Shown: piece by piece, positions 1 through 64,000 of the stretch
Numbering within the stretch: the first letter of the stretch is position 1
Layout: each line of letters begins with the position of its first letter
Source: a virus
Lineage: Duplodnaviria > Caudoviricetes
DNA length: 64,000 nt
Virus record (IMG/VR): IMGVR_UViG_3300037067_006488
Span: 1 to 64,000 of that record
Direction: 5' to 3' (one strand)
Program-made: the position numbers and the translations under genes
Notes under the pieces: model-generated
Databases searched by the model: none
Seen by the model: the letters and a program-made list of their open reading frames with translations, nothing else
Told to the model about the DNA's origin: nothing

Positions 1-240
1 CGGATACCAGAGTGCAGCCACCAACACCGGATACCGGAGTGCAGCCACCAACACCGGATACCGGAGTGCAGCCACCAACACCGGAGACCAGAGTGCAGCC
101 ACCAACACCGGATACCGGAGTGCAGCCACCAACACCGGATACCGGAGTGCAGCCACCAACACCGGATACCAGAGTGCAGCCACCAACACCGGATACCGGA
201 GTGCAGCCACCAACACCGGAGACTACAGTGCAGCCACCGT
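1..240 (+). repeat. 27-nt coding tandem repeat, 8 full units plus 1 partial (CGGATACCRGAGTGCAGCCACCAACAC)
   Basis: Units start at 1, 28, 55, 82, 109, 136, 163, 190 and 217 with no spacers. The full units vary only at the TAC/GAC and CAG/CGG codons. Confidence 0.97.
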
Positions 241-436
241 AGAGGGTAAAGAATCCATAGCAATAGTAACGGGTTATAAATCCAAAGCAAAAGGGACAAA
301 AGGTAACTGGATTGTGTTGACTGAACGTGATGATAATGGTCATATTCTTAATGTAAAAGCCGAAATGATTGACGGGGTAAAGATTAAGGAAAGCGTCTAC
401 TACGAGTTGATTAACGGAAAATTTACGGAGGTATGA
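2..436 (+). CDS. 5'-truncated phage SAATNTG-repeat protein (DUF7666-like, probable beta-solenoid)
   Basis: Frame +2 reads (G[YD][QR]SAATNT)n then SAATVEGKESIAIVTGYKSKAKGTKGNWIVLTERDDNGHILNVKAEMIDGVKIKESVYYELINGKFTEV* (TGA 434-436). This tail matches a widespread phage family. The ORF track used the wrong frame. Confidence 0.85.
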   Translation, partial: GYQSAATNTGYRSAATNTGYRSAATNTGDQSAATNTGYRSAATNTGYRSAATNTGYQSAATNTGYRSAATNTGDYSAATVEGKESIAIVTGYKSKAKGTKGNWIVLTERDDNGHILNVKAEMIDGVKIKESVYYELINGKFTEV

Positions 437-576
437 TAAAAGAATTTTGGGATTGGTTTACGCAACCCCGCAAGAAAGAAAAATGGGTGTTGGTAAGAGA
501 GGATGATCTGATAAGGGCATCCGAAGAATTGCAACGCCTACAAGAAAGAATAAAACAGCTTGAACAAAAGTCTTAA
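433..576 (+). CDS. small hypothetical protein (47 aa, coiled-coil C-terminus)
   Basis: MIKEFWDWFTQPRKKEKW...LQERIKQLEQKS*; ATGA overlap with the upstream stop. Confidence 0.6.
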   Translation: MIKEFWDWFTQPRKKEKWVLVREDDLIRASEELQRLQERIKQLEQKS

Positions 577-600
577 TTTTAAATCTTAAAACTTAAAAGA

Positions 601-771
601 ATGAAAACAATCGTGATTTATTTCGATGCAGAGAAGAAGCGTAAACAGGTAATCAAACCGACGGAAGCGTTTTGGAAGGACGGGGGAGACATAGGTGCGT
701 TGGTAGAACACATAACTAAATCAGATCGTGCCCACAATACAGCAAACTACTTTACCTTTCAGGTTCTATGA
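601..771 (+). CDS. small hypothetical protein (56 aa)
   Basis: MKTIVIYFDAEKKRKQVIK...YFTFQVL*; A-rich leader; ATGA overlap with the next gene. Confidence 0.6.
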   Translation: MKTIVIYFDAEKKRKQVIKPTEAFWKDGGDIGALVEHITKSDRAHNTANYFTFQVL

Positions 772-956
772 AAAGCATACCGGATATAATACAGGGGGAC
801 GAAGAAACCCTTTTTAATAGGGTGTACTCATCTTTAGAACACTTAGGGTGTTCAAGAAAAGGGCTGAAAGAGTTCGAGGGACATCGTAACGACGACGTAG
901 AGGAAATGATAGATGTGTCCTGCGATTTCTTGTCGGCTTGCGGATGTTGGGGATAA
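768..956 (+). CDS. hypothetical protein (62 aa)
   Basis: ORF track; translationally coupled to the upstream ORF. Confidence 0.6.
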   Translation: MKSIPDIIQGDEETLFNRVYSSLEHLGCSRKGLKEFEGHRNDDVEEMIDVSCDFLSACGCWG

Positions 957-970
957 AAAACCTGTTTTTT

Positions 971-1002
971 CTTGTTTATATCCCTTTAAATGTGTACTTT
1001 TG
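971..1002 (+). promoter_or_regulatory. Bacteroidota sigma70-type promoter (TTG-N20-TACTTTTG)
   Basis: -7 element TACTTTTG at 995-1002; TTG ending at 974; about 40 nt upstream of ATG 1043. Confidence 0.6.
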
Positions 1003-1042
1003 TACGGTTGCCCTTCCCATCGAAGGGACAAAACAAACAAAG

Positions 1043-1402
1043 ATGATAAACATAAACGGTAAACGGTGTTTGATAACCCTTGACGAGCCTTTTGTTGCTC
1101 CTGACGGGTTCGAATACAGGTCTATATACGGAACGGTGTATGTGCATAAAGCCGAAGATGTGTTAGGGATGATCTCTCGTGGGCACGCTAACTTTGTGTT
1201 AAGGGTATGCGAGGGGGAAGATAACGACAACGGTATATTACTCGCAGGGTGCAGGGCTAATTATATATGCCCCATGCCCACAATACCGCCTTATTGGAAC
1301 ACTCGCCTTATCCCTGTGCGGATAAAACAAGACCAGGTAGAGAAAACCGTAGATTTATGGATTGGATATATATATGTTGTAAAAGATGACAAAAAAAACT
1401 AA
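1043..1402 (+). CDS. hypothetical protein
   Basis: The ORF track starts at 938, but the promoter at 995-1002 and an A-rich leader favour ATG 1043 (MININGKRC...). Confidence 0.65.
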   Translation: MININGKRCLITLDEPFVAPDGFEYRSIYGTVYVHKAEDVLGMISRGHANFVLRVCEGEDNDNGILLAGCRANYICPMPTIPPYWNTRLIPVRIKQDQVEKTVDLWIGYIYVVKDDKKN

Positions 1403-1574
1403 GACACGGATTATTATTGCCCTGATATTTATAGGGCTGTATTGCTTCTTTTCTTATCTGTGGGGTTACGATCCCACAGAGTGGTCGCCAACAACAAAGG
1501 CCCTTGCTTTTTATGCGGGGTCTATGCTTATGCTTGTGTTTATTATCCCTGAAAGCAGAAAACCTAAAACATGA
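1386..1574 (+). CDS. small membrane protein (2 TM)
   Basis: Two hydrophobic segments, IIIALIFIGLYCFFSYLW and ALAFYAGSMLMLVFII. Confidence 0.65.
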   Translation: MTKKTKTRIIIALIFIGLYCFFSYLWGYDPTEWSPTTKALAFYAGSMLMLVFIIPESRKPKT

Positions 1575-1849
1575 AGGTTGTACGTGTTCTCGGACAGAAT
1601 ATAGACGAAAGAGTTCTTTGCGATTGGGATAACATTGTCGCAGAAGACAACGAAAAACTTGGATTAAAGAAGGGGGATGACTTTACGATCTTTTATCGCA
1701 ACAAAAAGGATCGGTGTAACTTTCAAGGGGAGATATATCCGGCATACGAACATCCGTATCACCCGCAAGAAAAACTAAACAGGCTTATAAACCTTAACCC
1801 CCTGCTTCATGTCATGATAAAGAAATTTGATTTAACATTAACGGTATAA
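1571..1849 (+). CDS. hypothetical protein
   Basis: ORF track; ATGA overlap. Confidence 0.65.
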   Translation: MKVVRVLGQNIDERVLCDWDNIVAEDNEKLGLKKGDDFTIFYRNKKDRCNFQGEIYPAYEHPYHPQEKLNRLINLNPLLHVMIKKFDLTLTV

Positions 1850-1851
1850 AT

Positions 1852-2031
1852 ATGGGAACAATAAAAATTATCGGAGAGTCGTTACTTGTGTTTGCTATTG
1901 TGTGGTTTTTTCTGGTTTTGACGACGAGATTTACCCTTTCGGTAGTAAAAAGAGAGGATGAAGACTTTTCTTTGTTGTCTGTTTTTTTGTGTTTATTGAT
2001 TGCGGCTCTTTATTTCCTAAGAAACTTTTAA
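1852..2031 (+). CDS. small membrane protein (59 aa, 2 TM)
   Basis: Manual translation MGTIKIIGESLLVFAIVWFFLVL...LLSVFLCLLIAALYFLRNF*; fills the gap between neighbouring genes. Confidence 0.55.
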   Translation: MGTIKIIGESLLVFAIVWFFLVLTTRFTLSVVKREDEDFSLLSVFLCLLIAALYFLRNF

Positions 2032-2034
2032 AGT

Positions 2035-2586
2035 ATGATAAATGAAAGGGGCTGCTGGGGAAGAGAAGAAGCGGAAACAAGACACGTCTTCGACGCTCCT
2101 CTTTGTGTTGCTATTGCTGATATATGTCGTGGCAACACCACTGTTTTAGACGTGGGGTGTGGTGTCGGTTCTTATACCAAACGATTGATTGAAGAGGGGT
2201 ATAATGCAGTTGGGTTTGATGGGTGTCTTGACACGAAAGAAATATCGGGAGGAGTATGCGGTGTTATGGATTTTTCCGAGCCCGTAGAGGTTGGTAAATA
2301 TGATGTTGTTCTTTGCTTGGAAGTTGGGGAGCATATCCCCAAAGAATATGAGGGGGTTTTTATAAATAACCTATGCAACGCAACAAACAATATGCTTATA
2401 TTAAGTTGGGCAGTCCCTGGACAGGAGGGTGACGGACACGTAAATTGCCTTGATAACTATTATGTAATAAAAGCCATATCGGATAAGGGGTTTGTATATT
2501 GTCACAACATAAGCACCGCACTAAGAGATGCGGCATCTTTACCTTGGTTCACTAATACAATAATGGTTTTTAAATGCAAACAATAA
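2035..2586 (+). CDS. class I SAM-dependent methyltransferase
   Basis: Motif I VLDVGCGVG; VGFDG; DVVLCLEVGEHI; ILSWAVPGQEGDGHVNC. Confidence 0.88.
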   Translation: MINERGCWGREEAETRHVFDAPLCVAIADICRGNTTVLDVGCGVGSYTKRLIEEGYNAVGFDGCLDTKEISGGVCGVMDFSEPVEVGKYDVVLCLEVGEHIPKEYEGVFINNLCNATNNMLILSWAVPGQEGDGHVNCLDNYYVIKAISDKGFVYCHNISTALRDAASLPWFTNTIMVFKCKQ

Positions 2587-3215
2587 CAGCGCTAATGTGT
2601 GTCCATTCTCAGGACGATTTACACGATGCTTTATTTGAAAAGGCGATAGACAGTATGCTAAATCAGACATATAAAGACTTTGATGTGGCTATTGTTTTTG
2701 ACGAGTGTAGGGACGAAACCATTAAGATAGCCAACAAGAAACTAAAGAACTATTTACAGATAATAAGGTCGAAGAAAAGCGGATTGTCGGATGCTAAGAA
2801 CGAGGGGATAGGTTATATAAACGCAGATTGGATTGCTTTCCTTGATGCTGACGACGAGTGGCTACCCACCAAAATAGAAAAACAGGTTGCGTTTCTTTCA
2901 CAAGCATCTATTATATCTACCCATTACTGGTTTAGAAACTTGGGCGGTAATCCCGAAATTACGGAGTCCTGTTTTTCAACTGAGGATTATATAACCCACG
3001 AACAAATAGTGGCCAGGTTGCCTTACGAGAACTGTTTATGTCATGGTTCTATACTTATTAAGAGGAATATTTTTGATAAGTTAAAATATAATAGAGAGCA
3101 CGTAGGTAAAGAGGATTGGGTGCTGTGGCAACAATGTGCAGAAAATGGGTATAAGTTTTATCAATTACCAGAGAGATTGTATGTTTACACAACCAATACA
3201 AGCGTAGAAAGATGA
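2574..3215 (+). CDS. glycosyltransferase family 2
   Basis: AIDSMLNQTYKDF, GLSDAKNEGI, WIAFLDADDEW (DxD motif), EDWVLW. Confidence 0.9.
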   Translation: MQTITALMCVHSQDDLHDALFEKAIDSMLNQTYKDFDVAIVFDECRDETIKIANKKLKNYLQIIRSKKSGLSDAKNEGIGYINADWIAFLDADDEWLPTKIEKQVAFLSQASIISTHYWFRNLGGNPEITESCFSTEDYITHEQIVARLPYENCLCHGSILIKRNIFDKLKYNREHVGKEDWVLWQQCAENGYKFYQLPERLYVYTTNTSVER

Positions 3216-4306
3216 CACATGAAGAAAAGGCGGAATTAATAAAAGAGTATGCGTCGAAATATAACGCAGATACGCTAATCGAAACAGGCACTTACTATGG
3301 TGACATGGTAGAATCGCAGAAGGACGTGTTTAAGAATATATATTCTGTGGAATTAGGCGAGGAGTTAAGTAACAACGCAAAAGAGCGGTTTAAGGGTTAT
3401 TCACACATACAGGTAATACAAGGGGATAGTGCCGTTATATTAAAAACGTTAGATTCTGTTTTTACGGGCAATTGTTGTGTTGTGTTTCTGGACGCCCACC
3501 ATTCTGGCAACGACACGGTGGGCGATCCCGACAACGATCCGATGTTGACGGAGGTAGCGGTGTTGTCTGCCAACAAAAACAACGTAATAATAATAGACGA
3601 TATACACGGTAAGGTGGCTGATGTTGAGAGGTTGCTCCTGGGGATGCTGTTTACCTATCTACCGGGGGTGATGGTATGCGAGCCGAGAAAGATTGCTAAC
3701 GTTAATTTTTCCATAACCACCGCCTGTAATCGTAAGTGTAAGAATTGTTCTTACGGTGCTCATTATAAAAGGATAAAACACATGACCGTCGGAGATATAG
3801 CAGAGGCGGCGATTTATTTTCAGGATTGCGACGTAACAATTACGGGGGGGGAGCCAACAATACACCCCCTTTTCCAAGAGTTAGCCCCCTCTTTTTCGCA
3901 GATATTCGGGAGGCCGGTGTCTATTGAGACCAATGGCTATGGTTTTGATAAGTTTCCCCACCTGTTTCGCTATTTTAAGAACATTCATGTTACTAATTAT
4001 ATAACCGGAGATTATTTTTCTCAGAAAGAAGACAACACGGACATTATAAATGGGTTTATCAAGGAGAACCCCGACTTAAAGATATATGTAAACAAAATGT
4101 TCTCACATAAGGATAGGCACGTGTTCGGTAAAAACATTTGTCCAATAGGGTCAAGCGTTACCGTTGGTTATTTTGATGGGAAAATATATCCTTGTTGTAT
4201 AGGCAATGGTTTTGTCGGGGCGGTGGGCATAGAACCAACAGAAGGATGGATGGATATAATACGCAACACGCCTTTTAATTGTAATCATTGTTTCTTTTCT
4301 GTGTGA
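3212..4306 (+). CDS. fusion of a methyltransferase-like domain and a radical SAM domain with a Cys-rich (twitch/SPASM-like) tail
   Basis: N-terminal LIETGTYYGD...VFLDAH...IIIDD; C-terminal CNRKCKNC (CxxxCxxC), TGGEP, SIETNG, then C..YPCC..CNHC. Confidence 0.8.
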   Translation: MTHEEKAELIKEYASKYNADTLIETGTYYGDMVESQKDVFKNIYSVELGEELSNNAKERFKGYSHIQVIQGDSAVILKTLDSVFTGNCCVVFLDAHHSGNDTVGDPDNDPMLTEVAVLSANKNNVIIIDDIHGKVADVERLLLGMLFTYLPGVMVCEPRKIANVNFSITTACNRKCKNCSYGAHYKRIKHMTVGDIAEAAIYFQDCDVTITGGEPTIHPLFQELAPSFSQIFGRPVSIETNGYGFDKFPHLFRYFKNIHVTNYITGDYFSQKEDNTDIINGFIKENPDLKIYVNKMFSHKDRHVFGKNICPIGSSVTVGYFDGKIYPCCIGNGFVGAVGIEPTEGWMDIIRNTPFNCNHCFFSV

Positions 4307-4307
4307 T

Positions 4308-4943
4308 ATGAAGATAATAAGTTATTGTTTGTGGGGCGGTAACCCTAAATACATAAACGGGTTATATAGAAATATAGAGACAATTAAAAGCAAGCTGCCT
4401 GATTATAAAATATTTTTATATACCGACAAACGTATAATTATACCCAGCGTTGATATAAGGTGTTCTGATCGCAAGCAAAACAAATTAATGTTTGAGAGGT
4501 TTACCCCTGCCTCGTTTTCGGACGTTATGTACAGCAGAGACCTTGATTCCCCTATAAGTGACAGAGAAATAGCAGCCATGAAAGAGTTTGAGCAATCAGA
4601 TAAACTGTTTCATATAATGAGGGATCACCCTTGGCACAAAACAAGAATACCGGGCGGTATGTGGGGGGCAAAACGTGGAGCCATACCGGAGATGAACTAT
4701 CTTGTAGAGGAATATGTTGATAGGTATAAAAACGAATGGTTTAGCGATCAGTTGTTTTTGGCAGACCATATATACGACAGGATTAAAGGATCGGCGATGA
4801 TACACGATTCTTTTAGCCTATATCCCGAAGAAAACGCCCTACCGTTCCCCATACCAAGAGAGGGTGATGACTTTGTTGGAATGTCGTTACCGAGGGTTGA
4901 GGAACACCATAAAATATTAAGGGATGCTGAAAATATTATTTAA
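4308..4943 (+). CDS. putative glycosyltransferase-like protein of glycan clusters
   Basis: KIISYCLWG, SRDLDS (DxD), FHIMRDHPWH, GGMWG, DQLFL; embedded in the glycosyltransferase operon. Confidence 0.6.
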   Translation: MKIISYCLWGGNPKYINGLYRNIETIKSKLPDYKIFLYTDKRIIIPSVDIRCSDRKQNKLMFERFTPASFSDVMYSRDLDSPISDREIAAMKEFEQSDKLFHIMRDHPWHKTRIPGGMWGAKRGAIPEMNYLVEEYVDRYKNEWFSDQLFLADHIYDRIKGSAMIHDSFSLYPEENALPFPIPREGDDFVGMSLPRVEEHHKILRDAENII

Positions 4944-7900
4944 TTTTCCCACAAGAGAACGTCCTGATAGGTTCAGGAAGAGTATAGATTCTATTATATT
5001 TAATATAGAACAAAAAGGCTCTTTTTATGTGTTAGTTAAATTAGACAAAGACGATCCATGCTTACAAGAATATCTATCTTTAAGGTCTTTATATACCAAA
5101 CATCCCATAATATGGAACGTAAGCAAATCCAAGAGTAAGGTAGATGCCATAAACAGGGATGTGGCTCTGTTAGATTGGGACGTTATGTTTAGTTGGGCTG
5201 ACGATATTATAGCCATACAACCGGGCTTTGATGACACAATAAGAAAAGAGTTTGAAGACCCGTACACATGGCCTTCTTTTTGGGATGGATACAGAAAAGA
5301 CGATTTAATAACAATGTGTGTTATAAGCCGACAGAACTATAACAAGTTCGGTTATGTATACCATCCTGACTACACGTCGGTATATTGCGACAACGAAATG
5401 ACGGAGATTGCTCGTATGCTTGGGAGATTGAAGGTTATAAAAGAACCACAAATCGTTAAACACGAACATCCGGCGCTTAATACAGAGATTCCTTTTGACG
5501 GTTTATATAACCTTAATGATAAAAGCTACGACAAGGATAGGCAGGTATTTGAAAGAAGGAAGAGCATTGGTTTTTTGGGTAAGAACAGGGAGTATGGTAA
5601 TGCCCCTTTGGAATATGCTGATGTTTTATATAAATATTTCGACCCCGACGATGCTCTTGTTATATTTGAGATAGGTGCTTGCGAGGGGGAAGATACCGTT
5701 AAACTGCAAAAGACTTTCCCTAACGCTGAGATACACGCCTTTGAGCCTATACCATACAATTATCAAATAAGTTTGGGTGTTGTAAACAAACATACGACAT
5801 TAAACCAACTTGCTTTGTCGGATCATATAGGGGAAGAATATATGTATGTTTCTTCTGGAACTCCTGACGATAATAGCATTGTTAATTATGGAAACAAGAG
5901 CAGTTCTTTACTCCCCCCTCATAAACACAAGGAAATTTTCGGTTGGTGTAAGTTTAATGAAAAGACAAAGGTTAGGGTAGACACACTAAAAAACTATGTT
6001 GTTAATAACGGTATATCCAAAATTGACTTTATCCATATGGATGTGCAGGGTGCAGAAATGATGGTTCTTAACGGGTGTGGGGATTTTATTGATAACATAG
6101 GCGTTATATTTCTTGAAGTCGCCAACATGGAGTTGTATAAAGGGCAGCCACTTTCCAAAGATATTGCCCGCTTCTTTTCAGGTCGGTTTAATCTTGTGTA
6201 TGACGATGTTACCGAGATTGCCGGAAACCAGATGTGGGCGAGGATTAAGCCTGTATTAAAATTTGCTTCAATACCTAAACTTTGTATTAATCTGCCTCAA
6301 TCCGTTGACCGCAGATACGCCATAAAACAACAGTTTAATAGAAAGGGGCTGGATGTTGAGTTTTTTGATGCGGTAGAAGGCAGGGGCATAAAGCCACAAG
6401 AACAAATGTCATCAACAGAAATAGCCTGTTTACGGTCACACAAGGGCGCTATAAAGATAGCTAAAGACAGGGGTTATGATAGTGTGTTTGTGTGTGAGGA
6501 TGATATTGTCTTTTGCGATGATTTCTGGAAGAGAATAAAATACATAGAGTCCCTGAATCTTGATTACGATATGTTTTTCCTTGGTGGACATTTCGCCACC
6601 CCTGATAGCATATATAAAGACGCAATACCCACAATACACGATAATATATGGAGGGTCACAAGGGCAGCAGGGGCTTATGCTTATATAGCAAAGAGTTCTG
6701 TTTACGACAGGATATTGGACGCTGAAGAAAACTTGGCGACAGATGCTTTTTATTGTTTTATTTTACAGCGACAGATAAACGCTTATGCTTTCGTTCCTTT
6801 TCTTGTTTCTTGTGCGCCTTGTTTGTCTACAATAACAAAACAGTATACCGACTATCCACAGGTCAAGTGGTTTTATGCTCAAAATTTAGATGATATGATA
6901 ACATTTAGTAAGTTGGGTTCTTATGGGAGGTTGGGGAATCAGTTGTTTCAAGTTGCAGCAACGTTAGCGTTGGGCAGAGAAAGGGGTATTGCTGCAAAGT
7001 TGCCCCCACGTTGGATATACAGAGATTATTTTGGTATACCAGACGAATACTATGGGGGCGTGTCTCCCGACATTCTTGTTCATGTAAAAGAGTTTCATTA
7101 TGACACCAGTGCTTTAAGGCGTGCTGATTTCGATAAGAACGTTGATTTGTTCGGATATTTTCAATCGGAGAAATATTTTCTAAATATAAAAGATGATATA
7201 TTAAAGTGGTTCACGCCCGAAGTTAAGAAACTTGATAAATGGTCTGTCGGTATACACATTAGGAGGGGTGATTATGTGGGTAATCCTGCACACGTAAACT
7301 TACGCCCCGAATATTACATAAGTGCAATAGATAAATATTTCAGCGATAAAAGATATAAGTTTTATATATGCACCGACGATGTGGAGTATGCGAGGCTGCA
7401 TTTTAAAGGAGAACAGTTTGTAATAGAGGAGAGAACCGAGTTACAGGATTTTGAGATACTTGTTTCATGTCGCAACCACATCCTCGCTAATAGTTCTTTT
7501 AGTTGGTGGGGGGCTTATCTTGCGAGGAGCGATAAGGCCATAAGACCGCACGAGTCTTTTAGCGGGGTTCTTTCGGGTCTTAGCGACAAGGACTATTGGC
7601 TTGATGATTGGATATGCCATGATGATTATAGGACTGATATATCAGATGTAACTTTTATTATTCCGTTCAAATACGACCACCCCGACAGGTTGGCCAATAT
7701 AAATATGGTCATAAAGATGATAACCAACGCCTTCAAGACAAACATTATAATAGGAGAACAAGGGGGGAGGGTATTACGGGTAAAATATCCTAAAGAGTGG
7801 GTTGATCTTAATTTTGTAAAAGACTTTCACAGAACAAGGATGTGCAATATACTAACAGCATTAGCAAAAACAAATATTGTTGTTAATATAGACACGGACA

Positions 7901-9246
7901 TTATATTGCCTCCTTATCAGATATATGAAATGGTGAAGAGGCTAAGGGCGGGGGATGAGTTTGTCTTCCCTTATGATGGTACGTTTGTTCGTGTGGGCAA
8001 CGGCATATACGATAGGGACGATAGTTATGTAAACATGATTAAACAGTCTTGGGATGTCGGCATATTAAGGGGTTTGGTGTTTTATGGTATGCAGAAGGAC
8101 GCAAAAGAAAGCATGGGCGGTGTGTTCGGTTATAAGAAAGACATATATTTTAAATACGGGGGAGAGAATGAGAATTATGTTTCTTATGCACCGGAGGATG
8201 CTGACAGGGCGCATAGATTCAAAATGTTCGCTAAGTACAGCCGTGTTCCTGGTTCAATATACCACATCAACCATTTTTGCGGTGTTGATAGCTCAAGCTG
8301 CAACCCTCATTTTAAGACTTCTCTAAAAGAGTGGGACAAGGTTTCTAAAATGGATAAAGATGAGCTTCTCTCGTATATAAAGACGTGGAAGTGGAATTAC
8401 GACAATATAAAGGAAATATCTGATTTAGGAGAGGCGTTAATAATGCCCGTTGCCAAAGAGAGGGTTGATTTAAGGGACGTTACTTTTATTATTCCGGTTA
8501 AATACGATCACCCCGACAGAAAAGAAAATTTAGACACAATACTTGCTTATATCAAGAAGTGGTTTAATGCCCCTGTTATTGTCGGGGAACAAGGAGGAAA
8601 TAGTTTTGGATATGTTGCAGGAAAAAATGTGCAATATATAAAGTTTGATGAGGTTTATTTTCATCGGACAAAGATGATAAACGACATGGTAAGAGAAGCC
8701 AATACACCTATTGTGTTTAATTGGGATGCCGACATAGTGATTGACCCACAACAAGTAATAGAGGCAATAAAAAAACTAAAAGATGCTTATTTTGTTTATC
8801 CTTATGACGGGCGTTTTGTTCGTCTACCAAGAGAGTGTGTTAGTGTGTTTCAGCAGAATGATTATGATGTAACATCTTTATTTGGGCTTGGCGACCACAA
8901 ATGGTATGAGCGGTACGATTCTGTTGGTGGTGTTATAGGCTTCAGGGTAGATAAGTTTTGGGAGGGCGGTGGAGAGAACGAAAACTTCATAAGTCATGGC
9001 GCTGAAGATGTATCCCGTGCATATCGCTTCACAACAATATACGGAGAGGACAAGGTTGTAAGAGTTGACGGGGTGTTGTTTCATTTCGACCATTACCGAT
9101 CTCAGGATTCAAAACACAACAATGAGTTTTATGTCCTTAATAATTCAGCATTGCGGATAACAAAAAGCAAGAATAGAGATCAGTTATTAGAATATATAAG
9201 ACGCTGGCCTTGGTCACACAAACACAATAAAAAACCCCTCTTATGA
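4924..9246 (+). CDS. 1440-aa multidomain glycan enzyme: GT-A + FkbM methyltransferase + GT25 + GT11 (alpha-1,2-fucosyltransferase-like) + two GT-A/GT7C-like domains
   Basis: FPTRERP/WADD; FEIGACEG/IHMDVQGAE; CINLPQSVDRR/CEDDI; GRLGNQLFQ/HIRRGDY/NSSFSWWGA; duplicated TFIIPxKYDHPDR and GGENENxxSxxxED. Confidence 0.88.
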   Translation: MLKILFNFPTRERPDRFRKSIDSIIFNIEQKGSFYVLVKLDKDDPCLQEYLSLRSLYTKHPIIWNVSKSKSKVDAINRDVALLDWDVMFSWADDIIAIQPGFDDTIRKEFEDPYTWPSFWDGYRKDDLITMCVISRQNYNKFGYVYHPDYTSVYCDNEMTEIARMLGRLKVIKEPQIVKHEHPALNTEIPFDGLYNLNDKSYDKDRQVFERRKSIGFLGKNREYGNAPLEYADVLYKYFDPDDALVIFEIGACEGEDTVKLQKTFPNAEIHAFEPIPYNYQISLGVVNKHTTLNQLALSDHIGEEYMYVSSGTPDDNSIVNYGNKSSSLLPPHKHKEIFGWCKFNEKTKVRVDTLKNYVVNNGISKIDFIHMDVQGAEMMVLNGCGDFIDNIGVIFLEVANMELYKGQPLSKDIARFFSGRFNLVYDDVTEIAGNQMWARIKPVLKFASIPKLCINLPQSVDRRYAIKQQFNRKGLDVEFFDAVEGRGIKPQEQMSSTEIACLRSHKGAIKIAKDRGYDSVFVCEDDIVFCDDFWKRIKYIESLNLDYDMFFLGGHFATPDSIYKDAIPTIHDNIWRVTRAAGAYAYIAKSSVYDRILDAEENLATDAFYCFILQRQINAYAFVPFLVSCAPCLSTITKQYTDYPQVKWFYAQNLDDMITFSKLGSYGRLGNQLFQVAATLALGRERGIAAKLPPRWIYRDYFGIPDEYYGGVSPDILVHVKEFHYDTSALRRADFDKNVDLFGYFQSEKYFLNIKDDILKWFTPEVKKLDKWSVGIHIRRGDYVGNPAHVNLRPEYYISAIDKYFSDKRYKFYICTDDVEYARLHFKGEQFVIEERTELQDFEILVSCRNHILANSSFSWWGAYLARSDKAIRPHESFSGVLSGLSDKDYWLDDWICHDDYRTDISDVTFIIPFKYDHPDRLANINMVIKMITNAFKTNIIIGEQGGRVLRVKYPKEWVDLNFVKDFHRTRMCNILTALAKTNIVVNIDTDIILPPYQIYEMVKRLRAGDEFVFPYDGTFVRVGNGIYDRDDSYVNMIKQSWDVGILRGLVFYGMQKDAKESMGGVFGYKKDIYFKYGGENENYVSYAPEDADRAHRFKMFAKYSRVPGSIYHINHFCGVDSSSCNPHFKTSLKEWDKVSKMDKDELLSYIKTWKWNYDNIKEISDLGEALIMPVAKERVDLRDVTFIIPVKYDHPDRKENLDTILAYIKKWFNAPVIVGEQGGNSFGYVAGKNVQYIKFDEVYFHRTKMINDMVREANTPIVFNWDADIVIDPQQVIEAIKKLKDAYFVYPYDGRFVRLPRECVSVFQQNDYDVTSLFGLGDHKWYERYDSVGGVIGFRVDKFWEGGGENENFISHGAEDVSRAYRFTTIYGEDKVVRVDGVLFHFDHYRSQDSKHNNEFYVLNNSALRITKSKNRDQLLEYIRRWPWSHKHNKKPLL

Positions 9247-9261
9247 GGGGCTTTTGGTTTT
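9228..9261 (+). terminator. intrinsic terminator, probably bidirectional
   Basis: CCCCTC-TTAT-GAGGGG hairpin (9235-9250) with an A-run before and a T-rich tail after, at the end of the glycosyltransferase operon. Confidence 0.8.
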
Positions 9262-9293
9262 AGTTGAACCTGGATAATTGCGCCTTAACATGG

Positions 9294-9464
9294 TTAAGTG
9301 TTTAGCTGAAAGTATTTATACAACTGCCGTAGCCTCTCGTCTTCCTCTACCGTTGTTTCTTTTCCTGTTGCGTTATTCTCGAAGAACCTTGTAAGGAAAG
9401 TGTGTAGTTCTGTTAGCTGGTCTACAAACTCCTTTTTCATTTCCGTAACCTCTATCTTATCCAT
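9294..9464 (-). CDS. small hypothetical protein (56 aa) opposing the local gene direction
   Basis: Manual translation MDKIEVTEMKKEFVDQLTELHTFLTRFFENNATGKETTVEEDERLRQLYKYFQLNT*; TATCTTTCG promoter-like element upstream on the - strand. Confidence 0.45.
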   Translation of the reverse strand: MDKIEVTEMKKEFVDQLTELHTFLTRFFENNATGKETTVEEDERLRQLYKYFQLNT

Positions 9465-9570
9465 GTAGAATAATTTTGCGAAAGATACGAAATATGTTTG
9501 AAAAAAACAAGCCTTTTTGTTGGAAAAATAAAATATGTTTGTTATATTTACGGTAGTTATGTTTTAGAAT

Positions 9571-9867
9571 ATGTTAACACCGCAATTAATTGTAACCAAC
9601 CTTCAGGACAGGGATTTCGATGCAGTAGAGTTGGTTTACCTGTTGGATAGGATGATCCGGGAACAAAGGGAGGACGCTGCGAATGTTTCCGTTGCGCAGT
9701 ATATCGCAAAGACCAACACCTTTAAGTTCAAGCGAAACAGAAGACTCGAAAAGGAATTTGATTTTGTCGTCAACCTCTTGAACGACGAGAGAAGGCTAAC
9801 CAGGCTGACTAACAACCAGGAACGCTACAAACAAACAAGAAGAGAAAAGAACAGGCACAGGAGATGA
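9571..9867 (+). CDS. hypothetical protein
   Basis: ORF track; first gene after an AT-rich divergent intergenic region. Confidence 0.65.
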   Translation: MLTPQLIVTNLQDRDFDAVELVYLLDRMIREQREDAANVSVAQYIAKTNTFKFKRNRRLEKEFDFVVNLLNDERRLTRLTNNQERYKQTRREKNRHRR

Positions 9868-10115
9868 TAAAGCACGTCCGTTATAACTATCGCACCGATA
9901 AAGACGGTAAGGTTTATTGGGATTGGTTTACCGTAGGCGAATCTTTCAAGTTCCAACTTAACGAGGTTGAGGATATAGAGCTTACCGTTGTTGCAATACG
10001 CCTTTACGACGAAGATAAAGCCCTTGTGGAGTGTAAAGATGCCGACGGCAACCCCCACGATATAGAACAAACAGGAATAACAACAAATCTGAGATGGCAG
10101 AAGATCAACGAATAG
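9864..10115 (+). CDS. hypothetical protein
   Basis: ORF track; ATGA overlap. Confidence 0.65.
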   Translation: MIKHVRYNYRTDKDGKVYWDWFTVGESFKFQLNEVEDIELTVVAIRLYDEDKALVECKDADGNPHDIEQTGITTNLRWQKINE

Positions 10116-10861
10116 TAAAAAGATTACACAGGATAGATTCGGTTGCAAACCTTAAAATGGTCAACAATTACTGTTTGGTGAAGATGATGGCATCAAATGT
10201 TGACAAGCCAACAAAAGACGGAATAGTGCTTGCAACAGAGTTTCTCAACCGCAACCAATATTTAGACGATTATGTTACCCGTGTGGGAACTATTGTGAAA
10301 GTACCGGAGAGCCTGTCTCTTTTCAGCAAGAAGAATCCCAAGGGATCGTGGTGGCTGACGGAGATAGAAGTAGAAGAAGGGGATTTTGTGTGGGTGTCCT
10401 ACGGTAGTGTCCTTGATGTAGATGTGTTGGTGTGCGAGGGAGAAGAATACTGCCTTATACCATATCAAGACCTGAGACTTGCAAGAAAGCGTGACGGGAG
10501 TTATATGTTGCTTAACGGGTGGGTGCTGTACAAAGACGTGGAAGAAGATCAGCCTGACACAAGCATTATCAACCCCGAAACAAGAGAACATATTGATCTA
10601 AACAAAGGAAGGGTTGTCCTTACGGGCAATCCCAACAAGCTATACTACGAGACAGATAAAGTAACAAAACAAGTAAGGTGGGTGGATTTGGATGCGGATA
10701 AAGACGTAAAATTGGGAGATGTTATTGTCAAATACAATCCATCCCACCACCTTATTTTAGAGAATCCGTTGTTTGCGGAGTATCCTGAGAAAGAAGTTTA
10801 TTTAATTCAAAGAAGAAATATAATTGCTGTATTACAACATGATAGCGCTGTTTCTGCATAA
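10094..10861 (+). CDS. tandem (two-domain) GroES-like co-chaperonin
   Basis: Two Cpn10-like units: NNYCLVKMM..TKDGIVLA..GTIVKVP..VEEGDFVWV and NGWVLYKDV..GRVVLTG..VKLGDVIV..QRRNIIAVL. Confidence 0.7.
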   Translation: MAEDQRIVKRLHRIDSVANLKMVNNYCLVKMMASNVDKPTKDGIVLATEFLNRNQYLDDYVTRVGTIVKVPESLSLFSKKNPKGSWWLTEIEVEEGDFVWVSYGSVLDVDVLVCEGEEYCLIPYQDLRLARKRDGSYMLLNGWVLYKDVEEDQPDTSIINPETREHIDLNKGRVVLTGNPNKLYYETDKVTKQVRWVDLDADKDVKLGDVIVKYNPSHHLILENPLFAEYPEKEVYLIQRRNIIAVLQHDSAVSA

Positions 10862-10954
10862 TCGCAATAATAATGTTATCGTGCAATTATACTGTTATCT
10901 TGCGGCTAATAACAATTAATGAGGGTTGATTAATTTTGGGGAAAATATTAAGTC

Positions 10955-11431
10955 ATGGCCACACTAAGTACTCTTGTCAACAACAAATACGACGAACACG
11001 TAACTAACCTTGAAGATCATCGTCCTCGTAGGGCGGAGTTAACAGAGACGGACTTACTTAAAAGTGTAACACAGCAGGTAAGGTGGCTTATGGGTGCTGT
11101 GAACGGCAGTGCAACAGAAATGACCGCAGCCCTCGCAGAACTGGAAGAGATATACGACTCTACAATAACGTCTCCGACCAACCTTGTCGGTTCTACCGTT
11201 ACCGAGCTTAACACAAGACGTGGACAAGAGGTTGCTCTTACCGCAGGAAACAATACAATAGCCTTTTCATCTGCGATGGATAGCGCAGACTATACCCTTA
11301 CTTTTATATGTTATACTTCCGAAGGGGGAATGATACAGTGGAGTTACGATCCCGACGATCAAACGGTAAACGGTTTCGATATACACGTTGCAAGTGCAGG
11401 GTTTATAAACTATATTGCTATTGCCAACTAA
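10955..11431 (+). CDS. putative virion structural protein (fibre/decoration-like C-terminal beta domain)
   Basis: Helical N-terminus; C-terminal TIAFSSAMDSADYTLTF...TVNGFDI...INYIAIAN resembles fibre tip domains; TAATTTTG lies 16 nt upstream. Confidence 0.45.
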   Translation: MATLSTLVNNKYDEHVTNLEDHRPRRAELTETDLLKSVTQQVRWLMGAVNGSATEMTAALAELEEIYDSTITSPTNLVGSTVTELNTRRGQEVALTAGNNTIAFSSAMDSADYTLTFICYTSEGGMIQWSYDPDDQTVNGFDIHVASAGFINYIAIAN

Positions 11432-12212
11432 TATTGTCATACCGTTAGATGTTCCGTCTGCGTGGCAGGACAACGAGCTTCGGTATCATCTGAGAAGCCT
11501 GCAAGATAACATAGGCGAATTTAATCTTACTATACTTACCGGATCAGAACCACCTTCTTGGTTAAAGGGCGCTACTGTTATTAACGTTCCCCGATACTAT
11601 CCTGAAAGATTAGCACATAAAAACAGCAAGGAATACGAATGTTATTTCGATACCTGCAACAAGCTGTTTGTTTATTGTTGGCGTAGCGACTGCCCCGAAG
11701 AGTTTGTGTGGGCATACGACGATCAGATTCTTTTTAAGCCCACCGACTTTGAGGAGTTTAAAGGATTAGGGTTTTGCGTAGAGAAAGGGAGGTATAGAAA
11801 GAGGCTAACCCGCCACGAGGAAACAATAAAACAAGCCCTTAATTTAAGCGGAGGGAAGATTAACTGCGAGCATCACGGATACAAACCTTACAACAGGGAC
11901 AAACTTAGAAATATGTTTGGGCTAAGGGATTTCAGGGGTATGGACATTCCGTATTCTGTCAACACCCTATACAGGAATATGTTTAACGAGATAAACAGAT
12001 TTGTTGTAAAAGAGATCACTAAGGATGTTGCTTATATACATAAAGGAGACGGGCATCACCACTACTTTATAATACACCCGCAAGAAGTCACCCCTATCAG
12101 TCAGGAGTATACCATGCTTAGTTATGACGATTTTGGTCTTAATGTAAACAACGGTGCATTAAAAAGGTGGATAGAAGCAAGGTATTCCCATCCTTCCATA
12201 TTTGAACGCTAA
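11415..12212 (+). CDS. Stealth-family-like (hexose-1-phosphotransferase-like) protein
   Basis: DNELRYHLRSL resembles the Stealth ELRYSLRS motif; FVWAYDD resembles FIYFNDD. Confidence 0.55.
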   Translation: MLLPTNIVIPLDVPSAWQDNELRYHLRSLQDNIGEFNLTILTGSEPPSWLKGATVINVPRYYPERLAHKNSKEYECYFDTCNKLFVYCWRSDCPEEFVWAYDDQILFKPTDFEEFKGLGFCVEKGRYRKRLTRHEETIKQALNLSGGKINCEHHGYKPYNRDKLRNMFGLRDFRGMDIPYSVNTLYRNMFNEINRFVVKEITKDVAYIHKGDGHHHYFIIHPQEVTPISQEYTMLSYDDFGLNVNNGALKRWIEARYSHPSIFER

Positions 12213-12292
12213 TCCTATTGATTTTTGTTAGATTATTTTTGTAGGCGATAGTTTATTGTTTAACGGCTTAGAAGCCACAAATACTTAAAAGT

Positions 12293-12751
12293 ATGCCTTC
12301 AGAATTAATTCTTCTCACTCCGCTGGTTAAAAACCGCAAGACCTGGACAAACGCCATGCTTATCAACGCAGACAATATCGTCACGTTCAAAGCAGACCCG
12401 TCCTACACAACAACCCGTACTATCCTGTATTACAATTATGGAGATAGCACCTGGGAGTTTACCCTTAGTCACAGTATCAACACCGTAAGTACACGGTTGC
12501 TCGAAACTGTTACCAACGACACGATCTGGATGCACGTAATTACTTCCAAACCTAATTTGGGGATGGAAAAGTCAGTAGACGCTAAATGGAAGGTTGCTTC
12601 CAAGAATATCTTGTTTGCCTACGATATAGACACAACCACTTCTTATGTGTTTATGAAGAAGGGCAACGGTGTTCTTAGGTTGAAGACAAGCCATTTAGTT
12701 TCTGACCTCTCAAGGGCTTATTCACAATCCAGCTCATTAAGCGCCAGTTAA
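12293..12751 (+). CDS. hypothetical protein with two internally similar halves, possibly structural
   Basis: INADNIVTF..SHSINTV versus VASKNILFA..SHLVSDL. Confidence 0.55.
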   Translation: MPSELILLTPLVKNRKTWTNAMLINADNIVTFKADPSYTTTRTILYYNYGDSTWEFTLSHSINTVSTRLLETVTNDTIWMHVITSKPNLGMEKSVDAKWKVASKNILFAYDIDTTTSYVFMKKGNGVLRLKTSHLVSDLSRAYSQSSSLSAS

Positions 12752-12802
12752 TTATTAAATTACGGGTTCTTGTGCAGAAGAAACCCCAATAAAGTTGTTA
12801 TT

Positions 12803-12858
12803 AAATTCCATGAGGGAGTAGGGGCTGCACCCCCGAAACTTCATGGATTTTTTTTATT
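12803..12858 (+). promoter_or_regulatory. nested hairpin plus T-tract in the HNH gene leader
   Basis: Outer stem TCCATGA/TCATGGA encloses GGGG-CTGCA-CCCC; followed by long T runs just upstream of ATG 12865. Confidence 0.55.
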
Positions 12859-12864
12859 TTTTTA

Positions 12865-14013
12865 ATGGAATCAGAATATAAGACATGTAATAAATGTAAG
12901 AGATCGTTGCCCAGAACTTCTGCTTATTTCTATCGCAAAAATAATGCTGTAAGAGGACACGCTGATGGGTTAAGTTATACCTGTAAGGAATGCGAAGGGC
13001 ATCCTTTTGGCAATCTTGTTAAGAAGGGGAAAATCACCGATACAGAAAAGAAATGTAATAAATGTGGCAGGTGGCTTCCAGCAACAAGAGATTATTATCA
13101 TGTGCAACCCGGTGGTTTACACGGACTACACTCTGTTTGTAAGGAGTGTAAAGGACGGAAGTTTGGTCAGCCCTTTAAAAGAGAAGTAGTTGACGGGAAA
13201 ATTCTTTGTACAAAATGCAAAGAGTGGCTACCTGCAAACAGAAAGTATTTCTCATGTTCTTCTGATAGCCCCGTTGGTTTAATGGTGTGGTGTAAAAAAT
13301 GCGCAGGAGGGGCTGAATATAAAGTATATGTTCCTAAACCAAGACTTTCAAACAAAGAGGGTTATCGGTTGTGTTGTAGGTGTGGTAAAGAGCTGCCCCT
13401 TACTGTCGATTATTTTCAAAGAGATAATGGTAGTAAGTCTGGGTTTATGGGGGCGTGTAAAGTTTGTGTTAAGAAGGCAAGGGATATGAATAAGATTAAA
13501 ATAAACAAGAAAAGACGTTTAAAAAGGTTGAGTAATATTACCACAGAAAGAGAAAGACAGCGTTTATACAGAGAAAAGAATGGGGGACGGATTAATTTTC
13601 TGCAAAGACAACGGGTTAAACATAAAACCGAATCAGAAAAGTTTGCAACACGGGTGCGCTCGTCCATACGCAGGGCGTTAAGAAATGGATTAAAGCAGTC
13701 CAAAACAACTGAATATTTGGGTTGCTCCATATTCGATTTTAAAAAATACTTAATCAGTTTGTTCACTGAGGAGATGACGTGGGAAAGGTTTATGAATAGA
13801 GAAATAGAAATAGACCACATAAAACCCATCAAAATGTTTGATTTAACGGTGTACGAACAACAGTTAGAGGCATTTCATTATACTAATTGTCAGCCATTGT
13901 GGAAGAGCGATAACAGGAGTAAGGGGTCAAGGTATAATAAGAAGTATTATAGGGGGAATATACCACAAGCGAGCAAGAACGATAGGCTTGACCCTTGTTG
14001 TGTTAATTATTAA
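12865..14013 (+). CDS. free-standing HNH endonuclease with four tandem CxxC...CxxC zinc-finger repeats
   Basis: Four CxxC-x3-LP-x4-Y[FY]...G-x4-CKxC units; C-terminal EIDHIKP...FHYTNCQPLWKSDNRSK. Confidence 0.85.
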   Translation: MESEYKTCNKCKRSLPRTSAYFYRKNNAVRGHADGLSYTCKECEGHPFGNLVKKGKITDTEKKCNKCGRWLPATRDYYHVQPGGLHGLHSVCKECKGRKFGQPFKREVVDGKILCTKCKEWLPANRKYFSCSSDSPVGLMVWCKKCAGGAEYKVYVPKPRLSNKEGYRLCCRCGKELPLTVDYFQRDNGSKSGFMGACKVCVKKARDMNKIKINKKRRLKRLSNITTERERQRLYREKNGGRINFLQRQRVKHKTESEKFATRVRSSIRRALRNGLKQSKTTEYLGCSIFDFKKYLISLFTEEMTWERFMNREIEIDHIKPIKMFDLTVYEQQLEAFHYTNCQPLWKSDNRSKGSRYNKKYYRGNIPQASKNDRLDPCCVNY

Positions 14014-14017
14014 TATT

Positions 14018-14050
14018 AAAGCCCCGACAACAATCGGGGTTTTTTCTTTT
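14018..14050 (+). terminator. intrinsic terminator
   Basis: CCCCGA-CAACAA-TCGGGG followed by TTTTTTCTTTT. Confidence 0.85.
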
Positions 14051-14068
14051 AAAATAATTCACAAAATA

Positions 14069-14100
14069 TTTGGATATTAACAAAACAAGTGTTAATTTTG
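14069..14100 (+). promoter_or_regulatory. canonical Bacteroidota sigma70 promoter TTTG-N20-TAATTTTG
   Basis: -33 TTTG at 14069-14072; -7 TAATTTTG at 14093-14100; 22 nt before ATG 14123. Confidence 0.8.
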
Positions 14101-14122
14101 ATCTACAATTATAACGATAAAC

Positions 14123-14749
14123 ATGAGCACAGAGAAACAAGGCGAGATTTTCTTCCCGAAGGGTTGCCCTTCATGCGGCGGTAAGATTGTGTTTAAGAGG
14201 GCTGACGAATTGTTTAAGAATCCTGACAAGTGTGGTTTTGTGTATTGTTGCGAGAACTATCCTACCAACTGCACGGTGTTTGTAAGTGCCCACAAGGAAA
14301 CAAAAGGAGAGGGTATAAGGGATTATCCTATCGGCATCCTGGCAGACGATAAACTACGCATCCTTCACGATGTGTGTCGTAACAAATTCAATCAGCTTTG
14401 GCTTGACGGCAACAACATAAAGAGGGTATACAAGGATTTTGTTGTGGGGTTTACGGACGAGAACGGAGAATCCTGTTACGGTGTTGTAGACAAGGTTACA
14501 AGCGAGGGGTATATCCTTTATTCTCCCTGTTGCAAAGAACCTTTTGTCGTGCCCTTAAACATGGTCAATACAATCACCGCCCGCACTAAAGCATACTTCT
14601 GGTTGTCTATTAAAATGGGAATACCCTTTAACGACTGCAAGATTCCTATGTTCGACAAGGATGCAACAGAAAAAGCAATATCAATAATAGAAGAAGCTAT
14701 TTTAAATTTAAAATCAAATAACGATGGAACAAAAGACTTTCAGGGCTAA
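14123..14749 (+). CDS. DUF3268-like zinc-finger protein
   Basis: CPSCG...VYCCENYPTNC...PIGILADDKLR...KAYFWLSIKMGIP..CKIPMFD. Confidence 0.7.
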   Translation: MSTEKQGEIFFPKGCPSCGGKIVFKRADELFKNPDKCGFVYCCENYPTNCTVFVSAHKETKGEGIRDYPIGILADDKLRILHDVCRNKFNQLWLDGNNIKRVYKDFVVGFTDENGESCYGVVDKVTSEGYILYSPCCKEPFVVPLNMVNTITARTKAYFWLSIKMGIPFNDCKIPMFDKDATEKAISIIEEAILNLKSNNDGTKDFQG

Positions 14750-15155
14750 TATGTTTGTAAAGGAGGTTAAGCCTCTTACGTCAGGTACAGGGAAAAACTA
14801 TCAGCGTGTTACTCTCGGAGACGGAGTGGAGTATTCCGCTTGGGACAACAACAAAGGGAACGACTTCTCGGTTTTGGTAAATCAGAGCGTGGATGTGGAG
14901 ACTTGGACTAACGGTAAGTTTAAGAATGTTCAGATTGCAAAGAAGGAACAGTCTGCCGCTTCTGCCCCTGCACCTGCCCCCGCAGTAAAACACGACAGCG
15001 ATTTCGACATACGCAAGAGTTCTTTCTTGCTGGCTTTAGAACTGCTTAAACTCTCAGGAGAGAAAGCATCGAAAACTACTTTAGCACCTAAAATTCTATT
15101 CTGTGAAAATTACCTGCGGACAGGAGACCTTGGGGCTGATAAGGCTCAAGAGTAA
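14724..15155 (+). CDS. putative ssDNA-binding OB-fold protein
   Basis: Beta-rich N-terminus (YQRVTL, YSAWD, GKFKNV), Ala/Pro linker, recombination-operon context. Confidence 0.45.
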   Translation: MEQKTFRANMFVKEVKPLTSGTGKNYQRVTLGDGVEYSAWDNNKGNDFSVLVNQSVDVETWTNGKFKNVQIAKKEQSAASAPAPAPAVKHDSDFDIRKSSFLLALELLKLSGEKASKTTLAPKILFCENYLRTGDLGADKAQE

Positions 15156-15174
15156 GTTTGATTTATACACTCTT

Positions 15175-15351
15175 ATGCCGGGCAAGAGGACGTGGAGAGA
15201 AGACAATATCGAGCCAGCAATAGGAACAGAATACCTTATTTATAGCCCTTATTCCAAATCCCTGTACGAAAGCAGGGTAGAAGAATGGACTAATTGGGCT
15301 GTGCTTGACAGATACATAAAGGAAGGAAATGTTTATATACGAGAAAAATAA
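15175..15351 (+). CDS. small hypothetical protein
   Basis: Likely start ATG 15175; TAATG overlap with the next gene. Confidence 0.5.
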   Translation: MPGKRTWREDNIEPAIGTEYLIYSPYSKSLYESRVEEWTNWAVLDRYIKEGNVYIREK

Positions 15352-16403
15352 TGGAAGACAAGACACAGAATATATGGGCTGAATACTCTACCCTGCCTCC
15401 ACCCTCGGTACAGCTAAGACGTTTTGATGACGGAAGGGATAATAGGTTTTATTGGTGGGTGTCTTATAACGAGGAAGCCCAAATAATACCTAACACAGCA
15501 ATAGGGATAACCTCTTTGCTTGGGATGGTGATGCCGACAAGCCCATTTATGACACAATGGAAACTGGATAACCCGAACTGGGAACAGCTTTTTAAAGATA
15601 GTTCTGTATACGGTACTATCCTACATCAGATATACGGAGAATGGATTGTAAAGAGGACTGTTAACGATGATTTAGTGCAGGCTGCCCGTGCTATCGCCAT
15701 CCGCACAGGAGGAGGATCGGATATGATAGACAAGAATATCATATCCTTTATGAAGTGGGTTGAGGATTACAACGTGAAGCCTTTACTGTGCGAGGCTATG
15801 TTGCTGTCAGCGCCGATAGAAGGCGAACAATATGCCCTTACCCTTGACTTGCTTTGCGAGCTGTCCGTAGAGGAGACCGTAGAGTTTGAGAAGGAGGACG
15901 GGGTGTATGTGAAGGGCGACAAAAAAGGACAGCCTAAGATAATAAAGATTAAAGAAACGTCTAAGGTTAAACGGTTAGCTCTTGTAGACTTCAAGTCTAA
16001 CTTCTTCGACAAGGACAAGAAATCGTTCTACGATTCTCACCTTATGCAGTTGATCGGTGCGAGGAAGGCTATTAAACACAGCTATCCCGATCTGAATGTA
16101 GATATAATTGCGAACCTCTCCCCTTCGGGGTGGAGAACAAAACCTGGGTATGATTTCTATATTTGGGAACCGACGTGGATAGAGGAAGCGTTGTTCGACA
16201 GTTATATCACGATTGCGAGGTTGAAGGGAATGTTTCAGCCGAAGGGCAGTATCTTCATGCCTCCAATATACAATGCAAATGCTAACTCCTCCGATTTCAG
16301 GATTGTCTCTTACCCCGAATATGTGTTGGGTATTCTTACGCCTCCCGAAGATAACCGAGAGGATTATACAGACGAGTTTAGTCCTATTCTTAACAGTATT
16401 TAG
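15351..16403 (+). CDS. PD-(D/E)XK family exonuclease (phage recombination nuclease)
   Basis: GTILH, LLCEAML, LTLDLL, LVDFKS and MQLIG motifs. Confidence 0.75.
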   Translation: MEDKTQNIWAEYSTLPPPSVQLRRFDDGRDNRFYWWVSYNEEAQIIPNTAIGITSLLGMVMPTSPFMTQWKLDNPNWEQLFKDSSVYGTILHQIYGEWIVKRTVNDDLVQAARAIAIRTGGGSDMIDKNIISFMKWVEDYNVKPLLCEAMLLSAPIEGEQYALTLDLLCELSVEETVEFEKEDGVYVKGDKKGQPKIIKIKETSKVKRLALVDFKSNFFDKDKKSFYDSHLMQLIGARKAIKHSYPDLNVDIIANLSPSGWRTKPGYDFYIWEPTWIEEALFDSYITIARLKGMFQPKGSIFMPPIYNANANSSDFRIVSYPEYVLGILTPPEDNREDYTDEFSPILNSI

Positions 16404-16408
16404 GATGA

Positions 16409-16720
16409 ATGACAAACAGCCAAAGCGCCTACTATCGGGGGGTGGTTATCCCAAGTATAATGAAGTGGCTAAACATAGACCTAACGTTATACAAAACTGT
16501 CGCCCCCAAAATACATACTGCAATCAAGCACTGCTTCGGTATTCGCAGTATGCGAGATTTATCGGTACAGCAATTCGAGGTGTTTGCAGAAACATTACGA
16601 ATGTTGTTTGTTCGGGAGTACGGGCTTCTAATCCCTACCCCTGACGAGAAAGACTTCGATGCAGAAAAAGCAACAATGCGGGAGTATTTAAGATTTAAAA
16701 GAAAACACAATGATTATTAA
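16409..16720 (+). CDS. NinB/YbcN-like recombination protein
   Basis: QSAYYRGVVIP...IH..IK..F...S.RDL...F.....R......G..IP.P pattern. Confidence 0.6.
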   Translation: MTNSQSAYYRGVVIPSIMKWLNIDLTLYKTVAPKIHTAIKHCFGIRSMRDLSVQQFEVFAETLRMLFVREYGLLIPTPDEKDFDAEKATMREYLRFKRKHNDY

Positions 16721-17285
16721 GATAAAAGTAAGACAAGAAGGGGTTGTGTACGAGTCAACAGGGTTGTTCTTCGTGGATGACTTTATATCCGAACAGGATT
16801 TAAACAGTTGGTTAACTACCCTTAATGCAGGGATAAGAGCGGGGTTGTATAAGGATTTTGTTAAGAACGATACGGTTTGTTTTGTTGTCGGCGAAGACAA
16901 GGGGGCTTTGCCCTTCATCCCCGAAACAGCAATAACAGACGACATAATAGATTTTATATGCGATAAGATGAGTTTGGGTATAGACGACATAAAAACAACC
17001 TCCCGATCCAACAAGAGAAACGCATATTTAACAAGGTGTGTTGTTATTGGGGCTTTGCGGTTCTTTACTAAACTTGGCACGGCAGAGATAGGGGGAATAT
17101 TTCAGAGAGACCATGCCTCTGTTGTGCATACTTGCAAGAGGGTATTACCTTCATTTTATTATCCGGTTAACCCTGTTGCGACCACATTAATAAACAACGT
17201 CGCTATAAGGTATAACGACTCCCGTTTTATAGATGCTTGTAGGGAGGGAATATTTGCAAACAAAAGTGTAACAATATTAGACTAA
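16710..17285 (+). CDS. protein with a DnaA domain IV-like helix-turn-helix
   Basis: DIKTTSRS...AYLTR...TAEIGGIFQRDHASVVHTCKRV resembles IG..F.RDHTTV.HA; no AAA+ domain. Confidence 0.7.
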   Translation: MIIKIKVRQEGVVYESTGLFFVDDFISEQDLNSWLTTLNAGIRAGLYKDFVKNDTVCFVVGEDKGALPFIPETAITDDIIDFICDKMSLGIDDIKTTSRSNKRNAYLTRCVVIGALRFFTKLGTAEIGGIFQRDHASVVHTCKRVLPSFYYPVNPVATTLINNVAIRYNDSRFIDACREGIFANKSVTILD

Positions 17286-17286
17286 T

Positions 17287-17730
17287 ATGGACATAAACTT
17301 ACCACACGAATTAAAAGGACGGGTTATTGCAAAGAGAGGCCCGTATATTGTGGGACAGAACAAGATCGAAAAACATCTGTTGTATCTCGAATGTGATTAT
17401 CCCAAGAGGGGGAAGGTGGAAACTACGAACGTTAAGGCTCTTTGTTGGGCTTGGGGAGGACACGCCTCCAAGATAGACCACATATTCCCCGGAGATATTG
17501 TTAAGTTCACCTTCTCTCTTTCGGGTAGGATGGACAACGACAGAAAAGACAAGAACGGAGCAGAAATGTGTTGGACGGAGGTTGTTATCGAAAGCAGACC
17601 GGAGGTGTTGGATTCTTCGCAGAGAAAGATGTACAACAACAACCCTGGCGAACTACCTTTAGGGGGAGTAGAGGGGATGCCTCCGTCGGAGGATTTAGGA
17701 AAGGAAGATTACAATGATTTACCTTTTTGA
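17287..17730 (+). CDS. DUF3127-like single-stranded DNA-binding protein
   Basis: OB-fold pattern (GDIVKFTFSLSGR) and acidic C-terminal tail ending DLPF. Confidence 0.7.
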   Translation: MDINLPHELKGRVIAKRGPYIVGQNKIEKHLLYLECDYPKRGKVETTNVKALCWAWGGHASKIDHIFPGDIVKFTFSLSGRMDNDRKDKNGAEMCWTEVVIESRPEVLDSSQRKMYNNNPGELPLGGVEGMPPSEDLGKEDYNDLPF

Positions 17731-17757
17731 TATTCAATTAATTAAACAAAAACAACG

Positions 17758-18123
17758 ATGAAAACACTACCAACAGAATTTAACAAGAACGGAATGAAGT
17801 ACCGGATAATAGACCGGAGCGAAACAAGGTACTTAGCAGAAGTGTATTCTCTTGAATCGGGTAATCTTGGCGCTTACGAAACCGGAAGGATATTAAGACA
17901 CGAGGGGTTTAAGATTGGAGGAAGGGATGTAGAGGCAGGAGAAAACATAATCGGCAACGAAGCCTTCGGCAAAGATGCTTACGAGGGCGTTATGTCCCCC
18001 AAAAGTAAGGATGTTGTAGTAGGATGGTTTAAGGAAGGCACTATATCCGATATAAGGAAGGCAAAATTGAGTTCGCCAAAACAGGAACAGGACAAAGTGG
18101 ATATAAGCATTGACTCGGAATAA
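17758..18123 (+). CDS. hypothetical phage protein
   Basis: ORF track; A-rich leader. Confidence 0.7.
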   Translation: MKTLPTEFNKNGMKYRIIDRSETRYLAEVYSLESGNLGAYETGRILRHEGFKIGGRDVEAGENIIGNEAFGKDAYEGVMSPKSKDVVVGWFKEGTISDIRKAKLSSPKQEQDKVDISIDSE

Positions 18124-18155
18124 AAATCTGTACACAACTCTAAAAAACACACCTT

Positions 18156-19151
18156 ATGCAAATCGTAAAAAACATACAAGTTCCAACAGGAAATATTTGT
18201 GTAATGCAAGGAGAAAGGGGTTTATTGGAATTTTTATCAATCGGGGATTACGGTAAAGATTTAAACATTAAAGCTGATTTTCTTGGTATAACAAGGGAGT
18301 TGAACGGTGTCCCTAACGGGGAAATCATGCCCCTAACAGAGAAGTGGGTTATAACCATAAGCACACAATACGGCTGTTCAATGAACTGCAAGTTTTGTGA
18401 TGTGCCTCTTGTCGGCAAAGGAATAAACGCAACGTTTAATGACTTAAAAAATCAAGTGGAATTAGCCTTATCGCTACACCCTGAAGTCGCACGTACCAAA
18501 AGGCTGAACATCCATTATGCAAGGATGGGGGAACCCACATTTAATAATTCAATATTAGATCACGCTATATATTTAAAAGAAAGTCATATTTTATATAACA
18601 GCCTTATTCATCCGGTAGTATCTACGATGATGCCCAAAAACAATAAAAGACTTTATTCTTTTATATCGGAGTGGATACATATAAAAAATGAATATTATAA
18701 AGGGAATGCGGGATTGCAGTTGTCTATTAACTCCACCGACAAACAGCAAAGAGAAGAAATGTTCTCAGGCAACGCTTCATCTCTTGAAGATATTGTTGAA
18801 ATTATGGATTTAATGCCCGACCCTAAAGGAAGGAAATATACCCTAAACTTTGCATTGGCTGATAATTATATAATTGATGCTGAATATTTAGCGCAGCTAT
18901 TTGATCCTAAAAGATTTATGGTGAAAATCACCCCTTTACATAAAACCAAAAGCTGTAAAGATAATGGTATTGTTACAACTGGTGGATATGACAAGTTTAC
19001 ACCCTATAAAGAAACTGAAACCAACCTCAAGAAATGGGGATTTGATGTTATTGTGTTCGTTCCCTCTTATGATGAGGATTTAGGGATGATAACTTGTGGG
19101 AACGCTGTTCTTTCCGGTAATATGCCCAAAACAAAATATTTTGTGATATGA
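18156..19151 (+). CDS. RlmN/Cfr-like radical SAM protein
   Basis: ISTQYGCSMNCKFC, RMGEP, LQLSINS and C-terminal ITCG. Confidence 0.8.
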   Translation: MQIVKNIQVPTGNICVMQGERGLLEFLSIGDYGKDLNIKADFLGITRELNGVPNGEIMPLTEKWVITISTQYGCSMNCKFCDVPLVGKGINATFNDLKNQVELALSLHPEVARTKRLNIHYARMGEPTFNNSILDHAIYLKESHILYNSLIHPVVSTMMPKNNKRLYSFISEWIHIKNEYYKGNAGLQLSINSTDKQQREEMFSGNASSLEDIVEIMDLMPDPKGRKYTLNFALADNYIIDAEYLAQLFDPKRFMVKITPLHKTKSCKDNGIVTTGGYDKFTPYKETETNLKKWGFDVIVFVPSYDEDLGMITCGNAVLSGNMPKTKYFVI

Positions 19152-19615
19152 GTGAAATAATATTAGCCTTAGACCAAGGCAACATAATGACAGGGTTTGT
19201 TGTCTTTAACGGGGAAGAAATACTTGATATGGGGAAACTGTTGAACCACGAGATACTTGAATATATCTACGCCCGCAAGAATATAAACACAGTAGTAATA
19301 GAACGCTTTGGTTCTTACGGTATGCCTGTTGGGGAGACAACTCTTGGCTCTGTACATTGGGGAGGGCGGTTTGAAGAAGCAGGGATAGTATCGGGAAAGA
19401 AAGTCGTCCGCATATTTCGTAAAGACGTGAAGATTGCTCTTTGCGGGAGTATGAAAGCTAAAGATGTTAATATAAGACAGGCGCTGATAGATCGGTTTGA
19501 GCCTAACCTCGAAGCCAACAAGAGACCCAAGGGAATATTAAAAGACGTAAGCAAGGATATGTGGAGTGCTTTAGCCCTTGCGGTTGTGTATTTAGACGGT
19601 AAGGCGAATATTTAA
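19148..19615 (+). CDS. RuvC-like Holliday junction resolvase
   Basis: ILALDQG, VVIERF.SYGMPVG, DMWSALALA. Confidence 0.8.
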   Translation: MSEIILALDQGNIMTGFVVFNGEEILDMGKLLNHEILEYIYARKNINTVVIERFGSYGMPVGETTLGSVHWGGRFEEAGIVSGKKVVRIFRKDVKIALCGSMKAKDVNIRQALIDRFEPNLEANKRPKGILKDVSKDMWSALALAVVYLDGKANI

Positions 19616-19668
19616 CACCATGAAAGGATGAACTGGACAAACCACGACCAAAATTATTTAACAGAAAG

Positions 19669-19881
19669 ATGATAATGAAAAATCAGATATTACAAGGCAA
19701 CGTATTTGAACTTATCAAAACACTTCCCGACAAGTCGGTTAATTGTTGCGTTACATCCCCGCCTTACTATGGGTTAAGGGATTACGGAGTTGAAGGGCAG
19801 TTAGGACTTGAATCTACTCCCGAACTGTATGTTGAAAAGATGGTAGAGGTGTTCAGGGGTGTTATGAGGATAGTACGCTGA
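19669..19881 (+). pseudogene. truncated N4-C/N6-A DNA methyltransferase (N-terminal 70 aa only)
   Basis: QGNVFELIKTLPDKSVNCCVTSPPYYGLRDYG, then a stop where LKDDG.. would follow; no SAM-binding half downstream. Confidence 0.75.
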
Positions 19882-20151
19882 ATTTTACAAGATATACCGT
19901 AAAAGAAAAGGACGGCAGTTTATCGTATTATGCGGTAGGCGTTGCTGATTTAATATCCTTTGACCTATTTAATGTAAAAGAAATAGAATGTGTTTATAAA
20001 CACCGAACCCCCACCTTCGAAGGCTTTGCAGAGTATCTGAAACGTAAATATGTGAAAGAATGAAAACATTATTTATTGTTTTATTTATACTAATATTAGT
20101 ATTTGTGACTGTTACTGATGATACTGATTATCCAATATAAAAATCAACAAA

Positions 20152-20451
20152 ATGAAAAAAGAGCTTCAAGCAAAAAATAATTTTGAAATTATTCTTGCGT
20201 TTATTGCTGTAGTGGTTATGGTGTTGATACAGGTTTTTTTAAACGAAATTTACGATGTTAAAGGATTTTGGAATACCCCATATATACTTATAGACATTAT
20301 AATAACAACCATAATTACCGTATTTGATTTTTCGTTTTTAATTTTTTTATCAATGGTAATTTGTAATGATAAGCCCCCTAAATTTTTGGCTATTATGGTA
20401 ATAATTGGTATTTTGCTTATATTTATTTATTCCTGTATAGAGGCATGGTAA
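20152..20451 (+). CDS. AT-rich membrane protein (3 TM)
   Basis: Three hydrophobic segments; visibly AT-rich DNA. Confidence 0.65.
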   Translation: MKKELQAKNNFEIILAFIAVVVMVLIQVFLNEIYDVKGFWNTPYILIDIIITTIITVFDFSFLIFLSMVICNDKPPKFLAIMVIIGILLIFIYSCIEAW

Positions 20452-21035
20452 TGAATTTAAGAATGGGAAAGCTAACAGAGCTTGCCCGGAACAAAGCCGT
20501 TTTACATATCGGCTTCGCCGATGCACAAACCTATCCTATTAAAATAGAAAGAGGGTTATGGTTACACGGGTTGCTTGTTGATGTGGCTAAGTTGTGTGTT
20601 GGTGTTGATACCGATAAGAAAGCCGTAAAGGATTTAAAGGCAACGGGTATCAAATATCTTTATACAAACATGAACGACGTAATAGGATTGAAATTTGATT
20701 TTATCCTTTTAGGAGAGACGCTTGAACACGTTGATAACCCTGTTTTATTTCTAAAGGTTATTAAAAAGAAATTTCCAGGCACTCCTTTGGTGCTTACCGT
20801 ACCCAATGCTTTCAGAATACGCAATTTCACAAACGCATTACGAGGCAAAGAGGCCATCAATACGGATCACCGATATTGGTTCACCCCCTTTACGATTCAG
20901 AAGGTTTTAACACAAGCGGGTTATGAAATTAAGGATATTGAAATGGTAGAATCATATCAACGAGTTTTGTCTAAACGCCTTTTTATAACCAAATTTCATT
21001 ATTTTAGAGACACTATTTTAATACGAACAACATGA
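20445..21035 (+). CDS. class I SAM-dependent methyltransferase-like protein
   Basis: VLHIGF, VGVD, ILLGETLEHVDNP, LTVPNA. Confidence 0.75.
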   Translation: MVMNLRMGKLTELARNKAVLHIGFADAQTYPIKIERGLWLHGLLVDVAKLCVGVDTDKKAVKDLKATGIKYLYTNMNDVIGLKFDFILLGETLEHVDNPVLFLKVIKKKFPGTPLVLTVPNAFRIRNFTNALRGKEAINTDHRYWFTPFTIQKVLTQAGYEIKDIEMVESYQRVLSKRLFITKFHYFRDTILIRTT

Positions 21036-21592
21036 AATCAATATGGCAGGGCTCAGATTCTTTACTTCTTGTTTCCATGCCCAAGGAATTAACGCTTAAC
21101 GAGAAGTATTATGCTATTAAATTCAGGCTGTTTGCAAGGCTGTGTGATCGGTTTGCGGTGGAACACTATGCCAATGGTGAGCTTGTAGAAAAAAACCTTC
21201 GTAAATTCGGATTAAAGAAACCAATAACACAACATCAAAGCCCGTTAAAGTATGGCAAGCTCCCGAAAATAGAACATGAGGGATTTAATGTGTTATTTTA
21301 TAAGCCTAAATATACAGAGTTCCGTGCATGGATATACGGATTTGATATTTTTGACACGATAAAAGAATGGTGTCCTGGTGTTAACTTTATTGAGGTTAAC
21401 GGCAACCATGATTTAAGCAAGATATACCCGATAACAGACCTACTGATACGCCCTAATAGGCATGACGGCAACTCTCGCATGGTGAGGGAATGCCAGTTAA
21501 ATGATATACCCTGTTTGTATACAATCGAAAACCCTAATGTGTATTGGTTCATAGAAAAAGTAAAAGAGTATGCCGCAGCAAGAAATAAGTAA
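21032..21592 (+). CDS. GT-B/GT4-like glycosyltransferase-related protein
   Basis: DLLIRPNRHDGNSRMVREC..NDIPC resembles the GT-B C-terminal signature. Confidence 0.55.
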   Translation: MKSIWQGSDSLLLVSMPKELTLNEKYYAIKFRLFARLCDRFAVEHYANGELVEKNLRKFGLKKPITQHQSPLKYGKLPKIEHEGFNVLFYKPKYTEFRAWIYGFDIFDTIKEWCPGVNFIEVNGNHDLSKIYPITDLLIRPNRHDGNSRMVRECQLNDIPCLYTIENPNVYWFIEKVKEYAAARNK

Positions 21593-21875
21593 ACCGATAA
21601 ACGTTATAATCAGGGCAAAGGCTGATTTTGATTACGGGATAACCAACGGATTGCGATACTTCCAGATATTGTTATCCTTTGGGACTTTCTTTGAGGTTTT
21701 TAAACTCAGCACTGGGATAAGTAGGATATGGTATCTAATTATCATACCAATAGGGCTGTTATTAACTTTATTGTGGGGAAGATTCCTTCGTAAATCGAAG
21801 ATAAGGACAGCGGAAGCAGAGATGATAGCTAAAGAGAATCCATATCTAATGGAAATACACGCTAAAACAAAATAA
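21570..21875 (+). CDS. membrane protein (2 TM)
   Basis: Hydrophobic segments; overlap coupling. Confidence 0.6.
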   Translation: MPQQEISKPINVIIRAKADFDYGITNGLRYFQILLSFGTFFEVFKLSTGISRIWYLIIIPIGLLLTLLWGRFLRKSKIRTAEAEMIAKENPYLMEIHAKTK

Positions 21876-21876
21876 T

Positions 21877-22053
21877 ATGGCAGACATAAGTAAATGCAAC
21901 GGAGTGGATTGTCCCTTAAAGGATAGGTGTTATAGGTACACAGCGAAGTCCGATTCTATGTGGCAATCTTGGGGTAACTTTGTATACAATAACGGATGCA
22001 AGTATTATTGGCCTAATAAAGAAAAAGATGAAGCAAGAAGAACTGATGATTAA
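21877..22053 (+). CDS. small Cys-rich phage protein (58 aa)
   Basis: Manual translation MADISKCNGVDCPLKDRCYRYTAK...GCKYYWPNK..., a recurrent phage DI.KC...CP.K..CYRY pattern. Confidence 0.65.
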   Translation: MADISKCNGVDCPLKDRCYRYTAKSDSMWQSWGNFVYNNGCKYYWPNKEKDEARRTDD

Positions 22054-22327
22054 CATGGACTTGGATATACAGAATTATTCCAAGCGGTTTCCCCACGACG
22101 AACAGAACGTGTTTATGTATCTACGGTACGACAGCGTAAAGGGCGAGTTCGTGTTTCACGGAACAGGATCGGGGAATAATATGATAAGCGCATTGGCTTT
22201 GTTTGGCTCTACCGATCCCTTACATGAGGAGATACTGAAGTCCGCAAAGGATATTGTAGCCAATCTGTCTGCAAGAACAAAGAGGGAGATGCGGGGAGAA
22301 GCAGAAAAGGGAAGCATATATAAATAA
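22028..22327 (+). CDS. hypothetical protein
   Basis: ORF track 21980-22327; likely start ATG 22028. Confidence 0.6.
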   Translation: MKQEELMINMDLDIQNYSKRFPHDEQNVFMYLRYDSVKGEFVFHGTGSGNNMISALALFGSTDPLHEEILKSAKDIVANLSARTKREMRGEAEKGSIYK

Positions 22328-22362
22328 AAAAAAGTCCGGTGTATTGCCGGACTTCTTGTTTT
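22323..22362. terminator. bidirectional terminator at the convergence of the two genome arms
   Basis: AAGTCCGG-TGTATTG-CCGGACTT with an A-run on the left and a T-rich run on the right. Confidence 0.88.
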
Positions 22363-22371
22363 TTACATAGC

Positions 22372-22971
22372 TTATTGTACTGCGATTATCGTAACCGCCC
22401 CGACAAGCAATCCTCCCATAGTCCAATTAAATATCTTAGCCCTTCTTAACTTACCCCTTACCTTTATCAATTCCTCTGCCTGTACAGTTATTAACGCCGT
22501 GCTTATCCCCTGTTCTTGTAACAGGTAGCTTGTCTGCACACGAAGAGAATCCGACAACCTTGCATAAGAATATACATTGGTCTTTAATATCTCGATATGG
22601 TTCTCGTAAATCTGATTAAGGGTATCGCAATTTAGATACAAGGTAACGGTATCTACCCCTGGGTGGATACTTTGTATCGCTTCGTACCTTTTCTTGTATG
22701 CGTATGCCCTATTTTCGCTTTCCTGAGTGTTTAAATTGGCTTTCTTTACGTCGGCCTCCAATAAAACAATCTTCTCCTGAAGAGCGTCGGATTTAACAAC
22801 AAGGCTGTCTCGTTGTGCTCTTAATACAGCTTGTGTTGCTATGTTCTGCTGGTCTTTCTTCGACAGGCGGGAGTTGTTAACGCCAAGCCATATCGAAGCC
22901 CCTACAAACAACAAAGAGATAAATAACCAAAATAGGTCTATCTCATACTTCTTTTGTTCTGACTGTGCCAA
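22372..22971 (-). CDS. membrane-anchored coiled-coil protein, spanin/Rz-like lysis accessory
   Basis: N-terminal TM, long coiled coil, C-terminal hydrophobic segment; last gene of the lysis operon; TTG start. Confidence 0.55.
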   Translation of the reverse strand: MAQSEQKKYEIDLFWLFISLLFVGASIWLGVNNSRLSKKDQQNIATQAVLRAQRDSLVVKSDALQEKIVLLEADVKKANLNTQESENRAYAYKKRYEAIQSIHPGVDTVTLYLNCDTLNQIYENHIEILKTNVYSYARLSDSLRVQTSYLLQEQGISTALITVQAEELIKVRGKLRRAKIFNWTMGGLLVGAVTIIAVQ

Positions 22972-22974
22972 AGC

Positions 22975-23110
22975 TAAATATATTAATTATTAATACAAAT
23001 TTCCTGCTTCTTAGAATCGCTAAATTGCAATGCAACTGAACTCAATTCTCCACAGGCTTCACATCCCTCGACTTTCGAGGTAGGGCAATAATTTGCCAAA
23101 TTTATAGCCG
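22975..23110 (-). ncRNA. putative TnpB omega-RNA / element right end overlapping the tnpB 3' end
   Basis: On the - strand: CCTCG-AAAGT-CGAGG hairpin, GCCTGTGGAGA and GAAGCAGGAA, as commonly seen at tnpB 3' ends; boundaries approximate. Confidence 0.55.
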
Positions 23111-24173
23111 CGTTTAAATCTCGATCTATCACTAAACCGCAATTCTCACACGTATAAGTGCGTTCAGACAGCTTCAATATTTTTTTCTTGTTCCCACAAG
23201 AAGAACACATTTTACTGCTTGGAAAGAAGCGATCTGCAACAATCAATTCTTTTCCTTGCCACATAGCTTTATAAGTAAGCTGTCTTCTTATTTCACCAAA
23301 AGAAACATCTGAAATAGCCTGAGATAGTTTTCTGTTTTTAATCATTCCCTTAACGTTCAAATCCTCAATAATAATCCTATCAAAGTTACTAATAATATAA
23401 GAAGTGACCTGGTGTATAGCGTGCCTTCTAATACACGCAACGCGATAATGTAATCGAGCTAGTTTTGTTTGTTGTTTTCTACGATTATTACTGCCTTTTT
23501 GTTTGCGGCTCAACCCCCTTTGTAGTCGCTTAAGCCTTTTTAGGTTTGATTTAAGGGTTTTAGGGTTTTTAAAAGTTTTACCATTGCTTAATATTGCCAT
23601 ATGTTTAACACCAAAATCCACGCCTACGGCAACTTGGTTATCGCTTACCGTAACAGGGTTGTTGATCGTTTTAATTGATATTGCGGCGAACCACATATCA
23701 GCAACACGTTTTATTGTAACAAAATTTACCTTACCATCAAATCTTAAATTTTCTGAACACTTTATTTTGCCAATTCTTGGTATGTGTATTTTAAAGTCTT
23801 TTTGCTTAAACTTATTATTATTTTCAACGGCAACAAAACTATCCCGAATGCCCTTTTTCTTATAGCGAGGATACCCACTCTTTTCTTTCCACATCTTTTT
23901 ATAGGCTCGTTCAAGGTGATGTATTGCGTATTGCGGGGCTGTCTTACTCACCTCCATAAAAAAAGGCATTTCCTCCCTTTTTATTTTATTCTGTAACTTA
24001 ATAAGGGTATAAGCGGAAGGACTCTCTCCCCCCTCATACATCTCCTTCCATTTAGTTAAACCCCAATTATAAGAATAACGAGCCACGCCGCATGATTTAC
24101 GAAGAAGCACCTCTTGCGACTTAGTGGGATAAAGCTTTAGCGTATGGGTTTTATGTGGTTCTAATACCCCCAT
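22983..24173 (-). mobile_element. tnpB: TnpB RNA-guided endonuclease (IS200/IS605-IS607 superfamily) without TnpA
   Basis: HTLKLYPT..CGVARYSYNWGL; RuvC-I GVDFG; RuvC-II IIEDL; CSSCG..CENCG zinc finger; RuvC-III DRDLNAAINL. Confidence 0.93.
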
Positions 24174-24849
24174 CTCTTTTAATTTTATCTATTACATCAA
24201 GCGATCCGTTTAGTAAGGCATCTGTTGCCTTCTCCTGCCAATCCGTAGATAGCATTGTAAGGGCTTCTTGTCGGTTTGTAAAGAATCCCGACTCTAACAA
24301 TAAACCCATAGCACCGTGTTTCTCCGCAAGTCTTAGCATCTTCCAGCTCTCCTCTTTATCGTATTCGTTTTCTTTCTCCCTGTTGATTCTAAACCTAAAT
24401 CCAAAGTTATACAGATGTGGGTAATAGATATTAGCAAGGTAGTCGCTATCATTAAGCGTCTTTGTCGTCCATATCTCTACCCCGTTAGCAGATGTGTTTG
24501 TCGCTGCGTTACCGTGTATAGAAAGCACTGCATGGGTATATGCGGGATAAGCCTTAACAATCCTTTCTATTTTCTGTCCCCTGACATCTAAAGATTCGTC
24601 GAAGTTAGATATAGTTGTAAAGGCATGGGTTATGTTCTTCTTCATAAACTTCTTCGCAAGGAGTTTTACGATGTCTCTATTAAAACACCCTTCCTCGAAG
24701 ACGAAATCTTTGTGATCGTACATCTTGGCGGGGGCTGTTGTGTACTTGCCGTTTATCCTTCCGCCGTGCCCCGCATCGAGGATAAACATAACAGTGGGCT
24801 TGTCGTACTCTTGGGAAACCCAAGCATCATAATCTATAAAATTTGTCAT
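24151..24849 (-). CDS. endolysin, N-acetylmuramoyl-L-alanine amidase (Amidase_3)
   Basis: ILDAGHGG, FEEG, LSIHGNA, LLESGF zinc-amidase motifs. Confidence 0.92.
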   Translation of the reverse strand: MTNFIDYDAWVSQEYDKPTVMFILDAGHGGRINGKYTTAPAKMYDHKDFVFEEGCFNRDIVKLLAKKFMKKNITHAFTTISNFDESLDVRGQKIERIVKAYPAYTHAVLSIHGNAATNTSANGVEIWTTKTLNDSDYLANIYYPHLYNFGFRFRINREKENEYDKEESWKMLRLAEKHGAMGLLLESGFFTNRQEALTMLSTDWQEKATDALLNGSLDVIDKIKRDGGIRTT

Positions 24850-24850
24850 A

Positions 24851-25360
24851 TCAGTCTTTCTTGATTGTATTTAAAACTTCTTGTATTGATATTGGCGTGT
24901 AGTTAATATTCTCTACCGATACGTTTAGCATATTGTTGGCTTCAAAAGCAGTGCCTTGGTGGATGTGCCCGAACAAATGTATAGAGCCGTACTTCCTATT
25001 CTGCCACGACCATAGAGGGTAATGATCCAACACAAAGTCGTGTCCTTCTAAATGAATATAAAGCCTGTCGTGTATGGATTTAAACCTGTTACGTCTGTTG
25101 TTGGCGTTTAGCGTCCTGCCGTCATGATTACCCCGAATAAAAACAATCTCCCCGTTAAGCATATCGAATATACTGCATATACGGTTTACCGATGTCTTGT
25201 ATGCAAAATCTCCGAGGTGATATACGGTGTCTTCGGGTTTAACAACATTGTTCCAATTCCTGATAAGGGTTGCGTCCATCTCCTCTACAGAAGAGAACGG
25301 TCTCCCGAAAAGAAGGGTGCTTTTGTGCCCAAAATGTGTGTCGGAAATAAAGTGTATCAT
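24851..25360 (-). CDS. calcineurin-like metallophosphoesterase
   Basis: SDTHFGH, HLGDF, GNHD, HYP, GHIH; start assigned to ATG 25360. Confidence 0.9.
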   Translation of the reverse strand: MIHFISDTHFGHKSTLLFGRPFSSVEEMDATLIRNWNNVVKPEDTVYHLGDFAYKTSVNRICSIFDMLNGEIVFIRGNHDGRTLNANNRRNRFKSIHDRLYIHLEGHDFVLDHYPLWSWQNRKYGSIHLFGHIHQGTAFEANNMLNVSVENINYTPISIQEVLNTIKKD

Positions 25361-25458
25361 AGTTTTCTGTTGGGTAGTAAAAATAACCACCTTTAAAAAG
25401 GTAAAAAAACGGCAGCTATACGAGATAACTGCCGAAAAACAAACATGAGAAAGGAAAC

Positions 25459-25824
25459 CTATTCTTCCGGTTCTTCAACATCGCCCCTCCTCTTGATAAA
25501 GGCGACTGTTTTCTTGTAGAGGGTAAAGGTGTCTTCCAGCCAATAGATATAATCCTCAACAATGCCTTCTGCCTCGTCATTGCTTATATCGAATTTATCC
25601 TCGAAATAAACAACAAGGGCATCTCTTTCTTCGGGATCAACGTCTACCGCCTCTGTCCAAAATTCTTCCCTTGCTTTAAAGAGGTCAATGGCTGGTCTGG
25701 CGTCCCACAATAAACCCAAACCCTCTTGTAGTGATACTTTCTTGTCGGCTAATGCCTTGTCGAGTGACTGTGCTATAGTGGTAACAAAGTCTACTCCTTT
25801 CTTTAACTGATCTATGCCAGGCAT
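25459..25824 (-). CDS. conserved-looking hypothetical phage protein (acidic, helical)
   Basis: ORF track; first gene after the promoter at 25860. Confidence 0.7.
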   Translation of the reverse strand: MPGIDQLKKGVDFVTTIAQSLDKALADKKVSLQEGLGLLWDARPAIDLFKAREEFWTEAVDVDPEERDALVVYFEDKFDISNDEAEGIVEDYIYWLEDTFTLYKKTVAFIKRRGDVEEPEE

Positions 25825-25859
25825 AATAAATAAAATTTAAGTTTAACATTAATGCAGGA

Positions 25860-25867
25860 CAAATATA
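25860..25867 (-). promoter_or_regulatory. Bacteroidota -7 promoter element TATATTTG driving the lysis operon
   Basis: Located between the upstream terminator and ATG 25824. Confidence 0.55.
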
Positions 25868-25885
25868 CGAAAAAGGATTGGGATA

Positions 25886-25918
25886 GAAAAATAAAGCGGG
25901 GTGTTTTTTACCCCGCCC
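25886..25918 (-). terminator. intrinsic terminator ending the fibre cluster transcript
   Basis: GCGGGGT/ACCCCGC stem, followed on the - strand by TTTATTTTTC. Confidence 0.75.
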
Positions 25919-25978
25919 CTACAATAAAAACATATCAGCGTTATATCGTCTGTTGGTGTGTTGTGTAGATTAGGTTCA

Positions 25979-27838
25979 TTATAGAACAGTTATCGCATTC
26001 TTACTGTTGTTCTTTATCACATAATATATTATTACCGTTGGTGTTGTAAGACTACTATCATAATTTGCGTTTATTGTAATTACATTAGTCCCAGTTGTCA
26101 CCGACCATGAACCAGTTAACGTACCTGCTGAAACAGCATCATCTTCGGCTGTGCTTGCAAGTTCGATTGTCCCCGTATAACTTGCTGCTTTGTTGACATA
26201 TTGATATTTAACTATCCCGCTTATTGCTTGCATATCTGTCCCTTCAGTTGCGGTAATGGTATATTCAACAATTCCACCGCACATTCCTAATGTGGGTAAT
26301 GCAATGGTGGCTATTCCTGTGGCCGATCCGTCTGCTAATACTTTACTACCAGTAATAATTCTATCCACATTTGCTCCTGCGTGCATGACCCCGATTTTAA
26401 CATTACTTTCTTCACTTGTATTTGTTACATTAGTATGTGACCAACTTATCTTTCCTGCCATTCTTTCGTTTCCGGTTGCACTCTGAGCATATAAATCAAT
26501 TGATCCCCCAATCCCTGCTGCTGCTGTACCAGAACTAAGGCGAGATATTTTAATTTGACTTGTAATAGTATTTGTAGACGATGGATAACTTTGGAAGTCT
26601 GCTATTCTTGCTCCTGATGTGGTAGACATCCACCCAGCCAACCCAGATGTAGAGCTAAAATAGCCTCCGTAACCACTTACTGAAACACCCTGAACGCCTC
26701 TACCGCCACCTGAATTTAAACCATATACCGAACTCTTAGTGGCTGCTGCACTTGCTGATGTATTCGCATATAGCGCATAATCTAATTTACTGTAAGCAAA
26801 TAATCCATATAAGGAATCCGAACCAGAGTATGATCCTGATCCCTTTCCATAATTATAATACCATGCTCCGTATTTTGTATTATCAGTTGATATTGTTTGT
26901 GCATATATACCAGTCCCGTTTGTTGATTCTGCTTTAAGACCATATCCGTTGGTTGATCGACCTAAACCTCCTGTTTCGTGTGTGGATATAGCTATAAATC
27001 CAGGGCCGTAAGTACTTGTTGCAGATAATCCTCCGGTTAAATTACCAACAAAATTTCCACCATAATCAAATGTAGATGTAGCTCTTATACCATACTCTGT
27101 GTCACCATAAGCATCAATGGCCGGATAATTCAAGGCCGTTAATATAATCTGTGCTTTATGCGGTGAATATAATTTAAAACTTCCCGTTACATTATTAGTG
27201 GTAGTCCACGCTGTTCCATTGGTAGAATAAGCATGCATCGCCGTCCCCTCATTCTTTGTGTCTAATGAAATAGTACCACCAGACGGAGCAGCACTTCTCT
27301 GCATAACTATCCAATAACTTGTGCCTGCAACTAAATTTTGATTTGTAGTCTGTGTTCTTACTTCTTTATATGTTTTATCAAGATAACCATATCTCGCATT
27401 CTCTTGAATAACCCCAACTTTAGTTCCCGGAACACCAGCATTATCTGAATATATCCACATATACCAATAATTTGTAACATTTGTTATTGTCCCTGTTCGT
27501 TTAGCAAAAACACCAAACGATAGGATAGATATATTACTTGTCGGTGTGAACTTAAACGCTTCATAAGTATGAGCAAATTCCAAGTCAGTGCCTGTGTTTG
27601 CGCTGCCATCCAAAGCGACTATTTCAGAATGTGTGATCGTTAGGTTTTCTTTATCAACACCAGTACCATCTAAAGTTAGGTCTCCTGTTATATTCCCCGC
27701 ATTTATTGTAGCCTGTCCGCTTGTTTCTAACTGACTTCTTGTATATCCATTATTGTTGCCACCTATGCTTATTACTTGTTGTGCTTTTACGGTTAATACA
27801 GAAAATGATAGTATAAATAAAATAATTCCTGTTTTCAT
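25979..27838 (-). CDS. signal-peptide-bearing tail-fibre-like protein (Gly-rich beta repeats)
   Basis: MKTGIILFILSFSVLTVKA|QQ; repeated G.YG.S..G.G units; alternative start 27859. Confidence 0.75.
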   Translation of the reverse strand: MKTGIILFILSFSVLTVKAQQVISIGGNNNGYTRSQLETSGQATINAGNITGDLTLDGTGVDKENLTITHSEIVALDGSANTGTDLEFAHTYEAFKFTPTSNISILSFGVFAKRTGTITNVTNYWYMWIYSDNAGVPGTKVGVIQENARYGYLDKTYKEVRTQTTNQNLVAGTSYWIVMQRSAAPSGGTISLDTKNEGTAMHAYSTNGTAWTTTNNVTGSFKLYSPHKAQIILTALNYPAIDAYGDTEYGIRATSTFDYGGNFVGNLTGGLSATSTYGPGFIAISTHETGGLGRSTNGYGLKAESTNGTGIYAQTISTDNTKYGAWYYNYGKGSGSYSGSDSLYGLFAYSKLDYALYANTSASAAATKSSVYGLNSGGGRGVQGVSVSGYGGYFSSTSGLAGWMSTTSGARIADFQSYPSSTNTITSQIKISRLSSGTAAAGIGGSIDLYAQSATGNERMAGKISWSHTNVTNTSEESNVKIGVMHAGANVDRIITGSKVLADGSATGIATIALPTLGMCGGIVEYTITATEGTDMQAISGIVKYQYVNKAASYTGTIELASTAEDDAVSAGTLTGSWSVTTGTNVITINANYDSSLTTPTVIIYYVIKNNSKNAITVL

Positions 27839-27865
27839 TACTATAAATATATTCTTCATAACATC

Positions 27866-29695
27866 CTAATTTAATTGTATCCTTATATCCGTACCCTGGT
27901 TAATAATACTGTCAACTCCAAAGCCTATCCTTCCCGGTGGTGGTGGATTCGGATTACTTGCCTCTGTCACCGTTACTGTCCACTCCTGAGTTGATTCATC
28001 CAGTGCTGTCACCGTGTAAACAACCGGAGAAGTAAAGTCTGTTGCTGTTCCGCTTGTAGGTGAAATTGTCGCTCCTTCTGATACTGTTATCGTAGGTTGT
28101 AATGCTGTTACTGACGTGCCGTATTCTACTTCGATACTCACAGTATGATTTGCGGTGTCTATTGTGGCTGTGCCTGTTTGTTGAGTGAATATGAAAGTTA
28201 GGATGTTGTTGTCGGTGGTGTCAAGAAACCCATATTCCGAGTAACCCAAATCGGGAGCTGAACCAAAGAATGTTAATACCACTCCTGACGAATCCGATTC
28301 AGGGATTTGTATGCCTCCGTCTATTAAATCAGAACCTTCTTTTAGTTTTAGGAAGGTTATATCGGGCAATGCTCCCCCCGCCTTTCGGGAAGCTGTCATT
28401 TGAGCCACTCCCTGAACTGAATCAGTTAAAATAAAATCATCATCGGTTACGGTGAAATCTAAAGATAAACAGGACTTAGGCACGCTTCCAATATCACATG
28501 AATCGAAAGTATTATTTGATTCTGTGTATGCTTGCCAAAAAACAGCATAATAAGGTCTCATGGCAGCATCAAATCCTAAAGGTTCATAAGATATATTATT
28601 CCTGTAAACACTCATAGGGTAAAGACAATCATTACTGCTTGCTGAAAAATTACCCGTATTCCTATATGCTGTGTTGTTATAAAGTAAAGAACCGTCTTTA
28701 TAATATGGATCATAGTCAGACTGTCCGAATCCAGCTCCTGTATTAAAGGCAGCTATGTTGTTTCTTAAAATCCTGTCGTAACCAATGGAATCCCCTAAAT
28801 GCAATACTCCTTCACCATCTATATACGCACTGTCGCCCCTTGCTGCTCCGAATTTAAACCCGGTTCCATCCCTTGCTCCAATAAATCCATGTAAAAATGA
28901 CCAGCAATCTTTAAATAAAAAATCCCCACTGCCGCTAATATCGAATCCGTCATCTGTACAGTTCCATGCCCTGCATCCTATCCATTCAAGATAACCACCC
29001 GCTTCACTATCACACTTCCAACCATCCGCACCATTACCCGGGACCACACTCAGGGAATCATTACAGTTATAAGCATCACAATTAATAAAACGAGTAGTAT
29101 CTGTTTCGATTCCATTAAATCCACAAGTGCCGGAATAGGCAAACCCACGACCGCCAATATTATAAGCAATGCAATTTTCAAATGTCATGTTGTGAGGATA
29201 CCAACCTGCACCAAAGCCAGAGGCAACGCTGCCATTCAGGGGTTGTAATACATTTCTTAATGTAAGCCCTTTGAAATACAAATAGCCTGTATTATTTAAG
29301 TCAATACCGCTGTTTGATGTGTTGCCGGTAGTGTCAACGTTAATGCAATCTAAAATCGGAGTTTCACCGGGATATGCAAAAAAACAAATAGGATTTTCCG
29401 CTGTCCCTGTATGGCCTATGCCGCTTGATGGACTATAATATGTTGTATGGATATATACAACGCTATTGCCGTAAGAGTGTTCTGAGGGATACCAAATCCC
29501 TGATCTAAAATATACCGTATCCCCTGCATCTGCCGTTTCAAAAGCGTGCTGCCAAGTAGCCCAGGGAAGGCTTATATCCGTGCCCGTGTTTTCATCACTT
29601 GCATTTGCGTTATATGCCGTATCCTGCACATAATATGTAGCTGAATTAGCGATTAAAGAAAAGCAGACAAATAATATAATTAGTTTTAGTTTCAT
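27866..29695 (-). CDS. signal-peptide-bearing PL9-like right-handed beta-helix lyase/depolymerase with a C-terminal DUF5018-like Ig domain
   Basis: ATYYV..PWATWQHA..AGDTVYFRSG; NGADGWK..GCRAWNCTDDGFD..GFKFG; ATISPTSG..DFTSPVVYTVTA. Confidence 0.8.
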   Translation of the reverse strand: MKLKLIILFVCFSLIANSATYYVQDTAYNANASDENTGTDISLPWATWQHAFETADAGDTVYFRSGIWYPSEHSYGNSVVYIHTTYYSPSSGIGHTGTAENPICFFAYPGETPILDCINVDTTGNTSNSGIDLNNTGYLYFKGLTLRNVLQPLNGSVASGFGAGWYPHNMTFENCIAYNIGGRGFAYSGTCGFNGIETDTTRFINCDAYNCNDSLSVVPGNGADGWKCDSEAGGYLEWIGCRAWNCTDDGFDISGSGDFLFKDCWSFLHGFIGARDGTGFKFGAARGDSAYIDGEGVLHLGDSIGYDRILRNNIAAFNTGAGFGQSDYDPYYKDGSLLYNNTAYRNTGNFSASSNDCLYPMSVYRNNISYEPLGFDAAMRPYYAVFWQAYTESNNTFDSCDIGSVPKSCLSLDFTVTDDDFILTDSVQGVAQMTASRKAGGALPDITFLKLKEGSDLIDGGIQIPESDSSGVVLTFFGSAPDLGYSEYGFLDTTDNNILTFIFTQQTGTATIDTANHTVSIEVEYGTSVTALQPTITVSEGATISPTSGTATDFTSPVVYTVTALDESTQEWTVTVTEASNPNPPPPGRIGFGVDSIINQGTDIRIQLN

Positions 29696-30432
29696 AATCC
29701 ATATTTAGTAACCAAATAATTATATATTGCCGTTTCATCATCATCGGTGTCGTCAATGCTTCTTAAAATAAATTCTTTAATTGAAAAGTTACCATAAACG
29801 GCCTGTGTAGATATTCTTCCTAAGTGAATACCATCCATCACCCCCGTCCCGAAATTACCCGTTACGGCTGTTTCTGTGTCTATTTGTATTTTAGATGAAG
29901 CACCGCTAAAAACAATTCTCAACACCACCCATTCACCTATTGCCGCATAAGACAACTCGGATGAAACGCCCCCCGAATAGGCAAGGATATTGGGCGTAGT
30001 CCCGTATTGTTGAATAACTCCATTAGCATTTGAAAAGCCACTAAACAAACCTTCACCGTCCGTCCATGATTCTTGCCTGATAACTGCATAAATCTGGTGT
30101 GGCTGAGATAATCCGGTAATTTCAATTACCGCTCTGTCATTATCACCGTCAAAGATTACAGAATCACCCCGGAATATCGGTCTGCCGGTCTGCCCAAAAT
30201 TTGAAAGCAAATGATAATCATTACCTGATATATCATTCCATACTGTTAAGGAATCATTTATTTCTGTAATATTATCCGCACTTGCAACATACCATGCCAC
30301 CGTATTCGCATTAAGAACATCAGGAATCCCGTCATCAACCGCCCCGCTCCCCCTATAAAACGGATACCTCCCTATCTGCCCGAACATAAGGACAGACAAG
30401 AATAATAAGGGAATTGTTATTAATCGTTTCAT
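29692..30432 (-). CDS. signal-peptide-bearing ConA/LamG-like lectin-fold protein
   Basis: MKRLITIPLLFLSVLMFG|Q; VAWYVA..WNDISGNDYHL..FDGDND..IYNYLVTKYG. Confidence 0.72.
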   Translation of the reverse strand: MKRLITIPLLFLSVLMFGQIGRYPFYRGSGAVDDGIPDVLNANTVAWYVASADNITEINDSLTVWNDISGNDYHLLSNFGQTGRPIFRGDSVIFDGDNDRAVIEITGLSQPHQIYAVIRQESWTDGEGLFSGFSNANGVIQQYGTTPNILAYSGGVSSELSYAAIGEWVVLRIVFSGASSKIQIDTETAVTGNFGTGVMDGIHLGRISTQAVYGNFSIKEFILRSIDDTDDDETAIYNYLVTKYGL

Positions 30433-30435
30433 GGC

Positions 30436-31362
30436 TTAATATGTTGGTACTTTATATCCTGAAAGTGTAAGTATCAGTAATGACGGTTTATTCCCGGCAC
30501 TTACCCCGCTTATCGTACACCAAACAAACACACCGGGAGGGATAACAGCATTAGCAAAACTGGTATCATTATCTCCTGTCGTTATACTCGTTACCGTGTA
30601 AGCAGATTCATTTAAGTTTGTCGCTGAACCAGATTTAAAGGTTGCGTGCCAAGATACTTGTACCGCCACCGTTTCCGTTCCACTCCCTTCAGCAAGTACA
30701 CCCCGTAAAGCTGTTACGTGTATTGTGTCGCTTCCCGCATTATAAAATGAACCTGCTATTGCATTGTTGGTGAACGAAGCCGTGTCAGCCGCTAATCCAC
30801 TGCCAAGCCCAAAGACAAATATCGGTATCGTATCTGTCTTTAGATTTATGTCATTTGTATTCAACGGAATTGCGGAAAACACCCCGTCATCCATTCCGAA
30901 TATAGTATCCACACTCGCCACCTCATTTGCACCTATCGTAAAGGCCGCAAGGCTGTCATGGACTATTGAAGATACATTTGCCGCCGTCTGGAAACTCGTT
31001 AAATCTCCGGCTACTGTGAAGGCAGAATCAACTAAGGCTGATTGTGTAACATACGTACTTAAATCTCCAGCCACAACAAACGCTGAGTCCACAAGTGCTG
31101 TTTGCTTTACATAATTTACAACTGTATCATGGACAATCCCTGATACGGTAGCGGCATCAACTCCACTTACTTCTAATAAATCAGAATAAGAGGCTATACC
31201 TCCCACCGCTCCGGTGGTGTCTGCCCAATGCAACACATTAGCTGAGTCCGCAGCCCATGAAGCGTCTGAACTGGTTGAACTGCTCCCGCTAATACTGATA
31301 ACCTGCTGCCCGAATGATATACTGCATATCAGGCTTAATACAATAATAAGTTTTGTTTTCAT
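30436..31362 (-). CDS. signal-peptide-bearing fibre-like protein with an internal 20-aa tandem repeat
   Basis: MKTKLIIVLSLICSISFG|QQ; YVxQxALVDSAFxVAGDL twice. Confidence 0.72.
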   Translation of the reverse strand: MKTKLIIVLSLICSISFGQQVISISGSSSTSSDASWAADSANVLHWADTTGAVGGIASYSDLLEVSGVDAATVSGIVHDTVVNYVKQTALVDSAFVVAGDLSTYVTQSALVDSAFTVAGDLTSFQTAANVSSIVHDSLAAFTIGANEVASVDTIFGMDDGVFSAIPLNTNDINLKTDTIPIFVFGLGSGLAADTASFTNNAIAGSFYNAGSDTIHVTALRGVLAEGSGTETVAVQVSWHATFKSGSATNLNESAYTVTSITTGDNDTSFANAVIPPGVFVWCTISGVSAGNKPSLLILTLSGYKVPTY

Positions 31363-31365
31363 GCG

Positions 31366-31617
31366 TTAATCGTTTTTCTTTATCTTAAACAACCCCAAAG
31401 TTAACCCTTCTATAAGAGTGTCCTTTGCCAACAACAAGGCATACCCTAACATAAATACAGGTATTATATCCCTGACGGGGAATAATGCCGGAGAATCGTT
31501 AATAATGGCCTTAATATCGGCATATATCATGAACAAAGCATATAGGGTGATCGGTATACCCATTAACGTTGTTCTCCAATTCTGAAACCGTCTCTTTATG
31601 TTCTCTTGTTGGCTCAT
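31366..31617 (-). CDS. putative holin (2 TM)
   Basis: NWRTTLMG motif followed by two TM segments; start assigned to ATG 31617. Confidence 0.6.
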   Translation of the reverse strand: MSQQENIKRRFQNWRTTLMGIPITLYALFMIYADIKAIINDSPALFPVRDIIPVFMLGYALLLAKDTLIEGLTLGLFKIKKND

Positions 31618-34600
31618 GGTGTATATATGTTTTCGTCTATCGTACCTATCGTCCCTGAAACATAGAACAGAACTTCCGAATCGAAAGCACCTACCGATAT
31701 GCTTCCCGATACGGTGTCTCCGTCTGTGTCTATAAACACACAATTCCCTAAACTAAAAGAATGAGACGCATCCGACCAGTTGCTAAACACCTGTGTAAAG
31801 TCAGCCTCCGATATTCCCGTAACATCGTCGAATGTCCAGTTGTTCTGATTGTAGGTTGACCCTAATTCCCATCCAATATAAGTACCCCATTCTGCAAGAG
31901 TATAAAGCTGCTTGTCTCCCCAATTATGCCTTGACCCTATTATCTTACTGTCGCTCCTGAAAGGATTGAAATAATAGTTGTTGTTAATTGTCATACCCGT
32001 AAAGGATGGTGTATTGTCGTCGCCCCAAGTAAAGCCCGTTGATCCTGTCTCGTCCGTAGCAACAACAGTGTTGTACTGCCACGTCAGATAGTTGGCGTTA
32101 CCGTCGAAAGGCCCCTCTTTGTAAAAACCCGATTGATAACTGTAATAACCGTCAACATCGTGATCTACCGACAAGTTATAGGTAAAAGAGTTGTTGTTGG
32201 AGTTGTATTGGTTAAAGAAACCAACGCCTACACCTACGGTTGTGTTGTTTGTAACGGTAGTATACGCTTGTTTTTCGTCAAGATATATCCCCTGTGTAAT
32301 AGGATAATTCCTGCGCATAAACGAATAATCCGTACCCTGATTAACGACTAAGTTGTTGTTAATGCTTTTGGCTTTGTTTAACATAAACTGATGTACGTAG
32401 ATACCCCCTCCGTCTGTTAGATGTTCGCAAAAGTCGGTAATGTAATTGTTGGCAATAGAAAACGTGCCGTGTGCCAAACCGTCGTAAGCAATAGCCGCAA
32501 TACCCGAATAACCCGTATGTGCAATATAATTACGTTGATACAACAAATTAGATTTGGGGTTCTTAGAATAAAGTCCGTAATACCCTGCAATAGCATCGTC
32601 CCATCCGGGTGTAGAGCCAACACCGTCTATCCAACACCCAACTACTTGTTCGTCTCCCGCTAAACTACCCTGGAAGAATATACCTGCACCGTTAGCGTTC
32701 ATAACAGTGTCGTACCTGTGATAAATGTCGTAGGAGTTATAAATATATATCCCTGCATAAGCAGAATAGTCCGTATTAACATACTCTGTTGTTATATCAT
32801 GGGAGTTCTTGATAGATATATTATACTTGTGCGAACCCCATGTGCTTATGTCTTTTAATGTTATGTTGTAGGAGTCATCTATTGATATGATAGAGTCTTC
32901 TACGGGAGCATATATTGTTAACGAAGAAGGATTTGTGGTGTGATACAAAGTGATAGTCTGTGTCGCATAGTCGTACTTCCACTCCCCGTTCTGGTCAGGC
33001 GTAGTGTTAAACAACGCATAACCAAGTTTAGTCCCTGATGTGTAATGTTTAAGACTATATCCGCTTGTAAAATAAGATGATGTTAGGTTAAACCTTGTTG
33101 CTGTATTGCTGGCAATTTTAACTTTGTCTGCCAACCAATCCTCTACGTTAATATAAGCATAAGCATTTTGATATTGGTTCGTTGTCATACTAAGGTCTGT
33201 ATCGTCAAAGTAAGACAAGAAGTCAGAAGCCACCCCTTCCATTTCATACCATCCCGTATTAGGAGTGCGGGCATTTTGATACCATGTGCCGTTAATAAAC
33301 AAACCGTTAAGGAGTGCTATTCCGTTATCGGTATCTTGGTTTTCGTAATAATCCTTTTCTGTGTCAGGTAATACCACGTCACTCTTAGTCCATAGGTTAG
33401 TGCCCGCACTCGACCAACTTGTTAATTGTTTTGTGCCGTATATAGTAGGACTTATATTACCGTACTTATTCCAACCTACGAGTGTTATATCGTTAGCACT
33501 GTGTATAATAATATTACCGTAGTAAGCAGTATCGCTTATCGCTATTGTTGTAGCTGTAGCCGCCCCTGCAATAATAGAGTTAAGTTCTGTTAAGGTTTGT
33601 TTGGGGGTTGACGCCGTTAAGCCGTCGTTAGCATCGTTCCCGTCAACAGCACAGAAATAGTAATCTGCGGTAACAGGAGTTGTAGGCACTGCTGCACCGT
33701 ATTCTTTATATCCCATACTTGGTGTTGTGCTCCACTGTACGCCGTATAAGTCGTATTCGATAGCAAGGTCTGTGCCTGCATGATAGGCAGGGCTGTATGT
33801 GTTTATCTCGTAAGCAGAATGTCTGCCGTTGACAAACAAAGGATCACCCTCTAAAGAATGCGTCCCCCTTGTCCAAGAACCGTCATCAGGAAAGAATAAA
33901 TTGTAGTCTTCTTCAACATCCCCGTTGTTGTCGTAAATCGGGTAGTCATCATATCCACTTGTGGTATGGATAATATTATTCTTAACTTTTACACCCGAAC
34001 ACCCGCTCCAAACATATATTCCCCTTGGGGTATTGGCGTTGTACGTGGCATAATCTACAATAGTATTGTTGTATATTTCAGCATTGTCGGTAACGTTGTT
34101 TAGTTCTATTGCGGCAAACCAACTGTTGATAATAAGATTGCCGTATATCTCTAAATTAATATTACCGTTAGTTACGTTATATTGTGGCTCTCCTGAAGTG
34201 TTGGGGGTATAAAAACCACGCGTACCGTTCTTAATTACGTTGTACCTAATAATACATTCAGGAGCAAGATATACTGATAAACCCGCCTGTCCCCAATCGT
34301 TGTACGCGTTATAACACTCCATCCTGTTGTGTTCGATAATAGAACCCGATGCAGTGCCGTTATAATTAGCAATATACTTTAAACAATGTTTATATGTCGT
34401 ATTGCTGCGGTCAAGAAGATTATATTTAAAATGACAGTAGTTGCTAAAATATGCGCTTGATGCGCCCCAATCCATACAGTCGCCGTTACCCGCAGACCCA
34501 CGAGAGTTAACATTATAAACATAATTACCTTCTACTGTTACCATGTCGTCAGAACTTGCGCCCCCCCATCCAAAAACGTATACGCCATCTTCAAGAGTCT

Positions 34601-36131
34601 CGTGAATAAGACAATTCTTCAAACCGCCTCCATATATTTGGGCTATACGCATAAGTTGATAGGTTCTTGTTGCGGCATTAGATCGTATCTCGCAATTGTC
34701 AAATGTCACATTATAACAAATACCGTGTGTAAAAACAGTAGCCAATCCTCCTGCTGAACTATATAAATCTATATCCCGTATTGTAATATTAGACCTGTTA
34801 GTTATATCTATTAACCCGTAAGAATCCCCTAAAGAAATTGCTGCTTTTAATATGGGTCTTGTGCCTACACCGTAAGCACCGTAAAACACGTTGTCCTGTG
34901 ATATGTATTCAGGCGTGGTTACACTAAACTCTTGTCCTCTTTTTAAGAAATAATATCTTCCTGATACCTGTGTGAAGTTCATATTGGTGTAATCACCTCC
35001 AACCCCAACAAGATAAGTAAGAGAAGAGTCTATAACCGTTATGTTTACCGTCCCTGTGCCTGTAAGGAACCCGTCGGTAACAGAATATGTCAGTGTATAC
35101 GATCCGTCTGCGGCGTGTGCCTGTATCTTAACGGTAGAATCTGCTATCGCAAAATAGTCTGCACCCGTACCCCCTGTCTCTGTCCATGTTAACGTTCCTC
35201 TCTTTTCGTAGTTACGGTTGTAATTAAGTTCAAGAACAACATCGTCGGCTGCATTTTCTTCTGCGATAGTTACATCTTGATCGTGAGCAATAGGGTATGT
35301 GCTGCTGATTATATTCTTTGCAATAGCATACCTGAAAAGACCCGCTTGCCTTATTATCTGTTGTGCGCCTGCCCTCATAAACCAAACGTGTCTTCCTGTT
35401 GTCGGGGTATATGTCCCCTCTCCTCCGCCTCCGCCTCCGGCAACACCTAATATAAAGTTGGTTGTGCCGTTATCGTATAGGCTGTCTATCTGTGCGTCTG
35501 TTAACGCATAGTTGTAATATTGAAAGTTATCTATATATCCGCTAAAAGAACTCCATCCATCGGCAGTTAAGTTGCCTATTGTTAGAGCATTTGTGTAATC
35601 TACAGGGCTGTTCATTATGCTGTCCGTAGTCTGATCTACGCCGTCAATATATATACGCCCGTATTGACTTGTTGCGCTATATTTAATAAATACTGCGTGT
35701 GTCCATGTGTTGTAGCTATATACACCCGTTCCTGTTCCGGCATTATCTGTAGCATACGCATCCCTAAAATACACTCTTCTGTTAGCTGCATCTAAATAAG
35801 CCTTTAACCCGTTAGCCTGAAAAGCAAAAGGATAGGGAGCCCCCGTTGTCTGTCCGTTACGAAACCAAAAGCTGATTGTTAAACCAGCCCCCGTATTAAG
35901 ATTAAGTTCTGTTGTTGTTGTTGCGTCGTCCTGCTGTCCGTTACGAAAATAAATAGAGTGTGTTGCCTCTTCGTAATATGTTGAGCTGTAACTTACCCCT
36001 CCGGTATTAAAAGAATAGTTACCCATGCTATCCACCGCCTCGTTATTAAAGAACACAGCCATTTGCGGTGGCTGCCCTTTAACATACGCTAAAGCAAAAA
36101 AAAAGAATAATATCGTTATATATCGTTTCAT
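31614..36131 (-). CDS. 1505-aa signal-peptide-bearing adhesin/depolymerase: LamG + cadherin-like Ig + two right-handed beta-helix regions
   Basis: MKRYITILFFFFALAYVKG|Q; TISFWF..WTH..YIDG..GYIDNFQYYNYAL; G6 linker; YTLTYSVTDG; Asn-rich parallel beta-helix repeats. Confidence 0.8.
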   Translation of the reverse strand: MKRYITILFFFFALAYVKGQPPQMAVFFNNEAVDSMGNYSFNTGGVSYSSTYYEEATHSIYFRNGQQDDATTTTELNLNTGAGLTISFWFRNGQTTGAPYPFAFQANGLKAYLDAANRRVYFRDAYATDNAGTGTGVYSYNTWTHAVFIKYSATSQYGRIYIDGVDQTTDSIMNSPVDYTNALTIGNLTADGWSSFSGYIDNFQYYNYALTDAQIDSLYDNGTTNFILGVAGGGGGGEGTYTPTTGRHVWFMRAGAQQIIRQAGLFRYAIAKNIISSTYPIAHDQDVTIAEENAADDVVLELNYNRNYEKRGTLTWTETGGTGADYFAIADSTVKIQAHAADGSYTLTYSVTDGFLTGTGTVNITVIDSSLTYLVGVGGDYTNMNFTQVSGRYYFLKRGQEFSVTTPEYISQDNVFYGAYGVGTRPILKAAISLGDSYGLIDITNRSNITIRDIDLYSSAGGLATVFTHGICYNVTFDNCEIRSNAATRTYQLMRIAQIYGGGLKNCLIHETLEDGVYVFGWGGASSDDMVTVEGNYVYNVNSRGSAGNGDCMDWGASSAYFSNYCHFKYNLLDRSNTTYKHCLKYIANYNGTASGSIIEHNRMECYNAYNDWGQAGLSVYLAPECIIRYNVIKNGTRGFYTPNTSGEPQYNVTNGNINLEIYGNLIINSWFAAIELNNVTDNAEIYNNTIVDYATYNANTPRGIYVWSGCSGVKVKNNIIHTTSGYDDYPIYDNNGDVEEDYNLFFPDDGSWTRGTHSLEGDPLFVNGRHSAYEINTYSPAYHAGTDLAIEYDLYGVQWSTTPSMGYKEYGAAVPTTPVTADYYFCAVDGNDANDGLTASTPKQTLTELNSIIAGAATATTIAISDTAYYGNIIIHSANDITLVGWNKYGNISPTIYGTKQLTSWSSAGTNLWTKSDVVLPDTEKDYYENQDTDNGIALLNGLFINGTWYQNARTPNTGWYEMEGVASDFLSYFDDTDLSMTTNQYQNAYAYINVEDWLADKVKIASNTATRFNLTSSYFTSGYSLKHYTSGTKLGYALFNTTPDQNGEWKYDYATQTITLYHTTNPSSLTIYAPVEDSIISIDDSYNITLKDISTWGSHKYNISIKNSHDITTEYVNTDYSAYAGIYIYNSYDIYHRYDTVMNANGAGIFFQGSLAGDEQVVGCWIDGVGSTPGWDDAIAGYYGLYSKNPKSNLLYQRNYIAHTGYSGIAAIAYDGLAHGTFSIANNYITDFCEHLTDGGGIYVHQFMLNKAKSINNNLVVNQGTDYSFMRRNYPITQGIYLDEKQAYTTVTNNTTVGVGVGFFNQYNSNNNSFTYNLSVDHDVDGYYSYQSGFYKEGPFDGNANYLTWQYNTVVATDETGSTGFTWGDDNTPSFTGMTINNNYYFNPFRSDSKIIGSRHNWGDKQLYTLAEWGTYIGWELGSTYNQNNWTFDDVTGISEADFTQVFSNWSDASHSFSLGNCVFIDTDGDTVSGSISVGAFDSEVLFYVSGTIGTIDENIYTP

Positions 36132-36135
36132 ATCT

Positions 36136-37398
36136 TTATTTTCTAAATAACTTGAATCGTTTCTTTTTTATAGGCGTTGCTCTCTCTAATGCTTCTATTC
36201 TTGCCTCTAACTCCGCTTGTTTTTTCTCTACGTCTGCTATATTGCGGAGGTTATATTCTATGCCCGCTTGTAAAGCCTGAAGATAACGCATAGGGGGTAG
36301 TTTGTCCACCATAAATGTATTGTATATAGTACCGTCTACCTGATAATACCACCGTACCTCGTAGTTAAGCATTTCTTCAAGGCGTTGTGTCGCCGTTCTT
36401 ATCTTATTCATTTCAAAAATAAAGGATGCTGGTTCTGTTGTGGCTGTGTCTATTGCACTTGTACTTGTGCCTGTCAGCCATGAACTTGACATATCTCCGA
36501 AGATTGTAAGATATACAGAGTCCCTTATTGCAACAGTGCCGTCTACATCAAGAGCTTCACTTGGAGATGTTGTCCCTATACCAATATCCCCCGTTGTTCT
36601 TTCTACAAAGAAAGAATTACCTGCGTCTGAGGTGATTGTTAATCCTCCGGTAATAGCTTTAAAATCTTGTGATCCATTCCCGTCGTCTGTGTTCTGTATT
36701 CTTATTGCGGGACTTGCTCCGTATATATGCGTAATAGTAGCGGGAGAGTGAGTTCCTATCCCAATATTCCCTAATAGCGTGAGATTACCGTTTCCAAACA
36801 TTTGTATATTGTTTGTGCCTGCTGTATTTTGTACCGACAAACTATAATTATTATCGTTGCCGTTCTTAAAAACAACTCCATATCCAGTTGCGCTTGTGTT
36901 ACTAAACAAACCGATAACATCTGCCGCAATTGACTTTTGTGCATGGAATAAATAAACAGGAGCTATCCCTATACCAACATCTTTAGTGGTAGATAGAGTG
37001 GTGTCTGTTGTCGTCCAATCCCCGACATCTATATTTGATAAATCGTATTGTGTTGCTATTGTAGAAGTGGTGTCAGCCCAATGTAAAAGATTAGCGGAGT
37101 CGGCAGCAAATATAGGATCAGATTCTACACTTACAAACCCCGCAAGAGAATCGCTTACAACAGAAGCAGCTACAGATTCGGCAGTATTTAAAACATAGGT
37201 TTTAATAGCCTGAGAAGACGGTAATGTTTTGTCGCTTGTTGTCGTCAAGGTAGTATCTATTACAACTCCCGTCACCCATCCGTTAGTCTCGTCAAAATAC
37301 ACGGAGTCTATGTTGATTGCGCCCATCTGGAACACCGCCTGTGAATAAGCCGTAGAACCTACAACAAACAACGCTAATATGAATAATATCTTCCTCAT
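36136..37398 (-). CDS. signal-peptide-bearing tail-fibre-like protein (GIGT..P repeats, C-terminal coiled coil)
   Basis: MRKILFILALFVVGSTAYS|Q (ATG 37398); VGIGIAP, NIGIGTHSP, DIGIGTTSP; KQAELEARIEALE. Confidence 0.75.
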   Translation of the reverse strand: MRKILFILALFVVGSTAYSQAVFQMGAINIDSVYFDETNGWVTGVVIDTTLTTTSDKTLPSSQAIKTYVLNTAESVAASVVSDSLAGFVSVESDPIFAADSANLLHWADTTSTIATQYDLSNIDVGDWTTTDTTLSTTKDVGIGIAPVYLFHAQKSIAADVIGLFSNTSATGYGVVFKNGNDNNYSLSVQNTAGTNNIQMFGNGNLTLLGNIGIGTHSPATITHIYGASPAIRIQNTDDGNGSQDFKAITGGLTITSDAGNSFFVERTTGDIGIGTTSPSEALDVDGTVAIRDSVYLTIFGDMSSSWLTGTSTSAIDTATTEPASFIFEMNKIRTATQRLEEMLNYEVRWYYQVDGTIYNTFMVDKLPPMRYLQALQAGIEYNLRNIADVEKKQAELEARIEALERATPIKKKRFKLFRK

Positions 37399-37727
37399 TT
37401 TATCAACTGAATTAAGTCCTTTAATGTTATCATGTCGGCAAGGGATACAACAGTAAACATAAGAACAACCATGTAAACAACAGACTGTACCGGATGTTTC
37501 GACACCCATGCTGAAACCACACTGTCTTGCTTTACACATCGTATATCGTCCTCTGTCTTTGTCACCCTGCCGTTTGTCTTCTTTTGGTGTTCTATCATAT
37601 CGTCCTGCTTCTCGAAGACGGATTTAAACCTTTCTTCCATTATCCCTTCAAGTCTGCCGACAATAGCATCCAAATAATCCCTGTCTTGCATATTCATAGG
37701 TAGATACCGTGTAAAGTCATTAGACAT
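37395..37727 (-). CDS. small coiled-coil membrane protein (holin/XhlA-like)
   Basis: Coiled coil containing TNGRV followed by one C-terminal TM. Confidence 0.55.
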   Translation of the reverse strand: MSNDFTRYLPMNMQDRDYLDAIVGRLEGIMEERFKSVFEKQDDMIEHQKKTNGRVTKTEDDIRCVKQDSVVSAWVSKHPVQSVVYMVVLMFTVVSLADMITLKDLIQLIK

Positions 37728-38179
37728 TAATAATATATTTTGATACGTCCCGATGTTACGCTATTCCATACGATTGTGAAAGCCACATACCCACCCGGCC
37801 AATCTTTGTCGGTTATAAAAGACTGACGAGCAACAGTGTATCTTGTGCCGTCACTCTTGCGTATTGTCTTTGCGTTTGTTGTTGCGTCGAGGATAACACT
37901 ATCTGCCGACGTAGAGCCACTCCATTGCAGATCGCCAGCCCACACTCCGTAGGCATCCGCTAACCCTATCTTCAGCACTGCATCGTCTGCATTTAGATCG
38001 GAATAGTCTACAATTATCGCATTTACATCCTGCGCTACGTTAAGGATGAATGTTGTTGTGTCGTAGGCGTAATACGTGGCTGCACTCCAATTAGCCTCTA
38101 TATCACCTATCCTTTGTGTCTGTGCTTTAACACCTAACGCACACAACATAAATAAACCGAGAACAATTATCTTTTTCAT
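37727..38179 (-). CDS. signal-peptide-bearing small beta protein
   Basis: MKKIIVLGLFMLCALGVKA|Q (ATG 38179, 20 nt after TAAATTTG). Confidence 0.75.
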   Translation of the reverse strand: MKKIIVLGLFMLCALGVKAQTQRIGDIEANWSAATYYAYDTTTFILNVAQDVNAIIVDYSDLNADDAVLKIGLADAYGVWAGDLQWSGSTSADSVILDATTNAKTIRKSDGTRYTVARQSFITDKDWPGGYVAFTIVWNSVTSGRIKIYY

Positions 38180-38199
38180 ATCTACGTTTTTGTTGGTTA

Positions 38200-38207
38200 C
38201 AAATTTA
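38200..38207 (-). promoter_or_regulatory. late promoter element TAAATTTG heading the signal-peptide gene cluster
   Basis: In the intergenic gap, 20 nt upstream of ATG 38179. Confidence 0.6.
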
Positions 38208-38232
38208 GTACACACCTTCATCTTGATATTAG

Positions 38233-41200
38233 TTATTTACTGTATTTACCGAACCTTAATTTATATCTTGCCTTGTCTGCTGCATCGTTAGCGTATTGGG
38301 CAACCCTGTCCTGAACTTCTGCTTTATCCATGTTCATAAGTTCTTTATAATGTTCTTCCAGTAAGTCTTTTAACAACTGCCCCCTTAGTTTGGCATATTG
38401 ATAATACTCCTCTTCATTAAGCAACCTGGTATTCCCTTCTGTATCGTACATAACTATACTCTTACTTGGCTTATTAAGCCAAGCCTCGTTGTCTACAATC
38501 AACTGCCATATAGGATCGTCTTCTTCTTTGTTTGTCCATCTGTTCATATTGGCGACAACAGGTTCTCCTAAAGCATTTGTCATTTCGTTAAGTTTGTTTC
38601 TTGCAATAGGAATGTCTCTGTACATCTGTTCCCATGTATCGTTAGCTTCTTTCATGGGCATATTGTAGGTCTGTTGTATCTTTCTACTTACCTGTGTTAC
38701 AATATTGGGAACAACAAAACCCTTACCCACATTCTGCAAATACTTTTCAAAATACCCTGACGCTTTTGTTGGGTCTGACTCATTAAACGAAGAAAGAAAC
38801 TCAGACACACCACGCAAGAAGGTAAGGTCTGTAAAATATTGCGCCGTATTCCATAGTATTATTTCAGTCCTCTTTAACATATCTTTATCTTCAAGGGTTC
38901 TGCCCTGATAGTTTCTGGCATCCATTATATTTCCAACAACAGTAAGAGGAATAGCTAAAGGCGTGTTTTGATAAGAATACCATGTATCTCCTATTTTAAC
39001 ACTATACTTCTGCCATCCAGTTTCCTGAAGGTTATAGTTTTTAACATAATCGTTAGTACCGTTAGCTGTTATTTCTATTGTCGGTTCGTCTTGATCGTCC
39101 CTCTTAGTGGCAAGCCAAAACAAAGTAAGCCCTGCGATAGTTCCTAATGTAGCCGCTATTATTTCCTTGGTTCTTTCTTCTTGTGTATACTTTCTTGTGT
39201 ATTTAGTACCCATATCTTGCTTGCCGCCCATACTCCCTCTTGCTGCACGAACAAAACCATAAGGAGAATAGTCAAGATACGTATTAGCAACGTTAGATAA
39301 TATGTTAGTAAATGGGACAATAAACTTTATGGGCTTAACATCCCCAAACTTTACTTGATTAGCAATATTAGCGACAAGGTCTGTAACCCGACCTATCCTG
39401 CCTTCAGGGGGGAAGTTAAACGTTCCTCTGCTTGCTATATTGTTGGCGTCATCATGTAGTTCATCGGGAAGCCCTTGTTCCATGATTTCCCACATTCTTC
39501 TCCTTATATCTATCCCTTTTAGCCCCTCTTTCTTTGCCTGCGCAATAGCCTTCTCTTTTAATTCTTTTGTTTTAAGAAGTTTCTCGCTTATATATCTTTC
39601 TACTTCAGCCTTACTCATACCAAGACCCTTGGTCTGTCTGTGTACGAGTTCATGCAACCTCATACCCTGAAGCCCATAATAAAAGAAGCTATCTACACCC
39701 ACCATAACACGGGGCACATACCTATGTAATTTAAGAGGATTCCATTGTTTGCCGAACAATTTAAACCCTTCGTATGATTCTAATGCTGATGGCGTTGCTT
39801 GTCTTTCCGTAAACTCGAACTTAGCACCCTTCATGGGGTCGTAACCTGTTTTAAGAACAGACCATAACTCCAACAATCCCCTACCGTACCCATCATACAA
39901 TCCCCTTAATAGGTCTAAAGTAGATTTAGGGCTATATATCGCAGACTTAACCAACTCCATCGCTGTGTTAGCTGTGTTAGCTAAGAAGTTAAGTTCTTGT
40001 GTCTTGTATCCTGATAGTATATGAGCATACCACACAGACATTGCCAGGTCTGCTAATTTGATGCCTTTTATCCTTGCCTCATATCCAAGCAGGTCTGTTG
40101 TTGCATTAAACTTCTGGAAACCGTCAGGTGCTTTCTTGACCCTATCGGCTAACCGTTTAAGTTCATCAAGTTCTTTGTCTGTCAGTTTTCTACCAGTATT
40201 CTTTTCAATGTCTGCAATAATCTTATCGGTAAGAACCCTCGAATTAAGTTTAGACCATATTGCATAAGCCTGTACACCCTGTCCTAATTCAGTGCCGTAC
40301 ATTGTCATAAACTCGGCTATGTCAACAGACTTCTTGGCTGCATCCTTCCATTCACTACTTTCAGGATCAGCTTCGTTTAGTATTTTATTGTAGGCGTTAA
40401 TAACGGCCTCACCAAGAGCAACCCTGACTCTCGGAAATAAACCGTTATTCTTATCCTTTACCATAAGGATAGACTCTGTTAGCCCCTTCTCTTGGATAAT
40501 AACATCGGCTTCGTGCATTGTCACTTTATTTCCCGTAGGAATATACATCTTAGCATCTTCACTAAGCCCCGTCTTTATCTCGTCAGACACGTCTTCGTCT
40601 TCCAATAACCTCTTAGCAAACTTTCTCTGTTTGCCCCTCTCTACGTAAATGTCTCGTATAAGATTACGGTTGTTATCTATGTAATCTGAAATCGTTTTAA
40701 GATTCTCTGGTGTTAATGGCTTTTGTTTAAGATAGTCTTTTATCTTCGTTATAAGATCGTCAACACTCAATGCTCCTAATTCAAACACGTCTTCGGCTAT
40801 CTGCCGCATTGCCTTTAGCGGATCGGGTCTTTGTTCTCCCATAAGAGATGTACTGCCACCAATCCCAGTAATAAGATTATCAAAATTATCGGCAATACGT
40901 TTCTTTAACTCTGCTTTCCTTGCTTCGTTTGGTGCTTCCTGCGTAGGTTGCGTGACCTGACCTTCTCCGGTAACTTCTTGTTGTCCGGCGTCTCCTCCTC
41001 GAACCTCCGTGCTAATCGTGGGTTCGTTGCCCAAAGGAATCTCCGTTGGGACGCTGACTTCATTGGCATTTGGTTGTCCTCCTATCCTCTTTAAGTATTG
41101 TTCTTGTAATTTCTGCCCTTCCTCAAAAGACTCAACATAGGGTGTTTTATTGAGGGCATCTTGTACATTACCAAACTTCCCATAACGAGAACTTAGTGTA

Positions 41201-43824
41201 TTGGGATTACCCCCATGATACGCCATAAGTATAACATCAGGTTCTCCGTTATTGTATTTTTTGAAGGTTTCTTTATCCCAATCTTCGGGCGCATATTGAT
41301 CGTCCCATTTAACCCTTGCGACAGGAACAAAACCAAAATCATAATAATAATCAGATAAACGAGTATCATAATGATCTAACTTGTTTCCTCCTTCTTTTAT
41401 TGCTTGGAAAACAACCTGTGCCCCCCTTCCCTTTCCTTTGCCGTGAGAGAACACCGATATTATTGTTCCCTTGTCGTCAATAGCAGCACCAGCCAATCCA
41501 TCGTCGGTCAGAAACTTACGATATTTTGCATAGTCTTCTTGGGGATAAACAAATACACTTGCCGCATACTTGTTCCCTGTTTTGGAGTCAGATATTGATT
41601 TATGGAATAATTCGGGATCGGAAACCTCGTTAAAAGATTTGTCGAAAACTAAATTAGGATTCGCAGAAGACATTTGAGATGCCTCTGAATCCTGAATAGA
41701 ATAGGTTTTTAATACGGTATTATCTCCAACGCTTCGCCTGCTTCCTCTATCGTCATATCGGGGTTGGCTTGGAGATGTCGCTGGGATATTCTCTCCCACA
41801 CGTTGAGGTCTTCCCATTTGGCCTCTATTATCTCCTTCACGGTTTTGTCTGTCCAGTTCTCCATATTCTTTTTCTTGCAAATTTAATAACTCTTGACGAG
41901 AATTAAAAACATCTTGTTCTTTTTTCTCTACCTTAAAAGGGTCTTCCGTATACTTTCTTAAATCGTTAGCATCTATAAAATCAATAATAAGTTCGTCTGC
42001 CCTCTGCTTCCCGTACTTCTCCGTCATTTGCTTTCTTTGTTCTTGTTGGGCTTCGTTTAACTCAAACAACCCTTCGGGGGTACGTATAACATTGTCAGGT
42101 AAATTCTCTGCTATATCGTCAATTTTAGACACACCTAAATCAGTTTCTCCTTCGGGTGATACTTGTGTATCACTTTGGGGTGTTTCTGTTTTGGCGATAG
42201 CTGTTTTGGGCTTTCCTGACGTTTCTGAGGGTTCTTCCACCTTCGTGTTCTCTGCCGTAAAAAGAGTATTGTATCCTATCTTGGCTTTCATATAATCCAA
42301 TACAACCTTGTTCTGTTCGGGGGTAAGATAAGACAAGTCTTCTTCTGAAAGCCTTTTCTGCATCTCCTCGATATTATCCAAGTTGATTGCAGATGTTATA
42401 ATTTGTTTTGTTGTCGGGTCTATGCGTTCATCAAACACCTTGGTCGCATTATCAAGTTCTTTCTTGTATTGCTTTTCTTTAAGATAACCGGGTATTTCCA
42501 ATGCTTTCATCCCCGCAGAAGCCACCATTATCGTAGCAAGGGTTTCAAACTGCTGGCGTACATTAAACAAATCAGATAGCGTTGCCTCCTCTGTCGTTAT
42601 CGCTTGTCCTATACCGTCAAGTTGTTCTTCGAGAAACTCGTATCCAGCCCCACTCCAATTAAGGTTCTTTCTTAAAGCATTAATAGATTTGACTGCTTGC
42701 GAAGGGTTGTTTATTGCGGGCGCAAGTTTAGCCCCTAACGTTGTAACACCTTTCCTTATCAACTCTCCTGCTTTCTCCGAAAACAAAGAACTAAACGTAG
42801 AGCCGAAAGCATCTGTTGCTGCCTCTACTCTGTTTTCTCCTTGTGTCGGCACTAACCTACCGTCGGCATCCATTTCTAAAGAAGGCATACGTTCCTGTGC
42901 GTACTTCTGCATAAACATAGCAGTAAACGGGGTTTGTGCTGCTGCTCCTACTGCTGCTTTTAATACAGCGTCCAATCCGTATTTCTTCATAACAGCTACC
43001 GTAGAAGCGGATAGCGCCTTCTTGGCGGTTGCACTTGCTGCCCCCGTCGCTGCTGATCCTATCCCGCCAGTAAGATATATCTGACCGATAAAGGGAACCA
43101 TCTCTGCGATAGCCGCCCCTACGTTATAGGAAGATGTTTTTGGCTTATTAGCATCAACAACATCATAAAGATATTTGCCCGCAAGAAGCATATATTCCTC
43201 GTCTGTGGGTTCATAACCCCCGTCCATTTTTTTTGCTAATTGTAGGGTTTTTAGACTATTATAACCGCCAGTATATCCCAATGAAAACAAATTAGCCAAA
43301 TCACCCCTCCTGATTCCAGAAATAAAAGAACGAACACCTTCTTTATCTGGTGCTTTAATCATTTTTTCTGCTCCCCTAAGCAGCCTCCTTGTTGCAAGAA
43401 GGGCCTCTTGTTCTTTGCCAAACCCAAAAACGGTAGCAGGGCCAATCTGCGCTTTGGCTTTACTATCTATATCCGATATGGTCTGCTGTATATTTGGAAG
43501 CAACGACTGAATTTGCTGTCTTGTTTCTTCGGTTACTCGCCTTTGTTCTTCCTCTGAAATTATTTTCTGTTGATTTTGTTCAACCACGTCTGCTAACCGG
43601 AACGGCTCTACCGTCCTAAACCCTGTCGGAGTAGTTGTATTAGCTGTCGGAGTTTGTTCCGCTTTCGATAACGAGCTTTGTACCTCTGATGGAGAAGCCG
43701 ACACCTCTTCCGAAAGGTCTGAAGATTCTTTTTTTTTTGGAGGTTCGGGAAATATATCATTCCACTTAGGCTCGTTAGCCTTGTTTCCAAATATGTCTTC
43801 GTATTTAGGTTTATATTCTGGCAT
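38233..43824 (-). CDS. 1863-aa large polyvalent/ejection protein (central GNAT-like module, C-terminal LPD38-like region)
   Basis: Third gene of the internal virion trio; GGNKLDHYDTRL..YYDFGFVPVARVKWDDQYAPEDW; WQKYSVKIGDTWYSYQ. Confidence 0.65.
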   Translation of the reverse strand: MPEYKPKYEDIFGNKANEPKWNDIFPEPPKKKESSDLSEEVSASPSEVQSSLSKAEQTPTANTTTPTGFRTVEPFRLADVVEQNQQKIISEEEQRRVTEETRQQIQSLLPNIQQTISDIDSKAKAQIGPATVFGFGKEQEALLATRRLLRGAEKMIKAPDKEGVRSFISGIRRGDLANLFSLGYTGGYNSLKTLQLAKKMDGGYEPTDEEYMLLAGKYLYDVVDANKPKTSSYNVGAAIAEMVPFIGQIYLTGGIGSAATGAASATAKKALSASTVAVMKKYGLDAVLKAAVGAAAQTPFTAMFMQKYAQERMPSLEMDADGRLVPTQGENRVEAATDAFGSTFSSLFSEKAGELIRKGVTTLGAKLAPAINNPSQAVKSINALRKNLNWSGAGYEFLEEQLDGIGQAITTEEATLSDLFNVRQQFETLATIMVASAGMKALEIPGYLKEKQYKKELDNATKVFDERIDPTTKQIITSAINLDNIEEMQKRLSEEDLSYLTPEQNKVVLDYMKAKIGYNTLFTAENTKVEEPSETSGKPKTAIAKTETPQSDTQVSPEGETDLGVSKIDDIAENLPDNVIRTPEGLFELNEAQQEQRKQMTEKYGKQRADELIIDFIDANDLRKYTEDPFKVEKKEQDVFNSRQELLNLQEKEYGELDRQNREGDNRGQMGRPQRVGENIPATSPSQPRYDDRGSRRSVGDNTVLKTYSIQDSEASQMSSANPNLVFDKSFNEVSDPELFHKSISDSKTGNKYAASVFVYPQEDYAKYRKFLTDDGLAGAAIDDKGTIISVFSHGKGKGRGAQVVFQAIKEGGNKLDHYDTRLSDYYYDFGFVPVARVKWDDQYAPEDWDKETFKKYNNGEPDVILMAYHGGNPNTLSSRYGKFGNVQDALNKTPYVESFEEGQKLQEQYLKRIGGQPNANEVSVPTEIPLGNEPTISTEVRGGDAGQQEVTGEGQVTQPTQEAPNEARKAELKKRIADNFDNLITGIGGSTSLMGEQRPDPLKAMRQIAEDVFELGALSVDDLITKIKDYLKQKPLTPENLKTISDYIDNNRNLIRDIYVERGKQRKFAKRLLEDEDVSDEIKTGLSEDAKMYIPTGNKVTMHEADVIIQEKGLTESILMVKDKNNGLFPRVRVALGEAVINAYNKILNEADPESSEWKDAAKKSVDIAEFMTMYGTELGQGVQAYAIWSKLNSRVLTDKIIADIEKNTGRKLTDKELDELKRLADRVKKAPDGFQKFNATTDLLGYEARIKGIKLADLAMSVWYAHILSGYKTQELNFLANTANTAMELVKSAIYSPKSTLDLLRGLYDGYGRGLLELWSVLKTGYDPMKGAKFEFTERQATPSALESYEGFKLFGKQWNPLKLHRYVPRVMVGVDSFFYYGLQGMRLHELVHRQTKGLGMSKAEVERYISEKLLKTKELKEKAIAQAKKEGLKGIDIRRRMWEIMEQGLPDELHDDANNIASRGTFNFPPEGRIGRVTDLVANIANQVKFGDVKPIKFIVPFTNILSNVANTYLDYSPYGFVRAARGSMGGKQDMGTKYTRKYTQEERTKEIIAATLGTIAGLTLFWLATKRDDQDEPTIEITANGTNDYVKNYNLQETGWQKYSVKIGDTWYSYQNTPLAIPLTVVGNIMDARNYQGRTLEDKDMLKRTEIILWNTAQYFTDLTFLRGVSEFLSSFNESDPTKASGYFEKYLQNVGKGFVVPNIVTQVSRKIQQTYNMPMKEANDTWEQMYRDIPIARNKLNEMTNALGEPVVANMNRWTNKEEDDPIWQLIVDNEAWLNKPSKSIVMYDTEGNTRLLNEEEYYQYAKLRGQLLKDLLEEHYKELMNMDKAEVQDRVAQYANDAADKARYKLRFGKYSK

Positions 43825-43827
43825 AAC

Positions 43828-45546
43828 TTACTCCCATCTTAAAAATTCATGTGTCGTGGCATCAAATATAGCCATCCTGTTTGTCTTAGTATCGAAACCC
43901 TTTACCTCGTTACTCTTTTGTACGCCCACAGGTGAAGGGTTAGTTTGTGTCGGTATGCTCTTTGTAATACCGGGGAAGTAAGCCTCCAATAAACCCTGTG
44001 CCCTTCCTGATGGTATCTTTATTTGTTTGCGGATAGTGCCGTTACCCTCGTCTACCGATGTAGTGCCGATAAGATTTCCGTACTTATCTACGTACTCGAA
44101 GTTAACAGGTAATACGTCTGCATCTGTTTGAATATCCCCCAACATAGATACAGGAACGTTAGCCGTCTTACTCTTGTCGAATACTAAAGCACGTCCTGAT
44201 TCTGTATTGCTGTAAGGGAAATCTTCTACAACCCTGTAAGGTAATGATTCGTTTTTCTTGGAGGTTTCTTCCATATACTGAGCTTTCTTGGCCCAATCTA
44301 CCTTGTTCTGTTCTATCTTATCCCCGTATTCCAATCCTGTCATAAACTCCGCAAAAGACATATCGTCGAATTGCCCGGTCTCAGGATTAGTAAACATATT
44401 CATAAGTTCAGCATCTCCCGCATACTGCTGTTTCCATTCGGGGAGTTTGTTGCGAACAATATATTTTTGTAAGCCTTGGTTGGTATTGAAATAAGTACCC
44501 GCCAACACCTTCTTTTGATCTCCGGTAAGAGGAGATTGCATTTCGTAAGGATTAGTTTCGCTTGTCGGCCTCCACGCATCCTTGTTTGTTATACTTAGGT
44601 TGCTGAAGAATGTATCGGGGTTTACCTCTGCCTGTGTTAATGTAGTGCCCTCGACAGGCATCCTGCCATTGCGTAAGAAATAATCTGACCGCATCTTGAA
44701 ATCTACCGGATCATATTTTGTTGAGTTGTTGTAAAACTCCTTATATTCCTTTTGGTAGGTTTCCAAATCCCCCATATACTGACTTATGTTCCTTTGGAGT
44801 TTGTTGTATCTGTCGGTTATATCCAACATCTCCTGAGAAGTATATTTGCCTTTTTGCAAGCCCTGTTTGCCCATGCCTACATTGACAATATAATCCCTGA
44901 AAGAATTGATTTGTTCAAGCATTGCGGGCTGCATTGTCTTAAACGATTCTTCTGCGGGGTCGAACTCGTTCATCATCTGCTGCAACTGCTGTTTGTAATC
45001 GAACTGTTGCTGTACGGTGTTTACGGCTGCTCCCGCAACTCCGCTTAACAAACTATTGGCAAGAACACCCCCGAAATCTTTATCAGGTTGTCCGACATCG
45101 CTTCCCCTGAATAGTCCCTGTTGTGCTGCATTGGCGAGAGTTCTTCTTGCAACATCACTCCCAAATCCCTCCCCGAAAAGGACACTGTTTGCGACATTTG
45201 CTATTTTACTAAGTTTTGTTGGCGCTGCTACCCTGTTTTTCAAGCCTTGTTCTACAACAGGAAGAACACCGGATTTAGATGTTAACGCCTGATTGATTGG
45301 TTCTGCTTTTGCAACATTAACCAAATCTGATAACCTTCCAAGTTTTAATCCGTTTGATGCCGCTCCTGACGCAGCCTGTTTTATTCCTTCCGTAGCTGCC
45401 TTGCCTGCCCCTGCTTCCGCTAACTTAGAAGCAACACCACCTAAAGCACCTGACACTAACTTAGCTGCCCCCCCTACTAACTTAGACCCCGCTACTTTAC
45501 CGATTATGCCTTTTAGTAAGGCTGCTATTGCTGGTATTATTGCCAT
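43828..45546 (-). CDS. putative ejection/pilot protein
   Basis: Ala/Gly/Lys-rich amphipathic N-terminus; position among the internal virion genes. Confidence 0.6.
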   Translation of the reverse strand: MAIIPAIAALLKGIIGKVAGSKLVGGAAKLVSGALGGVASKLAEAGAGKAATEGIKQAASGAASNGLKLGRLSDLVNVAKAEPINQALTSKSGVLPVVEQGLKNRVAAPTKLSKIANVANSVLFGEGFGSDVARRTLANAAQQGLFRGSDVGQPDKDFGGVLANSLLSGVAGAAVNTVQQQFDYKQQLQQMMNEFDPAEESFKTMQPAMLEQINSFRDYIVNVGMGKQGLQKGKYTSQEMLDITDRYNKLQRNISQYMGDLETYQKEYKEFYNNSTKYDPVDFKMRSDYFLRNGRMPVEGTTLTQAEVNPDTFFSNLSITNKDAWRPTSETNPYEMQSPLTGDQKKVLAGTYFNTNQGLQKYIVRNKLPEWKQQYAGDAELMNMFTNPETGQFDDMSFAEFMTGLEYGDKIEQNKVDWAKKAQYMEETSKKNESLPYRVVEDFPYSNTESGRALVFDKSKTANVPVSMLGDIQTDADVLPVNFEYVDKYGNLIGTTSVDEGNGTIRKQIKIPSGRAQGLLEAYFPGITKSIPTQTNPSPVGVQKSNEVKGFDTKTNRMAIFDATTHEFLRWE

Positions 45547-45555
45547 ATCTTTATT

Positions 45556-46647
45556 TTATAAACCACTTACCCCGCCAGCCTTCTTGCCGAACAGGCTGTA
45601 TAAATTGTTCAAAGCATTTTGATAATTTTCTGTCATTCCCATCATTGCCGCATTGGGATTCAAAGAACTTATCAAATTAGTATAATAGTTCATGGACTGC
45701 TGCCAAGGCATAAGTTGATTGTATTGATATGCGGTGTCTGCATATTGAGCACCCGTTAATAATCCTGCACCTGAAAGATTAGCCTGTCCTGTTGCAGCTT
45801 GATTGATTAAACTTCCTTGTGTTGCAGCTTGGTTTTGTGCCACACCCTGTCTATTAAGTGCGTAGTCTGCCAATCCCTGTTGTCCTGCTGTTGCCATCCC
45901 TGTTGCCGCCTGTTCTCCTTCAGCGCCTATCGCAGCCCTGTTAAGAGCACCCTGTTCCATTTGACTGTATATCCCCTGCCGTGCCGACGTTGCTCTTTCT
46001 AAAGCACCTGCAAGAGCGCTCTCTTGTTGTGATTTATAATTAGCCGCCTGTATTCCTATATCTGAAAGAGAATCCGCTTTATTACTGTATAAATCTATCA
46101 TAGCGCCTAATCCCGATATAGAACCACCTGCCTGCTGTCCTATTGACTTAGCGCCCTCTGCATAACTACGCCCCAACTTAGACTCCATTAACCGTTGTCC
46201 AGGCATCTCTTGACGAGAGGCAAGGGTACGGTAATAGTCTGAGAAATTCTTTATATCTCCCAATCCTTGTTTCATCCCCTGCTGTGCGTAGGCTTCTGAA
46301 GACGCCACCCCTTTGTTGACAATATCCCGTAAAGAGGCAGCCCCTGTTGTTTGTAAGTTTGCCGCATTCTGTATCGCCGCCTGTCCCGCCCCCGTATAAT
46401 CAGGCATATTACCCGCAAGCCCCATTAACTTAGCATATAGATCACCACCCGATTGTGTCATCATGTTCTGATACTGCTGTACCTGTCTGGGAGTTTGATA
46501 TGTTGGAGATTGGCCGAGAAGCTCTTCTGCCTTTCTTTGATATTCGGCTTGCTCTTTTTTCATACTGTCGGCTATCGCGCGTTGCATATTAAGTGCCCCC
46601 GCCGATTGCTTGCTGTATTGTGCTGCCGCCTGTCTTTTTGCGCTCAT
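45556..46647 (-). CDS. putative ejection/pilot protein (Ala/Gln/Gly-rich)
   Basis: Low-complexity helical composition; directly follows the tail stabilisation gene. Confidence 0.6.
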   Translation of the reverse strand: MSAKRQAAAQYSKQSAGALNMQRAIADSMKKEQAEYQRKAEELLGQSPTYQTPRQVQQYQNMMTQSGGDLYAKLMGLAGNMPDYTGAGQAAIQNAANLQTTGAASLRDIVNKGVASSEAYAQQGMKQGLGDIKNFSDYYRTLASRQEMPGQRLMESKLGRSYAEGAKSIGQQAGGSISGLGAMIDLYSNKADSLSDIGIQAANYKSQQESALAGALERATSARQGIYSQMEQGALNRAAIGAEGEQAATGMATAGQQGLADYALNRQGVAQNQAATQGSLINQAATGQANLSGAGLLTGAQYADTAYQYNQLMPWQQSMNYYTNLISSLNPNAAMMGMTENYQNALNNLYSLFGKKAGGVSGL

Positions 46648-46667
46648 TACTTATAATTTTAACATAG

Positions 46668-46675
46668 CAAATTTA
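46668..46675 (-). promoter_or_regulatory. late promoter element TAAATTTG
   Basis: Intergenic, 20 nt upstream of ATG 46647. Confidence 0.55.
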
Positions 46676-46685
46676 AACATCTAAC

Positions 46686-49600
46686 TTATCTTGTGTTTTG
46701 TGCATTGATAACTACACTTTTAAGATATACCGCACTTGCATTGCTGTTTTGTAACTTTACAAGTATCGTCTTGCCTCGTAACGGACGCCCGTTAATTAAA
46801 TCCCTAACAGAGAAAGTAGAACTTGAAGAAGTGCCGTCCCGCATGAAGTCCGCAACAAAAACACCGTTAATATACCTGAAGTTCTTTTCCTTTAAAGCAC
46901 TCTGCATATATCCGTAGTGTTGTGTATAATTGTTGGGGTCTTGTTGTACGATAGCCTCTGCGTCTATAAGCACATCTCCGTTATCCTCTGCCGTCCATAT
47001 ATCGTTTGAATCCACAATTATATTGTTCCATTTCTTAGGAGTTGAGGGATATATATTTCCGACAACCCAAACTTCTGAATTGGTTAACACGCCATCGTAA
47101 AAAGTATTCCTCGTTGTAGAAGAATGGTTGTATAGCTTACCCGCAGAGAAAGACACCAACTCTCTGCCGGGTGTGTTGCAATACATCTCAGGCTCGAAAG
47201 AGTAGAATGAATACCAACTCTCCGACGGTTCGTGGAAGGCAATAGTCTCGTCGTTTGTACTGTTGTAGGGGTCTTTAAATGTAAGGAAATAAAGATCGTT
47301 TTGATAATCGTATCCCCCGTAAGCCTTGAACGAATACCCGCAAGAAGCCACCAACTGTTGTGTCTTGTACTTGAAATAACTACGCATACCGTTTTCGGAT
47401 ATTGCGAATGTCCCTCCTACGGTATCCCTGACAACACAAGCATTAACAGCATCCAGCATATAGACGTAGTTGCCGTGTACAACAACGGATTCGGGGTGCA
47501 TACACCCAAACTTAGTTGCATTGTATCTTGGGGGAGTTAACGTTGTTTCTGCCCTCAAAAGAATCTGATTACCCGCACCGTCAACACCTGTTTCGTATCC
47601 TAAATATATAGAGCTTATCTTGTGGGGTTGGATAATCTTGAGTACATCACCCGTTACCTTAATGTCGGAGATAGGCCCGTAAGATTCGTCTACCGTCTGT
47701 TCGTTCTGATATTCAAACGTAGACAACCCGTTTATGTTAGTATTAGGAATATACACATTGGAAGCCCTGACAATATTTCTCCTTATCTTGTTGGCGTCAG
47801 GTAAATAAAAGTTTACCCTTCCCAATCCTCTTGTTTTGGATTCGTGATAGTTAGAGAAAGATTCGCTTATAATCCCGCACGACACAGGAATACCGCTATC
47901 GTAATAGAATGTCTGTAACAGCCAATGATCGTAGCCCTCTAATGTAGCCACCATAGGCACACTTGCCGTCTGATCTTGTCTTGTATCTCCAAGATATGCG
48001 TTTTTGAAGTAATCGTGGTAACGGAAGCTTGTTCCCGGATCGGATATTACACCCCATTGCGGAGTTTCAAAATACTCTATAGGCTTGGTATTTTGTGGGG
48101 TATATAATTCTACAAGATAGTGATTGGCGGCGTCTAACTCCCCTATAACAGTAGTATCTGATATTGTCTCTACATAAATATATGTTTCGTCTTGATCTAA
48201 CACCTCAAGGTCAAGAATAGTTGAGAAGTTAACCCCGTAGCTGTAAGTGTCCCTTGACAAAGGCGCTGGCTCTTCAAGTCCCGTTGTAATGTATTGCAAA
48301 ATCTTTATTCTGTCTCCTTTATTAAAGACATAAGAACCAATATTAAAAGACGGATTTATTATCTGCCCCGCAAGAACACACTCGTTAATATTTATCTTGA
48401 TGTATTTGTCGCTTCTGATAAACAAATCTTTCTTGACCAAGAATTGCTGATACCATTGTTTGTTAGACAATCCATAGAATATCTTATAATAATATGCCCA
48501 TACAGGAGGTTGGTGTGATATGCTTAATACTATGCGAGTAGAGCCACCTGAATCTGAAACAACAACAGCTAAGTCGTCGGATATGTTGACGCCGCCGCAT
48601 CTACCGTATAAGTCATAATATGCAATACCCAAATAATTAACACCGCAAGGAAACGATCTTATCTTTGTATAGGCGCCAAACACCGCACACACCGCAGTTA
48701 CCGTTGAAGAACATGTTATAGTTAATAGTTCTGTGCCCCCATTAGCAGCAGATGTTATATCTGCGTCAGATATATTATCGTTAATATAATCCACAAAATA
48801 ATCCACAACATCAGTCCCCGTCATGCCCACGTCATTAACAAGCCTTATCGTATATTCTGTTGTGGGCGTATTAATGTATAATAAATATGTAGCCCCCGCA
48901 TCAATTTCTATTCTTACCTTGGCAGAACCCGATCCATATACAGAGGAATTATAAATAACCCTTGACTCCTCTGTTACCCCTGTGGTGGTGGCTGTTGTGC
49001 TAACATCTAATTCTACATTATCGTAACCCTCAACACAATCCGACAACACCATACGGTTGTTGTTTAATGCGTTTATAGAGCCTATTCGTTGCGGGACATA
49101 ATCAAATAACCTGCTTATATCGGTAGGAGCAACCTCTGACAATATATCACTATTATTAACCTCTCCTGCGTCCGTTAACCTTGTTAACCGCCAGTTATCT
49201 TGATTATACTTAACCGCATATTCATAACCATTCCACTCTTGATGGGTGTCTGCTGAAACAGCTATTGCAGACCTAAAAAAATTAAAACTACCGTAACCGC
49301 CTATGCTTCTCTCTCCTAAAGGAGCGTACATCAACTCCGACAATAAACCAAATACAGAATTTTCTTTATCCACATATTTATTACGCACAAGAAGCTGAAA
49401 ATATCTTGTTATATCACTACTTTTAACAGATGCAGAATAAGAGTAGGCAACATCCGTAAAGGGAGGAGGTTTGATAATATTTGATGTTGATTCGTCGTAC
49501 AACACATCGTTATGTAATGCTTTGTATAAGTTTATCTTGTGGGCGGTATACCCCGCATATCCCCAATATAACAACTTATCTTTCCCTGTGCCTATAACAA

Positions 49601-50288
49601 ACGGGTTCGACACAAAAGAATGTAGGTTTTGTGATGTGACAAACAAGGAAACAATAACATTGTTGTAATTAATGTATTTAAGCAACGCAACCTGATTTGC
49701 GCTGTCGTGAACCCAAAAATAAGTAATATCGTCCTGAACATCGTAATAAGCACCGATACAAGAAAGGGTTGTGGGATATGTTGCGGTCTGCCTGCCTATA
49801 ACACGCATATCACACTCCGACGTGTCGAGGGTATTGAACACGAAATAAGCACCTCCGGTAATAGCGCCGTAAGAAACAAGTTGATCCGAGAAATAATGTC
49901 TAACCTGAGATATTACCTCTGTTATAAATGTGGCCACCGTTGAATAACCGCTACCTGAAATATAAATATACTTCAGTTTGTTGTTGTTCCACACCTCTAT
50001 CTCTAACACGTTAGGGACAGACAACAGTGTAAACTCAAACCGTGTTGTACTTGTTGAGGGATTTGTTTCCGTTACCGTTATCTCTAAATCGGGAGTAAAA
50101 ACACTGTTAGGCATATATATTGTAGGAGTGCTTACACCCTTGCAATTAGTTCTAACCCCCATGTGTTCCGAATCGGCAGGGATAGTATTGAGAAAATATT
50201 TAGAATCTCCCGCCTGCAACAAACTAATATCGGTATCCCAATCTAATTTACTCTTGTAAAACGGTATCTGCTGTTGTATATCGTTCAT
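46686..50288 (-). CDS. tail stabilisation/nozzle protein (P22 gp10 / crAss-like)
   Basis: 1200 aa; NNRMVLSD, YLGIAYYDLYGR, FGCMHPES, ISENGMRSYF, GGYD, AFHEPSESWYSFYSF; podovirus gene order. Confidence 0.75.
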   Translation of the reverse strand: MNDIQQQIPFYKSKLDWDTDISLLQAGDSKYFLNTIPADSEHMGVRTNCKGVSTPTIYMPNSVFTPDLEITVTETNPSTSTTRFEFTLLSVPNVLEIEVWNNNKLKYIYISGSGYSTVATFITEVISQVRHYFSDQLVSYGAITGGAYFVFNTLDTSECDMRVIGRQTATYPTTLSCIGAYYDVQDDITYFWVHDSANQVALLKYINYNNVIVSLFVTSQNLHSFVSNPFVIGTGKDKLLYWGYAGYTAHKINLYKALHNDVLYDESTSNIIKPPPFTDVAYSYSASVKSSDITRYFQLLVRNKYVDKENSVFGLLSELMYAPLGERSIGGYGSFNFFRSAIAVSADTHQEWNGYEYAVKYNQDNWRLTRLTDAGEVNNSDILSEVAPTDISRLFDYVPQRIGSINALNNNRMVLSDCVEGYDNVELDVSTTATTTGVTEESRVIYNSSVYGSGSAKVRIEIDAGATYLLYINTPTTEYTIRLVNDVGMTGTDVVDYFVDYINDNISDADITSAANGGTELLTITCSSTVTAVCAVFGAYTKIRSFPCGVNYLGIAYYDLYGRCGGVNISDDLAVVVSDSGGSTRIVLSISHQPPVWAYYYKIFYGLSNKQWYQQFLVKKDLFIRSDKYIKININECVLAGQIINPSFNIGSYVFNKGDRIKILQYITTGLEEPAPLSRDTYSYGVNFSTILDLEVLDQDETYIYVETISDTTVIGELDAANHYLVELYTPQNTKPIEYFETPQWGVISDPGTSFRYHDYFKNAYLGDTRQDQTASVPMVATLEGYDHWLLQTFYYDSGIPVSCGIISESFSNYHESKTRGLGRVNFYLPDANKIRRNIVRASNVYIPNTNINGLSTFEYQNEQTVDESYGPISDIKVTGDVLKIIQPHKISSIYLGYETGVDGAGNQILLRAETTLTPPRYNATKFGCMHPESVVVHGNYVYMLDAVNACVVRDTVGGTFAISENGMRSYFKYKTQQLVASCGYSFKAYGGYDYQNDLYFLTFKDPYNSTNDETIAFHEPSESWYSFYSFEPEMYCNTPGRELVSFSAGKLYNHSSTTRNTFYDGVLTNSEVWVVGNIYPSTPKKWNNIIVDSNDIWTAEDNGDVLIDAEAIVQQDPNNYTQHYGYMQSALKEKNFRYINGVFVADFMRDGTSSSSTFSVRDLINGRPLRGKTILVKLQNSNASAVYLKSVVINAQNTR

Positions 50289-50291
50289 ATC

Positions 50292-51005
50292 TTATCCTCT
50301 TAACGGTAACATAGTATATGTAGACCTCAGTGTATCTAAAAGTTCTTCTATCGTATATCCGTCTATATTCACGCTTTCTCTGTTAAACTGTTGTTCGTAG
50401 TATTGTGCTATTTGTAGGCGTGACTCGTCGTACCTGCAATCGTTCCAAATTATATATGCCATAAGCACAGACTCGTATTTGATAGGCACAAATGTAGTGC
50501 CCGTAGTTTCTGTCCCTGAACTTATATACCGGATAACAACTTCGGTTGCTGTAACAGAGTTAAGGAATATCCTCCGGTTCTGGTGGTCTATCTTGTAATA
50601 CCCGTCTATATTAACACCCCCTCTTGCATATAAACCGGAAGACGAATCGGGTATAACATCAACACCCTCCCCGTAATCTGAATCCTGTGTTTCTTGTCCG
50701 CCTACTGTTGTCGTGGTTATCACCATATCCTGTTTGGGTGTAAGCCACTTCAACTCTCCGTTGACAGGAACTCCTATACCCAAAAACTCAACCAGATCGG
50801 AAGGGAAGGAAACGGCAGCAACGGTAGTGGGAACGGTAAGCCTTGCGAAAGCAGCCCCCTCGTGTATATAGTTTAACCGTAATTCCTTCAACCCGTCTAC
50901 CGCAAGCTGAAAGAACCTGTTGTAATCGCTTTGTTCCCTGCGAGCGATCCATAGCGCTTTGTTCACAATATATTTTAATGCTCTTACTCCGTCTGTATGT
51001 GCCAT
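50292..51005 (-). CDS. tail ring/adaptor (tubular) protein
   Basis: Size, position and the helix-beta-helix pattern (IPxxxxxxLxxYI) typical of head-tail adaptors. Confidence 0.6.
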   Translation of the reverse strand: MAHTDGVRALKYIVNKALWIARREQSDYNRFFQLAVDGLKELRLNYIHEGAAFARLTVPTTVAAVSFPSDLVEFLGIGVPVNGELKWLTPKQDMVITTTTVGGQETQDSDYGEGVDVIPDSSSGLYARGGVNIDGYYKIDHQNRRIFLNSVTATEVVIRYISSGTETTGTTFVPIKYESVLMAYIIWNDCRYDESRLQIAQYYEQQFNRESVNIDGYTIEELLDTLRSTYTMLPLRG

Positions 51006-51009
51006 ATCC

Positions 51010-51612
51010 TTATGAGTTTGCGTTGTTAGCCTTCATGTCTACGGGTGACGTAACACCCAATAACTCCAATACCTGTTTGATAAAATCGTAATCTGTGCCC
51101 CCAGGGATATTGATAGTATCAGTACTTGCGTATTCTGCGAACCTCGGAACAAGAACAATACGTACACCTGCTGCTGCTATTGCCGCCGTCATAGATTCGT
51201 TAAACCATATCTTCTCCCCCTGTACCCAATAATTGATATTGGTATCTATTGCTTGAGTATCTAACCCACCCATGTAAGACTGTTCTTGTTCTGTTGAGGG
51301 CACGAAATAAAGATCGAAAGACGCATCTAAATTAATATACCTAATACCGCTTGGAATCTTTGGGAGAGGTATCGTTTTTGCGGGTATGGTAACTGAATAA
51401 ATATTCTTGGTGGCATCCAGTGTACACACCTGAGAAGTATATTCCTTTGTAAACAAATCCACGTTCTTCATAACCTCTTCCGAAAACGAAGTCATCCTTT
51501 GCGCATACACAACATCGCATATCATCTTTATCTGTTCGGGATGATACCTGCTTGTCTTGTCTACCGGAGCTATTATATTCTTGATAGTGTATATTAGTTC
51601 TGATTGTGTCAT
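51010..51612 (-). CDS. tail ring/adaptor protein paralogue
   Basis: MTQSELIYTIKNII start; INIP..TDYDFIKQVLELLG end. Confidence 0.55.
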   Translation of the reverse strand: MTQSELIYTIKNIIAPVDKTSRYHPEQIKMICDVVYAQRMTSFSEEVMKNVDLFTKEYTSQVCTLDATKNIYSVTIPAKTIPLPKIPSGIRYINLDASFDLYFVPSTEQEQSYMGGLDTQAIDTNINYWVQGEKIWFNESMTAAIAAAGVRIVLVPRFAEYASTDTINIPGGTDYDFIKQVLELLGVTSPVDMKANNANS

Positions 51613-51615
51613 GGC

Positions 51616-52344
51616 TTACTGTTTTTCGTTTTCTGCTGCTTGATATAACAACTGGTCTCTGTCCCTGACAGCTATTTGGCTTGCAAGATATTGTGCAAAC
51701 TCTGTATGTAATTCTGTGGGTATATTAAGCTCTGCCGTAAGAGATGTCACCGTAGTTCCCGATGTCTGCCCCGCACTTCCGTACTCTCCTGCTGTAAGCG
51801 TCCGTGATGCCGATGCTGCCAACGGCTGAATCTGATAATCCGCATCTATATAATAATCGAATATAGGGACAGTAGGATTCTTAATATAATACACAAATAA
51901 AGAAGTCATCGTAGAGGGATAAACCCTACAAGAAGTACCCTCGATAATAGCAACAGGATAATAGTCTACTGGTTTAGACAACAGATTAGTCATTCTCTTG
52001 GAATATTCGTCTGCCGACACTAATTCTATGCGCTTCATATTAGTGCTGTAAGTGCCGTATAAATCCTCCAACAAAAGCATATCTACGGGTAAAGTAAATG
52101 TGCCTGAAGATAGAGAAGCTGTTGTTCTTGTTTGCAGTGCGTCTATCAAAAGAGCCGTAGCAACAGCATCATCCAATGTGCCTCCTGTGCTGACATACTG
52201 CCGATACGTAATAACCTTATTCCGTACAAACGGATATATGTTAGCCTTAAACAGTAGGTTAAGTTCTTCGGGCGACAGCGTATTACCGCTGTTGTCTTTA
52301 TTAAGAATTGTATTCAAAAATAATCTAAGATCATCTACGGTCAT
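51616..52344 (-). CDS. tail ring/adaptor protein paralogue
   Basis: LSPEELNLLF..YYIKNP..ELNIPTELHTEFAQY. Confidence 0.6.
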   Translation of the reverse strand: MTVDDLRLFLNTILNKDNSGNTLSPEELNLLFKANIYPFVRNKVITYRQYVSTGGTLDDAVATALLIDALQTRTTASLSSGTFTLPVDMLLLEDLYGTYSTNMKRIELVSADEYSKRMTNLLSKPVDYYPVAIIEGTSCRVYPSTMTSLFVYYIKNPTVPIFDYYIDADYQIQPLAASASRTLTAGEYGSAGQTSGTTVTSLTAELNIPTELHTEFAQYLASQIAVRDRDQLLYQAAENEKQ

Positions 52345-52350
52345 AGTATG

Positions 52351-53049
52351 TTATTTTTCTTGGTTCTTTTGTTCTTCCATCGCAACGGATATAAACTCGT
52401 TGTTTACCGCTATCCCTAAATACTTTAATATCTTACGCACTATATCTATATGGAACATAGCATCTATCTCTAATGCAGTAGACGATCCGCTTTGTGTCCT
52501 TACCCCGTTGGTAATTGTCTCTACCAACACAGGGGAAGTAGGACGCCTTAAAACGGTTACTGTTAAGGTTGGCGCAGTACCCTGTAAGGGCAACAGATAA
52601 AATACTTTCGATGTTGCCGTGCCTGTTAGATAGCCGATAGGATAAGCGGCTTTAGGATATGTTACCGCATTAACACACCTATCCACAAACTCCTCTGAGG
52701 TAACAATATCTACCTTGATAAAACCCGTAAGGCTCGAACTTGTAACAGCCTGTGCCGATAACACAACATAATCTAACGCATTAAGAGTATAGGAATGACA
52801 AGTGATACCGTTAACACTACCCGATGCTGCGGTAGGGGTTTCGTCTTTCCTAAAGGGCAATATTGCGGCTGTTATCCTCGCATCTACCTCTGCCCCGTTC
52901 CCCGACAAATAACCGTGAGCAAACTCTTTAAACAACTCATCTTGTGCTAACCTTAACATATTGTTAAACTGCTCTATCGTCATTTCTGCGGGCTTGGCGA
53001 CAAGTTGTGCTATATGTTGCACGGTATACAGAACTTCAAGTAATGTCAT
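52351..53049 (-). CDS. tail ring/adaptor protein paralogue
   Basis: MTIEQFNNMLRLAQDELF..VLRRP..LEIDAMFHIDIVRKILKYLG. Confidence 0.6.
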   Translation of the reverse strand: MTLLEVLYTVQHIAQLVAKPAEMTIEQFNNMLRLAQDELFKEFAHGYLSGNGAEVDARITAAILPFRKDETPTAASGSVNGITCHSYTLNALDYVVLSAQAVTSSSLTGFIKVDIVTSEEFVDRCVNAVTYPKAAYPIGYLTGTATSKVFYLLPLQGTAPTLTVTVLRRPTSPVLVETITNGVRTQSGSSTALEIDAMFHIDIVRKILKYLGIAVNNEFISVAMEEQKNQEK

Positions 53050-53065
53050 TTCTGTTAGTTTTCAG

Positions 53066-53073
53066 CAAATTTA
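53066..53073 (-). promoter_or_regulatory. late promoter element TAAATTTG
   Basis: 16 nt upstream of ATG 53049. Confidence 0.55.
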
Positions 53074-53224
53074 CAGATAGACACAAATATGGATTTGGAT
53101 ATAATACAATTTACAAAACACACAAACATTGTAAAACATATTTAACATTACCGCCTAAGAGGTAAAAAAGTCCGAATAGCTTTAATTTTAATCTTTATAC
53201 AGGGCTTTTTACCGCCCTAACAGC

Positions 53225-53254
53225 AAAAAAAGAACCCCCGGCGTAAACCGGAGG
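53225..53254 (-). terminator. intrinsic terminator
   Basis: - strand CCTCCGG-TTTACG-CCGGGGG then TTCTTTTTTT. Confidence 0.8.
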
Positions 53255-53309
53255 CTGCAAATCCAAGTCCAACTAAAACCAAACCGATACAAATATAAAA
53301 CCGATTTTT

Positions 53310-54362
53310 TTATTGCTTTTCGTCAGTCATACTCGCATCAATAACCGCTATCAACCTCTCCCTCAACTTTGGTTCTCCTATATTAAGGGGCACTGTTACA
53401 CCAAGTTTCTTGGCATATTCAAGCAGTTCTTCTTTGGTCTTTGCGGATTCTAAATCTTTGATAGACACACCGCCTTCGTACTTCTTCTGCCCGAACACGT
53501 CCATCTTCATTGTTTCGTAGGCGTCTATAAACTTGCTTGTAAGGAGCAGCTCCGCAACAAAATCAACTACCCTGTCTTTCTGATCTAAGGGCACAATAGT
53601 AAGATGCGTCTGAGAAGGAACGTGTTTTACTTTTCTTGTGAGCTTGTCGTACTCTATGTCGCCCTTAGAATACAGGGTGCTTACAACAATCCTTGCTTCG
53701 GTTAGTAAAGGATTCACCTTCTCTATGTCGTCCATGAAAGCACCGAATCCCCTCTTGGTTACTGTTATGTTCTTTTCGCTGGCGGTAACAGTATCTAACA
53801 TTACCCTCCTTAATACCGATTCGGCAAGAGAATCTGCATTCCCTATACCCCAACTCTTTGCGTAATATCTCAAATCTTCAAGACCTAATTTACGCATGAT
53901 ATGGTAACGAACATCAAGCTCGATAGCGTCCTTGTCGTTAAGTTCTCTGGCTTCTGCTTCAAGATTCTCGATATAATAACCAAGTCCTCCTAAATCAGCA
54001 CAACGGGTAAGGAAAAATATAACTTCCGCATCTTTGTCCGGCCTGAAAGACTGTACCCCTCCTAACTTAATAAACCTCGGAGAGAAACTTGTCCTTCCGT
54101 CTTTTTTCTTATTGTAGGTCTCGCAGAACGTCCATATCTCCATTCCACGATCTTTAGTAGTCACCCTTGCTGACAACTGTATAGAGTGCATAGGCGGCCT
54201 TCTGCGGTTGCCTGATGCGTCTAATCTAATCTTGTTGGCATGGGATTTAATAATAGTCGCCTCTGTCTGTTTGGCGATTTTCTTCATCTCCGTTACGTAG
54301 AACACGTAAGCGGGATTGTCTTCTTTCAATGTTTTTACAGGAACATCATCTACGAGTATCAT
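53310..54362 (-). CDS. conserved-looking head-region hypothetical protein
   Basis: Long ORF directly downstream of the capsid gene; start assigned to ATG 54362. Confidence 0.7.
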   Translation of the reverse strand: MILVDDVPVKTLKEDNPAYVFYVTEMKKIAKQTEATIIKSHANKIRLDASGNRRRPPMHSIQLSARVTTKDRGMEIWTFCETYNKKKDGRTSFSPRFIKLGGVQSFRPDKDAEVIFFLTRCADLGGLGYYIENLEAEARELNDKDAIELDVRYHIMRKLGLEDLRYYAKSWGIGNADSLAESVLRRVMLDTVTASEKNITVTKRGFGAFMDDIEKVNPLLTEARIVVSTLYSKGDIEYDKLTRKVKHVPSQTHLTIVPLDQKDRVVDFVAELLLTSKFIDAYETMKMDVFGQKKYEGGVSIKDLESAKTKEELLEYAKKLGVTVPLNIGEPKLRERLIAVIDASMTDEKQ

Positions 54363-54389
54363 ACTAATCTGGTTTTGGTTGAACAATAT

Positions 54390-54420
54390 AAAAAAAGGGA
54401 GGGGCCGAAACCCCTACCCT
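54390..54420 (-). terminator. intrinsic terminator after the major capsid gene
   Basis: - strand AGGGTAGGGG-TTTCGG-CCCCTCCCT then TTTTTT. Confidence 0.85.
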
Positions 54421-54429
54421 ATAAAACAA

Positions 54430-55890
54430 TTACTTATACATAAGAACCCACTGTGAAGGAAGTGCGAATATCGGAGTCATGTGTGCAAGCATATAGCCGT
54501 GAACACCGTCATAACCCGAAGAAACATCTTGTCCCATACCTTCGATGCCGTTTACTCCCTTGTTGTAACTGAGAACACGCCTTCTGTTTTCACCGTTGCG
54601 GTTAACATAACCGATCTGTACGTTGGGGAAGGTCTTGTTTCTCTGTCCCATAAAGTCCATAGTTACGTTAGTCTTGGGAACAACAAGTCCCATTGTAGCG
54701 TAATTGTAAGCATAGTCTGTGCCAGTATAAAGACCAGCGCCAGTAGGATCAGCAAGTTCTGACGGCCTCCAAATAACATAAGTACGACCATCGAAGAAGA
54801 AAGCGTTTACATCAAGACCAAACTCTTTCTTTACCTTATCAAGAAGATCAGTGCCTCCACTATATCCCTTGATAAGTTCGTAAGCGTCAGCCTCAACATC
54901 TCTGCCAAGTTCCTGCCCTACCATAACAACACTTGTGCCGTTGGTAATACCCTGAGAAGCCTGAAGAATACCCACTTCATACAGGTTGTCAAGAACAAAA
55001 TCTCCTGTATAAGAAAGTTTCTGTCCGTACTTATCGGCATGAGGGAATAAACCCGCACCTGAAACAACTGCGTTGCTGACAGTAGACTCAGAAGTCTGTG
55101 TCATTGTGCTGTTGTCGGTGCGCTCACCGAATGTGAAGAACCTTGATTCTTTTACGTCCAGTTTAAACTCAGTTTCCATAAGAGCCTGGTTCAACAGAGC
55201 CTTGCTGCCTTCCATCCCGGTAGCTTCGTAGAACGACTGTGCTATCTGACCACCTTCTATATCGAAAGATTCTTTAAGAATCCTCGGATAGAAAGAAAGG
55301 GTTTCGAGAGTGTCGGTCTGTCCTGCGGGCTGTCCTGTACCTGCGGCAAAAGAGTTAGCACCTATCATCAGATAAGTAGCGGCGGGGACTTCGGTTACAA
55401 TGCGTGAAGCAGTTGTATAGAAACCTCCGTCTTTTGCGTAAGGCTTGCAGGTATATTCTGCGGAAGCGCCAGTACCAGATATAGACGTTACCCTGTATGC
55501 CCTCGGCAGTAAAGTTCCTGCGGTAAGGTAAGTTGTGGGAATATAGATATCGTCACCTACTCTTAGCGGCCCGTTGTCGCTTGAATCGTAGCAAGTAGAG
55601 TCCAGAATAACTGTTATGTCTGTACCTGCTGACCCCGTTGAGATGGCCGACCCAAGTTTAACAACAAACAACGGTGCTTCCTTCTGGAAGGTGTTTATTA
55701 CCTGGTTGGGAACGTCTACAATACTTTCGGCAACAAAGAAAATATCCCTTGCACCTACACCTTTGCCATATTTTTCGTACAGTTGGCGTCTGTATTCCGG
55801 TTTAATAACCGAACTATTTTTTGTTATCCACTGCAAGCCGTAATACTGCGATACCACATTGCTTGAGGGAGCGTTTACACTTATACTCAT
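54430..55890 (-). CDS. major capsid protein
   Basis: 486 aa; follows portal and scaffold; strong terminator after it; HK97-like pattern (ILKESFDIEG, ESRFFTFGER, VVMVG). Confidence 0.78.
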   Translation of the reverse strand: MSISVNAPSSNVVSQYYGLQWITKNSSVIKPEYRRQLYEKYGKGVGARDIFFVAESIVDVPNQVINTFQKEAPLFVVKLGSAISTGSAGTDITVILDSTCYDSSDNGPLRVGDDIYIPTTYLTAGTLLPRAYRVTSISGTGASAEYTCKPYAKDGGFYTTASRIVTEVPAATYLMIGANSFAAGTGQPAGQTDTLETLSFYPRILKESFDIEGGQIAQSFYEATGMEGSKALLNQALMETEFKLDVKESRFFTFGERTDNSTMTQTSESTVSNAVVSGAGLFPHADKYGQKLSYTGDFVLDNLYEVGILQASQGITNGTSVVMVGQELGRDVEADAYELIKGYSGGTDLLDKVKKEFGLDVNAFFFDGRTYVIWRPSELADPTGAGLYTGTDYAYNYATMGLVVPKTNVTMDFMGQRNKTFPNVQIGYVNRNGENRRRVLSYNKGVNGIEGMGQDVSSGYDGVHGYMLAHMTPIFALPSQWVLMYK

Positions 55891-55917
55891 TTTAAATTAC
55901 ATTTAACGTTCAACATT

Positions 55918-57135
55918 CTATTTTAAGCCGTGAGCACGTTTGAACTGCTCGTTTATCTCATCTTCGTAAGTCTTTGCGTGGTCTGCGGGAGCTTCTGTCT
56001 GATTTATCGGCTTGTTGTTGCTTACCTTGTTGTCCAGTTCTGACTTGTACTTAGACAAAGCATGGCTTACACGGGCCTCCATAATCTCTTCCATCCTCTC
56101 CTCTTTAACAAACTGCTCCAACTCCTTCGCCACACGCAACACATTATCTTGTGTAACATCGAGGTTGTTGGAGAGAGCATACTCTGTTATAAACGGCACG
56201 AGATTCTTTATTGCTTCCTGCGGCACATCGTATGTGAATACGGTGTCCTCTTTGCCATCTTTGTCCTTGCGCTTGAACTCGATGGACTTTAACTGGTTGA
56301 CAAGTTCGTTAGCCTTACCAGTCCAATCTTCAGAAAGCCTTTTTAGTTTCTCCTGTCGCTGAACCTCCGCTTGCTTATTCTGTTCGACTTTGGCTTGTAT
56401 CTCTGCTTTAAAATCTTTGATTTCGGGAACTTGTATACCTGAAACAAGATCGTTTAGGTATTTCTTGGCGGCGGCAGCATCCTTCGCAAACTTAACCATC
56501 TGCTGCGGGTCTGTTATTTCTACATTGTCCGCATTGAAATCGGGAGCGTCTATATCAACCCCGTATTCCTTTAAAACACCTTTTACGACAATATCAGGTT
56601 TGTTGGCAAGCATTGGCGTCATATACTGAAGCTGTAAAACCATTGCCTCCACATCTGACAGTTTACCAACCTCGCTGTTTACAATACGGCTTACAACCGT
56701 AGCATCGCGCCCGTCTTTAGCAAGCTGCTCAGATATATACGACTTAGCAAAATTCTCCTTGCTGCCGTATAACTGAGTGGCTTGATCCACCACCTGCTGA
56801 AGCGTTGTTTCAAGTTCGGTATAGTAACCCTTCTTGCCTTTGTATTCCTGAAACTCATTCAAAGAACTCAAATACTCTTTTATATCGTCTTTAGACTTGA
56901 TGTCGGGATATTCTTTTTGGAACTCCTGAAACCAATCTGTCTGTGTCTGTTCTGTTGCGGGTTGTACCGGAGTTTCCTGCACTGTGCTCTCTGTTGTTGG
57001 AGCTTCCTGTGCCGGGGTTTCCTGCTGCACACCATCTATCTGCGTACCCTCTACGAGTGCTTCTTTCCCAAACATATCAAGAACGCCTACTGTTAAAGGC
57101 TGGCTTATCGGTTGGTTGGTTGCTTCTTCTGGCAT
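55918..57135 (-). CDS. putative scaffolding protein
   Basis: Acidic, disordered Q/E/T/P-rich N-terminus, coiled coil; lies between portal and capsid. Confidence 0.65.
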   Translation of the reverse strand: MPEEATNQPISQPLTVGVLDMFGKEALVEGTQIDGVQQETPAQEAPTTESTVQETPVQPATEQTQTDWFQEFQKEYPDIKSKDDIKEYLSSLNEFQEYKGKKGYYTELETTLQQVVDQATQLYGSKENFAKSYISEQLAKDGRDATVVSRIVNSEVGKLSDVEAMVLQLQYMTPMLANKPDIVVKGVLKEYGVDIDAPDFNADNVEITDPQQMVKFAKDAAAAKKYLNDLVSGIQVPEIKDFKAEIQAKVEQNKQAEVQRQEKLKRLSEDWTGKANELVNQLKSIEFKRKDKDGKEDTVFTYDVPQEAIKNLVPFITEYALSNNLDVTQDNVLRVAKELEQFVKEERMEEIMEARVSHALSKYKSELDNKVSNNKPINQTEAPADHAKTYEDEINEQFKRAHGLK

Positions 57136-57155
57136 ATCTTTTGGTTTTAGTGGAA

Positions 57156-57163
57156 CAAAAATA
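57156..57163 (-). promoter_or_regulatory. late promoter element TATTTTTG
   Basis: Intergenic, 20 nt upstream of ATG 57135. Confidence 0.5.
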
Positions 57164-57185
57164 TAACATATTTAATATATCGTTT

Positions 57186-59789
57186 TTACATCGGTGGCAC
57201 AGGTGGTTGTGCTGCCTGTTGGACAGGTGGTTGCACAGGTTGCGCTCCTTGTCCAAGACCTTGTTCTTCAGGTGTCTTGGGATTGGCGGGAACCTTACCC
57301 ATACTCAACCAATACTCTGCAATAGCCTCCTCTATCTTACGCCTTGAATCGTGATCCCTCTTAGCAATATCTGCTATCGCTTGTATCTTGATCTCTGCTT
57401 CTTTAGCCTGTAACTTAGCCATCTCTGTCTGTTGCGTTACTTGTGCGTTTATTGCGGCCTGCTCTTTAATCTGCTGTCCCTGAAGAGCAATCTTTCTTTC
57501 TTCCATCTGCTGTGCAAGCACCTTGTTCTTCTGTATCATCTTACGCAGCTTCATACGCATCTCTCGGATATTCCCTCCCGTGCTAAGAGCATCTAAGACA
57601 AATAACTTCTCGTCAGGAGTTATCTCGCCTTTAGCGCCAGATTCCTCTATGGCTCTTAACATAGCAGCCTTCATCTCTGTATCCGGTCTGCTTAACATCT
57701 TTATTCCGTATTGTACATCACGGGATTTAGCTTGCTGTAATATCCACACCCCGTCTTCTCCTATTACCTTACCGGCTTCGTATCTCGCCTTTTCATCGTT
57801 CTGTATAGCCGTCTGCCACATACAAGAAGTCCTTTTAGCCAACTCCTCTTTTAAATACCTTAAAGCGGTCATCAACGGCATAAGGGATTTTTGTGTGCTC
57901 TCCATACTACGTTCTGTCACACCCAGCCCCGTTTCGGGAGAAGGCGTCTGTCCTAACGCAATCATTGAAAAGCCTGTCTGATCCTCTATCCATTGCATAC
58001 ACATCTGCATAATAGACGCTTCTCCTGCTATGGCTTCTTGTAGGTTGCCTGGGATATAGCTTATCGGAATAGGAGTACCCCCTACATTGCCGTTCATAGA
58101 CATCTTGTAGAACAACACCTGATTTTCCCTTACCGCCTTCAGCACCTTCAACGCATCCAACTTCTTGCCGTTATCTCCAAGTAGAGTTGTGTTGATTGCA
58201 TACAAACCCTGAGTTGCTTTTGCTAATGCGTTCTGTAACCGATACCAAGCGATCTGATACATATTGGCAATAGGCACACACCTGAAAATAAGGGATTTTT
58301 CGGGGAGCCTATATCCGACAAGCGGAGCAAGAGGTTCGTTGTATTGGTATCTTGGCTGATTTGGGGCAACCCCGAACTTAATACAAAAGTCGCTGTTTGC
58401 GATAAGCCAGCAATGATACAACTTACGTATTCTTACCTTCTTGATCGCTTCGTTCTTCCCTAACTTGTAGTAAGCCTTGTAGTGTACTCTGCCGGGGTAA
58501 TTAGCCGTTACCGACACACCATTGCTTCTTGACTTAACACCGCTTACCTTAGTATTCCCTATCGGCTCTACCTTAACAGCATAATTGCTGCCGAACTCCC
58601 TGCCGAAGTCTATCTCGTTAACACCTGACTTAACATCGTATTCTCCCTCTACGGGTTCTTGATAGTCGTAATACCGTTTTTCGCCTCTACGGTTTGTATA
58701 TTCTATTCGTTTGATATATTCTGTATCCTTCCACCAAATCTTATATACCGGAACGTTAAATCGGTCATACCCGTAACCTATATTTATCTGTTTGCTGAAA
58801 TTATCCCATTCTGATTCTGTTGGGTTGTTGCCGTAATTACAATGTGCTTTCGCTATCTGTGCAAACTTCTCCTCGCTGATGGGCTTACCGTAACTATCTA
58901 CGATATGATCCCTGTATTGTTTAAGTTGGCTTATTGTCATCTTAGACAACCTACCGCCGTAATCTGCATTTTGGAATCCGGTTTCGTGGTCGTACTGCAT
59001 GATGACATCCTTGGCATCCACATACTCCCATTTAGGCATACACGTCTCGTCGTCGTAGTCAACCCACGCAAATATATACCCTATATCCATAAGGTCGTTA
59101 AGAACCTGATCTTTAAGAAACCTGTCCCACCCCGATTGGTTTTCTGTGTGCAGGATAAGTTTTTCGTGTTGCATAGTATAAGGAGGTTTGAAGCCACCCT
59201 CTTCTTTTAAATCTTGTAGCTCTTGAAGCCCTTCGGGTATGTATTCTGGTTCTTCTGTCGGCACTCTCGCCTTTTGTTTCAGATCGTTAATCATACTCCC
59301 AAACACCGGATGGGTGTTAGTAAACACCTCCATCATCCTACGTTCTTCTTCCGCTCCGCTATCTAAATCTATATTGTCGGCTTTAATATCGTAATCTATC
59401 TCCGAGAAATGTCCACGTACCTGAGACTTTAAATTAGGCAAAGGGGAAACAATATCTTCCCACATTACATTATACCAACCCTTACGGGCTTCTTCCCTTA
59501 CATCTCTTGATGTATTGTCGTCGAGGACGGTCTCTGAAGTTGTTGTATTCGTACCTGAAAGAAATGTTTTGTATAGGTCGGAGGGCTGCCTACCGAGGCC
59601 GAAAAGCCTCAACTCATCAAAAAAAGTTCCCCAATTACTGCCTATCATCGTCCTGTTCTTTTGATATTTGTGGACGATTGACTTAGCTACTTGTATTGAA
59701 TATTTGGGGGTTTGCTTTACTTCTTCCGGTGTATTTTCAAAATCAGGAAACGAGTACATTTCCGCACTTTCCTTTCTGTAATCTTCCAT
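57186..59789 (-). CDS. portal protein
   Basis: 867 aa directly after the terminase; MEQWIE..TG..IALG, GVTE-like region, C-terminal coiled coil and Q/P tail as in podovirus/crAss portals. Confidence 0.82.
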   Translation of the reverse strand: MEDYRKESAEMYSFPDFENTPEEVKQTPKYSIQVAKSIVHKYQKNRTMIGSNWGTFFDELRLFGLGRQPSDLYKTFLSGTNTTTSETVLDDNTSRDVREEARKGWYNVMWEDIVSPLPNLKSQVRGHFSEIDYDIKADNIDLDSGAEEERRMMEVFTNTHPVFGSMINDLKQKARVPTEEPEYIPEGLQELQDLKEEGGFKPPYTMQHEKLILHTENQSGWDRFLKDQVLNDLMDIGYIFAWVDYDDETCMPKWEYVDAKDVIMQYDHETGFQNADYGGRLSKMTISQLKQYRDHIVDSYGKPISEEKFAQIAKAHCNYGNNPTESEWDNFSKQINIGYGYDRFNVPVYKIWWKDTEYIKRIEYTNRRGEKRYYDYQEPVEGEYDVKSGVNEIDFGREFGSNYAVKVEPIGNTKVSGVKSRSNGVSVTANYPGRVHYKAYYKLGKNEAIKKVRIRKLYHCWLIANSDFCIKFGVAPNQPRYQYNEPLAPLVGYRLPEKSLIFRCVPIANMYQIAWYRLQNALAKATQGLYAINTTLLGDNGKKLDALKVLKAVRENQVLFYKMSMNGNVGGTPIPISYIPGNLQEAIAGEASIMQMCMQWIEDQTGFSMIALGQTPSPETGLGVTERSMESTQKSLMPLMTALRYLKEELAKRTSCMWQTAIQNDEKARYEAGKVIGEDGVWILQQAKSRDVQYGIKMLSRPDTEMKAAMLRAIEESGAKGEITPDEKLFVLDALSTGGNIREMRMKLRKMIQKNKVLAQQMEERKIALQGQQIKEQAAINAQVTQQTEMAKLQAKEAEIKIQAIADIAKRDHDSRRKIEEAIAEYWLSMGKVPANPKTPEEQGLGQGAQPVQPPVQQAAQPPVPPM

Positions 59790-59806
59790 AGATATAAATT
59801 TTGCAA

Positions 59807-59814
59807 CAAATTTA
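59807..59814 (-). promoter_or_regulatory. late promoter element TAAATTTG
   Basis: Intergenic, 17 nt upstream of ATG 59789. Confidence 0.55.
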
Positions 59815-59835
59815 CACTATGTTATTATCTATGTT

Positions 59836-62136
59836 TTAGTACCTTGTTTGTGTGCCGTATAACGAGTCTATATCCATGTCTACATCGTCGAATCTTTCTA
59901 TCATCTTGCCGTAGTTTGAATTGGCTGCATATATAGCCCATCCGCAAGCAGCAAGACCGTCGTGTCTTGTTAAACTCGAAGGATCACGCATCTCCCTTGC
60001 TGATATTAGTAGTTCTTTAATCTTACATCTGTGAGAACGATAAGATATATAATCCCTGAAAGAGTTAAGCATATCGTTTTTTGTTGCGCTGCCGGAATAA
60101 GTGCCTGGCTCTTCTTTCAGCCTCCCGTCAGGAAGGATAGAGTGCCACAAATATCCCCCAAACCCGTTATCGTAAAAGAACTTAATAACCAATTTAAGGT
60201 TACTTTCTAAGTTAACCAACCCACCGTACCATATCGCAACCGCCAACAAATCCTGACAATACACATCTAAACTCGGTCTTGTCTCGTAATATGCGATTAT
60301 CTGCCCCGACTCTTGTTCTATTATCGGCTTATCCAGCTCTGAAGGATCGGTGTTGTGATATACGCCTATTCCTCCGTCTGACAAATGGAATCCTACTTTC
60401 TTATTTGTAGGAGTACGATAATCAAAGGGGTCAGCGCCTATTACAAACCGTGAAGGGAATTTAGGTCTTTTTGTGGGCATGAACTGCCCTGTCTCTGGAT
60501 TCCACACCGGATCACCGTCAACCATTAAATTCTGTTGTCCAAGAAATAGGTTAGACACAATAAAACGTCCTTTGTCGGTAGGCACGAAGTCCACAAGAAA
60601 TCCCCTGCGAACAAAATTGCCCCTTACAACTTCTTCCGGTGACGATCTTAACTTAGACAATGTTTGGTCTATTAAGAGGTAATCCCATCCCATATCCGAA
60701 CTCCCTCCTCTCCAACAGTCGCCTGAAAGCATAGGGTGTTTCCTTATCTCCACCCGATAGTCTGCGTGTTGTGTCGGGTCTGCCAACATCTCCTCGTACT
60801 TGCGTTGCCAAAACTCTTTACTACCTATACCAAGTACATTAAACTCAGACTTAGGGGGAGGATTCTTTAGCTGTGCTTCTGTCGGGGTGTCGGTAACAGA
60901 GAAACCCCATTCGTCTATAAAGTTGTCCGAACCCATCCACACTGGACGAAACACCCTGAACAACCCCGATCTTGTCATACCTACCATGTTCCTTTTATAG
61001 AAATCGGAATCGAAGAACATCTTCATAAAGAACTCCCCACCGGAAGTCATTTCCTCTACCGTAGAAGGATGCCTGCTGATGCCGTGAATATCCGTACCCT
61101 GCATTAAAGTAAGCTTGTCTATGCGCCACCTCTTGTCGTTATCGTGTAAACTATTTTTCCCGGCTTCGTCATCAAGTATATAATGTGCTTTTCTTCTGTC
61201 GTTTGCACCCTCTTTCGCTGAATCGTTCCAAATAATATACCCGTCAAGATAACTTTCCCCAACAACAGTTGTAGGAGGCTTTAGATATATACCACCCGAA
61301 GGATCGTTATTCCCGTCATATATTGGCTTTAGCCACAATTTTAATCGCTTCCATGCAGGTAAGATGTGATCGTTGTATACGTCTTCTGCTGACTTACCGC
61401 TATCTGCCTGTATGATAACATGCCTCTCTCTGCCTGTAATAAGAACCCACATAGCATCCGAAGCGTTCTGCATAGTAACACCTTTTCTTCTTCTTTTGGG
61501 GTGTATGCTTCCGAGAGAAACCCTGTGTCCTGCATCCGTCATTTCTATATCCCCGTTATCGTTAGGAACGGGAACACCGCTTTCGTCTACCGCCTTAAAT
61601 GTTTCTGTTGTAGTGTCGCAATAATGCTCGAATATCTTCACCTCTCTGTCCTCGTTTCTGAAGTCCACTTTCCCCCCGTCTACGGCAATGGGATAATAAT
61701 AAGACAGATAAAAATAATGCTTGGGAGGAATCCAATACGGCTTACCGAATATCCACACCCAATGACCGTATCGTATCCTCCATTGTTCCCTTTTTATAAA
61801 CGCTATCTCCTCTGCGTAGCTTTCTGCATTGTCGTTTAACATACTCCAAAAGAAGTCCTGTTGCATGAAAGACACCATCCTTCCTTCATGCTTGTCTTTG
61901 GCTTTTTGTAGGGCTACCTCTGCTAACCTTGCCAAACGTACAGGCTCTTCGGGATGTTTAAACTTCTGCTGTTCGGGAGGCAACCCGTAACCCTCGATAC
62001 ATCTTACATCGGGCGGATCGGGAAGCCTTAAAACAACAGGCGTTAGTTCGGGATCATTTTCATTGAAAGCGATATACTTATCCGCAGGCTGATACAAACT
62101 GTCATACTTACTCGTTTGAAATTTCTTTTCCTGCAT
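59836..62136 (-). CDS. terL: terminase large subunit
   Basis: PKRRRKGVT (Walker A variant), YILDDEAGK (Walker B), PSTVEEM, nuclease IGADPFD and HDGLAA. Confidence 0.88.
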   Translation of the reverse strand: MQEKKFQTSKYDSLYQPADKYIAFNENDPELTPVVLRLPDPPDVRCIEGYGLPPEQQKFKHPEEPVRLARLAEVALQKAKDKHEGRMVSFMQQDFFWSMLNDNAESYAEEIAFIKREQWRIRYGHWVWIFGKPYWIPPKHYFYLSYYYPIAVDGGKVDFRNEDREVKIFEHYCDTTTETFKAVDESGVPVPNDNGDIEMTDAGHRVSLGSIHPKRRRKGVTMQNASDAMWVLITGRERHVIIQADSGKSAEDVYNDHILPAWKRLKLWLKPIYDGNNDPSGGIYLKPPTTVVGESYLDGYIIWNDSAKEGANDRRKAHYILDDEAGKNSLHDNDKRWRIDKLTLMQGTDIHGISRHPSTVEEMTSGGEFFMKMFFDSDFYKRNMVGMTRSGLFRVFRPVWMGSDNFIDEWGFSVTDTPTEAQLKNPPPKSEFNVLGIGSKEFWQRKYEEMLADPTQHADYRVEIRKHPMLSGDCWRGGSSDMGWDYLLIDQTLSKLRSSPEEVVRGNFVRRGFLVDFVPTDKGRFIVSNLFLGQQNLMVDGDPVWNPETGQFMPTKRPKFPSRFVIGADPFDYRTPTNKKVGFHLSDGGIGVYHNTDPSELDKPIIEQESGQIIAYYETRPSLDVYCQDLLAVAIWYGGLVNLESNLKLVIKFFYDNGFGGYLWHSILPDGRLKEEPGTYSGSATKNDMLNSFRDYISYRSHRCKIKELLISAREMRDPSSLTRHDGLAACGWAIYAANSNYGKMIERFDDVDMDIDSLYGTQTRY

Positions 62137-62785
62137 ATCTTAATGGTTTAGGTATATAATTGTCGGGGAACTCATTAAAGTCTGCGAGGTCGTCGCCCTT
62201 CTCTATCCTGCTTACAATATCTTCCATCCTTAGATTCAGGCTTACCTGTTTGCTGGTTTGATACAAAGCCCTCTTCATGTCCGACACTTCGTCTCCCCCG
62301 AATATCTTTCTCTCCAACACGTCTACCTCAGTCCTTACCTTTGCGATAAGGGGAACAAGATTGGTAATCTTATCCTGAACACTCGACATGGCAACCAAGT
62401 CCACAAATATCCTCGCATAAGCAGTATAAGCCATATAATCCATTCCCATAGACAATAGACAATATTCTGCCATCATGCGGTTAGCATCCATATCTCCGCC
62501 TGCAAGCATATTTTCTATTTCTTCGTTGAATTTGTTGGTGCGTGGATTAAGGACAAACCCTGCGGTAAGAGCACACATCATCTTACGGTGCGGTAACACG
62601 CTGATAGTCTTACGTAACTCGCTCTGCGGATCGTACATCAAACAGATATATGTCAGGAGTTTACGCTTGTTAACATTCTTAATCTCTGGTTTGAAATATT
62701 CGCTAACGGACGTTAGCTTTTCTACGAAATCGGTAGCGTTGGGATTGTAAACAAACTTAGTTGTATCTACATCTTTGATGGTCAT
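62108..62785 (-). CDS. putative terminase small subunit (positional)
   Basis: Overlaps the terL start; helical; YICLMYDPQS motif. Confidence 0.45.
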   Translation of the reverse strand: MTIKDVDTTKFVYNPNATDFVEKLTSVSEYFKPEIKNVNKRKLLTYICLMYDPQSELRKTISVLPHRKMMCALTAGFVLNPRTNKFNEEIENMLAGGDMDANRMMAEYCLLSMGMDYMAYTAYARIFVDLVAMSSVQDKITNLVPLIAKVRTEVDVLERKIFGGDEVSDMKRALYQTSKQVSLNLRMEDIVSRIEKGDDLADFNEFPDNYIPKPLRYAGKEISNE

Positions 62786-62795
62786 ATCCTTGGTT

Positions 62796-63080
62796 TTAGT
62801 TGCCCAAAGATAGACAAATCAGCGTAACCCATATTAACACAATATCCATGCTTATGCAGACGTGCCTCGTTACCTTCTCTAAAATGATGTCTGTGTTGTT
62901 TACTCTTTTGGGGATATTGGGCATCATCTCTTCCCTGCACTCGGAATGTCTTTTTAGGTACTTTTTAAGCCATATCCTGAACTTTTCCCTATCCTCTCGT
63001 GTCCACGTCCGCTTATCCCCCGAATCGGAAGAGAATCTATCTAATTGCGTTTTTATCGCATTGTAATCTTGTGGTTTCAT
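62796..63080 (-). CDS. hypothetical protein with a C-terminal hydrophobic segment
   Basis: ORF track. Confidence 0.55.
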   Translation of the reverse strand: MKPQDYNAIKTQLDRFSSDSGDKRTWTREDREKFRIWLKKYLKRHSECREEMMPNIPKRVNNTDIILEKVTRHVCISMDIVLIWVTLICLSLGN

Positions 63081-63153
63081 CTTTTATCCCTTGACGCAAT
63101 AAACCAAATTAACCCAAACATAAATAAAACATACAGCAACATCCAAATTATAT

Positions 63154-63999
63154 TCATATCCCCCAAGCCTCCAACCTTTGAACAATAGACCCTGATTTAA
63201 GGTATTGAAGATAATCGTTTATATCTTTATAAGGTTGGAATAAATTTCTTTTATCTTGTTTGTTGGGGTGCTCTATCTTCTGAAACCACTCGTCCCCTGC
63301 ATTATCGTTGTCGCATAGATACACAACTCTTTCGTACTTTGAGAAGTCTATATATGTGATATGACCGATGCTGTTAAGAACAATATAGGTTGCTGTTGCT
63401 GCATAACCCCAAAGCGTAACAGCCGACAAGAAATCCATAAAGCCCTCTAAAAGCACTAATGTTTTATTGTCGGGGTTCAGCGTTGTTAGGTACTTAGGCG
63501 AATTGCTTAGTTTGGTTGTTTTGTTTCTGAACTCGCAGCCACCCTTATCCGATTCCCACGATATAACAGTCTTACGATATTTACCCCTATCCCCCTGCAT
63601 TTCTATCCTCGCCTGTTTGCAGAACTTCTGTGCAATGAAAAGAGGTATCCCTCTCCCCTCAAGATAGCGTGTAAGATAAGATGATGTTATCTTCTCGGAA
63701 TACAGAACTTTGATCGCCTGTTCTTCGGGTTCTTTTGTGGGCATCTTGTCCCAAATTGTTTCTTTCTTGGGGGCAAAATCTCCTGACAAAATAGAACAAG
63801 CACCTTTAAAATCAACACCTTCCAACCGCATAACTAAATCTATAACGCTGCCCCCCTCGTGCGAACCAAAATCATACCACGTATTTTTGTTTTTATACGC
63901 ATGGAAACTTGGTTTTGCCTCCGATCTCCAAGGGGACAAATACTTGTAAGACTTGCCCCTTACATTTCGGGGCTCAATCCCCTTGGAGTGAAGGTACTC
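63154..63999 (-). CDS. DNA primase (Bacteroidota-type, Toprim), 5'-truncated by the window edge
   Basis: Frame stays open to the edge (EYLHSKGIEP..KYLSPWRSEAKPSF..WYDFG..GGSVIDLV); LLEGFMDFLS; CDNDNAG. Confidence 0.88.
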   Translation of the reverse strand, partial: EYLHSKGIEPRNVRGKSYKYLSPWRSEAKPSFHAYKNKNTWYDFGSHEGGSVIDLVMRLEGVDFKGACSILSGDFAPKKETIWDKMPTKEPEEQAIKVLYSEKITSSYLTRYLEGRGIPLFIAQKFCKQARIEMQGDRGKYRKTVISWESDKGGCEFRNKTTKLSNSPKYLTTLNPDNKTLVLLEGFMDFLSAVTLWGYAATATYIVLNSIGHITYIDFSKYERVVYLCDNDNAGDEWFQKIEHPNKQDKRNLFQPYKDINDYLQYLKSGSIVQRLEAWGI

Positions 64000-64000
64000 A

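What the first reader, a model, noticed from the sequence alone, without database searches (positions are those of the whole stretch)
25979..38179. Cluster of seven fibre/adhesin/depolymerase genes that all carry Sec signal peptides
Every large gene between the ejection proteins and the lysis module starts with a basic-hydrophobic-small-residue signal peptide: VKA|Q, AYS|Q, VKG|Q, SFG|Q, MFG|Q, ANS|A and VKA|Q. Six of seven expose Gln at +1, matching the Bacteroidota Q-rule (pyroglutamate after SPase I). They occupy the tail-fibre locus, have fibre, lectin and beta-helix folds, and share a late-type promoter and a terminator. I see no lipobox or T9SS C-terminal domain. Tailed virions assemble in the cytoplasm, so fibres normally lack signal peptides, and no clearly cytoplasmic fibre gene is present in this arm. 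Inference: receptor-binding appendages are exported, matured in the periplasm and joined to particles at lysis, or they build a phage-encoded envelope structure on the infected cell.
Basis: partly seen in the sequence, partly recalled or inferred. Interest (0 to 1): 0.88.

Follow-up and report, generated by a model that had tools for sequence, protein, structure and literature searches.

The report
Phage tail fibres carrying export signals
An uncultured short-tailed phage of Bacteroidota puts its host's own secretion signal on all seven of its fibre, sugar-binding and sugar-cutting proteins, so its host-recognition gear probably matures outside the cytoplasm, where tailed-phage particles are normally built whole.

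Summary
Seven consecutive minus-strand genes (25979-38179) begin with a classic Sec/signal-peptidase-I leader. Six expose Gln at +1, the Bacteroidota Q-rule. No other large gene on the 77-kb contig has such a leader, and no leaderless fibre candidate exists.

The leaders are functional. Gene spacing of -4 to +6 nt leaves no other start. In protein A's family, 17 diverged representatives all keep a leader, and the +1 Gln is one of only two invariant columns. Homologues of B, F and G also keep leaders.

The proteins look like receptor-binding gear:
- D is predicted to be a trimer.
- C and F are beta-helix enzymes.
- A is a CBM-like beta-sandwich.
- Leaderless homologues of G sit at the tail-fibre position of other phages.

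In 67 related phages, 15 of 61 large proteins at this locus carry leader plus Gln. In the cultured relative Cellulophaga phage phi18:3, the three leader-bearing proteins at the same place are recorded as found in virions by MS/MS.

Best reading (about 0.5): the fibres are exported, matured in the periplasm, and join particles once the holin opens the inner membrane. Export is well supported. Virion membership is supported by analogy only. The joining step is inferred.

This scan has already found the same pattern on many other Bacteroidota phage genomes. My literature searches found no description of it.

The parts
37727..38179 (-). A, 150 aa. Leader cut VKA|Q, then a CBM-like beta-sandwich. 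It is the first gene after the ejection protein.
   Evidence: N-terminus. The family has 17 representatives, all with a leader, and Gln20 is invariant. AlphaFold model pLDDT 84, pTM 0.72. Weak fold matches to carbohydrate-binding modules and tailspike or baseplate domains, TM 0.3-0.4.
37395..37727 (-). m110, 110 aa, no leader, one C-terminal membrane helix. It is conserved as the neighbour of A.
   Evidence: Sequence. A homologue follows the A homologue in L006, and a 124-aa gene follows it in L084. No family match.
36136..37398 (-). B, 420 aa. Leader cut AYS|Q. Fibre-like protein ending in a coiled coil.
   Evidence: The closest homologue, P0002, keeps both the leader and the mature N-terminus. 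More distant relatives carry PF13884, the fibre chaperone domain. The structure model failed.
31614..36131 (-). C, 1505 aa. Leader cut VKG|Q. Laminin_G_3 lectin domain followed by right-handed beta-helix regions.
   Evidence: Pfam PF13385 at 6.8e-18 and PF13229 at 6.3e-06. The lectin region resembles the leader-bearing 553-aa protein of L002.
31366..31617 (-). m83, 83 aa, two membrane helices. Probable holin, embedded in the cluster.
   Evidence: Sequence. In L006 its homologue lies in the lysis cassette next to the amidase. The function is inferred.
30436..31362 (-). D, 308 aa. Leader cut SFG|Q. Trimeric fibre with a C-terminal head.
   Evidence: Homotrimer of the mature part: score 0.83 (ipSAE, the model's own interface confidence), best of 3 controls 0.00. 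The mark was reached by 21 of 30 proteins solved as pairs and 0 of 23 solved as single chains. Runs agree in at least 39% of contacts and the partner's pLDDT is at least 57. D shares the mature start QQVISI with G and the motif AADSAN.LHWADTT with B.
29692..30432 (-). E, 246 aa. Leader cut MFG|Q. Domain of unknown family.
   Evidence: Residues 52-246 are 32% identical to the C-terminal domain of a leaderless 590-aa protein at the same locus of L029. No Pfam match.
27866..29695 (-). F, 609 aa. Leader without Gln at +1. PL9 pectate-lyase-like beta-helix plus a Bacteroides-type Ig-like domain.
   Evidence: PF22842 at 1.1e-11 and DUF5018. NCBIfam PelN at 5.7e-29. PDB sequence matches to 1ru4 and to Bacteroides surface glycan-binding proteins. 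34.5% identical over 620 aa, leader included, to the 1002-aa protein of L007.
25979..27859 (-). G, 626 aa. Leader cut VKA|Q. Fibre protein with a choice-of-anchor R domain.
   Evidence: NCBIfam NF041539 scores 31.3 bits against a cut-off of 30. Six homologues have a leader plus Gln. Two leaderless ones sit at the tail-fibre position of other phages.
38200..38207 (-). TAAATTTG, a Bacteroidota-type -7 promoter box ahead of A.
   Evidence: The same motif precedes many genes of the window. Its function was not tested.
25893..25919 (-). Intrinsic terminator after G.
   Evidence: Ten-pair stem with six G-C pairs, followed by a T run.
38233..43824 (-). Context: 1863-aa polyvalent (ejection) protein directly upstream.
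   Evidence: PF18827 LPD14 at 1.3e-08. 85 homologues. A distant match is annotated 'internal virion protein D'.
46686..50288 (-). Context: 1200-aa crAss-type muzzle protein.
   Evidence: crAss_MUZ_C matches only weakly here, E 0.028. The positional orthologues match well. Its C-terminal region resembles phi18:3 gp115.
24151..24849 (-). Context: amidase endolysin without a leader.
   Evidence: phrog_435 endolysin at 2.7e-13. N-terminus.

Best explanation
The seven genes are the phage's host-surface recognition set: trimeric fibres, lectin or CBM-like modules, and beta-helix polysaccharide lyases. They are made as pre-proteins with a host-type Sec leader. They are transcribed late as a unit with the probable holin. 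SecYEG exports them, and host signal peptidase I cuts them to expose Gln, which the host glutaminyl cyclase turns into pyroglutamate. They fold in the periplasm, where B, D and F may also receive the host's O-glycan. Capsid-tail particles are built in the cytoplasm without these appendages. The two meet only when the holin opens the inner membrane, and the fibres then dock on the tail, as purified fibres and spikes of model phages do in vitro. Status of each step: the leaders, their conservation and the fibre-class identity are shown here. Export and cleavage are inferred from the Q-rule. Virion membership rests on analogy with phi18:3. The time and place of docking are inferred.
For: The leaders are real and under selection. 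Seven of seven genes have one, and no alternative start is available. The A family has 17 representatives at 26-48% identity, all with a leader, and the +1 Gln is one of two invariant columns. Homologues of B, F and G keep a leader.

The trait belongs to the family. In 67 distinct relatives, 15 of 61 large proteins after the ejection gene carry leader plus Gln. Of 209 upstream core genes, 4 are flagged, none of them with Gln.

The proteins are of the receptor-binding class. The D trimer scores 0.83 against a best control of 0.00 (21 of 30 solved pairs and 0 of 23 single chains reached the mark). C and F contain beta-helix and lectin domains. Leaderless G homologues lie at the fibre position of a siphovirus and of a second phage. 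A leader-bearing G homologue lies between baseplate and lysis genes of a third phage. The 1228-aa and 2324-aa leader proteins of L020 and L038 are 67% identical over their first 383 residues and then diverge.

There is no other fibre candidate on the 77-kb contig.

Cultured Cellulophaga phage phi18:3 has muzzle and ring homologues of this family. Its only fibre candidates, gp085-087, all carry a leader plus Gln and are annotated as structural or tail proteins 'based on experimental MS/MS proteomics'.

The sequon D[ST][AILVMT] occurs 42 times against 19.6 expected, and is individually enriched in B, D and F. The motif is that of PMC8550257.

The Q-rule, and the stabilising effect of pyroglutamate on extracytoplasmic proteins, are described in PMC5837995 and PMC10653852.
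Against: No experiment bears on this phage itself. The seven proteins show no sequence similarity to phi18:3 gp085-087, so the virion evidence is by analogy. MS/MS of a purified lysate can also pick up abundant co-purifying proteins.

The related, well-studied crAss001 builds fibres without leaders, and the first 26 residues of its gp22 plug into a tail hub. No hub homologue was recognised here.

Some leader proteins at this locus in relatives look like plain secreted enzymes, for example a C10 peptidase with a dockerin domain.

Some relatives carry both leaderless and leader-bearing large proteins, which would fit a division of labour between virion fibres and free enzymes.

Docking after the membrane is breached leaves little time before dilution into the medium.
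Confidence: 0.5

Rival explanations
1. They are exported helper proteins that are not part of the virion. The seven proteins collect in the periplasm late in infection and are released at lysis as stable free lyases and lectins. These strip or mask capsule, slime or receptors on neighbouring cells and debris, while the particle binds its host through the muzzle protein alone.
For: Export is well supported. F is a close relative of secreted PL9 pectate lyases. G carries a domain typical of secreted surface proteins. A relative has a leader-bearing C10 peptidase with a dockerin domain at this locus. Several relatives have no fibre genes after the ejection gene at all. No tail-hub homologue was recognised. 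In crAss001 the muzzle is thought to contact the cell surface (PMC10172136). P. gingivalis prophage genes that follow the Q-rule have been read as modifiers of the host surface (PMC10367356).
Against: The phage would then have no receptor-binding fibre in 77 kb. B and D are non-enzymatic fibres, and D is a predicted trimer, with no obvious role as free proteins. Leaderless homologues of G occupy true fibre positions. The phi18:3 leader proteins were recorded in virions by MS/MS. Periplasmic proteins of a diderm have no route outward before lysis, because no T9SS or lipoprotein signal is present.
Confidence: 0.25
2. They are virion fibres that are never exported. The leader-like N-terminus stays in the cytoplasm, either because export is shut off late in infection or because the segment serves as a hydrophobic docking or membrane-tethering peptide. 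The fibres then join particles in the ordinary way.
For: In crAss001 the first 26 residues of fibre gp22 are the part buried in the tail hub. The virion MS/MS evidence from phi18:3 fits this reading as well as it fits export. B and C each have a Met five residues after the predicted cut.
Against: A docking peptide has no need for a basic start, a 12-15-residue core, small residues at -3 and -1, or Gln at +1, yet these are exactly the conserved features. Seven different proteins would all have to dock through near-interchangeable hydrophobic peptides. The sequon enrichment only makes sense outside the cytoplasm. The Met after the cut site is not kept in the B homologue.
Confidence: 0.15
3. The leaders are an annotation artefact, and the true starts lie after the hydrophobic segments.
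For: B, C and F have an in-frame ATG or GTG within five residues after the predicted cut.
Against: The genes abut with gaps of -4 to +6 nt, so the leader codons would be left as open, in-frame, hydrophobic non-coding DNA seven times over. A, D, E and G have no nearby start. Leaders are conserved in homologues from unrelated contigs.
Confidence: 0.02

Closest known systems
Cellulophaga phage phi18:3 gp085, gp086 and gp087 (NC_021794; Pachyviridae)
   Same: Three consecutive large proteins sit just before the lysis genes. Each has a Met-Lys start, a hydrophobic core and a small residue before Gln. They are the only fibre candidates of a roughly 71-kb podovirus whose muzzle and ring proteins are homologous to those of this family. 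They are annotated as structural or tail proteins from MS/MS.
   Different: No detectable sequence similarity to the seven proteins here. There are three genes rather than seven. The record says nothing about the leaders, and my literature searches found no paper that does.
Tail fibres gp22-gp26 of Bacteroides phage crAss001 (PMC10172136)
   Same: A podovirus of Bacteroidota with a muzzle protein, ring proteins and a multi-gene cluster of tailspike, lectin and hyaluronidase-like fibres next to the lysis genes.
   Different: None of gp21-gp26 has a leader. gp22 docks through its own first 26 residues in a hub made of gp38 and gp39. No hub homologue was recognised here.
Bacteroidota Q-rule substrates of signal peptidase I (PMC5837995, PMC10653852)
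   Same: A Sec leader whose cleavage exposes Gln, which is cyclised to pyroglutamate and stabilises extracytoplasmic proteins. Six of the seven proteins here fit, as do all 17 members of the A family.
   Different: Those substrates are cellular envelope and secreted proteins. These are late proteins of a lytic-type tailed phage at its fibre locus.
Q-rule genes of unknown function in Porphyromonas gingivalis prophages (PMC10367356)
   Same: Phage-encoded proteins with a predicted SPase I leader and Gln at +1. That paper noted them as a sign of adaptation to host secretion.
   Different: They are five genes of unknown function in temperate siphophages, read as modifiers of the host outer membrane, not as the phage's fibre set.
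Exported proteins of model phages: lambda Bor and Lom, T5 Llp, spanins, and the leader-bearing coat proteins of filamentous phages (from my own knowledge, not checked here)
   Same: Phage proteins that use the host Sec pathway. Filamentous phages show that virion proteins can be exported before assembly.
   Different: The first group are small accessory or lysis proteins and are not virion parts. Filamentous phages assemble at the membrane and have no cytoplasmic capsid.
PL9 pectate lyases Pel9A and PelN
   Same: F aligns over most of the beta-helix (PelN 5.7e-29; 1ru4), and like them it has a secretion leader.
   Different: F scores far below the family's equivalog cut-off (101 against 740 bits). 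It carries an extra Bacteroides-type Ig-like domain and is phage-encoded. Its substrate is unknown.

Membership tests
Sec / signal peptidase I leader, Bacteroidota Q-rule type | Short basic n-region with no acidic residues | tested here: met
   All seven start Met-Lys or Met-Arg and have two basic and no acidic residues before the core.
Sec / signal peptidase I leader, Bacteroidota Q-rule type | Hydrophobic core of about 7-15 residues, shorter than a membrane helix | tested here: met
   Cores are 12-15 uncharged residues, and the best 10-residue Kyte-Doolittle mean is 2.6-3.6.
Sec / signal peptidase I leader, Bacteroidota Q-rule type | Small residues at -3 and -1, and Gln at +1 | tested here: met
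   Six of seven have Gln at +1. E has Met at -3. F has no Gln. Gln is invariant in the A family.
Sec / signal peptidase I leader, Bacteroidota Q-rule type | Called by a trained predictor (SignalP 6), and cleavage seen in the protein | not testable with these tools
   No such predictor is on hand. No proteomics exists for this phage.
Tailed-phage receptor-binding fibre or tailspike | Trimeric fibre or beta-helix architecture | tested here: met
   The D homotrimer scores 0.83 against a best control of 0.00 (21 of 30 solved pairs and 0 of 23 single chains reached the mark). C and F contain beta-helix domains. B could not be modelled.
Tailed-phage receptor-binding fibre or tailspike | Encoded at the end of the late structural genes, next to lysis genes, and variable between relatives | tested here: met
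   Gene order. Relatives differ in content at this locus and share shuffled modules.
Tailed-phage receptor-binding fibre or tailspike | Homology to proteins at proven or canonical fibre positions | tested here: met
   G is 40-45% identical to leaderless proteins that follow the distal-tail genes of a siphovirus and of another phage.
Tailed-phage receptor-binding fibre or tailspike | Physically present on the virion | not testable with these tools
   The only evidence is by analogy with phi18:3 gp085-087, annotated from MS/MS.
T9SS cargo | C-terminal sorting domain (type A or type B) | tested here: not met
   No match in Pfam at E 0.01 or in NCBIfam at E 0.1 for any of the seven.
Bacterial lipoprotein (signal peptidase II) | Lipobox with Cys at +1 | tested here: not met
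   None of the seven has [LVI][ASTVI][GAS]C at the end of the core. A true lipobox does occur elsewhere on the contig, at 76326.
crAss-like muzzle-bearing podoviruses (Crassvirales and the Cellulophaga phi13:2 / phi18:3 outgroup) | Muzzle protein, paralogous ring proteins and large cargo or ejection proteins | tested here: met
   crAss_MUZ and MUZ_C match the positional orthologues and match only weakly here. Four paralogous genes of 200-242 aa lie at 50292-53049. The polyvalent protein carries LPD14.
crAss-like muzzle-bearing podoviruses (Crassvirales and the Cellulophaga phi13:2 / phi18:3 outgroup) | Close similarity of terminase and portal to named members | tested here: not met
   The terminase is at most 24% identical to those of Flavobacterium and Cellulophaga phages. 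The portal has one weak match. The phage belongs to an uncultured lineage.

The most novel reading that the evidence does not exclude
In a broad set of Bacteroidota phages, including short-tailed, long-tailed and baseplate-bearing types, the receptor-binding fibres are routed through the host Sec pathway. They are trimmed to pyroglutamate and possibly O-glycosylated in the periplasm, and they attach to otherwise finished particles only after the holin breaches the inner membrane. That would be a two-compartment assembly route not described for any tailed phage.
Probability: 0.5. Interest if true: 0.9.

Novelty: new variant of a known kind. Interest (0 to 1): 0.8.

Why it matters
Textbook tailed phages assemble every virion part in the cytoplasm. 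If fibres of many Bacteroidota phages mature in the periplasm, several things follow:
- The last assembly step happens in a different compartment and at a different time.
- Fibres may carry host-type pyroglutamate and O-glycans, which affects their stability, antigenicity and recombinant production.
- Fibre supply would depend on host SecA, signal peptidase I and glutaminyl cyclase, which become new points of host resistance or control.
- Annotation pipelines that use a signal peptide to exclude structural proteins would mislabel these receptor-binding proteins.

The question is directly testable, because Cellulophaga phage phi18:3 and its host are in culture.

Tried and rejected
Searches that gave nothing useful:
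- PHROGs gave no match for any of the nine cluster proteins.
- tblastn against cultured phages found nothing for A, B or G, and only marginal hits for F.
- A single-protein scan of IMG/VR with the ejection protein found nothing; an alignment was needed.
- The full A alignment was too variable for a locus scan. A reduced alignment found one locus.
- PDB sequence searches were blank for B, C and G.
- ESM Atlas gave only unnamed viral clusters below the useful score.
- Searching genomes with the TnpB protein, to name the host, gave one 55% match on a small Saccharibacteria-labelled contig. This is uninformative.
- The paper behind the phi18:3 proteomics is not held, so the purity of that virion preparation could not be judged.

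Models and comparisons that failed:
- The AlphaFold model of B, from two sequences, reached pLDDT 32, so no fold search was run.
- The small leaderless proteins that follow the ejection gene in other relatives do not align with the A family.
- Module sharing between the 382-aa leader protein of L040 and leaderless proteins proved to be collagen repeats. I discount it.

Sequencing runs:
- No RNA holder is listed for the stretch.
- Laying contigs of two runs showed identical pieces in a landfill sample.
- The apparent joints in the source sample rest on sides under 30 letters, so I do not use them.

Ideas ruled out:
- Alternative starts.
- T9SS domains and lipoboxes.
- A cultured Flavobacterium podophage (elemoA) and crAss001 were checked for the trait, and neither has it.

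Full report
**What the window is.** The window is the first 64 kb of a 77,283-bp IMG/VR virus record. Its source is a groundwater metagenome. Identical pieces occur in a landfill metagenome from a different study. Genes from 22 kb to 64 kb run on the minus strand. In order they are:
- terminase (59836-62136) and portal (57186-59789);
- capsid genes and four paralogous ring-type genes of 200-242 aa (50292-53049), one of which resembles the SU10 adaptor;
- a 1200-aa protein whose orthologues in relatives match the crassvirus muzzle families (weakly here);
- two ejection-type proteins, then a 1863-aa polyvalent protein with an LPD14 domain;
- the cluster in question;
- a phosphoesterase, an amidase endolysin, an inserted TnpB gene and a two-helix coiled-coil protein.

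The host is almost certainly a member of Bacteroidota. The Q-rule is specific to that phylum (PMC5837995). The TAnnTTTG -7 box also lies in front of many genes.

**The observation.** All seven large genes between 25979 and 38179 start with Met-Lys or Met-Arg. Each then has a 12-15-residue uncharged hydrophobic core and a small residue at -1. Six are followed by Gln. Only these seven of the 57 curated genes in the window have that N-terminus. Two points make the starts secure. The genes abut with gaps of -4 to +6 nt. A, D, E and G have no other start within 40 codons. No lipobox or T9SS sorting domain is present. A strong terminator follows G, and a Bacteroidota -7 box precedes A. Two small membrane-protein genes interrupt the run. 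One of them (31366-31617, two helices) has its homologue in the lysis cassette of the closest relative, so it is probably the holin.

**Are the leaders functional?** Conservation says yes.
- An exhaustive profile-free search with A found 17 representative proteins at 26-48% identity. Every one has a leader, and the +1 Gln is one of only two invariant columns.
- The closest homologue of B keeps both the leader and the mature N-terminus.
- F aligns from residue 4 with a leader-bearing 1002-aa protein of a relative.
- Six of eight close homologues of G have a leader plus Gln.

I then fetched 71 IMG/VR loci through an alignment of the ejection protein. A rule-based scan of the 67 distinct ones gave these counts. 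Of 61 proteins of 350 aa or more that follow the ejection gene, 15 carry leader plus Gln, spread over 12 phages. Of 209 upstream core genes, 4 were flagged. All 4 belong to one unrelated family, and none has Gln. My scan prefers a Gln site when one is available, which inflates the Gln count somewhat, but not by this margin.

**What the proteins are.**
- A folds (pLDDT 84) as a beta-sandwich that resembles carbohydrate-binding modules only loosely.
- C has a Laminin_G_3 lectin domain and beta-helix regions.
- F is a PL9 pectate-lyase-like beta-helix with a Bacteroides-type Ig-like domain.
- The mature part of D is predicted to form a homotrimer. The score is 0.83 against a best control of 0.00. 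The mark was reached by 21 of 30 proteins solved as pairs and 0 of 23 solved as single chains. The runs agree in at least 39% of contacts, and the partner's pLDDT is at least 57. This supports binding but does not prove it.
- B is fibre-like, and its distant relatives carry the fibre chaperone domain. Its model failed.
- G is the most telling. Two homologues without a leader begin with an ordinary fibre N-terminus. They sit directly after the distal-tail genes of a siphovirus and in the structural block of another phage. A leader-bearing homologue sits between baseplate genes and the lysis cassette of a third, baseplate-bearing phage. The alignment shows that mature G is about as long at its N-terminus as the leaderless form, so the leader is an addition and not a replacement.
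- The leader proteins of L020 and L038 are 67% identical over their first 383 residues and then diverge. That is the usual pattern for fibres, with a conserved anchor and a variable tip.

Neither the rest of the window nor the remaining 13 kb of the contig holds any other fibre candidate.

**Are they on the virion?** Nothing here can show that for this phage. A lead from earlier findings of this scan pointed to a cultured relative, and I checked it myself. Cellulophaga phage phi18:3 is a 71-kb podovirus. Its gp114 and gp115 are homologous to the muzzle proteins of this family, and its gp112 to the ring proteins. Three consecutive large genes, gp085-087, lie just before its endolysin. All three start with a textbook leader followed by Gln. 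The GenBank record annotates all three as structural or tail proteins 'based on experimental MS/MS proteomics analysis'. The rest of that genome has no other fibre candidate. By contrast, the cryo-EM-verified fibres of crAss001 and the annotated fibres of a Flavobacterium podophage have no leader. The trait is therefore not general to Bacteroidota phages.

**Supporting detail.** The Bacteroidota O-glycosylation sequon (PMC8550257) occurs 42 times in the seven mature proteins, against 19.6 expected from shuffles. The density is 1.13 per 100 residues, against 0.31 in the other proteins of the window. B, D and F are individually significant. Part of the excess in B and D comes from internal repeats. 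The phage also carries a large glycosyltransferase operon, which other first-reader notes linked to this. I did not test that link.

**Weighing the readings.** Export is well supported. Given export, there are two options: fibres that join particles after the inner membrane is opened, or free helper enzymes and lectins.
- For the first: the fibre-class identity of B, D and G, the lack of any other fibre gene, and the phi18:3 record.
- For the second: a secreted-type C10 peptidase with a dockerin domain at this locus in a relative, phages that carry both leaderless and leader-bearing large proteins, and the absence of a recognisable fibre hub.
- A third option is virion fibres whose leader is never used. 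It does not explain why the conserved features are exactly those of a cleavage site.

I put these at about 0.5, 0.25 and 0.15.

**Novelty.** My literature searches found no description of leader-bearing tail fibres. The nearest is a remark on five Q-rule genes of unknown function in P. gingivalis prophages (PMC10367356). This scan has noted the same pattern on many other genomes. This window is an extreme case, with seven of seven.

Noticed in passing
window 22983-24173 (-): A TnpB/IS605-type transposase gene (phrog_506, 4.2e-116) is inserted in the lysis module, between the amidase and the coiled-coil membrane protein.
   Followed up: partly
window 31366-31617 (-): The probable holin (83 aa, two helices) lies inside the fibre cluster, between C and D. 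In the closest relative, L006, its homologue lies in the lysis cassette. So D-G, or the holin gene, moved.
   Followed up: partly
L085:2713-3117 (+): A leader-bearing member of the A family sits between the head-tail connector and head-closure genes of an HK97-type siphovirus. This small exported beta-sandwich therefore moves between unrelated phage types.
   Followed up: no
L088:10778-11866 (-) (record G002): A complete 72.7-kb relative encodes a leader-bearing 362-aa protein at the same locus, with a Peptidase_C10 start and a dockerin domain. It looks like a secreted-type protease rather than a fibre.
   Followed up: no
L098:5452-6600 (+) (record G004): A leader-bearing 382-aa protein with collagen triple-helix repeats lies at the fibre locus of another relative.
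   Followed up: no
L103:11786-12937 (+): In one phage a leaderless G-type fibre and a leader-plus-Gln beta-helix protein lie side by side, so both kinds can coexist in one fibre module.
   Followed up: no
window 36136-37398 and 31614-36131 (-): B and C each have an in-frame Met five residues after the predicted cleavage site. That could give a leaderless cytoplasmic form by internal initiation. The Met is not kept in the B homologue.
   Followed up: partly
window 27866-37398 (-): The Bacteroidota O-glycosylation sequon is enriched about twofold over shuffles in the exported proteins, and 3.6-fold over the other proteins of the window. B, D and F are individually significant.
   Followed up: yes
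window 10955-11431 (+): This 158-aa protein of unknown function is 50% identical to the gene directly upstream of the B homologue on contigs L002 and L003. Here it lies on the other arm, 25 kb away.
   Followed up: no
L086:13326-13712 (+) (contig 76326-76712, outside the window): A 128-aa lipoprotein with a true lipobox (LIGC) and a 138-aa leader protein lie among the early genes. They may be superinfection-exclusion or surface-modifying genes.
   Followed up: no
window 25400-38600: Pieces identical to the cluster occur in a landfill metagenome sequenced four years before the groundwater source, in a different study. The phage is therefore not confined to one site.
   Followed up: partly

What the first reader, a model, noticed from the sequence alone, without database searches (positions are those of the whole stretch)
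27866..37398. Exported proteins are dense in the Bacteroidota O-glycosylation sequon, linking them to the phage glycosyltransferases
Hand counts of D-[ST]-[AILMTV]: 10 in the 308-aa protein (half of its 20 Asp), 8 in the 420-aa protein (6 in the first ~135 aa) and 11 in the 609-aa protein. For comparison, there are about 4 in the 766-aa terminase and 2 in the 486-aa capsid protein. The 1505-aa (8) and 626-aa (1) proteins are not enriched. This sequon is the established target of the phylum-wide periplasmic O-glycosylation system, whose glycans often contain fucose and methylated sugars. Inference: export lets the phage have its fibres glycosylated by the host, while its cytoplasmic fucosyl-, glycosyl- and methyltransferases remodel the lipid-linked precursor. 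The result would be a glycan-coated appendage system.
Basis: partly seen in the sequence, partly recalled or inferred. Interest (0 to 1): 0.82.

Follow-up and report, generated by a model that had tools for sequence, protein, structure and literature searches.

The report
Exported, sequon-rich phage fibre proteins
An uncultured phage of Bacteroidota gives seven late, fibre-like and enzyme-like proteins the host's secretion signal, and three of them carry three to four times the chance number of the host's sugar-attachment motif, so they are probably glycosylated in the periplasm; a link to the phage's own sugar-transferase genes is only weakly supported.

Summary
The counts are exact and the enrichment is real. 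D-[ST]-[AILVMT] occurs 10, 8 and 11 times in the 308-, 420- and 609-aa proteins, against 2.3-3.1 expected. Control motifs are not enriched, D-[ST] followed by any other residue is depleted, and 40 cytoplasmic ORFs of the same phage are at chance.

All seven proteins (25979-38179, minus strand) have Sec leaders, six with Gln at +1 (the Bacteroidota Q-rule). They close the late virion operon, just before a strong terminator.

The 308-aa protein belongs to a large phage-only family (706 clusters at 50% identity):
- 41 of 42 5'-complete genes carry a leader.
- The variable N-terminal parts hold about 4 times the expected sequons; flanking positions carry almost no information.
- The Ser/Thr ratio and the third-position preferences resemble the published glycosite logo.
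- The conserved C-terminal jelly-roll knob keeps three near-invariant D-T-x sites.

Neighbouring exported proteins are not enriched, so export alone does not explain the density. Host O-glycosylation of exported proteins is the best explanation, but it is unproven.

Virion membership is not shown. The link to the glycosyltransferase operon rests on GT11-type genes in 3 of 10 related records. Earlier notes of this scan describe the same phenomenon in many other genomes.

The parts
37727..38179 (-). 150-aa exported protein, first gene after the 1863-aa tail/internal protein. The leader ends V-K-A|Q-T. 2 sequons against 1.1 expected.
37395..37727 (-). 110-aa protein without a leader, inside the cluster. 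Its stop overlaps the start of the 420-aa gene, which supports the 37398 start.
36136..37398 (-). 420-aa exported fibre-like protein (leader ends A-Y-S|Q-A). 8 sequons against 2.6 expected, 6 of them in residues 31-132, and all 8 D-[ST] are followed by an allowed residue. The centre resembles G-I-G-T-x-x-P tail-fibre repeats of proteins with the S74 chaperone domain. The C-terminus is a coiled coil.
31614..36131 (-). 1505-aa exported protein with a LamG/ConA-like domain and a right-handed beta-helix (leader ends V-K-G|Q-P). Not enriched (8 against 6.6).
30436..31362 (-). 308-aa exported protein (leader ends S-F-G|Q-Q). It has a sequon-dense variable N-part (7 sites) and a conserved C-terminal jelly-roll knob (residues about 175-308) with three near-invariant D-T-x sites at D177, D193 and D212. 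Founder of a phage family of at least 706 clusters.
29692..30432 (-). 246-aa exported LamG-like protein. The mature N-terminus Q-I-G-R-Y-P-F-Y is conserved in related phages. Not enriched (2 against 1.1). A related domain forms the N-terminus of a leaderless 755-aa 'virion structural protein' of Erythrobacter phage ZS04.
27866..29695 (-). 609-aa exported Pel9A/PelN-like pectate-lyase beta-helix with a DUF5018-like C-terminal domain. The leader ends N-S-A|T-Y-Y-V. 11 sequons against 3.1 expected.
25979..27859 (-). 626-aa exported protein with a choice-of-anchor R domain (leader ends V-K-A|Q-Q). 1 sequon against 2.2 expected. Last gene of the late operon.
25893..25919 (-). Strong intrinsic-terminator-like hairpin (10 pairs, 6 G-C, T-run) 60 nt after the 626-aa gene. 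It ends the long minus-strand virion operon.
2035..9246 (+). Glycan operon: SAM methyltransferase, GT2, radical-SAM protein, a 211-aa protein and a 1440-aa multi-domain protein (FkbM methyltransferase, GT25, GT11, GT7C-like, GT2-like). No hydrophobic segment reaches membrane-helix level, so all are predicted cytoplasmic. No flippase, initiating transferase or ligase was detected.

Best explanation
The seven genes at 25979-38179 are late phage genes whose products leave the cytoplasm through the host Sec pathway and are cut by signal peptidase I. Three of them are the 308-aa fibre-plus-knob protein, the 420-aa fibre-like protein and the 609-aa pectate-lyase-like beta-helix. In these three, and in the whole phage family of the 308-aa protein, selection maintains a high density of D-[ST]-[AILVMT]. 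The most likely reason is that in the periplasm of a Bacteroidota host this tripeptide is the acceptor of the general O-glycosylation system. The extended, protease-exposed shaft and the knob would then be coated with the host's O-glycan.

Shown: the leaders; the motif-specific excess; its family-wide conservation; and its absence from neighbouring exported and cytoplasmic proteins.

Inferred: actual export, actual glycosylation, and the benefit (stability or shielding).

Open: whether the glycosylated proteins join the particle after lysis or act on the host envelope as soluble or anchored factors.

The cytoplasmic glycosyltransferase operon cannot act on Sec substrates directly. If it is connected at all, it must work on a lipid-linked glycan. 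I give that about 0.2.
For: (1) Exact counts and shuffles. Control motifs are flat, and D[ST] followed by a non-Phi residue is depleted. A Markov-1 null still leaves a 2-fold excess.

(2) All seven proteins have an n-region, an h-region and small residues at the cleavage site; six have Gln at +1. This matches the Bacteroidetes Q-rule (PMC5837995, PMC10653852).

(3) Host phylum: the only cultured terminase relatives infect Flavobacterium, Cellulophaga, Tenacibaculum and Maribacter.

(4) Family of the 308-aa protein:
- 53 close homologues and 706 clusters at E <= 0.001.
- Of 42 5'-complete genes in metagenome loci, 40 have an SPI leader with Gln and 1 has a lipoprotein leader. The 19 leaderless entries among these loci are cut by contig ends.
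- N-parts of the complete genes: 249 sequons against 60.8 expected; only 33 D[ST] followed by a non-Phi residue.
- One representative per N-part cluster: 40 against 14.2.

(5) Among 811 family sequons the flanks carry at most 0.41 bit, Ser:Thr is 55:45, and the third position ranks L > I, A, T > V > M. This is close to the glycoproteomic logo described in PMC12871550.

(6) Specificity:
- Gene +1 (LamG-like, 55 of 55 with a leader) has 66 against 62.9; gene +2 has 112 against 66.3.
- Cytoplasmic ORFs of 10 related phages have 111 against 114.7.
- Distant fibre homologues of the 420-aa protein have 59 against 65.9, and only the closest, leader-bearing one has 12 against 2.3.

(7) The review states that motif Ser/Thr in non-cytoplasmic proteins are generally nearly fully substituted, and that engineered motifs become glycosylated.

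(8) Late co-expression: the cluster is contiguous with the tail genes and ends at a terminator.
Against: - No residue has been shown to be modified, and no host is known.
- Leaders were judged by rule and by eye, not by a trained predictor.
- The three knob sites are always Thr and lie at strand starts or in a loop of a confidently folded domain, so they could be structural.
- About 8% of the N-part sequons sit in one recurring D-T-A-x-M-L repeat.
- Leader-bearing virion proteins of cultured phi18:3 are sequon-poor (3 against 9.7 in total), so export of phage tail-region proteins does not always go with sequon gain.
- A few family members are lipoproteins, which fits envelope anchoring better than a free fibre.
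Confidence: 0.55

Rival explanations
1. The D-[ST]-hydrophobic excess is a structural feature of this fibre and knob architecture (turn or strand-start motifs, short repeats) and has nothing to do with glycosylation.
For: - The three knob sites are near-invariant, always Thr, and placed at strand starts or in a loop of a high-confidence beta-sandwich.
- A fourth conserved D-T/V-S site keeps Asp but not Thr.
- Recurrent D-T-A-x-M-L and D-S-L-x-x-x repeats exist in the N-parts.
- No leaderless family members exist to serve as a control.
Against: - The flanks of 811 sites are almost information-free, Ser and Thr interchange freely (55:45), and the third position follows the glycosite preference.
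- Unrelated N-part clusters are each enriched.
- Two unrelated folds in the same phage, the beta-helix 609-aa and the fibre-like 420-aa proteins, are also enriched.
- The reversed and Glu/Asn variants are not enriched.
- Distant fibre homologues are not enriched.
Confidence: 0.15
2. The exported proteins are not parts of the particle. They form a periplasmic or surface-acting module: a polysaccharide lyase, lectin-like LamG proteins and a fibre-like binder. This module strips or masks the host's surface glycans (receptor destruction, superinfection exclusion, freeing progeny from debris). They are glycosylated simply as resident envelope proteins.
For: - Sec leaders are universal in the family, and some members are lipoproteins.
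- The conserved part is the C-terminal knob and the variable part is N-terminal, the reverse of the usual receptor-binding fibre layout.
- The same cassette sits in podovirus-like and siphovirus-like tail modules, next to the lysis genes.
- The 609-aa protein resembles secreted bacterial pectate lyases from its first mature residue.
- The phage has other large leaderless tail proteins; the 1200-aa protein matches phi18:3 virion proteins gp114/gp115.
Against: - The cluster is co-transcribed with the virion genes and lies where fibres normally lie.
- The best fold match of the knob is a phage tail fibre tip (9rkv, Z 8.6, rmsd 4.1 A, 117 residues), although Z near 8 is common.
- The LamG domain is part of an annotated virion protein in Erythrobacter phage ZS04.
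- Leader-bearing proteins of phi18:3 are annotated as virion proteins from MS/MS.
Confidence: 0.35
3. The phage glycosyltransferase operon has a target other than the O-glycan of the exported proteins. Candidates are host LPS or capsule intermediates (surface conversion), or direct cytoplasmic glycosylation of leaderless virion proteins, as in mycobacteriophages and chloroviruses.
For: - The operon lies more than 18 kb from the cluster, on the other strand, among non-structural genes.
- GT25, GT11 and FkbM domains are typical of LOS and O-antigen outer-chain synthesis (family descriptions; own knowledge).
- In related record G006, a GT2-epimerase-GT11-GT4 block sits directly before the head-tail connector gene.
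- In cultured phages GT11 is almost confined to cyanomyoviruses, whose hosts lack the Bacteroidota system.
- Multi-domain transferases that build capsid glycans in the cytoplasm are known in chloroviruses (own knowledge).
Against: - 3 of 10 cassette-bearing records carry GT11-type genes, against 0.2% of cultured phage records.
- phi18:3, which is sequon-poor, and its cultured relatives have none.
- Bacteroidota O-glycans are often methylated and, in Bacteroides fragilis, fucosylated (own knowledge), which fits FkbM plus GT11.
Confidence: 0.6

Closest known systems
Substrates of the general protein O-glycosylation system of Bacteroidota (review PMC12871550)
   Same: Sec-type leader, non-cytoplasmic destination, D-[ST]-[hydrophobic/Thr/Ala] acceptor motif, and Ser/Thr and third-position preferences like the published logo.
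   Different: The proteins are encoded by a phage, in its late virion operon. Site density is far higher than usual (3.2 per 100 residues in the 308-aa protein). The review does not mention phages, and no glycan has been demonstrated.
Phage proteins obeying the Bacteroidetes Q-rule in Porphyromonas gingivalis prophages (PMC10367356)
   Same: Phage-encoded proteins with SPI leaders that expose Gln. That paper proposes they use the host's secretion system.
   Different: Those are a few unknown-function genes of temperate phages. The paper makes no connection to fibres, and the word stem 'glycosyl' does not occur in it.
Leader-bearing virion proteins gp085-gp087 of Cellulophaga phage phi18:3 (NC_021794.1; annotated from MS/MS proteomics)
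   Same: Three consecutive SPI/Gln-leader proteins next to the lysis genes of a distantly related podovirus of Flavobacteriia. The record annotates them as structural.
   Different: No detectable sequence similarity to the seven proteins here. They are sequon-poor (1 each, against 2.9-3.7 expected). That phage has no GT11 gene.
Virion glycosylation by phage or virus-encoded transferases (mycobacteriophages; chlorovirus multi-domain transferases; own knowledge)
   Same: A virus carries its own multi-enzyme glycan machinery. The 1440-aa protein strings several transferase domains and a methyltransferase together, like the chlorovirus enzymes.
   Different: In those systems the virion proteins are glycosylated directly in the cytoplasm. 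Here the sequon-rich proteins are Sec substrates, which must cross the membrane unfolded and unglycosylated.
Tailspike or depolymerase receptor-binding proteins with a pectate-lyase-like beta-helix
   Same: The 609-aa and 1505-aa proteins have the right-handed beta-helix, and they occupy the usual position after the tail genes.
   Different: Known tailspikes are made and assembled in the cytoplasm and have an N-terminal particle-binding domain. Here the mature protein starts directly with the beta-helix after a cleavable leader.

Membership tests
Substrate of the Bacteroidota general O-glycosylation system | Protein is non-cytoplasmic (Sec leader or membrane topology) | tested here: met
   All seven proteins have an n/h/c-region leader; six have Gln at +1. 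41 of 42 5'-complete family genes carry a leader. This is prediction by rule, not by experiment.
Substrate of the Bacteroidota general O-glycosylation system | D-[ST]-[A/I/L/V/M/T] motif in soluble regions | tested here: met
   10, 8 and 11 sites against 2.3-3.1 expected. Family-wide excess of about 4-fold.
Substrate of the Bacteroidota general O-glycosylation system | Host belongs to Bacteroidota and has the system | tested here: inconclusive
   Indirect only: all cultured terminase relatives infect Flavobacteriia; Q-rule leaders; a DUF5018 domain. The host itself is unknown.
Substrate of the Bacteroidota general O-glycosylation system | Glycan actually attached to the motif Ser/Thr | not testable with these tools
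   Needs glycoproteomics.
Tailed-phage tail fibre / receptor-binding protein | Encoded in the late structural operon next to the tail genes | tested here: met
   Contiguous with the 1863-aa, 1200-aa and other virion genes on the minus strand; terminator at 25893-25919. The same position is seen in 10 related phage loci.
Tailed-phage tail fibre / receptor-binding protein | Fibre or knob fold related to known fibres | tested here: inconclusive
   The knob model (pLDDT > 90) best matches the Agrobacterium phage 7-7-1 tail fibre (9rkv: Z 8.6, rmsd 4.1, 117 residues aligned). Discoidin/CBM domains and XepA score about the same, and Z near 8 is common. The N-part is modelled poorly.
Tailed-phage tail fibre / receptor-binding protein | Made and assembled in the cytoplasm (no export signal) | tested here: not met
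   The leader is conserved throughout the family.
Tailed-phage tail fibre / receptor-binding protein | Present in purified particles | not testable with these tools
   No cultured relative of these proteins was found. There is only the analogy to phi18:3.
Pel9A/PelN-like pectate lyase (609-aa protein) | Match to the family profile above its curated cut-off | tested here: met
   PF22842 scores 44.8 bits against a cut-off of 25.2, over residues 19-353. The NCBIfam PelN equivalog scores 101 bits, far below its 740 cut-off, so this is a relative and not an equivalog. Catalytic residues were not examined.
Host-type outer-glycan (LFG-like) locus for the O-glycan | Several glycosyltransferases together with a flippase | tested here: not met
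   Transferase and methyltransferase domains are present, but Pfam finds no flippase, initiating transferase or ligase in 2035-9246, and there are no membrane segments. The operon could only act with host components.
Type IX secretion cargo | Recognisable C-terminal sorting domain | tested here: inconclusive
   No Pfam or NCBIfam CTD model matched any of the seven proteins.

The most novel reading that the evidence does not exclude
Tailed phages of Bacteroidota mature their host-recognition appendages in the periplasm. The fibres are exported by Sec, coated by the host's general O-glycosylation machinery, and join the particle only at lysis. In this lineage a phage-encoded cytoplasmic assembly line (FkbM, GT25, GT11 and further GT-A domains) rewrites the lipid-linked outer glycan, so that the appendages carry a phage-specified sugar coat.
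Probability: 0.12. Interest if true: 0.9.

Novelty: new variant of a known kind. Interest (0 to 1): 0.66.

Why it matters
All parts of tailed phages are thought to be made and assembled in the cytoplasm, and protein glycosylation of phage particles is known only from cytoplasmic, phage-encoded transferases. Here a large, phage-only protein family carries two host-specific marks: a universal Sec leader and a strong, motif-specific excess of the host's O-glycosylation acceptor. Together these point to a periplasmic stage in the life of phage late proteins.

If the proteins are virion fibres, this changes how assembly, host range and antibody or lectin recognition of Bacteroidota phages, including gut phages, should be studied. 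If they are envelope-acting factors, it defines a widespread exported module between the tail and lysis genes.

Either way, it gives the Bacteroidota O-glycosylation field a natural, very densely sequoned substrate set to test.

Tried and rejected
The metagenome scan was used instead.
- Apparently leaderless family members looked like a possible cytoplasmic control. Among the metagenome loci, the 19 leaderless entries are ORFs cut by contig ends and the one 5'-complete exception has a doubtful start. The leaderless database proteins could not be checked against their contigs. No such control is available.
- PHROGs gave nothing for any of the seven proteins.
- tblastn against 50,697 phage records gave no match for the 308-, 420- and 1505-aa proteins, and only a short C-terminal match for the 609-aa protein.
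- A pattern scan of one genome per 185,579 prokaryote species found no relative of the knob, and so no prophage copies. The scan is pattern-based, so this is not proof of absence.
- A second, more divergent alignment could not be used for a locus scan.
- No glycosyltransferase homologue lies within 6 kb of the family gene in 76 metagenome loci. This is uninformative, because the operon here is more than 18 kb away.
- Type IX secretion C-terminal domains: no model matched.
- Literature searches for exported or O-glycosylated phage fibres found no description. Two of these searches were too broad to be useful.

Full report
**Setting.** The window is the first 64 kb of a 77,283-bp IMG/VR virus record, with CheckV completeness of 67%. 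One long minus-strand operon runs from small and large terminase through the following genes:
- 867-aa portal and 486-aa capsid protein;
- several mid-size proteins;
- a 1200-aa protein homologous to virion proteins gp114/gp115 of Cellulophaga phage phi18:3;
- a 1863-aa protein;
- the cluster in question.

The only cultured relatives of the terminase, at about 24% identity, infect Flavobacterium, Cellulophaga, Tenacibaculum and Maribacter. A Bacteroidota host is therefore likely, but it is not known.

| Protein | Observed D-[ST]-[AILVMT] | Expected (shuffle) |
|---|---|---|
| 308 aa | 10 | 2.3 |
| 420 aa | 8 | 2.6 |
| 609 aa | 11 | 3.1 |
| 1505 aa | 8 | 6.6 |
| 626 aa | 1 | 2.2 |

- The first three have p of 0.004 or less. 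The last two, and all leaderless virion proteins, are at chance.
- The excess is specific to the motif. Pooled over the seven leader-bearing proteins it is 42 against 19.6 (z 5.6). The reversed tripeptide, Glu/Asn/Gly in place of Asp, and Ala/Gly in place of Ser/Thr are all flat.
- D-[ST] followed by a residue outside the allowed set is depleted (18 against 30). Forty cytoplasmic ORFs give 48 against 41.8.
- In the 420-aa protein all eight D-[ST] dipeptides are followed by an allowed residue; in the 308-aa protein ten of eleven are.
- A first-order Markov expectation still leaves a two-fold excess in each of the three proteins.
- One internal 20-aa duplication, and a block shared by the 308- and 420-aa proteins, lower the independent count only slightly. 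No DNA tandem repeat is present.

**Export.**
- Each of the seven proteins starts with a basic n-region, an uncharged hydrophobic core and a small-residue cleavage site. Six of the seven expose Gln. This is the Bacteroidetes Q-rule for signal peptidase I substrates (PMC5837995, PMC10653852).
- The 609-aa protein is predicted to be cut just before T-Y-Y-V, where its Pel9A-like beta-helix match begins.
- The cluster ends at a strong terminator-like hairpin at 25893-25919.
- The next genes downstream encode a 121-aa protein, a phosphoesterase, an N-acetylmuramoyl-L-alanine amidase and a TnpB-like protein.

**What the proteins are.**
- 609 aa: a pectate-lyase-like beta-helix with a DUF5018-like domain.
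- 1505 aa: LamG plus beta-helix.
- 246 aa: LamG-like. A related domain forms the N-terminus of a leaderless 755-aa 'virion structural protein' at the end of the tail module of Erythrobacter phage ZS04.
- 626 aa: contains a choice-of-anchor R domain.
- 420 aa: shares its centre with tail-fibre proteins that carry the S74 chaperone domain.
- 308 aa: a poorly modelled N-part and a confidently modelled C-terminal jelly-roll (pLDDT above 90). The best structural match is the tip of the Agrobacterium phage 7-7-1 tail fibre (Z 8.6, rmsd 4.1 A, 117 residues). Discoidin/CBM domains and XepA score almost the same, so this shows only a common knob-like or sugar-binding fold.

**The family of the 308-aa protein.**
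- A word-indexed search found 53 proteins that share the C-terminal domain at 42-83% identity over that domain (100% for the window's own copy), behind unrelated N-parts.
- A profile search of 1.84 billion representatives found 706 clusters at E <= 0.001 and 283 at E <= 1e-30.
- Ten IMG/VR contigs and 76 metagenome loci carry the domain. A pattern scan of one genome per prokaryote species found none.
- In the metagenome loci, 40 of 42 5'-complete genes have an SPI leader with Gln, one has a lipoprotein leader, and one is doubtful. The 19 leaderless entries among these loci are truncated by contig ends.
- The gene is followed by a second leader-bearing gene in 55 of 55 distinct cases, and by a third in 33 of 35.
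- In the viral contigs the cassette sits after tail genes of both podovirus-like and siphovirus-like modules, and before the holin/endolysin genes.

**Sequons across the family.**
- The knob keeps three near-invariant D-T-x sites (D177, D193, D212 in the window's protein). Pooled, the knob has 163 sites against 34 expected.
- The variable N-parts of complete genes hold 249 against 60.8 expected, with only 33 D-[ST] followed by a disallowed residue.
- Taking one representative per unrelated N-part cluster still gives 40 against 14.2.
- Over 811 N-part sites the flanking positions carry at most 0.41 bit, Ser:Thr is 55:45, and the third position ranks L > I, A, T > V > M.
- The review of the Bacteroidota system reports a slight Ser preference and a third-position order led by Leu and Ile. 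It says Glu is not tolerated in place of Asp in Bacteroides fragilis (though seen rarely elsewhere). It also says the motif Ser/Thr are generally nearly fully substituted, and that engineered motifs become glycosylated.
- The tripeptide itself, not a longer structural repeat, therefore looks like the unit under selection. Only about 8% of the sites fall in one recurring D-T-A-x-M-L repeat.

**Controls that argue against trivial explanations.**
- Export alone does not bring enrichment. The LamG-like gene +1 has 66 against 62.9, and gene +2 has a modest 112 against 66.3.
- Cytoplasmic ORFs of the ten related phages have 111 against 114.7.
- Distant fibre homologues of the 420-aa protein have 59 against 65.9. 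Its closest, leader-bearing homologue has 12 against 2.3, with no disallowed D-[ST].

**Are they virion parts?** This is not settled.

For:
- operon position;
- fibre, lectin and depolymerase domain types;
- the ZS04 fusion;
- a lead from earlier notes of this scan, which I checked. Cultured phi18:3 has three consecutive proteins (gp085-087) with clear leaders and Gln at +1, and its record annotates them as structural 'based on experimental MS/MS proteomics'.

Against:
- those three proteins are not homologous to the ones here;
- they are sequon-poor (1 each, against 2.9-3.7 expected);
- some members of the knob family are lipoproteins;
- the conserved end is C-terminal.

An exported receptor-destroying or masking module therefore remains a serious rival.

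**The glycosyltransferase link.**
- The operon at 2035-9246 is real. It encodes a methyltransferase, a GT2, a radical-SAM protein, a 211-aa protein and a 1440-aa protein with FkbM, GT25, GT11, GT7C-like and GT2-like domains. None has a membrane segment.
- Because Sec moves unfolded chains, these enzymes cannot glycosylate the exported proteins directly.
- Of the ten cassette-bearing viral records, three carry GT11-type genes:
  - the close relative G001, with the same giant protein at 59% identity;
  - the complete 53-kb G003, with formyltransferase, FkbM, GT11 and GT25-like genes;
  - the 86%-complete siphovirus-like G006, with a GT2-epimerase-GT11-GT4 block directly before its head-tail connector gene.
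- The other seven records are 36-66% complete.
- Among 50,697 cultured phage records only 104 have a GT11 match. Almost all are cyanomyoviruses and none is from Bacteroidota.
- This hints at association but does not test it. The baseline is not matched, the sample is small and one hit is not independent.
- LPS or capsule conversion, or direct cytoplasmic glycosylation of leaderless virion proteins, are at least as likely as targets.

**Prior knowledge.**
- The review of Bacteroidota O-glycosylation does not mention phages.
- The Porphyromonas gingivalis phage survey noted a few unknown phage proteins that obey the Q-rule, without any link to fibres or glycosylation.
- My literature searches found no description of exported or O-glycosylated phage fibres.
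- Earlier notes of this scan report the same combination of leader and sequon excess on fibre-like phage proteins. A word search returned 69 notes in at least 59 genomes, and the eight shown all describe this combination in other genomes. Those are unchecked AI notes and were used only as leads.

**Verdict.**
- Export and the selected sequon density are well supported by sequence.
- Host O-glycosylation is the best explanation (about 0.55) but is unproven.
- Virion membership is open.
- The glycosyltransferase link is weak (about 0.2).

Noticed in passing
window 22983-24173 (-): A TnpB/IS605 OrfB-like gene (OrfB_IS605, Cas12f1-like TNB and HTH domains) sits inside the phage lysis region. It overlaps the end of the amidase gene (24151-24849) by 23 nt.
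   Followed up: no
L020:32891-38583 (Cellulophaga phage phi18:3 gp085-087): Three leader-bearing proteins annotated as virion proteins by MS/MS carry only 1 sequon each (3 in total, against 9.7 expected). This is apparent avoidance, the opposite of the window's proteins.
   Followed up: partly
L018:1-3757 (record G006): A GT2 / NAD-epimerase-dehydratase / GT11 / GT4 block lies immediately upstream of the gp6-like head-tail connector gene of a siphovirus-like relative. The glycan genes are therefore embedded in the structural module.
   Followed up: partly
P0010, P0027, P0105, P0155, P0168: A subgroup of the knob family has a lipoprotein leader (L-S-G-C followed by I-G-T-K-I-Y or M-T-K-I-Y) instead of the SPI/Gln leader, and is equally sequon-rich.
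   Followed up: partly
L012:6932-9199 (Erythrobacter phage ZS04): The LamG-like domain of the 246-aa protein occurs, without a leader, as the N-terminal 230 residues of a 755-aa 'virion structural protein' of an alphaproteobacterial siphovirus.
   Followed up: partly
window 46686-50288 (-): The 1200-aa protein matches phi18:3 gp114 (residues 846-1006) and gp115 (residues 1014-1134). Two adjacent virion genes of phi18:3 therefore correspond to one gene here.
   Followed up: no
(phages collection): GT11 fucosyltransferase-like genes in cultured phages are almost confined to Synechococcus/Prochlorococcus myoviruses (104 records). None is in a cultured Bacteroidota phage.
   Followed up: no
window 31366-31743 (-) and 37399-37539 (-): The 125-aa ORF overlapping the start of the 1505-aa gene, and the 47-codon upstream extension of the 420-aa gene, are Cys/Arg-rich and look spurious. 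The ATGA overlap with the 110-aa gene supports the 37398 start.
   Followed up: partly
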